A stretch of 63,559 nt of DNA, the filler included, from Sluysia triapertura (Eukaryota), in assembly GCA_046118255.1 (NCBI GenBank). It is 5 parts of 5 records of this genome, joined end to end, with 100 filler letters (N's around TTAATTAATTAA, not from the genome) between each part and the next. Parts side by side here need not be neighbours in the genome. Positions count along the whole stretch, not along the records: positions 26,404 to 37,590 come from JBJNIA010187689.1; 4 more parts are not named here. One strand, 5' to 3'. The notes beneath the pieces were generated by a model, which ran no database searches, had not been told where the DNA came from, and saw nothing but the letters and a program-made list of their open reading frames with translations. This document shows positions 1 through 63,559 of this stretch, one piece after another. Both the position numbers and the translations under genes were made by a program. Position 1 is the first letter of the stretch. The number at the start of each line of letters is the position of its first letter.

Positions 1-1379
1 ATCTTCATTGAACTATCTAATAATTCACAAATTTCGCTAATTTTTAATAACAAAGTCTCCTTTTTCATTTTTTTAATACTATCTGTACTTAATTTTTCAT
101 ATTTTTAATGATATTATCAATTCCATTTTCGAACGTTAAATTCTTCATTTTTCAAACATAATAAATTTTCAACAGTTGTAAATAACTTTTGCATAAACTT
201 CAACTAAAAATGAATACTAACTAGCATCTTCTAATAATTTACTCAAATCTTACATTACCTTTATGATTCATTGTCAAGACTAAGAAATATATCATATATA
301 TTTTGCTGCTAGAACTACTTTTGCTTTCAGAAACAAAGGTAGACTAATTCGAAATGAGATTTGCTGTAAAATATTCATTGGAAATATCACGGATTCTTGT
401 TTAGATACCAATTCACAGTTACTCTAATCTTGCATCACTTTAAATTGATGGGTTGTCGTATGTTTTCCTAAATGCGACTAGACATCAGCGCTTAAATCAT
501 CTTTAACATTTTCTAGTATTTCAAATCGTTTGAAAATGCGAAGAAATTCTATCAAACTGACAACAGAATTCTTTTCTTTTTTCAATTTTTCTGAAATTGC
601 TAGTGGTTGACGTCAAATAGTACCATTACACTATAATTCATCAAATTTCCAGTCCCAGATAATCTCTTCGAATATAATCAAAATGATTTACTAAAAGCAG
701 CAATCGAAATATTTCGATTTGTTTAGACTTTGAGCTGATAATACATTAATTGGAACTTTACGCAATACATTACAAAGTTTACATTCTATATCTGATAAAA
801 TAGAATGTTTTGACAGTAATTTCTTTTTCTAAGTCATTAATTTATCGTAGTGTAATTTTTCAGTATCAGTTTATACATCATTGATCTAAGTAACGAAGAG
901 ACAAATTAATACATGTTTGGAATTTTATATTATCTTTTCGTTTTATATTGAAATTATTTATCTCAGTATTATCCTGAGCTCTTTTGCATCATATGTTAGC
1001 CACTTCGGCATCTCGAATTAAAACTGTTGAAGCTACTGGCAAGAGAAGGAGGTGCAATTGTAACAGGAGCACTAGATTTTTGTTTCTATAACTAGTGCTG
1101 CTCTTAAATGAGCATCATATATATTTTCAGATTTAGGATTTCTTACTGGATTATCGATGGGAGCAATTTTGGTTTTGATTTTAGATTATGCTTTTAGTTT
1201 TAGATGAATTTTGTGCAATTTTTGTCTGCAGATTTTGTACAATCAAAAGTCAACAATACGTATATGGAAGTGAAAAAAAAGTAATTTAAAAGAACAATTA
1301 TCAACAATAATTTTAATAATAAAATTTAAACAAATATGATAGATTTTGATTTTAAAGCTACGCAATTATTGAAATCTGT

Positions 1380-1930
1380 ATTGTTATGAAATTTGTGTTC
1401 GGGTTTAATGTGTGTTGTTTGTTGGTTGATATTGTGTTGATTAGAATTTTACTGAGAATGTTAGCTTGTGCTGATATGTGCCTACGTTTGGTTTACGATT
1501 AGAGTTCACTATATTACCATTCCTGTTGGAAGTTTCATAGAGCAGATAATTGAAATTTTTATTCCTATATTTCAAAAGATTTTCTAAGAGACACCAGAAT
1601 GTAATGGTCAGGTTGCGATATTAAGTATGCATTAAAAAGTTCATTAGTAATGTTAATGAATTTTGATATAAGTTAATTGATACAGTGTTTCAGAGTGGCA
1701 TTCGACTATGAGTTAAATTTTCAGAATTTCGTAATTATTAAAATTCTTCATGTTGATTTAGGTATTTAAAGGTCAAGTCTTTTAACTTGATTATTCAATT
1801 TAAGGGTAATAAACCTTGAGAATGTTTAATTACTTTCTTAAAGCTTCTATTGCTGTTATCTAGAACCCTTATCTTATTTTCATAATTAATTACTCGAAAA
1901 TAATGTTTAAAGCACTTTAAAGGAAATTTT
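1380..1930 (-). mobile_element. Highly degraded non-LTR (L2/CR1-like) reverse transcriptase remnant
   Basis: Minus strand has frameshifted echoes of the HSTETAL/..NDL and GVPQG regions (e.g. ITNELF, LPTG). Composition and strand skew resemble the other LINE remnants here. No continuous ORF. Confidence 0.25.
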
Positions 1931-2739
1931 TTTATAATCTTCACATGCATAACTAAGTCAAAACTATTCAAATAACATATAATTAGCAACACAAATAAAT
2001 AAGATATACCTCATTTTATCAGAAAAATCAATTCGACTGTATTCAAATTACAACTATACAATATCATTGATATGTATTCGGAATCCATTTCTTTGTCAAC
2101 AAAATTCTACGGACTCTCTTTTTCTGATTAAGAACATAACCAAGTTTAAACAATACAATTTGTTCTGGCAGTAAAAATATATATATCCATGTATTTGACT
2201 GTAATATCAAATAATTTAAGTAACCCAACTCATTCAATCAAAATTTTCCATTACATAAAAGACCAAACTACTACACAATCACATAACAGCTAAATAACTT
2301 AATATATTAAATCTTAATAATTCAAAATTTAACCACAATGAAATTTCTATAATGAAATTTCAACTTCTCTTAACCTTCTACTTTAACTCTTTATCTCACT
2401 CTAATTTCTTCATCACCTATCGTACAAAACAAATGCCAGAAGAAGCTAGTAGAAACTGAACATAAGTTGCAGGAAAATTAAGTTATTATGAAAGAATTAC
2501 GAGCTAAATGCTTAAATGGTCTATGCCAAAGAGCTACAACTGTTTATTCTGTTGTTGCGTCTTTGTACTTAATAATAATAGCAAATTAAAAGGGTTAATC
2601 TATTTAACAAAACCTCAATTCAATTTAAAATTATCACAAATTTCCTTATTTCGATGATGTTATTTATTCAACCCAAAGATTAAGTTTTTTAAAATAAAAT
2701 AAACAACAATTCAATATTTAATGATTACAAAAGAATCAA

Positions 2740-2935
2740 AAACAAATTACTGTTATTAGTCTTTACTAAACAACAATAAAATGACTAAAGCTACAGGATT
2801 AAACAATAACGTTTATAATAATATCAAGAATATGACAGTCTAAATGAAGAAACTAGGAATGACGCAACAAACACTAAAAATATCGATATCGAGAAAGTTT
2901 AAAATAGTGATACTGCTTAAATATTTTCACATAAC
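2740..2935 (+). repeat. Dispersed repeat family, copy 1 (other copies ~25120-25240 and ~26100-26270)
   Basis: Shared blocks, e.g. ataatatcaa...aggaatgacgcaacaaacactaaaaatatcgat...cttaaatatttt here versus ataatatcaa...aggagtgacgcaacagacactaacaatatcaat...cttaaatatttt at ~26150-26266. Confidence 0.75.
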
Positions 2936-2963
2936 CTTAACCTAATTTGATATCGGTTAAAAG

Positions 2964-3275
2964 TTTTGGGCAGGGATCAAAATCAAATTTATCAATTTCC
3001 TACAAAAAGATAAAAATAACTATATTTATTTCATTATATAAATAAATATATTTATATAAATAAATATTTTATTTATTAAAATATTTATTTTATTTGACTA
3101 TAAAAAATTATAAAAATTTGGGTAGGCATCCTCCAAAAATCAAATTTATCAATTTCCTATAAAAGATAAAAATACAACAGTATTATAATACAAATTATCT
3201 TTATTTTAATTGCTATCAAAAATTTTTGGGCAAGGATCCTCCTAAAAATCAAATTTATGAATATCTAAAGAAAAA
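2964..3275. repeat. Three imperfect tandem copies of a ~50-nt unit (tttgggcaNggatc...aaaatcaaatttatcaatttccta.aaaagataaaaata)
   Basis: Units start at ~2964, ~3117 and ~3224. A second motif, aataataacccaaaaa.gtaaa, occurs twice at ~3328 and ~3413. Confidence 0.75.
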
Positions 3276-5399
3276 TTAAGAATTAAAATTACTTATAATT
3301 AAAATGATAATGAAATATATATTTCAAAATAATAACCCAAAAAAGTAAAGTCGACTTTATTTATTAATGACTTAAAATATTATAATCAATATAATCAAAT
3401 ATTATATTTCCCAATAATAACCCAAAAAGGTAAAAATAACTTAAAATGACTTTAAAACTATTATAATCAATTAAATATTTTCCCAAAAAAATTATTTATT
3501 TATTTTACTTTATTTTTATTTAAAATAATAAAATAATTAAAATAAATAAAAAAGATTACCATATGCATGGATTTTCTATTCAATGCCGGTAAGATTGTGT
3601 TATTGTGTTTGAAAAATTTTTATTTATACTCTCTCATCATCCAATCAAATAAGTAAACAAAATAAAGATCCGAAGATTTACAGACACATAAATATGAAAC
3701 AGAATCGAAACTTACAATAACTCTTCTTCTTCATCTTTTAAATTAATGTTTGTCATATCGATTTGTTCTGTAATTTCATCTGTTACGCGTAATTTATGAA
3801 CTTTAACAATCACTTTGTCATTGAGTGTGATAGCACTAACTTTAAACATCATCCGGTTGATAAAACAATGCAACAAATATTTCTAGTTCAAAATGCATAT
3901 TGTATGGAAATTTTCCTCTAACTGTTACATTATTTATATGTTAGTGTATAAACTTTGCACTACGAACATATTTCGACATAAAAAGTCGTCTCATAATTGA
4001 TACAATTATAAAAACAGACCAAGTAAAATTTTATAATAATAAAATAATTTTTAATAGATATTAAGATTTCTATTAATAATAAAGATTTTATTGATAGTTT
4101 GAAGCTATCATTAAAATAGCTGTGAAATTGCATGATTTTAAGTAATTTGTTACAAAGCAATGAAACTTTGTTAAAATAATCTTTCGTATCCGTAGTTCGA
4201 ATTGTTTTTTTTCAAAAATATATTTTCTGATTGTGAAAATTTTATTACATAAAACTGATTACACGACTAAATTACTAAATTCAATTAAGATAATAAAAAT
4301 AATACATTATTATAATAAAATAATTTATTGTAGACAAATTATTTTAATATAGATTTTATGATTAGTTTAGACTAATGGTGGAAAATGATTAAAAGTTTAC
4401 GTCAATTTTATCTTTACCTTAAAGTAGAGTAACCTCGTCAATAACAAATTTACAATTAACAGAGAGAATCACTATAATGATAATTGCCCATTATCTACCG
4501 CAAATCAGTTACTATGGAACTGATAGTAACTCGAACTTGTTTGTTTAGAATATAATGAAATGAAATCGCTCTGCAATGTAAATGTGTCAATCTTACAACT
4601 GAATTTAATAATTTAGTCCTGTAATCAGTTTTTGAGTAATTTTGATTTAGCACAAAAAGGTAAAGAGAGTTTTAATTTGACCATCATTCCGTTTTAATAT
4701 AAAATCTTTTTGGTCTATCTATACATACGTCTTCTAATAGGTGTATATTTTTGTTAACAAATTAAATTAAGAAAAACATAGCAATAAATCCTAGTTCTTT
4801 TTATACTCTTTACAGTTACATCAATTTTCAAATAATTATTTCAGTCATAATTCATATCCTCCAAGTCATTATTTTAACCAATATTTTCCAAAACAGTTAT
4901 TATTTTAATTTTATCTACAACTAAACATTTATTTTATTCATAATATTTGTAACAATTATATAAAAATAATTATAATAATATTTGTAAATGAGAGTTATAA
5001 TAATTACTATGCCTTTCATTTACAATTATTATTATTATTATTACCCTACATAACGATAATTAATATTTTCAACATATTGGATAAAATAATTATAGCAAAA
5101 CAATACACAAAGACAAAAAAATCATAGAATAATGTATTAAAAGTATAAAAATGTTAATTTATAATTAAAGCCTTTAGCCTTTAATATTTAGCTATTAATT
5201 AAAATTTTAGTGCGATTTTAGCCTTCATTAAATCGGACAAAATAAATTACTGAAATGATTTTACTTATATTTTAAGGTTTGGTATTGCACGACCGCCCTT
5301 ACAAAAAATTAAGGTTTTTTATATGAATATTGAATAAAAATCAAATATTTTCAAACCCGGCTACCAAATAAAACTGAATTATCAGCAATTAAAAATATC

Positions 5400-5625
5400 T
5401 GGAGTTAGTTGTAATGGCCGAATTATTGTTTATTTATAGACTGGAATTTTAAACATAGTAAATAATGCTGGTTTTACTTCTTAAAAAATATGGTTAAAAA
5501 TTTTACTTACGAGTTCGCCTGTAATCCAGTGACTAATATCCCTGTGGAAGGCGCAGTTACAGATAAATGTCAATATGCTGCGTAAAGAGGGTCCTTGTAC
5601 AAATGCGAGTTGTCACTTTAATATT
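5400..5625 (-). pseudogene. Copy of an intron-containing repeated gene-like unit (homologous to ~15880-16030)
   Basis: Reverse complement gggatattagtcactggattacaggcgaactc|gtaagtaaaa matches ggaatattaatcactggattaccagagaaccc|gtaagtaaat at 15908-15949. Putative GT-AG intron at 5441-5510. Confidence 0.5.
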
Positions 5626-5987
5626 AAATTTGTTGCTAAAATTTTTTACTTAGTTTAAAAATTAACGTAAGATTAACTTGGATTAGTTCTTATAAAACTC
5701 AAATGTAAATTAATTTTCCAATTCTACTGTATTAATAAATTTATACAATGTCTTCTTTAAATCTTTAACGAAATAATAAAGAAGTAAACACAGAGTAAGT
5801 TTTGTTACTAGACAATTGTAAAAATAAATAAATAACAAATTTTTTAAAGAATAAATAAATGAATAAATAAATAAATAAATAATACAATTAATCATGAAGC
5901 CAAACCTTAGAAAAAAATGTTAACGAGTAAGGCCTTAATGTCCAGTATGGTTGAATCAATACTATTATCCAGATCTGAAAATACAAA

Positions 5988-6036
5988 ATAATAATAATAA
6001 TAATGATAATGATAATAATAATGATAATAATAATAA
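5988..6036. repeat. (ATA/ATG)n microsatellite
   Basis: Directly visible trinucleotide run. Similar runs at ~23370-23415, 27238-27295, 36485-36515, 52090-52165 and 62563-62620. Confidence 0.9.
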
Positions 6037-8468
6037 CTTTTCCAAATTACCAAACAAGAAAATCTAAAATAAATAAAGTTAATTGCTAAATAAACAAAAC
6101 TTACTATTCTGATTGTACCTAAATAAAAATTAATTATTTAATAAATACAGAGTAAATTAAAAACTAACGTCTGAATTTTGAGTCGATATAACACAATAAT
6201 TTTGACACAGTAAAAGACTTCTGATCAATTCCATTGGTGCGAAATTAGGTAATTTCGTACGTAATCGTAAATTGTAATTTTATACGCGATTCTAACTGGT
6301 GTATATAATTTTAACTGCTACGTGATTTTAATTTTATGCTTGACTTATAAACGTGGTTCGAATTATTGATAACATTTTTTTGAGATGCATAGTGACCGGC
6401 CATCCATTCAATTTAAATAAAATTTTTTATAAGTTTTTTATTCATAGGATCCCTCTTAGTTTAGTAAGAAGTAATTTCTACTTAGAATATTAAATAAAAA
6501 TATCTCTAGTTTACATTAGAGATAATTTAACTACCAAAATCATCGTTATTGTTACAGATAATAATAATTATTATATAATTTTGTGAGGTTTTCTATTTGA
6601 TATACATAATTTATACAACCTTACGTTATTTAGTTGCAACTGTTATTTATTATTTAATTAATTTTATGAAATTTTTTATAATATACCTTCAAGAGATCTT
6701 AGATTTCGTTTATATATATGTATTAGTGAACTCGAAGTAAAGGACAAATAACTAACATAATTTAAGCTTTTCTTTTAGAAAAAAGGAAGTGTTGAACTAA
6801 ATATTCAAAAAGACATAAATAACAAAGAATCTTTGTAAAACAATAAATAATGCAAAGTGTATAAAAAGAATTAAATAATGACGAGTTGTTAATATTCAAT
6901 TCAAAGAAAGTTAAATTTTCTTACGATAATCAGTTAAGCTTTGTGAGAAATAATAGAAATACCAGATAATCATCAAAGATAAATAATTGATAAGTTGTAA
7001 TCTAGTTTATAGAATTAAATAAAAGATTATAAAAGAGTTAAAACTAATTTATTAATAAAGTTTCAGAAACCTTTTAATAGACCATCGAAGATAAGTTGTT
7101 AAGAGAATTTTAACATTAACTAATAGAAGGTGACAATATTAGGATAAGAGTTACCATTGCTCAATAAAAATTTTTAGACCTGTTAACTAATTATTAAAAT
7201 CCTCCGGAATGTCTTGTAAGCCTAAAACGTTAGTGGTGGCGAAGCTCTTAAGTGAAATCTAATTTGTTAGTCGTTAGGTTTAGGAAAAACGCTAACAAAT
7301 TCATCATTATTCTATGTGTGATAACTAGACTATGACTTTGAATAATGATCTATTATTTGTCTTACCATATGACACACAATATTCAATTGAATTTTATTGA
7401 TCACACATTATGTATGTAATTTATTTATAGATTTTTAACTAAATTATTTATAATTTTGTGACTAAATTATTTGTAATTTTGAATTTATAAAATCAATTCA
7501 TTTTGGAATTTATAAAATTAATTTAATAATATAAGTAATTTGTTTTACTAAAATTATTTAATTGTTTGAATATAATTGTTTAAACCATTCAAGGTCAATT
7601 TTTAAATTAATATAAATACATGACATTTTTGAAACAGAACCACCATTTTATTTTATCATCTGAACAGTTGACTACTTTCGAATATTTGAAAAAACAAATT
7701 TCATATTGTAAAATTCGTTAGTTCGTTTTTATTAAGTTTTAGTACTCACGTAATATCTACTTAAATTAATATTATTGCACATTTTAGAACCATTTAAAGG
7801 TTCTCTGTAAAATATTAATTAAAATCATTCTGAAAAAAATTAACTTGATAAGTTAACTTCGTAAATTTACTATTTATAATTATCTACTGTTATCTGAATT
7901 TTATATTTTTTGTAACGTTTATTTTATTTTATATAACACACATTCCCACATGAAGTTTGTTGTTATTAATTAAAATTTTATTATTAATTCTATTTAAAAG
8001 AATTATATGCAAATTTTATAGTTACAAAATACTAAAATTAATACTTGTACCACATTCCTCGGAAATTTATCTGCAAATCCTATTTAAAAAGGATTTTTGT
8101 AAAATAGCAACTTCATAATTATTTATAAAAGATACTATTACTACATTAACTTCTTTTTATAGGAATACGTAAAATCCATTGTTCTTAATCCTATTCGCAA
8201 AATAACAATTCATTAATAGATATATTCAATTTAACTACTACAGAAACCTTTACTAATAATAATACACTGAGTTTTCCTAAATCTATCATAAATCCCAATC
8301 AAACAGTAAAGAACTAAGGAATTAATTCGATTACGAAGTATATAAGTCAAGTAAGCACAGTTAATTGACCTTCTATAGTTATTTTCTTCTAGGAAATCCA
8401 ACATCTATGACTAGATATGTTGAACTCACACATTCTTATCTTTATTCGTGAGCAAACTAAGTTACGTT

Positions 8469-8654
8469 NNNNNNNNNNNNNNNNNNNNNNNNNNNNNNNN
8501 NNNNNNNNNNNNNNNNNNNNNNNNNNNNNNNNNNNNNNNNNNNNNNNNNNNNNNNNNNNNNNNNNNNNNNNNNNNNNNNNNNNNNNNNNNNNNNNNNNNN
8601 NNNNNNNNNNNNNNNNNNNNNNNNNNNNNNNNNNNNNNNNNNNNNNNNNNNNNN
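8469..8654. other. Assembly gap (186 N)
   Basis: Run of N with no internal spacer. Confidence 0.99.
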
Positions 8655-10339
8655 ACATTAAATAACTTTAAATAAAAGACTTGTATAAAATCTGGGTTGA
8701 AACCATTTAATTATTATGCAGCTGAGATGATGTTTATAATTTTAAAATGTTGGAAAAATATATACTGCGAAGTAATGTAATTTCAAAAGAAAATGTAAGT
8801 GAACCGGATGAAATAGTTGATCATTTCGAATATTATATGAATATTGACTGTATAGACTGTCAAAGTTGAAAGTATAATCTTTTCTGTTTATATTGTTCGT
8901 TTTTATTTTTTACAGTATGTGATAATTTATTTTCAAAAGAACTTTGATTTCCATTTTGTTTTTGAAGAAAAATTAAATAAATTTAATTGCGCATGTAATA
9001 TTAAAAAATAATTTAAAGATTAATAGTATTAATAGTATTAAAATTAAAGATAATATCGCACAATGTCTATTATAAACTTTATTCCTTAAAGTAGTGTTTT
9101 AAAAGCTCTTATGCATAGATTAAATGAAGTTTCAAAAGCTATATCGACAAATATTTACTTATGACCTACAGATCTTAAATTGGATGTTATAATAATAATT
9201 TTGCTATTTGACTATAATTCTACAAAAAATCAAAAGTTTTAAAATATAACCAAAAACTCTGTCACAATTAATCTTAAATAATTCATAAAATCAATAAAAG
9301 AGTTTTAAATAATTGTACGGGTATTGAAATTTAATTAATTTAAAAGTATAAACTTGGACTAAAATATTTTTTATTATTGCGCATATTGAAAGATAAAATT
9401 AAAAAGGAAAATAATTATATTTTTTTGAAGATAAATTTATGAAATTATTTACTTAGAACAAACATTCCGAAAATAAAACATTATTTAATTAACTAAATAC
9501 ATATTCATATAAAAATATATTATTAAATTTGGATGTTAAAAATTATATCTAGCTGAATTAAACGAGTAATTTGTGTAATTAAAAGAACTATATAATAATT
9601 TTCAGATTATAGAACTAAATTTTATTAATTTTATTAATTAAATGAATTTTATTAATTAAAATAAATCATTTCCAACTAAGAGCTTAGTATTTTCGGTAAC
9701 TTCAAAGAAACAGATTAAAAATCCGAAAGAAATATTGAAAAATGGAAAAACATTGAGTAGTATATAAGTACTATGACAATAATACATATACATTAACTGT
9801 ATCATATAATTTGACTTAACTATACAGGTAAGTTAACTGTAGAAAAGCTTTTATAGATTAATTCGAAAAATTAATAGCCTTAAACAGTAAAACTGTATGA
9901 GCTAGATTTTCCAATATAATGGCACAATTCAAAAACATTTTAAATAAATAACCGATTTAGAAACACAAATATTTAGTTACAAATAATTCCGTAATATTCT
10001 CGTTACAATTTCATTTTGTTTCGATTGCCAAACGAAACGAATAAAAAAGATGTGGAACTAAAAATGCAGAATAATTAATACGAAATGATGGAAAAGCAAT
10101 AAAACATTGTTGGAGTCAGAATGATGAAGATGACAATATTTATAGTCATCTTAGGAATTGAAGAATACTTCGGAATTCGAAAATATTGAGACTGGTTTAG
10201 AAAGAGTTTTGGAGTATTGAAGTACTTTGAACCTGTAAACCTTGATACAACTTAAGTTCTCATCAATATTCAAGAATCTTTGAGATCTTGATGAGCATTC
10301 GAGACTTTTCAGTAACTTTGTAAGATATTAAAGAGCCTT

Positions 10340-10460
10340 TAAAGTACCAAACATCTTTGAAACCTTAATAAAACGTTTAAACATAAAGTAAGATTTAATT
10401 TAAATATAGGTTAATTAACTAAAATCTTAACTAACTTAATTAATAAAAAAAGTACGTTTT
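10340..10460 (+). repeat. Dispersed AT-rich repeat, inverted copy at ~21570-21690
   Basis: aaagtac...aaccttaataaaac...aaaatcttaactaacttaa...aaaaagtacgtttt is the approximate reverse complement of aaaacgtactttttc...ttaagttaattaagatttt...gttttattaaggtt...gtacttt. Confidence 0.65.
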
Positions 10461-11517
10461 TATGAATTAAGTTTGAATGTGGAATGCTACGTCAACATTG
10501 TAACGATGAATATAGTGTTTGATTTCGCTTATTCAAGAAAACTCCATTTTTATTTAATTCTTGATTATAGAATGTTGAATTTTTCATATTTTGAATGATG
10601 AAAAGATAACGAATTAAATATGAATGATAGCTAAGAAAAAAGAGATTCTACATATTAATTTCAAATGTTTGAGAATGACAGCCTTAAATATTTTCTATTA
10701 GGTAAATGAGTGTAAAGAATTGAAGAGCAAAACTAAAATTAAATCAGTAATATTGATGATTCTTATTATTTTAATGTGAGAAGTAATTTACGTAAAGTAT
10801 GTCAAATAGAGTAAAAGAAAATAATGACTGATCATTAATCATTTTTCCATAAAGTTTGATAGGCTGTACCTTATAATTTAATGCTTAGTTTAATCTTCAA
10901 GGAAGTTCTTCTTATTTGTGTAGGAGAAAATTTGAGTGTAAAATTCGAGAATATGTGGAACCTGAGAAAGTACAAAATGGAATACTTAACATTTTTAACA
11001 CTATAAAAAATACAGAATAACAAAACACAATACGCATAACGAAGAGAAGAATACCAATCTGTCTAGTGAATGTACTCGTTACTTTGGTAATTTTTATACT
11101 TTTATTTTATTTTTGTTATTTTTATTATTTTCAAATTTTTTTTGGGAGATTTCCCTTTAAGTTTTTGGATGTTATAAAAATTACATTTTTAAACATTTTG
11201 GGGAAATTTGATTTTAAACATTATTTTTAATAAATTTGGGGAAATCCCCATTTGAATTTAGTTATAGTAATTTGGGAAATCCCAGTTCAAAATTTTATAT
11301 TTTATTTAATTTCCAAATTTTTTGTTTATTGAGTGGTTTATCGTTAATTGTTTAGTACTTATTTGTATCATAGCTGCTTTAGTTGTTTTCGAATATTTGA
11401 CTCTAATTAATGATAAATGATAATTCTGAAATTAGTTAAATTTATTTGTCATTGTTGTTTTAACAATGGTTTGTTGTACTCAATTTCAGAGAGAAAAGTG
11501 AAAAATTACATTTAATA

Positions 11518-11730
11518 ATTAATCAAGCAGCAAGACTAATTCTTGAAGTTGGAAGAAGATCTCATATAACACCCTATCTCAAAGAATTACATTGGTTGCC
11601 AAGAATAGAATTTAAAATTATGACATTAATTTACAAATGCTTACATTACGGAAATCCTGAATATCTTTTGGAAATAATACGAAAATTGGAAATGAAGATG
11701 AATATTTCATTGAGACATAATAATAATCTA
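11518..11730 (+). mobile_element. L2/Crack-type LINE ORF2 C-terminal fragment
   Basis: Translates NQAARLILEVGRRSHITPYLKELHWLPRIEFKIMTLIYKCLHYGNPEYL, the characteristic AARL...HITP.L..LHWLP..RI.FK..L.YK.L....P.YL tail of L2-clade LINEs. Truncated by the spacer. Confidence 0.85.
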
Positions 11731-11830
11731 NNNNNNNNNNNNNNNNNNNNNNNNNNNNNNNNNNNNNNNNNNNNTTAATTAATTAANNNNNNNNNNNNNN
11801 NNNNNNNNNNNNNNNNNNNNNNNNNNNNNN
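11731..11830. other. Artificial contig-joining spacer (44N-TTAATTAATTAA-44N)
   Basis: 12-mer with stop codons in all six frames, centred in a 100-nt N block. Identical structure occurs four times. Confidence 0.97.
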
Positions 11831-12519
11831 GACCAAATTCGGAAAAGGTTTTCCAGGATTATTTTAAAGTACAAACATTAGGTACTTTAACGCCTTCCGA
11901 ATTTCTCACCTTTTGGTTGTGACATCGATGAAAATCACGATGTCTTAAAACGCTTATTCCTCGATGCTATGCCCCTCACAGTTCAAGGAATACTCGTAGG
12001 AACTCAAAACACTAAGATTGATGAACTGGCCAAGATCGCCGACAACGTCATCTCTATATGGAACAAGAATCACCAACAACCACTTTATGCAATGAACGAT
12101 TCTTCTTCCAACAGCCAAAAACTCAACACTACAACAACCAACAATGAAACACAAAATCTATTAGTGCAGGTCCAAAATTTGACAAAACAAGTCGCGGATC
12201 TTACAAAAATTCTGTATTCAAAATCAAGAGACAACTCTTCAACAAAAAGAGCTAGTTCTCCTACATTTTCAACAAAATCTACCAACTCTAACAAATCAAC
12301 GCAAAACAAACGACCGTTCAACGGAATCTGCTACTACCACAACAGATTCCAACAACATGTTAAATCTTGCTTACTAGGATGTAGATATCCAAATAAATCT
12401 ACAAACCTAACAATTAAGAACTTGTGTGTATATCACTCACACTTTCAAAAAAGTTCTAAAAGATGCATGGACGTTGCATCTATTTTAAACAAAATCTAAG
12501 ATCCCCTACAAAAAACTAA
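11831..12519 (+). pseudogene. gag: Gypsy gag with two tandem CHCC-type zinc knuckles
   Basis: LFLDAMP..VQGIL......IDELAKIAD motif, then CYYHNRF....KSCLLGC and CVYHSHF....KRCMD(G)CIY. The second knuckle is broken by a 1-nt deletion near 12473. Confidence 0.85.
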
Positions 12520-12560
12520 AACTGCCAACGGTCGAAGCGGCTAGACCGAAACGTTTGGCA
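12510..12560 (+). promoter_or_regulatory. Predicted -1 programmed ribosomal frameshift signal (A_AAA_AAC + downstream stem-loop)
   Basis: Slippery heptamer AAAAAAC (12510-12516) immediately before the gag TAA. After 6 nt: TGCCAA-CGGTC (12523-12533) pairing with GACCG (12544-12548) and TTGGCA (12555-12560). The -1 frame reads KLKLPTVEAA toward the protease. Confidence 0.7.
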
Positions 12561-12613
12561 ATCAATGGTATCTTCAAACTGCGCTCACCTACATTGATTT
12601 TAAATATCCTCAA

Positions 12614-12890
12614 TTGGATTTTCTAATAGATACTGGAGCTGCCGTGTCTGTGATCCATCAATGTTTTATCAGAAATACGCCACAGACACATTCTTTCCTC
12701 ATAGCAGCTAATGGAACAACCGTTACCTGCTACGGCTCCAGGAAACTACACTCCAACGAAATCTTCGACTGGACTTTTCTAATCGCCGCAGTCCAGCAAC
12801 CGATTATAGGAGCCGATTTTCTCACTCATTACAAGCTCCTAGTCGATTGCCACAATAAAACCTTAACAAAGTCCATTCAACAACTCAACA
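12614..12890 (+). pseudogene. Gypsy aspartic protease
   Basis: FLIDTGAAVSVI ... LIAANGT ... W.FLIAAV..PIIGADFL..Y.LLVD. Confidence 0.9.
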
Positions 12891-13550
12891 AATCACCTTT
12901 CTAGGCCATAACATCTCCGTTGACGGGATAGAACCACTCGAAACCCGTACAACAGCCATAAGAGACTTCCCTCAACCCAAAACAGTTACACAAATGAGGA
13001 GTTTCTTAGGTCTAGTCAATTATTGTCGACGCTTCATCCCGAAACTATCAGAAACAATAGCACCTTTAACGGCATTATCTTCGGAAAAGAAAAACCAACA
13101 AACAAATCTCTAGAATCTTCTGACCAAATAAAACAGGCAATTATGAAAATGGAAAGTTTAGTGTTTCCACAACATTTACCGTTCACCTTAACAACCGATG
13201 CTTCAAATATAGCAATAGGTGCGGTATTAACACAAATACAACAAGAAACAACCAGACCAATAGAGTTTTACTCCCATTAACTCTCTGCACAACAAACTAG
13301 ATATTCGGCATTCGACCGTGAATTACTTACAATTTATCTTTCCGTCAAACACTTCGAGTATCTTCTACTCCCAGCACAATTCACGCTCAGAACAGACCAC
13401 AAACCGTTGTTACACATCTTTACAATGAAAAACCCCACTCCAAGACAACAACGGCACATTAGCTACTTGTCCCAATTCAACTTCAACATAGAATTCATCC
13501 CGGGACAAGAAAACGTGGTTGCCAATGCACTATCACGTGTAGGTCTAAAT
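12891..13550 (+). pseudogene. Gypsy RT thumb/connection and RNase H (frameshifted)
   Basis: FLGHNISVDGIEP...FPQPKTVTQMRSFLGLVNY; LTTDASNIAIGAVL; RYSAFDRELL; TDHKPL; PGQENVVANALSR. Confidence 0.9.
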
Positions 13551-13719
13551 AACATCGAATTTCAATCAATATTCACAGTCCAAGAGTTACAAAACGATCC
13601 TCCAACTAGTCAAGAAATTTCCAAATTCTCAACAAAACCATCATTACAGAATGGAATTTTCTATGACTGTCAACTATCTGGTACTTCCCAACCAGTACTC
13701 GGACAACTCCGGATCAAAG

Positions 13720-14640
13720 CTTTTGAACACATCCATAATGACTCATGCCGGAGCTAAGGCCACATACGAATTACTACACTCAAAAGTAATATGGCCTTCA
13801 ATGCGCAAAGGCATCAAACACTGGTGTAAAGCCTGTTTGATATGTCAATCGATGAAAATCCACAAAAACATCAAACCACAAACGCTTCACTTTCCTACGG
13901 GCCAACTATTCGATACCATACATATGGATATAGTCGGACCACACCTACATTCTAACCATAATGGACCGACACAGTAGATGGCCCGAAGCGTTTCCAATCA
14001 GATCAATCACATCAGACACCATATCCAGAACCTTAATAACAAACTGGATTTCACGTTTTGGTGTCCCTAAAAGGATTGTCACCGATCAAGGAGCTCAGTT
14101 CGAGTCTAATCTCTTCAACAATTTACTTAAACAACTTGGCACTATTAGACTACGAACAACAGCATATCATCCACAATCCAATGGGATGATAGAAAGATTT
14201 CAAAAAACTCCTTGCGCGCACTAACAATCAATCATAATTGGATCGATCTTTATTAGGCTGGCGCAGTATCCCTCACTCCTCAACAGGATATTCCCCAGCT
14301 CAAGTTGTATTAGGAACAAATACAGGGTACCTTTCGTACTATTCGAAACTGATCACCCTACAGAGAAAACTTACTCACCTCTTCTGCGGCAATACTTCAA
14401 TGAGCTAAATAAACCTACATTACACAACGAAGTTCCTCGCATCTTCATATCTAAATAGAAAATTTGTGTGGTTGAAAACAGAAAACCCAAAATCTCTTCA
14501 ACCAAGATACACCGGTCCATACAAAATCAATCATTTCAATACAAATAATAACACTGCTTCAATCAACATCGATGGAAAATCCAAAACAGTAAACTGGTGC
14601 AAATTAAAACTAGCAATCATGCTAGTTGAAGAAGATTCTT
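13720..14640 (+). pseudogene. Gypsy integrase (HHCC, DDE core, GPY/F)
   Basis: HAG.KAT...WPSM....WCKACLICQ; HMDIVGP; RWPEAFP; TDQGAQFES; YHPQSNGMIER; LQPRYTGPY. Confidence 0.92.
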
Positions 14641-14773
14641 ACAATTATACAGCACAAAAATCTGTAACTTTCAATAATACTGCTACATTCCTAAATGAAA
14701 AAGGGTTACATTTAATACAATTGAAGATACCAGACCTCCAACAATAATAAAAAATATACCGCTCCGCTTCTTC

Positions 14774-14790
14774 GGAGGGGGCTGATGTAG
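14774..14790 (+). promoter_or_regulatory. Polypurine tract and start of 3' LTR (TG at 14786)
   Basis: GGAGGGGG-CTGA-TGTAG directly after the end of pol, the typical Gypsy PPT/LTR junction. Confidence 0.75.
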
Positions 14791-15036
14791 TGGTCAACAT
14801 TAATAACCTAAAATTAAAATTAATACCTCCAAGCCAAATCTTGGAGTAATGATAGAGCAATTTGAAATATATGAAAATCATAATGTTATAGAGTTCGTAA
14901 AGACTATAAAGTTTTTCAAGTTAATGACTTTACCTGATACAGTCTTATCAAAAACGATGAATATAAAATTAATCAAGAAAATGTTTACAAGAACTATGAC
15001 GCTACAAAAACTGTAAAACTAACAATCTCTTTTTAC

Positions 15037-16100
15037 ATGACTTTACTAATTGATTTTCGAATAATTAGGAGAGAACTAATGTCAAATAACTCGGTTTTAC
15101 CAAATAATGATAATCTCAAGGTAAATAAGATCAAAACCCGTATCCAATATTTTATTAGCGAATCAATCGAAAGGAATGATAGTCTTCATGGATTAGTTTG
15201 TAGTCAAGAGTACGATCTTACGTCATTTATGAACTATAACTTTCATAAAGAAAATTTTGAAGGAATTCAGGCAGGTATCAACCACATCTCATTATACTTA
15301 TCTCAAGGTAATGTTTTTATATTAGAACTTATTTTATTGTAACTATTACGTTGGTTATACACTTATCATTTATAACAGTTTTATTATTTCAGAAACTGAC
15401 ACAATCAGGATCCTGAAAGAGAGGAGGTGTATAGAAGAAGTTTCAAAATTAAAAAACGTTTTTATTCATATTGTAATATATAGTTATTATTGTTACTTTT
15501 ACGAATTTGATTTTAAACCTGTGAAAATAAGAAATAATTCTAACATTTCATCAATTTTTAATACATCGAAGATAAAAGTTATAGATAAAATTATAACAAT
15601 AACTAACACTCATAAAACCTACTTCGGACACAACGATAAAGTTTTTAATATAAACATAAAATTAAGTCCAAGAGTTATCTATACGATGATAACAAATGTA
15701 ATAAGCCCTTTATCTCTCGAAAACTTAATAAATTTTTGTGGACAAATCAAAAATTGTATAACAATTAACAAATATGCAAAATTAATATCGAATGAAATCA
15801 AACACATGGCCATCCGAGACAAATATAGGTGTCAGACTAACGCCAACAAAAGACGTTTGCAAACCAATGACACCATATAAAGACTCTCTTTTTCGTAGCA
15901 TTCCTTAGGAATATTAATCACTGGATTACCAGAGAACCCGTAAGTAAATTTTAAATCATAAATTTATTGAAGTTAAGCAATAAATTCATCAATTATTTAC
16001 TGTTATTAATAAATTTTAGACAATTAGAGTTTGTTTTCATTAGAGATTAAAAGGAGAATTCAAATTGATAGTGTACATATAAAAGCACTTCCGTTTCTCA
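15037..16100 (+). pseudogene. Decayed gene-like region of unknown family with short GT-AG introns
   Basis: ORFs 15037-15342 and 15521-15880. Candidate introns 15308-15392 (AAG|gtaatg...tttcag) and 15940-16019 (CCC|gtaagt...ttttag). The 3' part is homologous to 5400-5625. Confidence 0.4.
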
Positions 16101-17649
16101 ATCAGAGATGTGTAAACTCTGATCTTTATAATAACTTTATTATTGAATTAAGACTTTACAAAAAATAATTTTACAGTAATTCTGCCTGGTCAATATAGAA
16201 GAAAATTTTTAAGAAAAGATTTAAGCATAAATCTTTATAAACAGTTATATAATTTGACATATTTAAGAGATTAATTAAATAAGTTTAGAAATAAAATATA
16301 ATACTTTATAATTTGTTAGTTCAAATGTTTCAATTTGCATTAAATCTATTTTGTATTCATATTTTTAAAAGTTGTGCTAGATATTATCAAGACAATAACT
16401 AAGGAAATGAATGTTGAATCAGGAAATAAAGTTTTCTATATTCAATATATACATAATTGAATTTATACATTTTGATATATTTTAACTTCCTGAAATTGTA
16501 TAATATGTAAGAATTCCGATGTATAACATTTTTTTAATTTTGACTATTAAATAAAATTTTAAAAAAATACTTTAAAATGTCAAGGTTACATATTAAACCA
16601 TTTAAAGTTTGAATTTGCAAATAAAATAAAATGAAGGCTGCTTATTTTTGTAAGTGGTACTGAAAACATAGAATAATTCAAATACATTTATTTTACTTTT
16701 GTCTGCAATAAATTAAAAACGCACTTTTTTACACTCTACTTTCTAGCATAAACATACTTTCAATGTGTGTCTTTGGTATTCGTATTTTAAATGTATATAG
16801 AGTTTTATTTTAATTTTCTGTTTGCTCTAATATTTTATTTTATTATTATTATGAATGTTTCAGACGATCTTGTCAGAATTTTTACTACAATCTAAATTAG
16901 CGGCGCATTTTTGTTACTTAAACAATTTTCACTATTTATAATTATATTTCCCTTTAATTAATTAACAATTATGAATTAATTCTGTGCATAGAAGGTTCGC
17001 TTATAATTTATGGTTTATATCGTAAGGAAGGCACAAATTATAAGATTTAAGTCAAAAGAGCTGCGAAAGGTTTCCTTAATATTCTTAGTTGTGATTAGTT
17101 TTTTATCAGCTGAGAGTCAGTAATTTAATGGTTGCAAATGTTTTTTCGATAATGCTTATTTATTTACTTTCTAATGTTTACATCTTGTTATTTTATTCTT
17201 AAATAGTTATTTTAAGTTTCAAATTCTTTAAAGTTATTTTAGTAATAAACAAACAAATTAAAAACTAATGATTTATTAAATAAATGGTGAATCTTTAATA
17301 ATACACACAAATATATATTCCAATTAGAATTTTGGATTTCTCCGAAATTGATTCTTAAATTTTAAAAATGAATTTGACCCAAGTATAATACTTGGGATGT
17401 CGAAAATTGTTAATATTTTAAGTATATATTAATGCTAAAAGATTAAAGTATGAACTTAATAACTAAACTTACGAATTCATGGAATAAAAACGAAATCCGA
17501 ATAAATAATTTGTTGAATTTTTTCCACGAAAATCTTGCTATTCTGTAAGCTGTAACCAAATGTAACTATGATAAAATATTGTTTTCACCAAAATCAGAAT
17601 GAACGTAGATCCTCCTTAAACCAATCTACTCGAAAAACAGATTAAAGAT

Positions 17650-18230
17650 ATTCTTGAGAGTGGTATTGTCTAGAATATGGGACGTAAGTCAGTTGCGTAA
17701 TGCGGCGAAAACCAATCGGTGGTAGGTGAGTGAAGTAGGTACCACTCTCCAAACGACTCAGATTAGCAGTATTACTTTCTAAAGATTGAGGAGAAAAGAG
17801 CGAAAATCAGACGGGGGTAGAGGAAACAATAAAGCTATAGAGGTGGGAAATTCTACCGCTTCCACAACGACCTTGCATCCCTTATGCAAATTTGTGACAT
17901 ATAGGGATGAAAAACTATCTACACGAGTCAAAAAAGGAGATCCGTTATCCATTAAGGTGACCTTAGTTACGCCACGGGCAACAACAAGATACAAAGAAGT
18001 GATACTATCAGGAACCTGAGATAAACCGTCTAACGAAAATGAAAGAAAGCTCCGCAGTTAGTGAGAATATGTGGGTGACCAAGTTTAGATTCAACTCAGA
18101 TTTAAGGTTATTTGAGGTAGAAACATAATTACAGAAAAAGACTGGGGTGGCATTCTTATGGCAATGCTTGTCAATATGGACGTAGAAATTCGAGAAATAA
18201 GAAACTAAAATTGTACAAAAAAATAATAAA
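17650..18230 (+). mobile_element. Degraded non-LTR retrotransposon RT fragment (R2/NeSL/RTE-like)
   Basis: GC-richer island. TRVKKGDPLS (GDPLS at 17936-17950) resembles the RGVKQGDPLSP RT motif, and a later GYL resembles F.YLG. No intact YADD. Confidence 0.4.
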
Positions 18231-21200
18231 TTAGTAAGTTAAAAGGTATGAGTTTATATTTAATTTAAATATTTTAGGAAGGTCACTTTTTTCTTTTTAA
18301 GAAAATGGTTGAGGCCTAAATGGCTTTACTGATTCTTTCTCTTTATAAAAATGTCGATTGCGTCGTTGAAATTTAGTCAGGTTTGCTGGAAAGGGGGCAT
18401 GACAAATCCATTTTTGCTAAGATTCTTATGTGGACGTTTAGCTGGGGAGAAAGAATATCAACTCCAGGTTGCTCATCCGAGGATTCAGTTATATAGTCCA
18501 CAATAAAAATATAAGATCGACGAAATACTGCACATGGAACAAGAGGGCAAGGGAGAATAAGAAATGTTAAAAGATGGTATAAACTAAGGAAATGAAATTT
18601 GTGCAGTAAAGGAAGTGTTCTAGCGTAGTACTTCTTTATTGAACGGAAGCATATAGAACAATGTGTGTAGTACATGATTAGCTGAAACAAAAATATATAA
18701 TAAGACGATAAATATAATTATTAATTCCAATATATTAAATTAAGTATTTGTCCTGTGAAAGTAATTTCCTTATTTTAACAAAATTTTAAAAATGCATATG
18801 ACCAAAATTGATGAAAAAACCATCACAATGGTCAAGTATGCAAATATTATTGTTTTATTTTATTTAGATTTTATTGGTAATACGATTTTTTATTTAATGA
18901 GTAGATAAAATTTTGGGATGAAAATTGCTGTTAAGATATAGTTACCTATTGCGATTAAATGTTGAACTTAAACATTAACGGATCTTATTTTCTTAATGTT
19001 AGAGTTTCGATCTGTCTGAATCGTTTTTGTACTTATCGATGATGGTTTTGGGTAATTAAATTGAAATTAACTTTATGTTTGTTGGATAGATAATTGTGAG
19101 GTGTAATTGAATCAAAATAAAATTTGAGTTTGTTTAATGTAAAATTTCTAGAAATAATTTTATTGAGTTTATCTAATGAATATTTGCTGAAATATTACTG
19201 AAGTACCTTTATTAAAATTTTTTTGGTAACTATTAGAAATTAAAAAACTAAAATAATCTTTAAGACATTTAATAAACATATAAACTGTTTTGTTTATAAT
19301 TAAATGTTTAAGTGAAGATAAAATATCAAATGAACGTCGTTGAACATGTTGAGGGTATGACACTAAAAAAATCAAATAAAAAAGAGTAATAATAAAAGTT
19401 AAGATGCAATATTCGATATCCTGTAAAATCCCGAGCATAAGCTGCAACTAATACGTACATAAAGGCAGCATTTTTGAATTGTAGCTAGTATGATGTGCAG
19501 CTTATACTACTAAAACCCAATTCAAATTGAAGATAAGATTATTTATTTATTTCAATTTTCAACATCACACTCCTCAAAACCATCACACTTTTAATTGTCA
19601 ATAAAAGTGAAATTTTCTAGTAATTCTACAAGGTCATGAAAAACTGCAATGTTTGGATCAGACTTGTTCACATTCATTTCATTTTCTTCAATTTCAAGAA
19701 CATCAACGCAAATGATGCAGCTAATACTTGCTGCAGCTTATACGACTAAAAAATACACTTCCATAAAAACGTACTCTGCAGCTAATACTTTATTATAATG
19801 AGCATACATAATAAATGTATGTATCAAATTAATGGTCATTAAAGATCAGTAAATATATTATTGATATTGATGTGTGACGCAGCGTTAAAATGTTGCGCAT
19901 TGTATCAAAAGTTATTATTGAAAATAAGTTTTATATTTGATTAGATTTATATTCAATTTAAGTTAATGTATAGTTGTATTGACAAGTATTATTATAACTA
20001 TGATCTTAAATTGTAATTTTATTATTTTCAAAAAATAAGAATTTGTTTGTCACAAAACTCATTATCTTTGGATAATTGCTTGATAAAAATTCGAAGGAAA
20101 TTTATGTTCAAATTTGATTACTAAAATTGGTCGGCATAAAGTAAGCATATCGAATTCCCGACTTTCTAGCAATTATCCAAACACTGTATAAAGAACCACA
20201 TTTTTCTATCATTCAACACAAGCAGTACAGATTATTATAACTTTTGCTGTAAGAAAGCTGATTTAATACGGTACTGACAAACACTGATTGAGTCTTAAAA
20301 TTCTTTAGAAAAACGGACTAAATTTTATTAAAAGACCCAACTTATTTGTGGTTAGTTTTTATTGATTATTTATTATATTCTTGGTACTAACATTTATTTG
20401 TGATCTGTATTATAACTGAATTTTATTTTATTGAATAATTAATTATCATAAAACACTGATAAATTAATTTTGACTTAATTATTATTTGATTTTTATTGCA
20501 ATATATTGAGATTGAAAGTCATTTAATTGTCTTTTATAATTTAAAGAATATTAAAACGATAAAAGCACAACAATTTTAAGTCGTAATAAATAAAGATTTT
20601 GATTATAGTTTATCAATAAAATACGATTTAGAAATTAATCAGTAATCAAATCATTTTCGTACTAGTTTCCGCTAAATCTAAATCAATTTTAATAATAAGA
20701 ATTAGTCTCAGAAACATATTGGTGTAACATAATTATTTCAAAATTTGTAGCCACTCTTGAATTAGATTGCGATTATCGTATTAATGATTAACATCATCTC
20801 TAACTTTTTATAAAATCAATTATTGAATAAATCACAAAAATAATCTTTTTTCTTTATAAAGCTAATTTTGTTAGTTAATTATACAAATAAGAAAATTTAT
20901 TAAATGATTTTGAATTGGAATTTGGTGATTAGTGGCACTATACATTCTAATTGTCAAGTAGAATGTTCTATTTATAATGAAATGAGTGATATAAATAATG
21001 ATTTTATAAATTATTTATTTATTTGTACAACTTTATGGAATGGGCATTTAATAATGATTATAATAAAACTATAATAATTATGGTTATGATAAGTGGTTTG
21101 ATGATGATGATGATGATGAATTTCAAGGAAGCAGACCTTATTTAGTTATGTTTATAAATCATTTTTATTTTTATTAAAAATAGATCATGTTTTACATTAT

Positions 21201-22051
21201 ACTTTCTTTTATTTCTTACTAAAATAACTTAAAGATATTATTCAGTTGTGAAGATTCTCGTCAATGAAGTTAGATATTTGAAGTATGCCGTATACTGCAA
21301 AATATTATAATCAGACATTTATGATGAATAAATTTAACTAATTATCACTAATAAAAGCCAAATATTAGAAGCCGTTAACACAACTATCAATTGTCAATAA
21401 GTATTACAATGCTAATAATTAATTCTCATAAAACTAATAATTTAAATAAATCACTCGATATATCAAGGGTAGTGCAGCCGAAAAAAATTAAATTATATTA
21501 ATAACAAACATTAAATAATAGAAAAATAGGAGCTTTCACATAACATTCCGTAATCAAGCGTTATTTACTAAAACGTACTTTTTCTTAGTTAAGTTAATTA
21601 AGATTTTAATTAAATAATCTATTTTTAGACTTAATTTTATTTTATATTTAAAGGTTTTATTAAGGTTCTAAAGTTATTCAGTACTTTATAAGTGTTTGCA
21701 GGATAGAATTTCTCTCCTCATCATTTAAATGTCTGTACTTTATTCCAGAACGTTTGATTTCCATGATTTAAAGTTATTTGGACTGAAAAGAAAACTCTAG
21801 ATCCGACCCTGATTACAAAATTAGTCAATTATCTATCTTAATAGAATAGGGAAAAATTTCTAAGCATAATAATGAAGGTGCTTTATCTATACATTCAAAA
21901 GAATTCTGAAATAAGTATGAAAAACATAAAATTATATATTTTCATTAAATATTAAATATTCTAGGAAGATTATCTAGTGGTAGACATGAAAAACTCAGCA
22001 AAAGTTGCTTTACAATCGTGTTTGAAATAAAACCGTCATTATTAATTTTAA

Positions 22052-22130
22052 ACTTCATAAAATTGACTGATCCGAAATCGAATCCGGGCCCTCTCGCTGC
22101 TCTCTACCCACTGAGTCACTATTACTATCA
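22052..22130 (-). mobile_element. tRNA-derived SINE head, copy 1 (degenerate)
   Basis: Minus strand has B-box-like GGATTCGATTTC. Shares acttcataaaat.gactgatc.gaaat.gaa.cc.gg.cc with copy 2. Confidence 0.55.
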
Positions 22131-22239
22131 TAATTTTACATGACATTTTAGGCCTTTACCACGACATATCTCACCCAATTCAATTATGTTTGATTCAACA
22201 TCAAAAGGGTATTCGATGTGTGAGCTCACCCAATGTTAG

Positions 22240-22321
22240 ACTTCATAAAATGGACTGATCGGAAATTGAACCCAGGACCTTCTTGCTGCGCAGTTCGACG
22301 TTCTACAATTACACTATCATT
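22240..22321 (-). mobile_element. tRNA-derived SINE head / tRNA pseudogene, copy 2
   Basis: Minus strand gatagtgtaattgtagaacgtcgaactgcgcagcaagaaggtcctgggttcaatttccgatcagtcca has A-box-like and B-box-like (GGTTCAATTTCC) elements at tRNA spacing. Stems are imperfect. Confidence 0.6.
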
Positions 22322-23365
22322 ATTCTACTTTAACATTAAGTAAAAAAGTAAACTTAATATAGATGAAATGACTATACAGTGATCATCAAACACTGAAAAT
22401 ATTATTTTAATGTGATTTAAACAATAGAAAAAAGAAGCATGTATTGTTTCAATGATAAAATATTATAAATCAAATTTGGATGGATGATGATGTATCATTT
22501 TAAATGAGGTACTACTATAAATCCATTATCACGGATTTTATTATGGATATTTTAATGTAACAAAGAACAAATAAGAATATGTTACGATTTTAAAACATTG
22601 ATTTTAGTTGTCGATTTAGAAATTGTTTCATAATGTATATGTATCAAAAGAAAGTTACGCAAACCTAAATTTGTAGATTTATAGTAATGGGGATACTGAA
22701 ATTTGTATATTACAGGGTTAGGTATCAATACAATTAAAATTATTCAAAATATATTTAAAATTATTCAATAATATATTTAAATTTATGAAATATATAATGG
22801 ATAATGAATAACTGCAACTTCCTTCCATCATATTCTCTTCAGCTTAACCCAATTGAAGAATTCAAAATTATATTTTTATATTTTATAAATTATATTTTAT
22901 AAATTTTTATAAAATTTTTAATAATAAATATTTCTGCAATATTATTTTATTTATGTTAAACAAAGAAAAAATAAAATTAAAGATAAACAAATTAAATTAA
23001 GTTAGATTGAAGATGATTACAATTTTATTTATCAATTTTAATGTAATAATAATAAAAATATTTCATCTTACACCAAATTATATATTTTATACTTAACTGA
23101 AATATATAAAAATTGAACTTTAAAATTACTACTTTATTTTATTAAATATGTTTAGTTTAATGAAATGAAAATTCAAGTGTTTTAATTATTATTAATATCA
23201 TTATCATTGTTAGAATTATTTTTTGATTATTACTACTATTACTAATAATAATATTTGAAGTTATTAATTAATTATTACTTATGCCGATGAAATAGACAAA
23301 AAATAACGAAAAGATGGTAAATTATATATATATATTTTAATAATCATTATTAAATTTAATTTTAA

Positions 23366-23406
<41 letters not shown>

Positions 23407-23861
23407 TAATAATAACATATTAAATTATAAATTATCTACTTTTTAAACTCTTTCAATGATTGGAATAATCAAAATTTCTTATTAAATTTTATCAATTGTT
23501 AGAATGGCACTTAGGACCACATATTAGACTTATAATGGTTCATAGGTGGATATAATATTTTGAATAATGTTTTAAGTAAAATACTATTACATATATAAGG
23601 AATAAAAATGCGTTATAGAAAACCTTAGTTTATGGACCTGTTTAGAATAGTCCTTAAAAAAGGCATTGTGAGTTATGATTTTAGATGGGACAAAGACAAT
23701 TTAATTTAGTTAGAATCAAATTAAAGTTGCTGCAACTTAAATTAACATGTCTAAATTTAAACAAGATTTTAATGGTTTATTTAAAATAACCTGTGAAATA
23801 ATTAGCAAATAATTTTAGTCAATTTTAGAAATCACATACGACGTAGACGTTCAAGGGTAAA

Positions 23862-24125
23862 ACAGTTATTTAATTCAATTGTTGAACAAGCTACACTCGA
23901 ATTCTTTGGGACACCAAAACGGAAAATTCAGTTAGAAACTAAAGTTCTGGATTTGGTATCTGTAGTTATTGATCTGATTGGGAACGTGTCGGTTAATTAT
24001 TGTCAGTATGTACGTATACTCTTGTGACGGTTTCAGAGAGCTAACCAAATTGGGAACTGAAGCGGTTCAGGATTGTGAATCTTCATAAATTGACGTGATT
24101 TGATGTTTTACGCATTGAATGCCAT
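23862..24125 (-). mobile_element. Gypsy integrase fragment, same family as 11831-14800
   Basis: Reverse complement ccaatcagatcaataactacagataccaaatccagaac...ttttggtgtcccaaag aligns to ~13993-14073. Translates PSQEYTYILTII...RFGVPK..FECSLFNN. Confidence 0.85.
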
Positions 24126-26303
24126 TTATCAATTTTATTAATTTAAATATGGTAATTATGCATAACAAACAATAAACAAAGAATATTTAACAAAAGGATA
24201 AAAATACTAAATTTAACTGACTTAGTGAAATGAACGCTAAAATTTCAATAAGGTATAATACGATTACCTTATGCCATATTCTATTAACAGAAATAATATG
24301 CGCAAGATGTTTAAAATGACAACATAATAAAATGATATAATAAAATAACGTGATATTTGATGAGCAATGATTTAATAAATGCGTAAAGATCAATTTAATC
24401 TATTAAAAAGCTTTAATTGCATTAGACTGGTTAAGACCTTTTGATGTTTCAGAATGTAAATGGTTCATTTGAAACTTTTTATTGATTTTTTATTTTAATT
24501 TTATTATTAATATTAATAAATTAATTTAATTTAATTTAATAATTTTATTTCTTAAAGAAGGTATTCATAATACGTAATTGAAATGATACCTCTAAGAAAT
24601 AATCAAGTTTGAGAAAACGAGAATGTATTTCTTTATGCAAACTAGACTAAACCTGAATATAATGTAGAAAGGATTTGTATAAATTTTCAATACACACTTC
24701 TAAAGTCAAGAACAGTCATTTTCTGAAACTTCAGTAAAAGTGCCCAATAAATATAATTTATGCAACATTTCGAAGATGAGTTGCGTCGTCAAAAAGTATT
24801 AGCTACGATAAATCAATATCAATTCATTTAACTTAACTCATAACTGGTGGCTAAAAATTCCTAATCGACTGTTTGATGGCAACACAAACAAAGTTATTCG
24901 GTCAAAAAACGTACTATTACGTCAGCGGCTACTGAATAAAAAATGACCTATTACTACGTCAACGGCTCAAATAATTTCCATATTCACTAGATTTAGTATA
25001 ACTTATCACAAAGTTTCTTATTTTAATATTAATATTAATAATAACCAAAAAATTACGTTTTAAATCAATACTTTAATAATTTAATAAAACCAATACAAAT
25101 TGCTATTTTAAGTTTCCGCTTTAGCAATAATAAAAATGACCAAATCACAAAGTTAACAATAATGTTTATAAAAATATTAATGGCACAACAATCTATCCAA
25201 AGAAACCAGAGGCGACACAACACTAAGAAAAATATTCACCATTATTCCTGAATAATAATCAAATATAAATTTCCCAAAACAACACAAAACAATAATTATT
25301 TTAATAAAATACCCCAAAATAATATTATTTGTAATTATAAAATAAATTCAAAAATTACTTAAAGCGTGAATGTTCTCATTTTTATTATTAATTGTTGTCG
25401 TTACTGTTGTGTTGTTATTCCTTGTTATTTCTTTTTATATTTCCTCATCATCCAAGCATTCCCAAATTTATGATTAAACACTTTCTCTCACAAGTCATTG
25501 CAACATTTTTTGAGACTTAATCCGACAATAATAACTTTGACAGACTGTCAAACTTTAGTAGATACAAAACACAAAAAAATATTTACGATTATCTATTATC
25601 TTCCGGTACTCTACTCAATCCACTTTTACTTAAATTAATTCTCAGATTAATATAACAATCATTATTATTGTTAACATACATAAAAAATAATGAATTTAAT
25701 TTAGTTTTCAGAATTGGTTTTCATACCCAATTTTCTTATGGAAAATGTTTAAGCTTCTTATTCTCAAACAAACAATTCTACAAACATTTCAAACTCAGTT
25801 CTAGATTCTCCTCTTCCATAGCAATAATCTCATGTTCAATTTATTGTGTTTGCATCATTTTTTGTGTCTTTAAATATTATTAGTTGTGATAACTCAATAT
25901 TATCTTGGTTAGCTTAAAAGAATCTTAATAGTTTAATTAATGAGAGTATCAAGTATAATTTTGCAGTAATCTTCTTAATTAATATTAATAACTATTATCC
26001 CAAAATTAAGCTATTAAAAATCAAATCAAAACTAAGACAACAATGTACTATTAAACAAAAATCAAAATAGAATTTATTATTATTAATATGAACCTTCACT
26101 AAATAATACTAAAAACAATTAAAATGACAAAAAAAATAATAGAGTTTATGATAATATCAAAGACGCTACAATCTAATTAAGATAAAACAACCAGGAGTGA
26201 CGCAACAGACACTAACAATATCAATGTCTAGAAAATTAATAGTAATTATGCTACTTAAATATTTTTGGGCAACGTAACCAAGAGTAATCACGATTACAAT
26301 AAA

Positions 26304-26403
26304 NNNNNNNNNNNNNNNNNNNNNNNNNNNNNNNNNNNNNNNNNNNNTTAATTAATTAANNNNNNNNNNNNNNNNNNNNNNNNNNNNNNNNNNNNNNNNN
26401 NNN
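26304..26403. other. Artificial contig-joining spacer
   Basis: 44N-TTAATTAATTAA-44N. Confidence 0.97.
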
Positions 26404-27235
26404 TAAATAATTAATGTTGATTGCATCGGTTTTTGTGAAACTGGAATTGTTTTGCTGTCTCTGAGAGATTATTTAATTCAGAATTTACTTCTTTGTTGAT
26501 CACGATCTATAAAACGTTATTGAGTCTATTTTTAACCAAATCTCAGGATGATAATGCATTTTCATATTTTTTTAATTGGTGTTCTTGAATTTTAATAAAT
26601 TCAAAAGCTCTATGTTCATTAACGATATTTTATCACGTTTATTTCTTATTTATTATTCGCGACGCAATTCCGCGTGTGTTAATAATCACATAAAGCACCA
26701 TGTTCATCATTACTATTCATCAAACCGAATTTAGCACTTTGTTTTGAGTAATAAGCTGAAAAGCGGGCAACTCTTCTTCGTCTTGATAAATTGAGCCGTG
26801 ATAGATTTTAAAGACAGTTTCAATGATTTCAAATTTACTGATACAGCTGCATTATGTTAAAGTTGGTAATGATTTTCATTTTCATCTTTCGATAAAGATT
26901 TTATAACATCGTGTGAATAATTTTTAGGATTCATAAAATTCTTCATATATTGCAAATGAACGTTAGGTGCAGAAAACGATTCTAATTGTAATATAGCCAT
27001 TATAACGAATTATTGAAAATGTCATAATGTAAAATTGTTATCCTTTGATATATTAAGTTTAAGTTTATTGAATCATTTTTTGTCATGGTCTAACATATTA
27101 GATATTGATTATAAAAATTTTTAATTAAGTTGCTTCAATGAAATCTTAATTTGTAGGCAGTTCACATTTCATTTGGTTGGCACAAAAAGTCTGCACTTAA
27201 ATTAGATTGTCACAATTTTGATATTAATGTTTAGC

Positions 27236-27295
<60 letters not shown>

Positions 27296-28800
27296 ATAAA
27301 TCTAAGATATCTTAGAAAAGTTATTAAAGATATTTAAGGTCAATAAAGGTTCATTAAATGTCACATCTTAAAAAATTTCATGTTTAAATTGAGGTTTGTT
27401 AATGACCTAAGTTTGATAGAAGTATTTTAGAATGTAATATGAATGATGCAAATTGGTGTTTAAATTGAAAATGATTTATATTAAACTCTTTTGAATTCTT
27501 AAAATTAAATGTGAATATTTTGATTAGTATTTCTGAAGCTGTGGTTGCTAGAGGTATAGGAAGGTTTTGAATGATATTAGGTGAAAAATTATATGAAATG
27601 TAGTACGTGTGAGATTAAGCACGATCTTTTGTATATTATGGTTTTAACTAAATGTACATAGGATTACTCGATTGTCTGAGAACGTGTGATTGCAAAATGA
27701 ATTTAATGAATGAAATTATAATTTAAATTGATTACCATTAAAAACTTTGTTAGTTATTTTTGAGTTGTCAGGTGATTATATGGTATTGAAACAATAAAAT
27801 CTTATATCATGGAGTAAGCCGCAAAGTATCTTAATTTAGATCGATGGAATTTCATTTATAGTTCTATAATTAATTGTGTAGCTTAGTAGTGATTTTGTTG
27901 TATGTTGTGCTTCTCAAATTTAGGACACTAATATCTAATTTAATTCTAGTAGCTGTTGTATTTAATTTTTCTATGTTATTTTCACATATCGTGTTATATT
28001 TAATTAAAAATATTTTATTTTCAGCATGAATATCGATTTTTTAAATCAATAATTTACTCCTTGTTGAAAATGATTTTATCAATTTTAGAAAGAAAAATGT
28101 ATATCAACCCTGTTTAGTTAACTCGAATTACGCAACTTCATAATTCTGAAGTACTAGTGCCACCCATCTTTAACATTTATTTTCAGTGTTAATTAAAAAT
28201 ATTAATAATAGATAACTACCGAATTTAGATTATTTTTTTACTAATGGGGTCACTCTGTGGTTAGCCATTTGTTTAATAAGAAATATGTTATTTAAAATTA
28301 AAATTGTAATTCTGTACTTTAAGATAAACAAAAATAAGAAGAATCGTCGCATTAAATATATTTTAATATCACGATTTGAATACTTTTGTAGAAATTTGAT
28401 TAATTTTTTCTAGCATATAAGATCCAATTACACTATTTACAAATTTACTTGTAAGTTAACAGAATTATTAATGCTATTAACTAAAAATACTTAAAAACGT
28501 TACTTAAAAGTAAAGTTTATTAAATAATTTTACAAATTTTAGCCAATTTAATCCTGAATCACTTTTTAAAACAAAATAATCTTTAGATATTTAAATACTT
28601 ATAGATCTTTTTTCATAAATTCTTTAAATCACGACAAAGCAAACTATTACTTACATCTAGATCTAAATTAATTATTTATTTTTTAAATTCTTACACATTA
28701 CATATAATGTGGGAAAGAAAACATGTCACAAAATTTAAAAGTAGATAAAATAAAAACTAACCACATGGAAATAATTCATTATATAAATTTATAATTACAA

Positions 28801-28960
28801 TAACTAATCTCTTATCCGCCAAAAACGGATAATGAAAAAGGTGGCGGTTTGTAGAAAATGACGGCTTTTAGAGTAAAAATTACAAATAAAACTTATTTAT
28901 AATCATTTTTGTAAAAATAAATTGGCGGATTCCAGAAAATGGCGGATAAGAGAGTAGTTA
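28801..28960. mobile_element. MITE with 21-bp terminal inverted repeats (pogo/Tc1-mariner-like, TA ends)
   Basis: taactaatctcttatccgcca (28801-28821) and tggcggataagagagtagtta (28940-28960), 1 mismatch. Internal ggcgg..agaaaatg subrepeats. Confidence 0.85.
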
Positions 28961-30619
28961 CATATATTTTCAGAAAATTTGAAACGATTTAATATGGTTT
29001 GGCACACGAATAAAAAACAAGAAATAATAAACAACAGAAATTTTATTAGCATCAAAATAGCCACAGTATTAAGTATAAAATTTGAATTTTTAATTATCCC
29101 TAGTTAAATAATTATTTTTGATTTATGAATGTACATGATGTAAAAATCATTAAATTTTGAAAATGAACCTTATAAAACATTAAGGGTGGTCTTAAAAACT
29201 CAAATAAACAAGAATACAAAATAGTTGATAAAGTAAAATAAATTTGGACTTTGTCGAAACCAGGACTTTAGAGATTCCTTAATAAATATTTTAATAGCCC
29301 AAATTTGGGTAATAAAAGCTTGCGCAACAATAATTCGACGTGTTCATAACTTATAAATAATTATTTTAAATCATCATAATAAAACAAATAATTAGATATA
29401 ATTAAAAACCTATAATTCATTAATTTGGAATTAAGAAGCTAAGTCGATTATTAAAATTAAGAGCAAAAAACAAAATAAAACTTGAGAATAACGCCTGAAT
29501 AGGAGGGGAATGCATGGAAAGTTAATTTTAGAAGTTAAAAGAAAGATAGACAATAATTAGCTAAATTTATTCATATAAATTATATTTACTTTTTATCGTT
29601 TTATCTCAAAACTTATATTTTGCAAAAACATCATTTTTGTTGACTTAATTTTATCGCTTACAATTTTAATAAAACAAATTTTTTAATTTAATTTATAAAT
29701 ATTTAAAATAAAAGAATTCATTTAACATATTTTGGAATTAATTATAAAATTATATTGTTATATATTAATTAGAAAAAAAGAAAAGAAAGAAAATACCGCT
29801 TTTGAATAATTAATGCCGCTATATAACCTAAATGTTCTTGTATGTTATTTTGTTTGTGTGGAAAAGTATTCATAATTGAAATTGGTACCCTTTTCATTTC
29901 TTATTTAATTCGTTTATTATCATTTCAATTAAATTTACTAAAATTGAAGTTTATCTCTTAAAACTCATATTTTTAAATAATAATTATATGCTTTTGTAAT
30001 TCATGAATTAGATAAATATTGCTTATATATTTAAACTTTTGACTCTTCTTTCTCATTCCCGGAAAATTTGAAATTGCGAAAATCAATAAAATATAATTAA
30101 AGTGAAAACAATAGTTTACTATAATAAAACATGTTAAAGATAAATTGAAAGATAGAGATGATGTAGAAATTGCATAATAAAATGAAAAATAAAAGTATAC
30201 AGGGAGTGACAAGGTTACAATTAAAATTCATGAATAATGAAATACAATTTTCATATTGATAATCAAACTCTTATGACTTTGTAAAATAATGACCTTTTTA
30301 TGCAATATAATTTTATTTTGACAGATATATGATGGTATTATTTATATGATATGATAAAAATTCAGGCAAAATTCCAATATATAACAATATCAAAACAGTA
30401 TTACATATTAAAATTTAAAATTACAAATAATTAAATTATATTAATGTAAAAATTTTTAAAACATATTCTGAAGTCTGGTTCAAAATTATATCAATTTTTA
30501 TAACACATAACCTCCGGACTTTCCTCGGTTTTCAGATGTTGTTAAATTGGAAGTGTCCTATAGATATTGTACAAGTTAATTGATTCTAGGAAATCATAAA
30601 AGTTTCCATAATGTAGAAT

Positions 30620-30735
30620 CAATAAAAATGACGGGATTTCAAGGATAGGACTTCCTATCAAAACAACAAAAGATTGCATTGAGTGCTTACAACAAAGATA
30701 AGAAGATATCATTAATAACGGTGAAAATTATACTG
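30620..30735 (+). mobile_element. Possible Polinton/Maverick pPolB C-terminal remnant
   Basis: KQQKIALSAYNKDKK (30661-30705) resembles the Q.K.ALS..DDKR C-terminal motif of protein-primed PolB. Confidence 0.35.
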
Positions 30736-32529
30736 ATTAAAAGTTTAAATTTTACATTTTTAATTTTTAATTGATAAATCAAATCGGTGGAAAAAATTCC
30801 CAGCAATCCAGTAATGTACTTAATCTAAAATTAAAATTCATCATTACTTGATTTTTAAGAAAAACATATTTATACAAAAATACTTGATTTTGAATTTTTA
30901 TTCCAAATTGAAATCATTTTAAAATTAATAATATAACAATGATTTTAAAAATTGCACTTTAATATTAAAAAATTTGTTGATGATGAAAAAATTAATCTGA
31001 CATTATAGATTAACGTCAAAGAATTTTTGAATTCCTCATAAATGGTTTTTATAGTTTACAATCTTTGTTTAATACATGATTGGCGAATTTCGTATAATTG
31101 CATCATCTGAATTCATACGCATAGAATGTTAATCATTAATACCTTCAAGTATTTTTTAATTCAATATATTGTCTACGGTTAATGTGCTAATAAAATTGAA
31201 ATTTCTTAATTTGGTAAGTTTTAAAATACATGGTTAACGTTTTAAACATTTTAATTTCAAATACAATTAATTTGTTAAATATGCAAACTTATTAAAATTT
31301 TATCACGGTTCTTTATTATTCAACTATACAATGCATGCACCTTCATCACATGTTTGTTTATAACAATTCTTCTTTGTAATGCTTTATTTTCTCATAATTT
31401 GTTTGAAATTCCAAATAATGTGATTTTACTATACCTTTACAACTTCAAACTGGGAATAAACAATTTCAGTTTTGTAGTAAAAAAAATTGAAGTAGAAAAT
31501 AGACAACCAAACATTTAAATAAAAATAAAATTTAAAATCATATAAAGAAATCAGAAATAAATTAAAACAATATAAACATTAAACGACACAATTATTATTT
31601 AAAATTAACATCACATTAAGTGCATCAGGTATAAATCTTTGTATATGAGCGATATATTTGGTGCATTTCACAAATGTTAAATTTTTTATGCTTTTAATTG
31701 TTTAATTCTAATTTGAAATTGCTCATTTTTACTCACATAAAAAACTTACAGAGTAGAAAATATATGTTTTCACAACCCTACGAAAAATAAAAAAATTACT
31801 ATTTTAAGAATACACTAATAAAGTTACCATCAATTATAAATACATATTCTAAATATTATGAAAATTATTGGGAAAGCAAACTTTAACAGTATCTTAAAAC
31901 TCTAAACCTAATAAATAAAATATGCAACAGTAAATTGTCCTCTCAAAATACCTGTAATTTATGACACCATTATTATCAGAAACGAATATTGATGTATTTT
32001 AGGTATTTGATGAGTTCATGTTTATTTGGTTAAATCTAATACTTCTAAATTAGTTTAAGGTGCAAGTTTGACTGTTAAAATAAAAGATTTTTTGGATTTT
32101 CATTCATAAAACAATGAAACACTTAAAATAATAAAATAAAATTTTAAATCACAAATTGATAAAATAAAATAAAAGGAAATTTTTGATTGTTCTAGATAAT
32201 TTATATTGTGTTTAAATTAAAATAATTTGTTGGTAATTTGTAAAAATAAATGATTTTATTTAATATAGTTTTGTGAATGACTAAGAAATGACTTAAATAG
32301 AAAAATTAATCAACTTTCGAGAAACAAAATGCAATACAAACAAAAGAATTTGATTGTCATTTACTGTTCTTTTGAAATTTGGTTAAATTTTCCTGTCGTG
32401 CTTATTATATTTTAATGTCTTTATGTATATTTGAAGAATGTAATATTAATTTAATAATTCTTGATTTTTTGGAAATTTAATTTCTTTTTTAATAATTATT
32501 TTATTGTTTTTGTTGTATTTGTAATTTAG

Positions 32530-32733
<204 letters not shown>

Positions 32734-35159
32734 TGACCTGCAAACTTTTTATGGGTAATCTACAACGCTCTAACTCAATATATCTTTGAATTATAGTTAT
32801 TTGATTTGATGTGGAAATAATCACTTATCTATCTTTAAACTTTTTTAAAAACAGGATAACCAACTTTACAATACAAAAATCTATGATTACGCATTTCGAT
32901 CCGTTGAAGCTAATTTGTCAATTAATACTATCGAAAAACCAAGTTTAGAGGTGGTTTTATTTGAATCACCCGAATAAATCATAAAGTTGATGATTGATAA
33001 GATTATGACTTTACTTTATGACAATGACAAGATCTAGTCAATCGACTTTTTTAACCCATTAAGTAACAATATATTTTGGAAGAGTATACCGATGTAACTT
33101 TAAAAAAATTATAATAAACTTATAATTTTTGTTGAAAATTTATGTTCATAAATAAATTTTATTGGTATTTTGAATAAAACGCTGGTGACCTAAATTGGAA
33201 CATTGATATTGATTGAGTTAATATAAGTTCTTTCGACTTGGATAAAATCAAAAACGCTTTAAAATCCTTTCCAAAAATAGTTGATACGACGATATTTTTG
33301 ACTTTAATGTTAATATAGTTTTTAAAATATATTGTCTTAATGAATGTTTTATAATTATTTTACGTAACCACATAACTTCACTAAACTAAACCATATAGTT
33401 TATTATTATTATTTTATTACTGTTATTGTTGTTAATACTTATTTTATAGCTTTTGTATTTTAATTTTATTTCAAATATACTGTAATTTTTATTTAGATAT
33501 TAAATACTGACTTAAATCCTTTTCTTTAGTATTATCAAATTATTCTGAAGGTTAATGTTCCTACTCGTCTCTGATGTAATAAATGGAAGTGCAATTAATT
33601 TTAAACGAAGTAAAAACTTAGTAAAAAACACAAGGTTTATTTACCACAAAACTAATATAAAAATGTTTAACAAAAGTAAGAGTGCCACACGTTATTTTGA
33701 GTAATATTTTTTCTTTTAATTTTTATATTAGTTTATTCAATAAGTTTCACAATTAAGTGAAATATAATCAAAGGTTTAATATAATTCAATAAACTTATCA
33801 ATAGTCTTCAATAGCTTCGGTAAGAAAATGTTACAAATCTTCAACTTTAAATAATTATTACAAATCTTCAATAACTGCAATGTGAATGTGATAATAATTG
33901 TGGTAGTGCAGTGCAATTTGTTGGTGCTTATAAACTATTTGTATAATAAATTCCAAAAATATTTATTTCAGTAATTCCAATTTCAATAATTCAAATATTA
34001 ATTTACTGTACTATACATTTAATTCCATAATAATTATTTATTTTGTAATTTCAATGTTAACAAATTCTATAACAATTAAAAATTCTATTAATTGTTTAAC
34101 TATTCATTAAAAATAATATTAAGAATTCTATAATAACTATACATAATATATAATTTTAACAATAATAATTTAACGTTAATTTAATTTCATAAATAATATA
34201 ATAATTTAATAAATAATATGTACTTCATACTTTATTATAAATTTGCAGTGCTAAATAAGTTAGTCATAACTCGAACGTAATTGGTATGCATTAAAATTAT
34301 AAAATACAAACATGCGAAATAACTAAATAATTGTTACTCAATTTACTTAACTTCTACAACCATTATATCATTCAATATATTTTACCCATCTGGTTTCTAA
34401 ACTCATTTGATATCTTTATGTAAAATCTATTATTTTGTATGGTTATTCGTATAGAATTTTTGCATTCGCTATTTTATGAGTTTTTTTCTGACTTGGAAAC
34501 TTCGGTGTGTCATTTTTGTCCCACAGATATCTTCTAGATTTAATTGTAACCATTAGATTTCTACAAATGAGTGTTACTCTTTCTACTAAATCATTAAAAT
34601 TGCCTTCATAATATGAAAGTATTATGATTCTTTGTCTTACCATGTAAGAAATTCTAATCATGATTTCCACATATGTTTGAAACGGTCTTTTTGGTTTATT
34701 ATGTATTCAAAATATCTAATATAACCTCTTATTTTTAATTACGTAGAGGAACTAATCAAAATTAAATTAAACAGTAATCACTGCAAAATATTTATTCGTA
34801 TGCACTGCCTGAGTTATTTTTCTCCTATATCAACAATTTGTTAAAATTTATAGTCTAGTTTTCCATGTGTAAATATTTCCTTATTTACGTTTCTTAGGTG
34901 ACAAACTTACAATTATTTATTACTTTCTTGACATGTTTACCCAAAACAATAACTTGTTTGTATTGAAGTGTATTTTAATGATAAAATCATCAATATATTT
35001 TTCATGTACAGTTAACTTAAGTTAGTTTTCTTTTAGTACACATAGTTGGTCGTTTTTCCAGAAAAATATTTGATAAAGGTTTACAAGATCGATTTGGTTG
35101 AACTTATTCGTTATTCGATTTGCCAAAATCTTTCTGATTAAAAGTGTCTTATTTAAATT

Positions 35160-36278
35160 TAAGTTTGGTAATTGTTTTTATGGATTAGATTAATAAAATT
35201 ACAAAAAGTTTTAAATTCATGACTTATAAAACACATTATTTGAAGGCCATACGATTTAAAATAAAAATAATACATTTCTTTAATTTTATTGATCAAAAAC
35301 TTTATTGCATAAGCTACTTTGAGTCTTTCCAAAATGCGCCACATGATTTGTAGACTAGTTCTACGACCTAAAATAAAAGGGATAACTAATAAGATTTCGT
35401 CATAAGTTTTATAAAATTTTACTTTAGTAGCATCAGGATCGTTGATTTGATGACGGAATTTCATCTTTGAGCCAAATTTTGTATTCATCGGATTGTCATA
35501 CAAGGACATCAATAATTGTTGTCCTTCTATGTGTTAGTTGATGATCGCTGGCCAACATTGGTTCCTGCAGCTGATTTATCGTGTGTGCAAGTCTGCATGC
35601 AGATTTGAATCTTAAACATTTCCCATACTGATCAGCATTGTATGGGCATGACATTGAACGTATTTTGACATTTTGTGCATCATCAGACTGACTTTTTGAC
35701 AGATAGTATTTAATACATTCGTCGTATTCCTAATCGTTCTATCTTTATTAGGTTGTTTTGTCTCTATTGGTACTATTTCATTCTTTCGACACATATGGTG
35801 TGATCATGGACATTTGAATATACATTGTGATTGACTAATATTACATCAAATCCTTTAGATTGGATTATATTATGGATTGTTATAAGACATTTTTCATGAA
35901 TGACATTAATCAACATTTCCCAAAATTCTACATCATCATCTAACATATCTAACCTATTACGAAATTTTCTCTTTGTTGAATCTGACATGACTTCTAAAAC
36001 TTTGCTAAATTTTATCGTTTCATCAACTTCAATCATTGTATGGTTTTTAGTACTAAAGTTTTGTTGAAATCACAACATGTATTCCTAGGATCACGTTGTT
36101 GCATTATAATTAACACGGAACTTCTATTTGATAATTTATCGTCGTTCATACATATTAAAATAATCATTTTTGATATTACCGTTGTAAAAAGATTTTTTAA
36201 AGTTTCTAAAGAATCGTTATTAATAATTTGTGCCCACAAGTAACGTTTGTATACCATGACCATTGATTGGTCATCCAA
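35160..36278 (-). pseudogene. Divergent Roquin-like (ROQ + HEPN-C + CCCH array) pseudogene
   Basis: YLWAQ...KMIIL......LSNRSSVLIIMQQRDPR......KT......Q parallels Roquin NLWAA...KLVLL......LSRKVLVLFVVQRLEPR....SKT......Q. RKFRNRLDML..D..FWEMLIN parallels NRLRPHLELL..ID...TWEQLEN. Then CPYNADQYGKCLRFKSACRLAH (CCCH, 35583-35648). Frameshifted. Confidence 0.65.
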
Positions 36279-36316
36279 CCAGAGGCATTGAGATGAAAGC
36301 TCTGGTTGGATGACCA
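36268..36316. repeat. Perfect 17-bp inverted repeat (hairpin, 15-nt loop)
   Basis: TGGTCATCCAACCAGAG (36268-36284) and CTCTGGTTGGATGACCA (36300-36316). Confidence 0.95.
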
Positions 36317-36609
36317 GTAAAAATAGATAGAGTAATTAAAAAAGACTATATTGATTTAGAGATGAGCCACCATGAATGTTGACGTAAATTTATACATAGT
36401 GATTAGTGTTATATAATTGGTGATTTGTATAAAATTTTTCGCTTTAAAATTTGAAATAATAATAATAACACTAATGATAAAAATGATAATAATAATAATA
36501 ATAATAATAATAATGCACAATATTATTATTATTATTACTATTAAATTTACATATATTCTTATAATAAACTGTACATGATCTTTCTTTGTAATCTTTGCCT
36601 TCTAAACAT

Positions 36610-37470
36610 ATTAGACTTTAAAAAAATGAAGCTTATATAATTGTGGATTAGTGATGTTAAGGCTTAAAGATATAAGATAATGCGTAAGGCGTTATAATAT
36701 AAATTTTAATTGCTGATTTCTAGGTTTGAGTAAGTTTAAGATAATTGAGCCTAGTGTTCTATATGAAATAATGTTTCTGACTGAAAGTGTTAATAGATCA
36801 TGAGTTATTATTATGTTATAAAGGTGTAGTTTAATGTATAAAAGTAGTGATGTCCTAAGTGCTGTTGAGACTTCTGTGATGCAGATCATGAATTTGGAAT
36901 GTTTGAATTAGTTTGAAGATATCAGGTGGTTAATTTCGAATATGATTGTGATTGAATTGTTAAGAAATGAAGAATAAAATATTTTAAAAGAATTTTTTAA
37001 TGTAAATTAATGGTTTGAATATAATTGTGTTTTGGATGTTATGAGATTATGGATTTAAATTGACTTTAACGGATGAAAATGTTTTAGTGGATGTGAAGAA
37101 GATAAATATGGGAATGTTAAAATGTTAGAGAATATGGTTTATAAATACAATGTGTTGATTTGGTTTAATATTGTTTTGTGTTGATTTTGAAAGTAAATTG
37201 TAGATTTTGAGGGTGTATGTGATTTTGTTGTATTAGGAAGAAAAGATTTTAATAAAATTTGATAATAGTGAAGGTTGACCACTATTATTATTATTATAAC
37301 CATTAACACATTGAAGACGATATTTGATGAAAAGCATATAGCCTGAATTTCCGCATATTTTGTTGAAATTATATAAATTAAAAGTAAATTACATAAATTA
37401 TATAAATTATATGAGATTGCTTGAAATTCCAAATAACATGAATTAACGTCATCAGTCCTCAATGTGTTAA
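36610..37470 (-). mobile_element. Degraded LINE AP-endonuclease region (L2/CR1-like)
   Basis: Fragments such as YIISTKYAEIQAICFSS and (D)LICITE...HDLL resemble APE strands and the LDL..T...SDH end. Many stops. Confidence 0.35.
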
Positions 37471-37590
37471 TATAATTATAATTACTATTATTATGATTAC
37501 TATTATTGTTATTATTAATATTACTATTATATTACTATTACTATTATATTACTATGATTATTACTACTAATTTTGTTAGTACTAATCGTA

Positions 37591-37690
37591 NNNNNNNNNN
37601 NNNNNNNNNNNNNNNNNNNNNNNNNNNNNNNNNNTTAATTAATTAANNNNNNNNNNNNNNNNNNNNNNNNNNNNNNNNNNNNNNNNNNNN
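37591..37690. other. Artificial contig-joining spacer
   Basis: 44N-TTAATTAATTAA-44N. Confidence 0.97.
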
Positions 37691-38929
37691 TGAGTTGTTG
37701 AAATGAATGTAAGAGTTTATTGAGTTGGGAATGTTCAGATATGGATTAATTTATTGTCAGATGTAGTCTGGTGAAGTGTTAGGGTAGTAGTTGTGAGTAT
37801 TATTATTTTATGTGATGAATTTTTTATTTTATTATTAAGTTTAAAGGTTGGCCACTACATATATAATGAAATAATATCTTTTATGATATAAATTAACGAA
37901 AATAGAAAAAACGTTGCCTTTTTCATAATCTTGCCCTAATTTAACATTCTCTGATAGATGATTGTATATTTTTATAACATAAACGCTATATAATCATTCA
38001 CATATTCTGCATAAATTGTTATATCTTAAAGAAAGCCATATATTTAATCATTTCCATAGTGTAAGCATTTATAAATTATTATTTCCTTGATTTTGAATTC
38101 AACTCTTGCTTTTATTGATATTATTATTTGGAATAATAATAATATATTAATTTTTATATTATTATTGTAAGTGATGCACATACAAACATTGTTATACATA
38201 CAAGCACGGACAATTTAATTATTGATTTCATTTTGTGCAGTGAATATACTTATTGATTTAATTGCATATTATAACTTTAATTATTTTATTGGACATTATT
38301 TATTAAAACAATATTTATTAAAAATATTTTTTAATTTTTAAATAGTTTCTGATAAATTTTAATTTTAATTAATTTTGATAAATGAATTTAATTTTAAAAT
38401 TTTATTTTTAATTATAACTTTTAGATAAATTTTGATAAATAAATTTAAAAACTTTTAAATTAACAAAATAGTTGTTTTGTTTGTCCAAAGTCATCAAGGA
38501 GGACTAAAATTAATGTATAACCGAAGTTTGAATTAAGTAAAGACATAATACAAAATTTGGTTTAAAATATTTGCAGATTTTTTTTAATTCGGAAGGAGAT
38601 TTACAGGACAAACATACAAAATTGTTTCGTTACTTTATTTTTGATAAGTTTGGTAAATTTTTAATAGTAGATAGTGTAAAATATAATTAAATTCATTTTA
38701 TTAAACTTTTGGAATCATTTAGTGATTCCCTGGCAAAATCATTTTTTAAACTCAATGATACATTTTTTTCTATTAACTCAATAGTTAATAATGAAACATA
38801 TTATCATTATAAAATTATATTTTATGCAATTTATAAAGAATTTTTAATATACATTGGTGATTTAATTTCTCTTTCAGTTTAACATTTTGTGATCAAAAAA
38901 GATTCATATAACGAATCTACTGTAAAATC

Positions 38930-39620
38930 ATAAATTATTTTCCTTAAAAAGTTTTTCCAAATTTTATTCGGATTCGCAAAATCATAATTAATTACAAATC
39001 CTTTTAATTGGATTGATCGCAAACTTAATAAGGAATTTTGTATTCAATTAATCTGAGCAATTAAGGCTTAGTAATTGATTAAAAAAATTTTTGGTCTCCA
39101 TTTAAAAGAACTAACTGGTAAGCCTAGTTTGTTGGTGAACTTACTCTAGTTATTCGTAAGTCTAATTAAGAAAAATACTATCAGAATAAACTTTTATTCG
39201 TGAGAGTCATAGATAAACTTATTAACCGAATCTCACATAAGCATCTAGAGTACATCATTCATTATAATGTTTGAGAAATTTGGCTTTTTAAGTATTCCTA
39301 GTCTTTCATTCATTTGCCATTCACTTGTTTTATTATCACTGTGCATTCTGTATAAATTGCAACATTAATTTTGGTTTCCAAAGAAATAGATTTGAAAAAA
39401 GTAATTTTTAATCTAAATTTAAATATTTGCAATTTTTAGTTTTATTTATCTATACTAACCAACGTATTGTCGAAATCCAATTATACTTATGAAAATAAAC
39501 AATAATCCAGTACTGTATTGATAATTTAATTGGTCCACAAAATCGATATCATTTCCACCATAACTAGTGTGAAAAAATCGACCAACTTTCATAAACGTAC
39601 TCGCTTCCATTATTAAATTT
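38930..39620 (-). mobile_element. Probable Polinton/Maverick protein-primed DNA polymerase B remnant
   Basis: Colinear degenerate motifs on the minus strand: EYVYESW (~39582-39602, cf. PYEY.DSW), KYLNLD (~39411-39428, cf. Y.LDP), LPVSSFKW (39098-39121, cf. LP.GGFKW), FGKT (38950-38961). Confidence 0.45.
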
Positions 39621-41568
39621 GCTATTCGATTTTATTGATCAATAGTTTCATTTCGGAAATTTTCATTATAATTATCTCTGAAATTATAATGAAAAAGATA
39701 ATATTATTTATTAAGTTGTTTTATCGCTCTATTTTAATTAACAAATATATTGAAGTTATTTAGAAATGTATTTGCTGATTATTAACATTGTTTCGAAATT
39801 TTTTATTATTTGAATAAATAAATTATTTATTATTAAATAAATATATAATAATATTTAAAACTTAAAAATTCATCTATCTTTTAGTATTATGTAAAGTGAA
39901 ATTTATTAATATTATTTTTTCAGTATTTTATTTGTGACTTGTTTTATACTTCATCATAATTTGACTAAACTTATTTATTTAGCACATATAAGGACGGTAT
40001 TTCCGCACATTTTGTTGAAAGTGATAAATCAAAAGTGATAATTTCGAAAAAATAATTTAATACTCATTATAAAAATTTATGAGTACAGAAAACATGATTG
40101 AAAAGTTTCCAAAAGTTGAAAAATAAAATCTGAATTCACGCTAACTAATTTTGTATTTAAAATATGAAAAATTAGCATAAAAAGTAGCATAATATTAAAA
40201 GTTTATATAACATTTAATAAATACATTTATTTAACAAAAATTATTTGTGCTTTGTTTAAATAAATAAAGTGAATGATTCCTTTATAAATTTATCTTCAAC
40301 GATTCTGTTAAATTATTTAATATAAACAACAATAATAACGACAAAGCATTCATTTGGGACGTATTATTAATTGCAACATGTAGATTAATTATGAAATTTA
40401 ATATGAATTTTATTATTATACATTTATCGATTGCTACACATATACTCCATACAATAAAATTGGAAATTATTGATATTTAAATGTATAAAAATAAATAACT
40501 TTCAACAATAATAAAACAAAATACTACAAAACGTTTTATTAAATTATTATTAGCATGTGTTAAATCGTTTGAATGCTGTTAAAATAAAGACTGATATTAT
40601 TATGAAATATTTAAAAGGAAAAACATAAATTTAAAAAATTATTTGCTTTTTTTAAATCGTTTTATTTATTGATAAATTTGTTAAAAATAAATTTACATTA
40701 TTTTAATACATCTAATGAAATTTCTTAGATATTTAATATTGATTATTTTCATTGTCTCTTCTTGTTTCTTAACTGAACAATGGAAAAATTTAAGTTAAGT
40801 GACTTTGCATTTAATTTTCACTGAATCTTTATATCGATTACCATCTTTGGTTTAATTTTTATGGTTCTATAGTTATAAATTTATATTATAACAATTTTTT
40901 TATTTTTATATGTCCATTATTTTATTACTGAACTCATGTTCGAGTTATAATAAACTTCTAATATTATCAATATCTTATTTCTACGCTTTCTGTCATAATA
41001 GTAAAATTATTTACTATAAAATATAAATATTTAAAATGTGATTTAACATTAATCATCTAAACTTTTTAATTCTACATTGACAAAACACATAAATTTATAT
41101 AGTGTTGAAAAGAAATATTATTTCGTAAGAAAAATATTAAATGAATAAAATATCAAAATGATGTGGAGACTGAGAGATGAAACTGTTAATGCAGCACGAG
41201 CAAGCATTCATGAAAATTTAATTTTATTTGACATATTTACCGATATTTTTGGTAATAAGTCGTGATCTAATTTTTGAGAATTAAATTTAACTAATTTGTT
41301 TAGATGACTTTGATGAATTTAAGTTAGAGGTATCACTATTTAGTTAGTTTAGTATTATTATCTTGAGAGGGCTTTCAGAGGGTTTTCAGAATATAATTTA
41401 TTAGACATTTTAGAACTTAAGGTTCGCTTTAGTTTATAATTTATCAGAATATTTTATTTTTTCAATATATTTGAGGTTTCGGTTTTATTAACATCAATTT
41501 TGTAAAATGCAAATTTATTAAGTTTGTCCGGCACTTTAGTAAATCTTAATCTTTTCATTCTGAAACCA

Positions 41569-41790
41569 AAAGAGTTAATAAATAATAATAAGTAAATAAT
41601 AATAAATAATAATAAATAATAAATAATAAGAGTTAATAAATAATAATAAATAAATAATAATAAATAATAATAAGTAATAAATAATAATAAATAATAAGAC
41701 TTAATAAATAATAAAAGAGTTAATAAATAATAATAAATAAATAATAATAAATAATAAGAGTTAATAAATAATAAAGAGTACATAAATAAT
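41569..41790. repeat. Compound minisatellite (aagagttaataaataata + (aat)n)
   Basis: About five copies of aagagttaataaataat separated by aat runs. Confidence 0.9.
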
Positions 41791-41809
41791 AAAATAAAAC
41801 TTTAATTTC

Positions 41810-42130
41810 CTCTTGGAATGATATATACAAATCTAAATCATAAGAAAAAGGAAAACGTTCTAACGTCAACAATGAACACCTTTGTATGGGGATAGATACA
41901 GTCGGTAAAAGGCTTATATTCTGGTGTTTTGTAATAGATTGGCATAGACGCATAGCACAGTGTAATAAAATTCTGGTTACAACTTCGGTATATGGAGATT
42001 TCATTACGTTCTCCATATTTTGATATTGTGCTACTTTAGTTTATTCGCAAACATGCATGATAGTTTTGAGTCATTATTTGTACGAATGAGGTCGAACTCA
42101 ATTATCTGTAATTCCCGAGGTTTATGTGGT
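41810..42130 (-). mobile_element. Gypsy integrase N-terminal fragment
   Basis: HCAMRLCQSITKHQNI.....SIPIQR resembles the C..C..CQ..K.......IP..RF region preceding DIVGP. Confidence 0.45.
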
Positions 42131-45100
42131 GGAATCAGTATAGAAATATCACAAACAAAACCTATAACTCGTAATGAATGTCTAGCCTAAATCACGCATT
42201 CCTAGATCATTTAATAGTTCTTTTAAAATCTCTATTTCATAACTTTTACAACTAATTAATTCTCAACGTTATTCAATAAACCATTTTAATAATAACGTTA
42301 ATTCATTAAACAAATTCATTCTACACATCATCTACTGACTCAAACAATATATAATTTATTTAACAATATAATTCATTAAATTCACTTCGTATCCATACGT
42401 TTCTAGATAATCAAATGACACCATGTCACAGATTACAATATTCAGTACATCCACAAAATTGATAAACAGACACGAAAATGATATCTGAATTTCAAACACT
42501 ATTGACAAGAAGAAACAATAATGAAACAAAGTCGCTTAAGTAAGATAAAACTTATCAATCAAAACTTATAACTAATCGCTCCGTTTATTTCTACAGAAAA
42601 CAATCGTATTATTACTTTATAAATAAAAATTTATTTCAAGATTTATTTATGTAAAAACATTTATTACAGCATTTATAATAATTAATGTATAATAAAGTTA
42701 ATTATTATTTTATTAATTTATTATTTTCACATTAAAATTATATATTCATGTGAGCTTTAAACTTCGACAAATGGTCATTTTGCATAAATATAATAAAAAT
42801 ATGTTCATTTCTATTCATATTTAATAACCACATGAATCAAAACCTGGTGTTTTCCATAGAACTTTTTATGATAGTTAATTCTACATGTTTAATAATGTTT
42901 ATTTAACCAAATAAATACTTTTAACAATTTACTGTCAATTTGTTAAAATAATTTTTCTACCTAATTTAAATTCGTGTTTTGGTTATTTATAAATTCAATT
43001 ATGTATTGTCACAAATTTATCATATTTCATTATCTACTGAAATGATATTTTCTTTTTCCTTTTATTTATATGTTTATTATATAATAAATTTCATTCGAAA
43101 TTATATTAACTATAATGTTTAGTTTAATGTATCTATTTTAAAAATAAATAATATAAAAAAATACATCAGTATTATAAATTATTTTAAAAATTAAATTTTT
43201 GTTTAATAAAATAATTAAAAAACAAATTTCAGTGCTTTAATTATCTAATAAAATAGTTAATTTTAATTAGAAAAGTTTTATTTTTATTGTTTTTTTTGTT
43301 AAAGATTTTAGAATGAATTTTCATTAAGTAATAAATGTAAAAACAATAAATGTTACACTTAAAAAATGTTTACATTTACATATTTTTAATAATCTCTTAG
43401 AGATACGAATAATGAAAATAACTTATAATACATTAACATTAAGTCTTACATCAAACTAATTAGGTTTGTCGAATTTTAAATAAATAATATTTAATGAATT
43501 TAATGCATTAAATTTAATCCATTTTAATGTTTTAAAATGTTATCCAATATTTTACTTTTTTATTATTCAAAAAATAATTAATTAAATTATATAAATTTCG
43601 TTAAAATAATTAATTAAATATGTTTAAAATATAAATTTACACAGTAGTTCATATTATTAATTAATTAATTATTTTGGAAGTTTTATTTATTTTACTTATT
43701 TTATTTTATTTATTTGTGGATTAAAAATCAGTCGTCTTTTTTGGGAATCAAACTATATTTCAAATTAAATTAAAATTCACAATAAGTTTAAATCGAAAAT
43801 TTACAGAAATTGAAATAAACTACTGCGTCAGTCAAATCATGGCCAAGTAATAAATGATCCATATAAAAATTAAATTGTATTTTTATCTAAAATAATGGTA
43901 TTAAAACCTTACTTAAGATTCTTCAACCGTTACGAAGAATCTAATTAAAAAAACAATTTTAAAAATGGAAATAATTAAATAAAAACCTTCTTTTGAAGTG
44001 TATTATACTTTGTATTTATTAGTTTAGTTTTATTTCTTTAATTATATCTTTATTACATAATAGTAAATTAATTGTTTGATGTGATAAATGTAAATTAAAG
44101 ATTAATTATTTTACAATTTTTATATAATTAATAATAACAATAATTATTGATAATATTATTGTAGAATGTGATAAAGTAACAGTAGTGGTATTTACCTTAG
44201 TGATAATATGTATTCAACAAAGTTATTTTTATCACAATTAAGTTTTTCTTTATATTACTTTTTCTTTTTAGGCCAAAAAGAATTCCCATTATATAAATTT
44301 TTCTGACGAAATTATTTCGTAAGTATTAGTTTATCTTTTTTATACATTGAATTAGTAGAAGAAATTCAAGAATATAAACATACTGAATTTAATTTATTAT
44401 TTGCAAATAAAGTTATTATTATTTATTATTTATTATTATTAATTATTATTTAATTATTATTATTAAATAAATAAATGGTTTTATAATTTTAGAAATTTCG
44501 TATTTTATATTGCATTAAATTATTGTAACCATATAGAAAGAAACAAATCTATTAAAATATAACCGAAAATATTTTATTAAAATAATAAATAATTAATTAA
44601 AAATCATAATTATATTTTTTAAAAATAAAATAAATAATATAAACAATATTTTAGGAATAACAAAAAAAATTTTTCATAAAAAAATATTTTTTGTTTTAAA
44701 TTATAATTTATAATAAAGATTATTAAAATTCTTGAATTTTCTTTAATCGATCAGCTGAATGAAACAAAAATTCTTAAAAGAAAACCAACTTTATTTAGGC
44801 AAGTTGTGTTTCTTTCTAAATGAGAAAAAATTCAAAAAATTAAAAGGATTGATGAAAAAGTTAAATCTGAATATTGTATTAACATTGACAATGAATTATT
44901 TAAAAAATGTACTAATTATGAATATATAAAATGAATAAATATAAATAAACATATAACTAAATAAATAAACACGACAATAATATTATATAAAAGAAAATGG
45001 CTCAAAAATCAAAAAATAAATCATAAACACATAAAACAAAAGAACGACATTGTACCAAGCTTGTTTTTATTATCTTATATGAAAGAAACAATGATTTCAA

Positions 45101-45489
45101 TAGTCATAAGTAAATCATATCAAATAAATATACTAATTGCATAATTGAAGGTGATTTACTCATCCTTCAGAAAAGTTTACTTCTACGTCTTAAACTATTA
45201 GTTTCGATTTTAAATTTTTATATAAATTTATATAACTTTTAGGATTTTCTGGTTAGTAATGTGAGATTAAATAATTTGTACGATTTTTTGGCAAAAAATT
45301 AAAAAAAGAATATAATTTGTTTTATGTCCAATGGCAAATTGTTCAAAACTTCTGATTCTTCTATTGTCCTATTATGTGTTTGCATAAATTGCAATATTTC
45401 TTTAAATTATTCAAAATGTTTCTTCAACCATTTTTTAATATTTCTTGTAACCCATTCTACATAACATTTTTTGATTTTAATTGAATTTT

Positions 45490-45917
45490 TATCGTGTAAT
45501 TTGTGCATAAGTTCCCATTTTTTTGAGAGGTCGCAATCCATGGCTTGTCAAAGCTCGGATCATGATAAATCACTCGGTCTGACCGCGGTGCAACGTTTAA
45601 ATCAAAATTTCCCAGTGTTAAATTTCGAAAACCACATTTGTGCTGTTCCTTTTCTCCATAAACGCAACAAATCATTCTGGTTGCTTCTTCAGCGTTTAAA
45701 TGTTGATTAAAATAGAAAAGGAGTAGATGTAGGAAATGTTCATTTTTACCTATCTGACACTCCATTTTAATGAGGGTAATGAAAGTGAAAGTTAGTCTGA
45801 AATAATTTAATTAGATAATTCAGCTGAATGAATATAACTCAAATCAGTTAAAACAAGAAGTTGGTGTGTTTTCGGTGCAACAAATAAAACCGCACGAACT
45901 TATGCACCAACCCAATA
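45490..45917 (-). mobile_element. Internally deleted mariner element (transposase N-terminal HTH + TIR)
   Basis: EHFLHLLLFYF.....AEEATRMICCVYGE....F.....GNFDL..APRS is the mariner HTH. Terminal TATTGGGTTGGTGCATAAGTTCGTGCGGTTTT on the minus strand (45886-45917). Degenerate partner tgtgcataagttc near 45502. Confidence 0.9.
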
Positions 45918-48900
45918 GTTTCCATGAAAATTATTTTTATTTCTCTTGAGGTAATTTAATTTGAAAAAGTCTTTTAAACGAAGTTTAATTAATTAATTAA
46001 ATTAATTAAATCTCCACATTTAAGTTTTTCAAATCTAGCTATTCTCAACTTTGTGTGACCAATTAACAATTACTTGTTAAAATAAGTACCAAAATAGTTA
46101 AAAATACTTCGAAAAACTTCAGACAACATTTTACAAAAGAGAAGACACATAAAAAAGGTAAAATAGATAAATTAGCGTAAATGATAGTCGACTATATAAG
46201 ACAGAATGAAAACTAGTGGAAATTTTAATTACAAAAGATAATGATAATGATATTATCAAAACTAAAATAAAAGTTTTTGTCGTTCAAAATCTTTGTAATT
46301 TAGAATTTTGATGGTGAAAGAATATCAAATGTTATAAACTTTAATGATTTTCATAAATTTCTTTAATTGTTTTAATTTTTATGATGTTAAAAATTTTAAT
46401 ATTGATTTCATTGTTTTCGTATATTTCAAAAAGTAAAGTAGAATAATTTTGGAAAACTTTAATGGAATATTTTACTAATAAATAAATAATTTATTAGTAA
46501 AATAAATAAATAAATAATAATAATAAATAAATAATAAATAAATTCTTTCTATATAGATGTAACTATAATTTTATATAATTTTGTTTTAATATAGCTTATT
46601 AATTTATAAAAAGAAATATTTCATTTACATTATAATTGAATTTAAAATTTGATTTAGCTTTTATTATTCGTTTGTTTAGCAAAAAACATTAATTCTTTTG
46701 ATTTATTTTAATGAATAATTGACCAAAACAAAACAAAAAAAATATAATATTATTATTTAATAATTATTTTATTAAATGTTCAATTACTATTTAATTAAAA
46801 TAATTATTTGAAATAATTTTTGTTTTTTTCATAAAATATATTAAATAAATTTTTTTGTAATTATTGTTTATTTTGTTTCAAATTATTTTCTTTATATTTC
46901 AAATTTGCTAACTAAATCTCATTAAAATACTATTATTAATGTAAAAGTTTATAAAATAGACAAGTTTTACTAGCTTATTTCACTAATTAAGTTTTCAATT
47001 ATTAAATTCTTTATACGTTTTTATGCTTTATCCAATTAAACGTTCAAAATTATCTGCAAAAGGATTTTATAAAAAAACATATATAGACATAGTCGGAAAA
47101 AATTTAAAAATGCTTTTAATTGAATTTTAAAAATCATGCATTTATTAATTAATTTAAATAATTATCCATAGATATTTTGAAAAAAATAATAAAGATAAGT
47201 AAAACATCGTAAATTGATTATCTCTAAAATCAATATGTTCAAATTTTGAAATGCTTTCTTATTGATCTTGTTCAGTAGTTGTAGTTTCATTTTTAAATAA
47301 TTTTTCTTTGCTTTTATTTGAGCATAATTTTAAACTATCAAATAGCTTAATGAGATCATGCAGATTTTTTTATACATTTGTTGAAATTTCTAGTTTATAA
47401 AGAAATATATTTAAATATATAATACAATTTAATTAATTTAATTTTTAATTTTTAATTTTTATCTATTCAATTTAAACTCACAGTGTTTCATGAAATAGTC
47501 GAGTAATATAACAAAATTCATTTTATTAATATTGTCGGATTGGCACTTATAATATGAAAATATCGAATCAAGACCTTCATAAAACAAATTATTCTTAACA
47601 TTCGACTTATTGCAATTAGAAAATAACATAATTTGGGATACCAAAGAAATAATACAAGAAATTTATTGACAGTAAAATTGTTATTTTAATTTTACAAATA
47701 TCTAATAAAACTTCATATATAATTTTCATAGACAGCGTATGATTATTTCGCACTAAACATTATTTCAAGTTCGTTTTGATATAATAATTCAGTTAAATAT
47801 TTTTTCATCAGTATTTTAATGTTGGAATTACAATAGTAAAATTTTTTTAAAAAATTAATAAAAATAAGAATAATCATAACAATACGGCAAAAAAATAAAA
47901 TAATAAAAAGGAAGATAAAAAAATTAAAAATTAATGAAAATAACAATGATAATAATATTTATAAGAATTAATTTTAATTTTAGGATGAAGTTATTTTATG
48001 AAAGCCGATATAAGTGTAAAAGTGTATAAGAGTGAAAGCGTAAAATGAAAGTGAATAAATGAATAAAATAATGTATTATGATTCGGAATTAGAATATTCA
48101 AAATTAACTTATTAAAACTGTTCATATTAAAATTATAAAAATAAAAAAAATTGACTTTGTTTTTTGATTATTTTTCTTTAATTTGACAGTTTGATTATTG
48201 ACGTTTGTTGTCTTATATAATAAATTTATTTACTTGGTTTAAACAATTACAAATCTGACTTTAGACTTCATAAAATCACTATTTTCTACAAAGAAAAAAA
48301 TTAATCTGAAGCTCGAAAAATTAGCATTAATTTAAATTTTCAAGTGTCAAAGAAATTAAAATTGCTATACTTACTTGCTAATCATTTAGCTAACTTTGTC
48401 GATCATTATTATTATTATTAAAGAAGAATAATAATTAATAACTTATTTTTATTTGTTTATTTAAGAATTTTAATAATTTTATAATCTATAATCTACACAG
48501 TTTAGATATAATTTTTTAATATCTTATGTTGACTTTTTATTTTTTTAATTTAAAATATGTTTTCTGTTGTGTTTTAGTTAACATTTATTACTACATTTTA
48601 AAGGATTATTCTAAGAGTCTGTTTTTCCAAAAATTATAAATGCTACATCATTATAAATGCATCATTATAAATGTATCTATAAACTTGACTATTTTAACTA
48701 TATCAAAATTTATTTTAAACTTTCATTTGGATCTTTTTAATAAATTTAGATTTTAATAAAATTTACAAATATTAATGAAAAAATTCACTTTTGAATTTTT
48801 CATTTTATGCAATAAATAAACAAATATTTTAATGAAATAAAAATTATTTGTTTAAACTTTACTTTTTAAGTTGCAAATAAAAACATTTTAAAATATTCTT

Positions 48901-51900
48901 ATTATGATTTTTAATATATGGTTTTAATTATGAAATTAGTGATGAGAAAAAAATCAGATTTTATATTATTTTGAATAAAGCAAGGCTACACATTGTTTTG
49001 GATAATTTAATAAATGTTTATTACTTAGCATAATTGATTAAAAACAAAAATTTAGTTTTATTGATTTAGCAACATATACATATTTCTAAACTAAATTTTA
49101 TGTATCATGGAATATTAGAATTTAAATAAAAATATTTATATTATTTAAAAAAAATACATAAAAATTTTAAAATGTTTTAAAATAAATTTCATTTTTCTAC
49201 TGTATATTAATTAAAGTCTTTCAGTAATTAAGAAAAGAGTTTATTTAATATAGAAGTGTCCTTAAGCAAAAAAATAATTTAAATAAATGATAAATAAACG
49301 ATTAAAAATGTTTTTAATTTTTTAAATCGTTTTTTTAATGCTTTTTAAATTGTATATTATAAACAAATGCACTTTTATTTTTAGTTTTATAGAAAATTGA
49401 AGGAAATGTTAAAATATAAATAAAAAATTAAATATACAAATAAATAAATAATCTAAATAAATACATTTTTTAACTTTAAAATTTATTGAATTTTAAATAT
49501 TTAGAATTACTAAATTTGAAATGTAGTGCAAATAGTGGTATTATTGCGAAAATGTGGTTTATTTCGAAGATGTAAAAATTTAATGTCAAAACAATCTTAC
49601 CATTTGTGTTACTTTTTCTTATTTATACTTATTTTTAATTAAAAAATTTAATTATTATTATTTTAATTATTTTTAATATTAAAAAAAGTATTTTTAAAAT
49701 TTAAAAAATCTGAATGATTTTATCAAGGTAACTGACCTAATAACCAAATGTATAATAAATTTTATAATATAAACAAAACAGTCTTAATCTAATTACAAAC
49801 AGAACCCAATTTTCTTTGTAATCTGACATAACACGATTGCATTTGGGAAGAAGTTTGAATTACAATCAAATATTTACCTGTGGAGATGCACTTATACAAA
49901 CGCTTGTATAATAACGTTTTAAATGATCAGAATTGTCAAAAATATTTTGGCGAGATTAAATGGTCTGAGATTTGTTAAGCAATGATTTAAAAAAATGCAT
50001 ATCGATCAATTTTGATTTTTTAACATTCTAAAGGAATTTTAAAAACTTATAGCGATTTTTTAAATTAATTTTTAATAATTTATATTATTATATTATTTTA
50101 AACGTTCTATTTATTAATCTAAATATAACTTTAATTAATTAATTTAATTTAATTAATTAATTAATTTAATTAATTTACTATTGACTTAATTTACTATTTT
50201 CTAATGTAACACTGTAAAATAATATCACGACATTTCATCCATTAAAGCTTTAGATATAACTTTAACAACTGTGTAATATTTGTTCATATAAAATTGAAAT
50301 ACATTTTAAGAATTTCTGTAATTTATAATTAAAAAATAATTATAATAATTATAAAAAATAATTTATAATTATTTATTAATATTTGTAATATTTAAAATAA
50401 ATTTATATGTTTATTTTTATTAAAAATAGTCATTATTTATAAACAAACAAAAATAATTCAATTTTTAATCATTGAAATGTTACTTTACAGATCAGACAAT
50501 ATTAAAACAATAATAAGAAAATATGGATAAAGTAAAGCTTACACTATGTGACTGTATATTTATTTGTAGTATCGTTTAATATTTGCACCTCGTAAATTAT
50601 ATTTATTTTTGAAACCGTTGTTCGAATAATATTTGTTCAACCAAGAACCAAAGTTCGCAGTTTTTCAAAATGAAATATTTTTCTTGTTACCGTTCCAATT
50701 TCTAAATACAAAGAATAATTTTTTAATAAATTATTAATAATTTTTAATTATTATTATATTTATTTTTTAATAAATAATTTTTAATTATTTTTAATTTTTA
50801 ATTAATAATTTTTAATTATTATTTTCTGTTTTTTGTGAATAAATCTAAAATAATTTAATAAATTATGATTGCATTTATTATTAAACAATTAATTTTTTTA
50901 ATTAAACCTTTTAAATTTTATTATTTTAATTAAAAATAAATAAAAGGAAATAAAAAATTAAGCACATAAATGTTTATTTTCCTTTAAAAATATAAAATTC
51001 TCTATAATTTAATAAATCACTTTTTTGTACATTAAAAAATAGTCTAATATTATGTTTTAATATTAATAATGATTTATTCATTATTACTTTATATATTACT
51101 GTTTATATTTTACACTATTATCAAAATAATTTCATTATTCGTCACAATATTTATGATAATAATATTATTATCTTAATAATAATATTTTCAAGAACTTCCA
51201 ATTATAGAACCTTTTGTATAGAAATTTGCAACATATAATAAATCAATAATATCTTAAAGCGTCATTTTGAAATTTTATGTATGAAAGTTTGACAACTATA
51301 TATTTTTCACATTATTATTTTTATTATTATTTATTTACTTAATTTTAATTGTTTAATCATTTTTATTATCATTCTTTTATTTTATGACATTAAAATGTTT
51401 GTTTTCCATTTTTATTTCCATTTTTAAACATACTTAATTTAAAAAATATCAAAATATAACATTCGAATTGCAGATGTTATGTTTTATTTTGTATACAAAT
51501 AATTAAAAAAGGCATTCTTTATATTATTTACATAATTTAAAGATATTTATTGATTATTATAAATATTATAAAAGCATAATAATGACAATACTAATAATAA
51601 TAATAGCAAGATATAATTTCTGATTATATCTAAAATAAATAAAATATTTCATATGAAACCGACCAATTTTTATATCATTAATTTTATATAAAAATTTTAA
51701 AATAAATTGTAATAATTATAATATTTATTATTAACATGAAATCAGTTTTAGTAATAATCAATATTATTATTTCTTATATTTTGTTTTTATAAGTATTATT
51801 ATATAAATAAAAATCAGTAAATACAATTGATAAATAGAAATTATACCGTTTGTAGTTATATTCTATTATTTAATATTAAATAAAAAATAAATCATATTGA

Positions 51901-51989
51901 GTAGCACTATAAATCAGAAGTCGACAACTGGCGGTCAGTCTGTCAAAAAATGTTTACTTTATTACAAGTGTGTAGATTTATAGTTAAAA

Positions 51990-52089
51990 NNNNNNNNNNN
52001 NNNNNNNNNNNNNNNNNNNNNNNNNNNNNNNNNTTAATTAATTAANNNNNNNNNNNNNNNNNNNNNNNNNNNNNNNNNNNNNNNNNNNN
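51990..52089. other. Artificial contig-joining spacer
   Basis: 44N-TTAATTAATTAA-44N. Confidence 0.97.
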
Positions 52090-52145
<56 letters not shown>

Positions 52146-53619
52146 GTTATTATTGTTATTGTTATTATATTAGTAACAAAAGCATTAACGTGCTTATCAC
52201 AATTCAAATTTACAAAATAAAAGGTTATCTAAAAATATTTTGGATTTAAAATTTTTTAATTTTTCTCAATTTATTAGATCTGTACTTTCAAATATATTGC
52301 TTTCCTTGCTAGTTCTTATTTCGTTTGATTTCTCAATGATCATCTCAGAACTGGTAAAAAATTTCCAAATCATAAACAATGATTTTAATAGATAATAATT
52401 TTTATTAAAAAGCTTCAATTAATTAATCAATTAAATTGAAGAAAAAGTAAAAATAAGCAAAATTTCAAAAAGAACAATGTTTACTCAAGAGTCTGGCAAA
52501 AGAAGTTGATGGAAGCCTTTATTGTACTGTGGTTTTAATGTCCTAAACCTAACCTCATCAGCAAAAGTAGATTAATAGAGTCCGTCTACAATGTGCGACT
52601 TACGAATGGCGTACTTGTAGATACGTGAACGTAATTACTGTGTAGATTCAATGGGATAACTTACTAGTTAAGTTAAGAATCCTTATAATGCTTCTTGTAC
52701 TCTTAAAATGTAGCTTATCTTGTTAAGACTTATTTTATATTAAACGTTAACGTATGTTATATTAAATGCTAATGAAATCTTTGTTATAAAATCGTCTAAC
52801 AATCAATATTCTAATCTCTTTACAAATATGCGACTAAATAACGATCACTTTAAATATTTATTATAAACAATTTTAAACTAAATTATACAAAAATAATAAA
52901 AACAATAGTAATAAATGTAAAAACGGATGTTTATATGACAGTAATCATAATAACGAAGAATATGAATTTAATATGTAATTAATTTAACAATAATAATCAC
53001 AAAAAATATATTATTTCAGAGGATCTAGTCTAATATAGGCTCGGTCAAAAATTTTTGTTAATAAAGATTTTGTCATTGGTCTTAAGGACCAAGGGAAATG
53101 TAAATAGTTTGAGTAGTATTTTCTAACTCTATTCGAGTTTACAAAACTTATCAATTTAGACTTATTACTTGAATAAATTATAGTTGTCCGCTGTAATATG
53201 ACAGATAGTCAAACGATTATTATTGATCTCCAAGTCGATGGTTGTAGATTGTTAGCAAATCTAATTTCGTTTTCGGAATCACTTGATAGCGTTAAATTAA
53301 TTTTGGCCTATTAAAAATCTTAACAAAAATTGTGTGAGAATCTACTTCATTTATGTTTATTTATATGCAAAAAAGAATCCATTAGAATCTAGTAGATTAA
53401 CGGTAATGCATAATTTAATATCCATTAGTTAAACTCCATTAGGCAAATGATAATACATTAATTTTTTGAAAATCCATTAGTTAATGGCTAAAATCAATTA
53501 AACAAATGTAATTATTTTTTGACAATTTATTTTCGAAATTATAATAATAATATTTAATATTTATATTATTCTATTTTTAAAAATAATTAATTTTTTATTT
53601 CTTACTAAACAATAATAAT

Positions 53620-54300
53620 AATGATGTTGGTGGAGAGTCGCATGTAATCATGTTTTTGGATACTACACTCGCTGGACTAAGCGAAGGAATAAGTGAGGGA
53701 GGAGGCAAAATACAATTAAGGATGAAAGAGAGATCGTGTTCTCGGATATAGTCAAAAAGATGAACAAGTTCAGTTGCCATACGCACACAATCGAAACGTG
53801 GCAGAACTGGATACAGAAGCTAAAACGCTTGGAGCAGGTAGAGAAATTAGATTGTGGTTATTGAGATTAATGATTCCTCGAATCCAACCGAATTACAAGG
53901 CTAGGATTAAAGGTTACCAGAATATTGTGAAAATGCGCTAGGAAATAACGTTGCATATCGAAGATATCCTTTGCAGATTTTAAATCATCTTCCTTAATGC
54001 CGTGTACATCACTACGAAAATTAGACATCCGGCAATAAGGGCGAATTTTAGCCTCGACGTGATACTGTCTACTATATGGTGTGCAAGTCAACAGCGTGGT
54101 GACAAGCCACAAACAGAAGTCGCTCTTCGTCGAATACAGACGATGGTGGGTTATGCGAGCGACGTTGTCAAGATCTTTATCAAAAAGATTAGGCATAAAA
54201 GGAATATAACTCAATAGACGGCAACTTAAAAAGAATAGCCAAAAGACGTTGGAATCTCTTGGGCATATATATATTTTGCATTTCATGTTTGACATGCTGT
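53620..54300 (+). mobile_element. Possible R2/NeSL-like non-LTR retrotransposon C-terminal (restriction-like endonuclease) remnant
   Basis: GC-richer island with frame-hopping motifs LDV...SHKQK, RLGI...LKK.....LES..HIY..F, echoing the D.....K..KY and LGI tail of RLE elements. No intact PD motif seen. Confidence 0.35.
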
Positions 54301-54734
54301 GGAAAAGGCATCAACTCTAAAGATTAACGGACTTAATTTAAAGTTACTACTACCTTAACGAGGCAGTATGATGGGATATTAGCCAAGTCGTTCACTGTTA
54401 TGCATGACCTAGTAGCATTTAAAGGGCAAATATAAGTCGCTACATCGAAATTGAGTTCACTCTTAAATTTATTGGGCGTCTCATGCGAATTGGGAAAAAA
54501 GATGGAAAATTTATTTTCGTCACAATACTTATCTAGAAAGAAATAGAAGGACTTCGCTTGGTGCAGTCTCTGTGTTGGAGGGGTACATGATAATTGGTAG
54601 TTGAAATACTAAAGAAGTAATAAAAGTAATAAAATGCTACACATAATTAAATAATTAATCAAACAGTAAGTCTACAAAAATATTTGTTTTTAATTTATTA
54701 ATTAATAAATGACTTTAAAGAAAACCTACACTTA

Positions 54735-55184
54735 TTACATTTTCTTATTAAGAAAAGGATTAGAAGGTTTCGCAGCGTTGTTCTTAAGTTTATCATTTCT
54801 TTTATAAAAATGTTTTAGCTGCTTACGACGTCTATTTCTTTATTGTGATTTGGTTAAACCTGGTTAAAGGACAGGTTCTGGCTTTTGAATAGTTGTATTT
54901 AGTGAAGGTTGTCGAGATTTTGCTGTTGGTTGGGAAATGGTAATGGAATTATCATGATTGAACGTGTTGGTTAAAGAATTAGGTGTTCTTGTTGTATCAA
55001 TAACATATGTAACGCTGAAGTTAAACTTTTTTCAATAATAAATATCTCAACGTCTAACTGTAGAACGACACATCAGACAAGAAGGTAGATGTGCAGGCGA
55101 AGAGTCAAAAAGGAAGAAAAGACAATGAAAATGGAATCTGTGAGTGCAGGGCACACTGAAAAGCGCATTATTGTAGATTGCATT
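54735..55184 (-). pseudogene. RING-H2 finger + basic NLS-like reading frame downstream of Gypsy integrase
   Basis: After ttcag| a single 450-nt frame reads NAIYNNALFSVPCTHRFHFHCLFFLFDSSPAHLPSCLMCRSTV...RNRRRKQLK...KKM* with four internal stops. C-x-H-x2-H-x2-C...C-x2-C is the RING-H2 pattern. Confidence 0.65.
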
Positions 55185-56389
55185 CTGAACATAAAAATTT
55201 ATGACAAGACAATAAATAATTTTAATTATTATTATTAATGAAATTTGTTCTAAAGTAATAAAGAAATTACAGATTTTTAAAATAATACAAGATTGTGTTA
55301 TTTACAAACTCCGAAAAGAATCAAACAAGTTGGTTCTATAATATGACTTTTTGTTTGTGAGGATCAGCCATCGAACAAGGTCAGCTACTACATGACCAAC
55401 TTGTTTCGCTTAACTTTTGAGGAATAAATGAGCTCTACAGCGAAGAAAATTATAAAATTTATGAACCTGCACCAAAAGATTGGTATATTAGTATATAATG
55501 ATGGAAAGGAGTTGCATAGAAAATACATATAAAGTTTTATTATTACAATTTTTGACAAAGTTAAATTAAGATTAGTTTTAGTTAAAACATTATTTAATGA
55601 TTTTTGACTATTCGTGTTAAACATAATTGGTGTACTTAATGATTTTATTTCTATCCTTAATAGTTGACTTGCATAATTGTATCTCCTGAAATTTATCTAT
55701 AATTGTAACTCTTAGATCATACATTCTAATGATAAGCCAGAAGTCTATCGTATCTTGCGTTTCGATTTTTCGTAATATCCATATTCGTATGAATAACATT
55801 CGGTAAGCTGGTAAATGAAACAATTTGATACTTGAATGTGGAGCAATTAATCCGTAATGCAACCCATTGTACAACTCGTAGGCTATAATATTGGTATGGC
55901 TTACAAATGGGTTTTCTATATGTACAATATCACCGTCGTAACGATAAACAATCAGTGGAAATTCAATAGTTACTGATGCTTTTAGAGTTATAGAGAATCC
56001 TTGAAAAGTGAATGGTTTGATCCGAATTTTGTACTTTTGTTCCAATATCAATTTTGAGTTGTGTTAGTTTATACTCGAATTCCAAAATTAGTGTAACTTG
56101 AAATAATTGATATTCAAATAAGTCTTCACATGAGACTATCCAATAAAAAAACTTTGAAGACAAAATTTCATAGTGACATTAACTATTTTTGTATTATTTA
56201 AATTGATAGTAGCGTAAATATCCTTTTGACTGGAATCTAAAGTAATTCGAGGTTGATTATGTTTTGATATTAATCCTATCATGTGAGTATTTTTTGTCAA
56301 TGCTTGTATATCCGAAATATATGTTAAACAGATACAGGATTCTTGTGAGCATTTTATTTGCAATCCTGCTCTTCTCCAAGCATCTTGTA

Positions 56390-58095
56390 AATTTTCTCAT
56401 AATAGTTACATATTCTGGTATATCTAAATATTGTGATGTAGGTGGCACCCAATCTAAGTCTACCGGCATGTTATAATGTCGGCCATACATATGAAAAAAT
56501 GGAGTAAAGTTGGTTGCTGGTTAAACCGAGCTGCGATAAGCAAATAAGCATGGTGCTATATGAAAATCCCAATCATTGTGCCTTTCATTTACATATGATT
56601 GAAGCATATTCATTAATGTGCGATTAAATATTTCTATCAATCCGTCGGTTTGAGGATGGTAGGGTGACGTATAAATTCTTAATATATTAAAGATTTTCGC
56701 AATCGATTTAATTACATCACTTATGAAATGGGTACCTTGGTCGGTAAGTAGTTTTCTTGGCGTTCCGTATCTATAGATAATTTTTTCTACTAATATTTGA
56801 GCTACAGTTTCGGCTTTTTGGTTCAGCATTGGATATACCTCAGGCCATTTTGTCAGATAATTCATAAATACTATGATGCATTTATTTCCCGTTATTGTTT
56901 TCGGAATCGGGCCCATAATGTCCATTGCCGTGAATTTCATAGGTGACACTTTTGTTTTCTGTCCTGTATTTTCGCAATTTTTACACCAAGTCTTAATGCC
57001 ATCCATATTTTCCCAGTATTTATTTTTTATCATAGAGAATGTTTTCCTAGCTGATAGATGTCTTCCTAGTTGTCCATCATGGAACTGAATTAATATTGGT
57101 ATAACTAGTGATTGGGGAATAATTCTCCTTTTGTATTTTTGAATTTTAAAACGCCATCTGTAATTGCAGGTCTTTTTGCTTGTTTATCATTTAGAGTTAC
57201 TTTTGCCATTACGTCAAGTATGAATTAAATATCCTTATCGTCCTTTGATGTTTAACGATTTCCTTGGGATTTTCAATCTTTCCCGAAATAGTCATAATTT
57301 GTGTCAAACTTATATTATCCTTTTCGTCTGTTTTAGTTAGTCTGAACATGCAGTCAGCTCCACTATTTTGTTTTCCGGGTTTGTAAACAATTTCTAAATC
57401 GAATTCGGGCAATTTTGTAAACTACTTATTTCATCCATATGATTGTATAAGTATGTCATAAGTTTACTTTTTGTCCTAAATAGTTTACAAGCATAAACAT
57501 TCCCTTTTTATTGTTGAATAATTTATTTCAGCCTTATTTAGTCTCCGACTGGCGTACGCTATAACTCCTAGATTATTATGATCTTTTTGTCCTAAAATTG
57601 CGCCAATCGCTTAATTACTTGCATCTGTGGTTAATATAAACGGTTTGTTAACATCAGGAAAAATTAGCATTGGAGTGGTTGTAAGTTTCTCTTTTAAAAG
57701 TAAAAATGTTTTGTTTTGATTGTCAGTCCATTCGAATTTTACAGCCTTTTTAGTGAGCTTTCTTAAAGTATTTTACGAATCTTCGATAATAATTATCAAG
57801 TCCTAGAAAGCTCTAAACTCTTTATGTTGTCTGGTTTTGGAAATTTAACCACTTTTTCTATGTTTCTTGGATTTGGTTTAATACCTTATGACACAATATG
57901 TCCTAAAAATTCGACTTGCTGTTAAGCCCATACACATTTTGTGAGTTTTATTTTTAATTTGGCTACTTCTAATCTTTTTAAAATATTATCAGTATCCCTT
58001 AAGTGTGTTTCAAAATCTTTCGAGAAAATTATTGTTATTTATGTAGACCACGACATTTTTACAACCTGATGGAACGAAATTCATGCATCGCTGGT
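56390..58095 (-). mobile_element. Second Ty3/Gypsy pol remnant (RT C-half, RNase H, integrase)
   Basis: QRCMN...VVY(INN)..IFSKDFETHL; VEFLGHIVS; FLGL; FILTTDAS..AIGAIL; YKPGKQN..AD; MDIMGP, KWPE, TDQG, YHPQTDGL.E.FNRTL, FAYRSS. Confidence 0.93.
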
Positions 58096-60539
58096 GTGCA
58101 TGTTAGGATCATTCGATTTTGTAATTAGTTCATCTTTGTAATTAGTTTTCGTAGATTATCTTAGCCATGATCTTGTGTTTTTATGATATTCATGAACCCT
58201 TATACTTACTGTGGTTTCGATACTTACCTCATGTTTTAATTTTGATGAAACGTGATACATTTTGAGGCTAGGATTTGCGAAATGTTTTGATATGATTAGA
58301 AATTAGGTCTGACATAAGTATTGAGTATGAAATGTTAGGCCAAGTGGATTTAATTAACTTTGAACTAGTCTCATTTGTGTTAACATTTTTGAAAGGAGAC
58401 TAATGTCTCTGTTATTTATGAGGTAATTGATAATGCCTTTCATTTCCATAGTATACAAATGAAAACCTTGGTGTAATTTAAAATCACTTTTCAGAGTGTG
58501 AAAACATAAAACGTAAATATACAACACAAATTAATCTTTTCTTTCTCATTTTTTTATTAAATGTATTTAATATTGTTTGTATATCTTTCATGTTTGATCT
58601 TAAACATAAGAAAACCTCTTCGTTACTCTTTCCCTCGTTATGATTAAATTATAATTCATTTTTGACTTTCGGGTAGAGTTTAGATCCCTAGTTTAGATCT
58701 CATTAAGCTTATATTTAATTCCTCATAATTATTATTAAATTTAATTTTGCCAATGGGGTTAAGATCTACTCAAAAAAGAAAGATAATAAAAGATTGGATC
58801 AATTATAATACGCATAAAATTTCAAAATGCACAATAATAAAATTTAAGATACTAAAAAGTTTATAAGAAATGCTGATCAACATGCATGAACTGTTCCAGG
58901 TTCTTCGTAGGATTAAAATTTTTCATGGAAAGTTGATTAATTTATCTCGATAAGGATCAAGTTTTGACATGTTAAAATAAACATAATCCTTAGTACGGCT
59001 TTTCATCATCTTAGATCCGTGCTAACTTTTCGTACACGTAATTATAAAAGCGTAAATTTGTGTTGGTGTTTGTGTAAAAGGCCTTGCGCGGCTTGAATTT
59101 CATCTTACAAAATAAATTGATTATATATGAGTCAACCTACCATTCGTGTTACGACTAATCCGTAGGACTTTTAATAATTACGAATATAGAATAAGGCTAT
59201 CGAAGTCAATTACGAAATAAAATCACGTTTATTATTACTTCGAATTAATTGTAAATATTAAATTACAAATACCTTTGATTCGAAATATGCTTCAGAGTGA
59301 GGTTAAATTAGTTTAAACCTTAAGATCTTGTGCAATTCAGCTTCCACTGGATAACGAGTTTACTAAGGTTCTTTGTAAATAGAACCTGTAAAAAAGGTAT
59401 GATTTTAAATAAAAAGCAACTTAGTGCTACTGATTTTAATAAAAATTACGACTATATAAGTTGTGATAAGTTACTGTTGATCTATTTTAAAAAGATAAAA
59501 TAAAGGATATTTTTATATGGTTACTTCGATGATCAGAATAATTATTATAAAAATGTTAAGATTATTATTATAAAATAACGTTTTAATTTAAAAGTTTATA
59601 GTAACCTTTGATTAAATGATTAACTCATAATTTATTTATGAAAATCTTCACTACAATTAAAATCATGAAAAAAAACTTAATGGAATAAAACTAACGATTC
59701 AGAAGCTGTGAAGTAGCAGTAATCCTCTGAATGAATTATGTATTCTGCAAAAATTATTCTTTAACTGTCGAAATATTATTCGAAGAATGGTTGTTTTGAA
59801 ATTGAGTTATCAACGACAAAATGATGAAATAATTCTTGTCAAAAACAATTGTTAACAAACTAATTGAGTTAAAATAACAGAGTTAAAATTATTGTGTTAA
59901 GATGATTGAGAGAAATAAAATTGTGTTCTAATAGTTGAGAAAAATCACTTTTATACTAATTTTATGTTTTTTGACCCTAAAAGGTCTATTAAATGATTCA
60001 TTAAGCTATTAAGTATTTCTGATATTAAAGTACATTATTTTAGACAATTAAATTATAGTTTTAATAATAATATTTTTGAAAGAATTTTCTTAATTAAATT
60101 GTTTGGTAATTAATATATTATTTCATAATCATTATTATTACACAAATATAATGATAAATACGCATAATAATAAATACAAATATTAAATCAATATAAAAAT
60201 CCTGAATAAAACACTATTTACATAATCAAATGATACATAATTAAATAATTTCAACAAACATAACATTTCAATGTGAACTTAAATTTTTGTATCTAACATT
60301 GTAGTTTAGTTGATTGGATTGAAATTTTCAACAGGAAAAGAATTGACATTAATGTATTATGACATCTATTGACATTGTGTAGAATCTCTAAGTAAGCTGA
60401 ACTTTGATGAAGGTACTGTATCACGACTTAGTTTTGGTAATTGTTTATTTTTCATTAATAAAATGACTGGAAGCAGCCTGATTATAAGTTTAATTTATGT
60501 GTTTATGTTTTTATAAATGACACAATTCGCATTGAGTTT

Positions 60540-60830
60540 GAAATGTTGATGTATTGTTTGAATTATGAATTATGAATTGTTTGTGTGGCGTGGTGCCACG
60601 GAATTAAGATGCCGAAGTACTTTAAGATTAATATGTCTGCATGTATCCGAATGACATTTGTTGGATAATAAGTGTTTAGAAGCGTTGACATTGTAGTTGT
60701 GAATGCATGAAAAGGAATTGGTTTATGATAAATGTTGCTAAGATTAAGAATATGCAGTATACCGAATGATGAAATCACCAAGAAGTCAATATGTTTCAGC
60801 TTCTTATTAAGATAGGACGCGAATATATTA
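60540..60830 (-). mobile_element. Degraded L2/CR1-like RT core fragment
   Basis: GILHILNLSNIYHKPI...IHADILI resembles LGP.LFNIY..P....YADD..I. Confidence 0.45.
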
Positions 60831-61001
60831 GTTAGGAGACAAGCGCATACTTACCAAGGAAACTTATAATTGTAATTTTCACATATTTATGCTTAATTTT
60901 GTGTTTAGTTTCAAAAGATTTAACATTAGGTCGTATAAAATTTAAACAATTAATATTATTAGTGTTGTAAAATTCATCTTTTATACTGTTAACCGTTTCA
61001 C

Positions 61002-61240
61002 TTAACCTTTATCGTACGAATGGTTAATATATTAACCACTGTTTGTACTCGTTTGCCGAATTATAGGAATATAGAAAATTCCATTCTCTTTAATTTCGTT
61101 TTTGTTTCATAAATCTAGTGTAAATAGTACGTGAGCTATGTTATTTTAAGTAAGTATTTGCACCTGATCACACCTTTTGCAAATTAATTCCGTCCGGCAG
61201 GTAATACAAATCAATATAAGTAGCGTACGATAAAGGTTAA
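61002..61240. mobile_element. piggyBac-type MITE (TTAA TSD, 13-bp perfect TIR CCTTTATCGTACG)
   Basis: TTAA-CCTTTATCGTACG (61002-61018) and CGTACGATAAAGG-TTAA (61224-61240). Element 61006-61236, non-coding. Confidence 0.9.
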
Positions 61241-62022
61241 ATATATGGTGTGAATAAGTCTAAAAATACATTTAGAGATGATGTGCAGCAAATTAAAGAT
61301 TGAGTTCGTAAATTCAAATCTTCGTAATTAATGAGTAAATGATATAAATTATTAAAGTAATATCGTGGAATGCATAAAAATGGAAAGATATTGTTACCTT
61401 AGAAACACTTTCTGGTTAAAATATTTGAAGATTAATCTAAAATAAAGCAAGGAGTCGAAATGTTTTCCAGTAAATGTAACCAAATTATATGAAAAAATTG
61501 TGTTCATAGGTTTTGTAGTTATATAGAAATATGTTTACATATTGGCTACTTTAATAAAAATTATTTTTTTCTCATTTATTGTTATACTGTGAGTCTAAAA
61601 AACCAAATTTATTGTAAAATTTTCAAAATATTAAAATGTTGAGAACATTATATTTAAGATGGTTTTGATTGTCTTTAAAAAGCATTATTTAATAAAGTAT
61701 TTATTTACCCCCGAACGAATATATAAGAACCTTGAAAATTATTGAAATACAAAGTTTATAATTATTTATTGATTATAATTATCTATTTAAATTGTATGAG
61801 CACTTATTACTTAACTCACAAGATTCATATTTAGATTTTTACTGAATTTAACTGAAACTTTAGGAATATTTTTAAAATTCAATAAAAACTATTGTTATAT
61901 AAATTTATAATAATAAAATAGAGCAAAGTAAAATATTTTTCACTCTTATTTTAGCTTTAGAAAAATTGCTTTTATTGAATTAAGAAAGTAATATCTAATA
62001 TTTTATATTTTATATTATTCAG

Positions 62023-62213
62023 GGAGAAAATCGTTACATTGAGTCATTATGTCAAACGATATTGTCTGTGGAAGAAATACTTAATGTTCTCAATCATCCA
62101 GAAATAGCCAACCATCTAAAAAGACCATTTTTAAAGTATCTTATGTTTGCTTATTTAAAGAAACCATCATCTAAAGAAACAGACAGTTCGACAGCAGAAA
62201 TACTTAAAGAAAA
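62023..62213 (+). CDS. Internal coding exon of a divergent inositol 1,4,5-trisphosphate receptor-like channel
   Basis: ttcag|GGA...AA|gtaaaa; open 63 codons GENRYIESLCQTILSVEEILNVLNHPEIANHLKRPFLKYLMFAYL..., aligning by eye to ITPR [45 protein letters not shown]. Confidence 0.8.
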
Positions 62214-63071
62214 GTAAAACTTTTATTTTTACAATGTATTATAATTTAACAATAATAAATTCATTCATTGTAAATAAGAAATTGTTTCTTATTTAAGTAT
62301 TATGTTTATATTAAACTGTAATGTATTAAATCATGTTTAATCTTTATATTATTCAGTAGAAAATTGTTTAAATTAATAGTTTTGGATTTTTAGAAATATT
62401 TATACAATAACCAGGTACAAAGTAAAAAATATCTATTTTTATAGCTTTCAAATTTTCAATAAATCACTGCTTTGCATGTCGTATTAGTTAGATAATGCAG
62501 TGTAATATATTTTGATCGAACTGTTTAGATAATTATATTTATTACTAATATTTGATGCAATATAACAACAACAACAATAATAATAATCATAATCATAATC
62601 ATCATCATCATCATCATCAAGAAATCAGATTAAATCATTATTATAATTATTATTAATACAGTTATTATCAAATTCATAACACATTAATGAATACTATTTC
62701 TATAATTGCTCTAAATATTGTTTACCTCCAATTAGTTTTCATATTTTTTTGGCCTCTTAAACTTAGCTTTTAGTTTAATGTTACAACAAATTCAATTTGT
62801 ACAAATTTGTACAAATAATTTAGGCCAAATTATTAGACTAAAGACCATTTTTCAAAATTCAACAAGGATACTACAAAACTATTAATCAAAAGTGTATAAA
62901 TACGTGCCATTTACCGACAGTTGTCACGGAAGATGTAAAATGTTGGAAAATAACTATTTTCTCCAAAAAAATTTTGGTGAAAGTAAAATAGTAGATAAAA
63001 ATACTGGGATCAAAAACGTAAAGAAATTTTATTCATGAACACTGATAACATAATTTACTACAAATCAAATA

Positions 63072-63300
63072 TCAGTAGTTTGTTTGTCCTCTTTTGTTAT
63101 CCAATAATTTCCTGATCTTTAAATGCATGCCATGAATGAGCTTTGGGCACAAATCTTTGATCTCGTCATCGTGATGCCATACTTTTTTCAGGCTTTCAAT
63201 AAGTTTCGTCCTGGTGGTTTGTTTTGACAATCTTCCACAGATCTTCCATGGGATTCATGTCTGAAGAGTTTCCAAGCCAGAGTAGCATCTTAACACCGTG
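63072..63300 (-). mobile_element. Tc1-like transposase C-terminal fragment
   Basis: WLGNSSDMNPMEDLWKIVK (cf. WP.NSPDLNPIENLW), then TKLIESLKKVW...LIHGM..KI..LLDNKRGQTNY*. Confidence 0.88.
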
Positions 63301-63559
63301 AACACTGCAAGGTGATCTCCTCTTATGCAAAATAGATCTGGAGTCCGTCCGACTAACTAGGCATGATTTATATCAAAAGATGACGTCCTAATTAGATTTA
63401 AAAAAAATAATTAAACAGAGTTTAAAAGACTAATCTAAATGACTTAACTAGTTCCTTAAAAATTATAGTATAGTAAATGAGTAACTCTTAACGTACTTGG
63501 TTAAACCAGCCTTCGTACGGTCTGGTCAATAATAATATATATTAGGCTTTAAACCAGCC

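Follow-up and report, generated by a model that had tools for sequence, protein, structure and literature searches.

The window analysed here is a stretch of 63,559 nucleotides (filler included) of DNA from Sluysia triapertura (GCA_046118255.1), made up of five joined parts, and the locus described lies in the part taken from JBJNIA010187689.1. The window is AT-rich animal DNA, mostly 15-31% GC per 2 kb, with Gypsy-type and mariner remnants. The minus strand of 35162-36335 is decayed protein-coding DNA, tiled by four open pieces and a bridging frame (Table 1). Five open stretches are needed to cover it, against 18 on the plus strand and, in 2000 shuffles, 21 on average and never fewer than 11. 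We therefore take the segment for a decayed gene whose length was about 390 codons or more. Among 97 blocks of the window the fewest stretches needed were six to eight, in Gypsy pol remnants and in one block overlapping this same locus. The frame is broken about four times in this copy. GT..AG pairs in phase are found between pieces 1 and 2 and between pieces 2 and 3; none was found between pieces 3 and 4, and the breaks therefore cannot all be introns. The earlier note had read the locus as frameshifted minus-strand coding frames with Roquin-like motifs in the right order, and as nearly intronless. The motifs LWA (36239), RNRLDML (35961) and WEMLIN (35922) were confirmed at the places given, and an intron-poor decayed gene is supported.

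Table 1. Coordinates and strands of the features at and beside the decayed gene.
Feature	Position	Strand	Remarks
Multi-copy segment, approximate extent	35100..36450		Left boundary by the piece 4 stop codon; at each listed place 5-19 contigs differ
Open piece 1, 100 codons	36036..36335	-	Weak likeness to the ROQ first half of Roquin over the final 68 codons
Open piece 2, 98 codons	35776..36069	-	Holds the HEPN-C-like segment of the earlier note
63-codon open frame bridging pieces 2 and 3	35615..35803	-	May be coding sequence or lie within a short intron
Open piece 3, 77 codons	35499..35729	-	Contains the CCCH finger
Intact CCCH zinc finger, C-x9-C-x6-C-x3-H	35583..35648	-	Seen in the sequence; Pfam zf-CCCH_UNK match below cut-off
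Possible eroded second finger, no in-frame cysteines	35450..35509	-	Rank 4 of 127,000; length varies between copies
Open piece 4, 124 codons and stop	35159..35533	-	Helical by prediction
AAT/ATT microsatellite	36447..36545		Separates the gene from the high-copy repeat
Separate, much higher-copy repeat	36570..37420	-	Decayed coding signal, same strand as the gene

The claim of an intact CCCH finger was borne out by the sequence and by a Pfam match, albeit one that falls below the family cut-off. The finger matched a single Pfam family, zf-CCCH_UNK (PF25427), with E 8e-4 (E 3e-4 as a 45-aa piece) and 21 bits, the cut-off being 31.1. The generic zf-CCCH model did not match it, although that model does match Roquin fingers; true Roquin fingers score 22-23 bits against zf-CCCH_UNK. 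The spacing between ligands was x8/x5 in 50 of 54 Roquins and x7/x5 in the other 4, and in none was it the x9/x6 seen here, which we take to be the spacing of the third Unkempt finger. When searched with a hidden Markov model (HMM) built from 11 Roquins, piece 3 was the best of 1792 window frames, yet with E 1.7, and its E value ranged from 1.7 to 8 across our two Roquin HMMs. Motif scans revealed no Unkempt-like fingers upstream and no intact neighbouring fingers, and the search for two or more intact CCCH fingers in one frame, as in proteins of the TTP, Unkempt and MBNL types, yielded one finger.

A tandem array of such fingers had also been proposed. We scanned 127,000 positions for eight generic finger features. 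The proposed second unit has H, F, G, F and Y at finger positions, 44 codons past the intact finger, and about 0.013 scores as good would be expected within the 410 nt behind that finger. It is thus mildly above chance, but it has none of the three cysteines in its own frame and a frameshift supplies the first of them only. The supposed third unit (KSCGAFW, 35349) is not in the frame of the 124-codon open stretch and lacks the finger pattern, and the fourth, at rank 269 with three of the eight features, is at chance level. No Pfam finger match was obtained for piece 4 or for its first 44 residues. Because the second unit lacks in-frame cysteines and the other two do not differ from chance, the array reduces to one intact finger and perhaps one eroded one. 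Of the 124 residues of piece 4 itself, two are Cys and four are His; its single-sequence structure model is helical at low confidence (pLDDT 45), and it had no match in Pfam, the PDB, the protein atlas or among the homologues searched. A LOTUS-like domain in piece 4, considered by eye, was dropped, as neither Pfam nor the PDB gave support.

For comparison with Roquin we assembled a reference set by motif scanning of metagenome contigs, which gave 50 loci and 11 distinct proteins extending to the finger, and enlarged it by a profile search from which the best 120 of 619 sequences were added; very divergent Roquins are consequently under-represented. In a whole-segment alignment, piece 1 shares 14 of 65 residues (22%) with the first half of the ROQ domain. 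With 12 of the 46 distinct first halves of ROQ it scored 39, a value reached by none of 1000 shuffles (-3.6 +/- 6.9) and well above the next best of 63 window frames (9.8), with boundaries that had been fixed from the earlier reader's eye. After correction for the choice of segment, 5/600 and 11/500 shuffles scored as high (P about 0.01-0.05). Reversed-sequence controls were at chance (98/300 and 189/300). Three of 65 decoys taken from real proteins matched the z of piece 1 against Roquin, and 14 identities were reached by 705 of 5000 shuffles. Of the six RNA-contact residues in the ROQ first half named in the excerpted text of PMC5603727, four are identical in piece 1 (W184, K239, T240 and Q247), while K220 is replaced by Arg and F194 is lost; three further contacts named there (Y250, K259 and R260) fall past the break that ends piece 1. 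This agreement was equalled by 127 of 5000 shuffles. For five overlapping ROQ segments, piece 1 came first among the sites of the window with a standard background, and ranked 4-12 with a mixed one. In pairwise local comparisons with Roquins, the shuffles (per 300) scoring as high numbered 3 and 4 for piece 1, 35 and 5 for piece 3, 213 and 200 for piece 2, and 287 and 222 for piece 4; the top single-sequence match of piece 1 among 131 Roquins was to a different part of the Roquin protein.

Standard searches gave no such indication. The Pfam ROQ models (PF21206 and PF18386) were silent on all pieces while control Roquins gave E 1e-48, so that the HMMER comparison with ROQ_II proposed in the earlier note produced no match, and the locus has no good site for the ROQ_II (PF18386) columns. 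Piece 1 found no match in a PDB sequence search and had E 26 and 13 with the Roquin HMMs (11 and 131 sequences), pieces 2 and 4 were not among the top matches listed for those HMMs, and HHalign against Roquin returned probabilities of 0.9%, 0.04% and 1.0%. The single-sequence model of piece 1 (pLDDT 41) gave an empty fold search, and fold searches with the single-sequence models (pLDDT 41 and 45) reached a best Z of 5.2, which is uninformative. What stands of the proposed ROQ domain is thus a whole-segment likeness that is borderline at the level of sequence and for which neither Pfam, the PDB, the HMMs nor HHalign gave a match; in view of how many tests were made, we put Roquin ancestry at about even odds. 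If the alignment is right, about 95 codons are absent between pieces 1 and 2, which comes near the earlier suggestion that about 80 residues of ROQ are missing at about 36035.

The HEPN-C segment proposed for piece 2 fared less well. Its motifs RNRLDML and WEMLIN are where they were said to be, and its best Roquin segment falls in the HEPN-C columns, but 290 of 600 shuffles scored as high, which is chance level. The domain order (ROQ-like, HEPN-C-like, finger) is that of Roquin. In a frameshift-tolerant alignment to Roquin the locus ranked second of 86 blocks, with 1-2 of 150 shuffles as high. With the finger included, 0-2 of 100 shuffles and 0-2 of 70 blocks of the window equalled the frameshift-tolerant chain; with it left out, 7-30 of 100 shuffles did. 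Pieces 1 and 2 in order were equalled by 95-259 of 300 shuffles, the swapped order scored equally, and the best Roquin score of the bridging frame was reached by 76 of 600 shuffles. Roquin HMMs that include the RING detected none upstream, nor did Pfam in any minus-strand frame of 35149-37460; the DNA upstream of the gene consists of the microsatellite and another repeat.

Evidence for other copies came from one public sequencing run, which holds 0.48 of the sampled words and may be the source sample; its contigs were compared with positions 29000-37600 of the window. On the left flank, contigs of depth 15-19 are free of other letters as far as 35192, and one contig identical to the window spans 34026-35192. 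From 35244 to 36154, by contrast with this flank, another letter occurs in 5-19 contigs at each of 18 listed places (summed depth 92-585), and in three listed contig pieces of 213-390 bases there are 19-32 other letters as well as 10-23 gaps (7-13% other letters plus gaps). The best-supported differences are those listed, with a further 311 places, 34 length differences and 93 joints beyond them, and contig depth is not equal to copy number; for these reasons "many diverged copies" is the safe claim. Accordingly, 35162-36335 is a repeated segment, with many diverged copies in this one run. The copies vary in length near 35520, and one contig substitutes 35464-35523. Seventeen of the 18 listed differences sit in assigned pieces, 3 of them silent and 14 replacement (neutral silent expectation 0.244), and none of the 18 hits a ligand codon of the finger. 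The breaks in frame, together with the 3 silent against 14 replacement differences, indicate that this copy is likely dead, and production of a protein from it is unlikely.

The earlier note had further suggested a mobile element or virus as carrier. Such a carrier is possible, yet neither a terminal repeat nor a replication gene could be tied to the gene: there were no terminal repeats in 33500-39000 among the repeats listed (20 of the 29 direct families and 25 of the 200 inverted pairs), and the flanking frames had no Pfam match, although this copy may be a fragment. Reverse-transcriptase-like motifs noticed by eye at 34900-35100 were rejected, as this DNA has no Pfam match, is single-copy and has a coding signal reached by 67 of 500 shuffles. 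The neighbouring repeat beyond the microsatellite shows 14-103 differing contigs at each listed place in 36787-37415. Twelve open stretches cover 36336-37500, as few as in 2 of 500 shuffles; the frames of the repeat had no Pfam match, and by eye it looks Penelope-like.

The host genes nearest to the locus are represented by single exons. A lone STK38/NDR kinase exon at 32530-32631 (+), 2.5 kb from the gene, is identical to an STK38 PDB chain at 26 of 34 residues (E 9e-14), and an innexin-like first exon lies at 39460-39615 (-), with a splice donor near 39460 (Pfam E 0.0024). Since motif scans over 63 kb found no further exon of either, the CCCH gene probably lies in intron space; the two host genes may be nested, as the innexin exon faces the kinase exon from the other strand.

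We found no relatives of piece 1 among 53 candidates or of piece 4 among 64, and none in viral or metagenome contigs. A frame read through its stops was compared with 1.84 billion representatives, and the lone match (E 9e-4) was discarded because it is a tandem repeat of three units in an unrelated genome. No RNA data set was listed as containing the sequence, a result without bearing on expression. The protein atlas was blank for piece 1 and gave only unnamed plant clusters below 0.9 for piece 4, PHROGs held nothing below E 0.019, the two Rfam matches were both far under the gathering score, and scans of viral contigs for Roquin or Unkempt motifs found none. Among the literature matches listed (titles and the starts of abstracts, in a collection from which most subscription journals are absent), none reports a mobile or amplified Roquin.

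Roquin is described in the excerpted text of PMC11172303 as highly conserved and as a single gene in invertebrates; in those of PMC11381341 and PMC5603727, its ROQ domain binds stem-loops and its finger AU-rich single strands. The gene described here resembles Roquin (RC3H1 and RC3H2, RING-HEPN-ROQ-HEPN-CCCH) in a possible remote ROQ first half in which several RNA-contact positions align, and in a CCCH finger that lies about as far on as expected and has similar flanks, a basic lead-in and an AH tail. It differs in having no RING, HEPN-N, ROQ second half or ROQ_II, in its 22% identity, its x9/x6 finger, its many copies and broken frame, and in a short helical tail where that of Roquin is long and disordered. 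With the Unkempt-type finger it shares its sole Pfam match; Unkempt fingers, however, occur in clusters of three, whereas the finger here is single and scores below the cut-off. Large retroelements can carry host domains, for example the planarian Burro, according to the excerpt of PMC6431247, and bdelloid LTR elements have extra ORFs (PMC5408684). As in these cases, the locus has host-like regulatory domains in many decaying copies, but nothing of a carrier, be it gag, pol, LTR or another part, is tied to it, and the excerpt of PMC6431247 names no Roquin or CCCH cargo.

Our preferred reading, which we hold tentatively at just under an even chance, is that 35162-36335 is a frameshifted, likely dead copy of a repeated, intron-poor, one-finger gene that likely came from the RNA-binding half of Roquin. 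Piece 1 would then be a remote ROQ domain with about 95 codons lost behind it. The intact ancestor would have bound RNA via its finger and, if piece 1 is ROQ, via a winged helix, and by analogy with Roquin this protein of 390 codons or more might have gripped stem-loops together with neighbouring AU-rich single strands. Lacking a RING and ending in a short tail modelled as helical, it could have bound RNA on its own or competed with the host Roquin. Its copies, the edge that lies close to the stop codon and the abundance of repeats around it suggest that a mobile element may have multiplied it as cargo; a family of host paralogues that became amplified would fit equally. We consider it unlikely that a mobile element or endogenous virus of an invertebrate captured the RNA-binding module of Roquin without the RING ligase, added a second finger and a new helical tail, and spread it in many copies as an mRNA regulator acting alone or as a decoy against mRNA decay of the host Roquin type.

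The blank results of all standard ROQ searches and the chance-level score of the finger-less chain would be expected if this were a dead repeated CCCH-finger gene unrelated to Roquin, for example an accessory RNA-binding gene of a mobile element or a member of some lineage-specific family whose finger is of Unkempt type, and the ROQ and HEPN likeness a coincidence between helical, amphipathic segments. That 3 of 65 decoys equal the Roquin match of piece 1, that the only Pfam match is to an Unkempt-like finger and that no Roquin among 54 has x9/x6 spacing point the same way, and we give this explanation somewhat less than an even chance. It does not account for piece 1 being the best window site for five overlapping ROQ segments (standard background), for the flat reversed controls or for the enrichment of RNA-contact residues; nor were Unkempt-like fingers found upstream or Unkempt chains matched in the PDB. 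The full reading of the earlier note, with an array of at least three CCCH fingers in place of the proline-rich tail of Roquin, draws on the position and score of the second unit and on the copies that differ in length near it, whose reading may therefore differ. Given the few Cys and His of piece 4, its want of a Pfam finger match, its helical (low-confidence) model, the out-of-frame third unit and the low-ranking fourth, we regard such an array as very improbable. Most improbable of all is that this is the ordinary single Roquin gene of the host with its breaks due to tiny introns or assembly errors. The two in-phase GT..AG pairs would suit it, but pieces 3 and 4 have none between them, the Roquins of our set are 54-90% identical to one another over the region against 22% here, no RING lies upstream, and the stretch is repeated while invertebrates have one Roquin gene (excerpt of PMC11172303). 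With 14 of 65 identities beside the well-conserved 26 of 34 of the host STK38 exon, the earlier judgement that the copy is too divergent for a Roquin orthologue was sound. Should the preferred reading, a Roquin-derived repeated gene, be true, a RING-less, repeated offshoot at 20% identity would place a ROQ domain outside the conserved single-copy Roquin family (as described in the excerpt of PMC11172303) and be a hint that an mRNA-decay adaptor can be acquired by mobile DNA; should the ROQ likeness be chance, the locus comes down to a dead repeat gene of an ordinary kind, with a single finger and without relatives in the collections searched.

Elsewhere in the window several frames deserve mention. 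Two open frames (134 and 184 codons) at 14938-15880 (+), with no Pfam family under E 0.06, lie directly behind a decayed Gypsy pol (about 11.9-14.7 kb) and may be an extra ORF of that element, as may the open frames without Pfam match at 55388-56063 (-) behind a Gypsy integrase (56521-57183). A 114-codon frame at 18373-18717 (-) without Pfam match has, by eye, the look of an eroded RING-H2, and the block at 41720-42190 (-) has few breaks (13 against a mean of 21), its 106-codon frame being likewise without Pfam match. The sequence at 45457-45810 (-) is a mariner transposase remnant (HTH_48, E 1.4e-6).

Follow-up and report, generated by a model that had tools for sequence, protein, structure and literature searches.

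Gypsy pol fragment and the ORFs behind it

We identified a decayed Ty3/Gypsy pol fragment and, behind its integrase, a row of decayed ORFs that includes a RING-H2 gene in a 63,559-nucleotide stretch of Sluysia triapertura DNA (parts of five genome records joined end to end, hereafter the window). The coding-like blocks B, W, RING, X, Y and Z all lie on the pol strand and are parted by AT-rich spacers of ~100-130 nt, recognised as steps in GC content. A second, diverged RING and X pair is found at 17.6-18.7 kb; this pair and ORFs X, Y and Z do not appear in the first-pass annotation. The window as a whole has a GC content of ~23% and is crowded with decayed repeats. The features are:

56340-58200, minus strand: decayed Gypsy pol fragment (end of RT, RNase H, integrase), from Pfam, tblastn and depth
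56139-56340, minus strand: in-frame continuation of the integrase (A), an open frame with no GPY motif
55617-56063, minus strand: ORF B, no known family, synonymous bias
55300-55530, minus strand: decayed ORF W (weak), repeated, depth bins 131-590
55185-55300, minus strand: AT-rich spacer (GC 0.13-0.22) ending in acceptor-like ttcag, the previously proposed intron
54735-55183, minus strand: RING-H2 ORF with ATG, eroded first Cys pair, PCTHxxHxxC-x14-CxxC, S/T/P linker, basic patch and stop
54609-54734, minus strand: AT-rich spacer with AATAAA (54699), ending in acceptor-like tttag
53595-54608, minus strand: ORF X, ~330 codons, frameshifted, no known family, depth peaks 4,000-9,900
53011-53477, minus strand: decayed ORF Y behind spacer 53488-53600 (acceptor-like AG, ATG at +11), depth bins 110-621
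52480-52877, minus strand: decayed ORF Z behind spacer 52878-53010, depth 478 at 52482-52863 and 44 below
18290-18675, minus strand: paralogous decayed RING ORF (ATG-YYTH-CSIC, eroded core, basic patch HFYK), assigned by collinearity with X
17606-18204, minus strand: paralogous ORF X, from tblastn and frameshift-aware alignment

The order RT, RNase H, integrase is that of a Ty3/Gypsy LTR retrotransposon. Pfam (rve, E 8e-10; Integrase_H2C2, E 3e-8) and tblastn both support the minus-strand Gypsy integrase reported in the first-pass annotation, and extend it to RNase H and the end of RT. Likeness to pol relatives covers 58093-56337, with segments 39-65% identical to the relatives P0002-P0013. 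Gag, protease and the start of RT were not found upstream; tblastn with 120 relatives returned nothing above 58350, and the pol copy is truncated. No LTR or PPT was found.

In an integrase tree of the window sequence and the best 40 of 120 hits, the window integrase and its 12 nearest relatives (P0002-P0013, 41-56% integrase identity) form one clade with support 100/99. The post-core tails of 11 clade members (omitting P0008, which ends early) are 288-1291 aa long, versus a median of 199 aa in 107 others; some hold an additional protease, others ankyrin repeats or a membrane segment. These long in-frame tails recall the window, but they are unlike A, B, RING or X, and a RING motif is present in 0 of the 120 pol relatives. 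In P0002-P0010, the pol frame runs on to encode another aspartic protease, a set of ankyrin repeats or a beta-rich ectodomain bearing a membrane segment. By eye, the last resembles an env-like tail fused after the integrase; Pfam gave no env match in the seven of these proteins scanned. Integrase scans recovered 68 distant metagenome loci (25-47% identity), none of which matched RING, ORF X or ORF B, and no locus in viral contigs. Pfam detected neither env nor a chromodomain in the post-integrase frames of the window, which could still hide a remote env.

Repeat status was read from summed contig depth in one public sequencing run (X1), which is possibly the source of the window itself and so not independent; summed depth does not equal copy number and was used solely to tell repeated from unique DNA. 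The repeated unit extends from ~58200 down to ~52480, so that the whole of 52.5-58.2 kb is repeated. Depth is 17,000-62,000 in the pol bins (56302-58211), falls to ~300 in the next bin above 58211 and drops to 44 below 52481. A total of 963 X1 contigs were placed on 52900-55900, 786 of them less than 95% alike, and all 30 bins of this interval are repeated (minimum depth 61, versus 11.6-26.6 in single-copy contigs). The RING gene had been proposed as the last gene of a unit ending at AATAAA; instead, repeated ORFs go on to ~52480, where no LTR was found at the lower end of the unit. Outside the unit, a short repeat of very high depth with no ORF noted lies at 60886-61267.

Likeness to the integrase relatives stops at 56337-56340, before the C-terminal motif, and the frame stays open for a further 67 codons, a run equally open in 58 of 20,000 shuffles. 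Differences between X1 contigs and the window over 52900-55900 were taken from the best-supported 40 of 458 rows of the difference table, a small sample that yields no dN/dS. In ORF B, 12 of 22 differences are synonymous, versus 26 of 110 in the other five frames (best 40 of 458 rows; Fisher p 0.008). Because the frame past the integrase is open and B shows this coding signature, A and B are likely the family's own pol tail, with B presumably its end, reached via frameshifts. ORF B has no relatives in Pfam or in homologue searches, a blank that is no proof of novelty. Its AlphaFold model had a pLDDT of 44 and matched no fold at E 0.001, and was discarded.

ORF W yielded neither a family nor a relative. 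Ten residues of it match at the collinear position ahead of the 18 kb RING, a likeness that does not exceed the null. ORF X likewise has no relatives in Pfam or in homologue searches that included 1.84 billion proteins, which does not prove novelty. A passing resemblance to the Piwi C-terminus was dropped, as Pfam lent it no support. Four other-copy contigs carry ~32-36 extra bases at 54083-54089, indicating a deletion in this copy of ORF X. Pfam assigned no family to ORF Y, nor to ORF Z in the one frame scanned. An acceptor-like AG with an ATG within 21 nt occurs in 4 of 6 cases against a background of 21 of 75 (p 0.056, for a feature chosen post hoc), and the acceptor-then-ATG pattern across the gene row is only suggestive. 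Low-depth contigs (7-9) link one spacer to another at 54708/55215 and 52986/55211, hinting either that cargo genes are lost as modules or that AT-rich spacers were mis-joined to one another.

The RING-H2 ORF and its paralogue at 18 kb

The RING ORF carries PCTHRFHFHC-x14-CLMC, a linker rich in S/T/P, RNRRRKQLK, a stop at 54737 and AATAAA at 54699, all of them where the first-pass annotation had placed them. Its 450-nt (150-codon) frame holds as far as motif and end are concerned, but is interrupted by four in-frame stops (55049, 55034, 54866 and 54842) that the first-pass annotation does not mention, and two of which are sense codons in most other contigs (best 40 of 458 rows). The suggested profile check found a zf-RING_2 match in the RING half (E 5e-4) whose 20.7 bits lie below the 27.3 cut-off, and the best PDB sequence matches of this half are RING E3 ligases (RLIM, E 0.02). 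The core, C-x-H-x2-H-x2-C...C-x2-C, retains the last six of eight ligands, with the first pair eroded. This core is common to RLIM, APC11 and RBX1, to which the likeness is weak; in the 55 kb copy, unlike in these ligases, neither the first ligand pair nor the loop is intact. With four stops and the first RING loop missing, the 55 kb copy is dead.

The gene as a family appears to be multi-copy and selected. Depth peaks at ~4,000 over the core (55098-55113) and at 1,891 over the basic patch (54799), with a trough of 228 in the linker. Ten differences fall in the RING frame among the best 40 of 458 rows: four are synonymous, four are non-synonymous and two remove stops private to this copy. The three deepest, all in the core, are third-position synonymous changes in that same sample.

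An ATG lies two bases behind the acceptor, and the frame from 55183 reads MQSTIMRFSVC, with an eroded first Cys pair; by eye, it aligns to MYYTHCSIC of the 18 kb paralogue. The distance from acceptor to PxxH is 34 nt here versus 70 nt in the paralogue, 36 nt shorter, and another contig has a joint at 55152-55155. Given the shortened spacing, the ATG frame and this joint, we conclude from the sequence that the RING loop has been lost near 55152, and that the ORF is likely self-contained, starting at its own ATG just behind the acceptor. A start at this ATG makes CSEC, CII(C) and a coding intron unnecessary. Specifically, CSEC (55191-55180), once offered as the first ligand pair, overlaps the proposed acceptor and cannot be coding if the intron is real, and the eroded CII(C) of a preceding exon gives way to the eroded Cys pair that the ATG frame itself supplies. 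The proposed intron boundaries, gtaatt at 55270 and ttcag ending at 55185, are indeed present 86 nt apart. A role in joining coding exons finds no support in the 18 kb paralogue, where the aligned position shows no canonical GT donor. The spacer at 55185-55300 is 74% identical over 85 nt to 18682-18765, a value within chance at the DNA level for such AT-rich sequence.

In the paralogue, the ATG lies seven bases behind a similar acceptor, and the ORF ends in the same HFYK basic patch as the 55 kb copy. Its first Cys pair is present and its core eroded, the reverse of the 55 kb copy. A spacer follows, and then a frame homologous to 54551-54005 (tblastn E 6e-10). Frameshift-aware alignment of ORF X with 18190-17606 scores 102, versus 41 for the best of 20 nulls. 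The 18 kb RING has no match of its own in Pfam or PDB, so its assignment comes from collinearity with X. DNA-level alignments of the two RING regions fall within the AT-rich null (80 versus 58-103; 131 versus up to 147), and their kinship is therefore argued at the protein level only. Upstream of RING and downstream of X, likeness between the two copies is not above the null.

Linkage of the RING gene to the retrotransposon

We favour, with a probability of roughly 0.6, the interpretation that W, RING-H2, X, Y and Z are a decayed copy of the 3' cargo of a large Ty3/Gypsy retrotransposon. The RING row and the Gypsy integrase share a strand with no assembly gap between them. Single contigs from other copies make the joints 55797/55525, 55410/55202, 55178/55023, 55099/54851, 54945/54770 and 54629/54532 (among the 15 listed of 41 joints); the six joints chain B, W, RING and X by one contig each, three of them with sides shorter than 30 nt. 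Linkage is argued from the shared strand, the repetition and its outer ends, from the cargo-prone integrase clade, and from these contigs chaining B to X. No contig among those listed spans from integrase to RING. The earlier view of a Gypsy element carrying a RING gene stands as to a multi-copy RING-H2 ORF behind the integrase, for which cargo is the best reading, while the enclosing LTRs were not found.

Alternatively, W to Z could belong to another high-copy element, such as a large DNA transposon or an endogenised DNA virus, abutting or nested with the Gypsy near 55.6 or 56.3 kb. This is the less probable explanation, though a serious one. No pol lies upstream of the 18 kb pair on its strand, RING depth (~4,000) falls short of most listed pol peaks (8,000-164,000) by ~10x or more, and integrase likeness ends ahead of the C-terminal motif. 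Short ORFs set apart by AT-rich spacers, together with RING genes, are reminiscent of large DNA viruses. Depth also dips to 118 at 55620, near the point where one diverged contig departs from the window; this contig covers 55331-55646, reaching 30 nt into ORF B, and its remaining 321 nt are unaligned. Equally deep dips (61-89) occur inside ORF X, so that dips do not mark element ends. The frame is open across 56340, the contig joining ORF B (55797) to 55525 crosses the other proposed boundary, with a 33-nt side, and no transposase or viral family was detected in the frames scanned.

A single cis-spliced gene, of the element or of an expanded host family, with RING and X as its exons and AATAAA in the intron, seems improbable. 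It is true that in both copies RING and X are separated by a spacer of ~85-130 nt that contains an acceptor. The spacer at 18 kb holds a branch-like TACTAAT, and from the acceptor at 54609 onward the conserved frame of X is open. Against this, two stops close the RING frame before the spacer, at 54737, the donor and acceptor phases disagree in both copies without a frameshift, an ATG stands at +21 after the acceptor, and depth peaks in the thousands would hardly be expected of a host family. An unrelated single host pseudogene or chance motif, which the Pfam scores under cut-offs and the four in-frame stops might have suggested, is extremely improbable: the sequence is repeated, with depth peaking on the motif, and has a collinear paralogue at 18 kb and synonymous differences (best 40 of 458 rows). 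The repetition and the synonymous differences largely refute the unrelated-pseudogene interpretation.

If the row is indeed cargo of the Gypsy element, all ORFs would have lain within one LTR pair, and each would have been reached by splicing the LTR transcript to the acceptor before its ATG, as for env or ORF3, the RING gene having a spliced message to itself. Its product would, judging from the RING-H2 family, be an E3 ubiquitin ligase with a host protein as substrate; the RING-H2 domain would recruit an E2, while a nuclear target would be brought in by the basic tail. We speculate that the target might be a host restriction or silencing factor; as a BIR domain was not seen, we consider control of apoptosis the less likely role. 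The nuclear location and anti-silencing role proposed previously are guesses from the basic patch. Rather unlikely in our judgement is a bolder version, in which a 3' battery of at least five accessory genes, each with its own acceptor, would share a single LTR transcript and be released from it in an operon-like manner, through alternative splicing or through trans-splicing of a spliced leader. That version, with the same low probability, would take in a stand-alone RING-H2 ligase and a new family X, retained across subfamilies that are only 25-43% alike.

Relation to known elements and surrounding sequence

Ubiquitin-pathway cargo in Gypsy elements is already published, and the concept is not new. 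The available text on Burro (GYPSM1) of planarians describes a giant Gypsy element of thousands of copies with extra domains linked to ubiquitination and apoptosis (PMC6431247), and Burro1 is described as carrying a RING and BIR protein, 'B-IAP' (PMC13465017, citing Lee et al. 2026). As far as these sources describe it, Burro is over 30 kb long and combines BIR with RING and a giant gag-env-pol polyprotein, its extra domains lying in one ORF1 polyprotein of ~4,900 aa or in an upstream ORF, whereas the RING described here is a separate short ORF 3' of the integrase. The window RING is a RING-H2 near the N-terminus without BIR, and in these respects differs from Burro as described. Pfam gave no match to BIR, MATH or ankyrin in the cargo frames scanned.

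The available text on the bdelloid rotifer elements Vesta and Juno describes a captured, family-specific ORF3 behind pol that is expressed via spliced messages (PMC5408684). The ORF3 types described there are GDSL, DEDDy, coiled-coil, membrane or env, as against ~5 ORFs in the row described here, and the word RING does not occur in the available text (PMC5408684). A stand-alone post-integrase RING-H2 ORF in a Gypsy element was not found in the literature, judged mostly from titles and the openings of abstracts, with subscription papers and Repbase outside this scope.

If the linkage is true, a Gypsy element would have captured a RING ligase a second time, apparently independently and with a ligase not of the IAP type, and the locus would add a 3' cargo of several genes from families without known relatives. 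It would then offer a direct handle on how a retrotransposon counters host control through ubiquitin. The operon-like arrangement, if true, would amount to gene expression in the style of complex retroviruses in an invertebrate retrotransposon.

Elsewhere in the window, a second, unrelated decayed Gypsy (~30% identity) lies on the plus strand at 11891-14790, with a purine run ahead of TG near 14775-14786 and two ORFs of no assigned family at 14938-15880. Pieces at 19400-19760 (minus strand) and 62800-63559 resemble pogo/Tigger and Tc1/mariner transposases; Pfam gave no match for either. The piece at 19400-19760 may break up the sequence ahead of the 18 kb RING, and that at 62800-63559 is highly repeated by X1 depth. 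Rfam returned zero matches across 52100-63559. A weak match (E 0.07) on the plus strand at 61999-62217, to the same region in several IP3 receptors, is possibly a host exon of an IP3-receptor-like gene. Together with the kinase exon given next, it points to a eukaryote, probably an animal. A host exon of an NDR/STK38 kinase was identified on the plus strand at 32530-32634 (E 8e-14).
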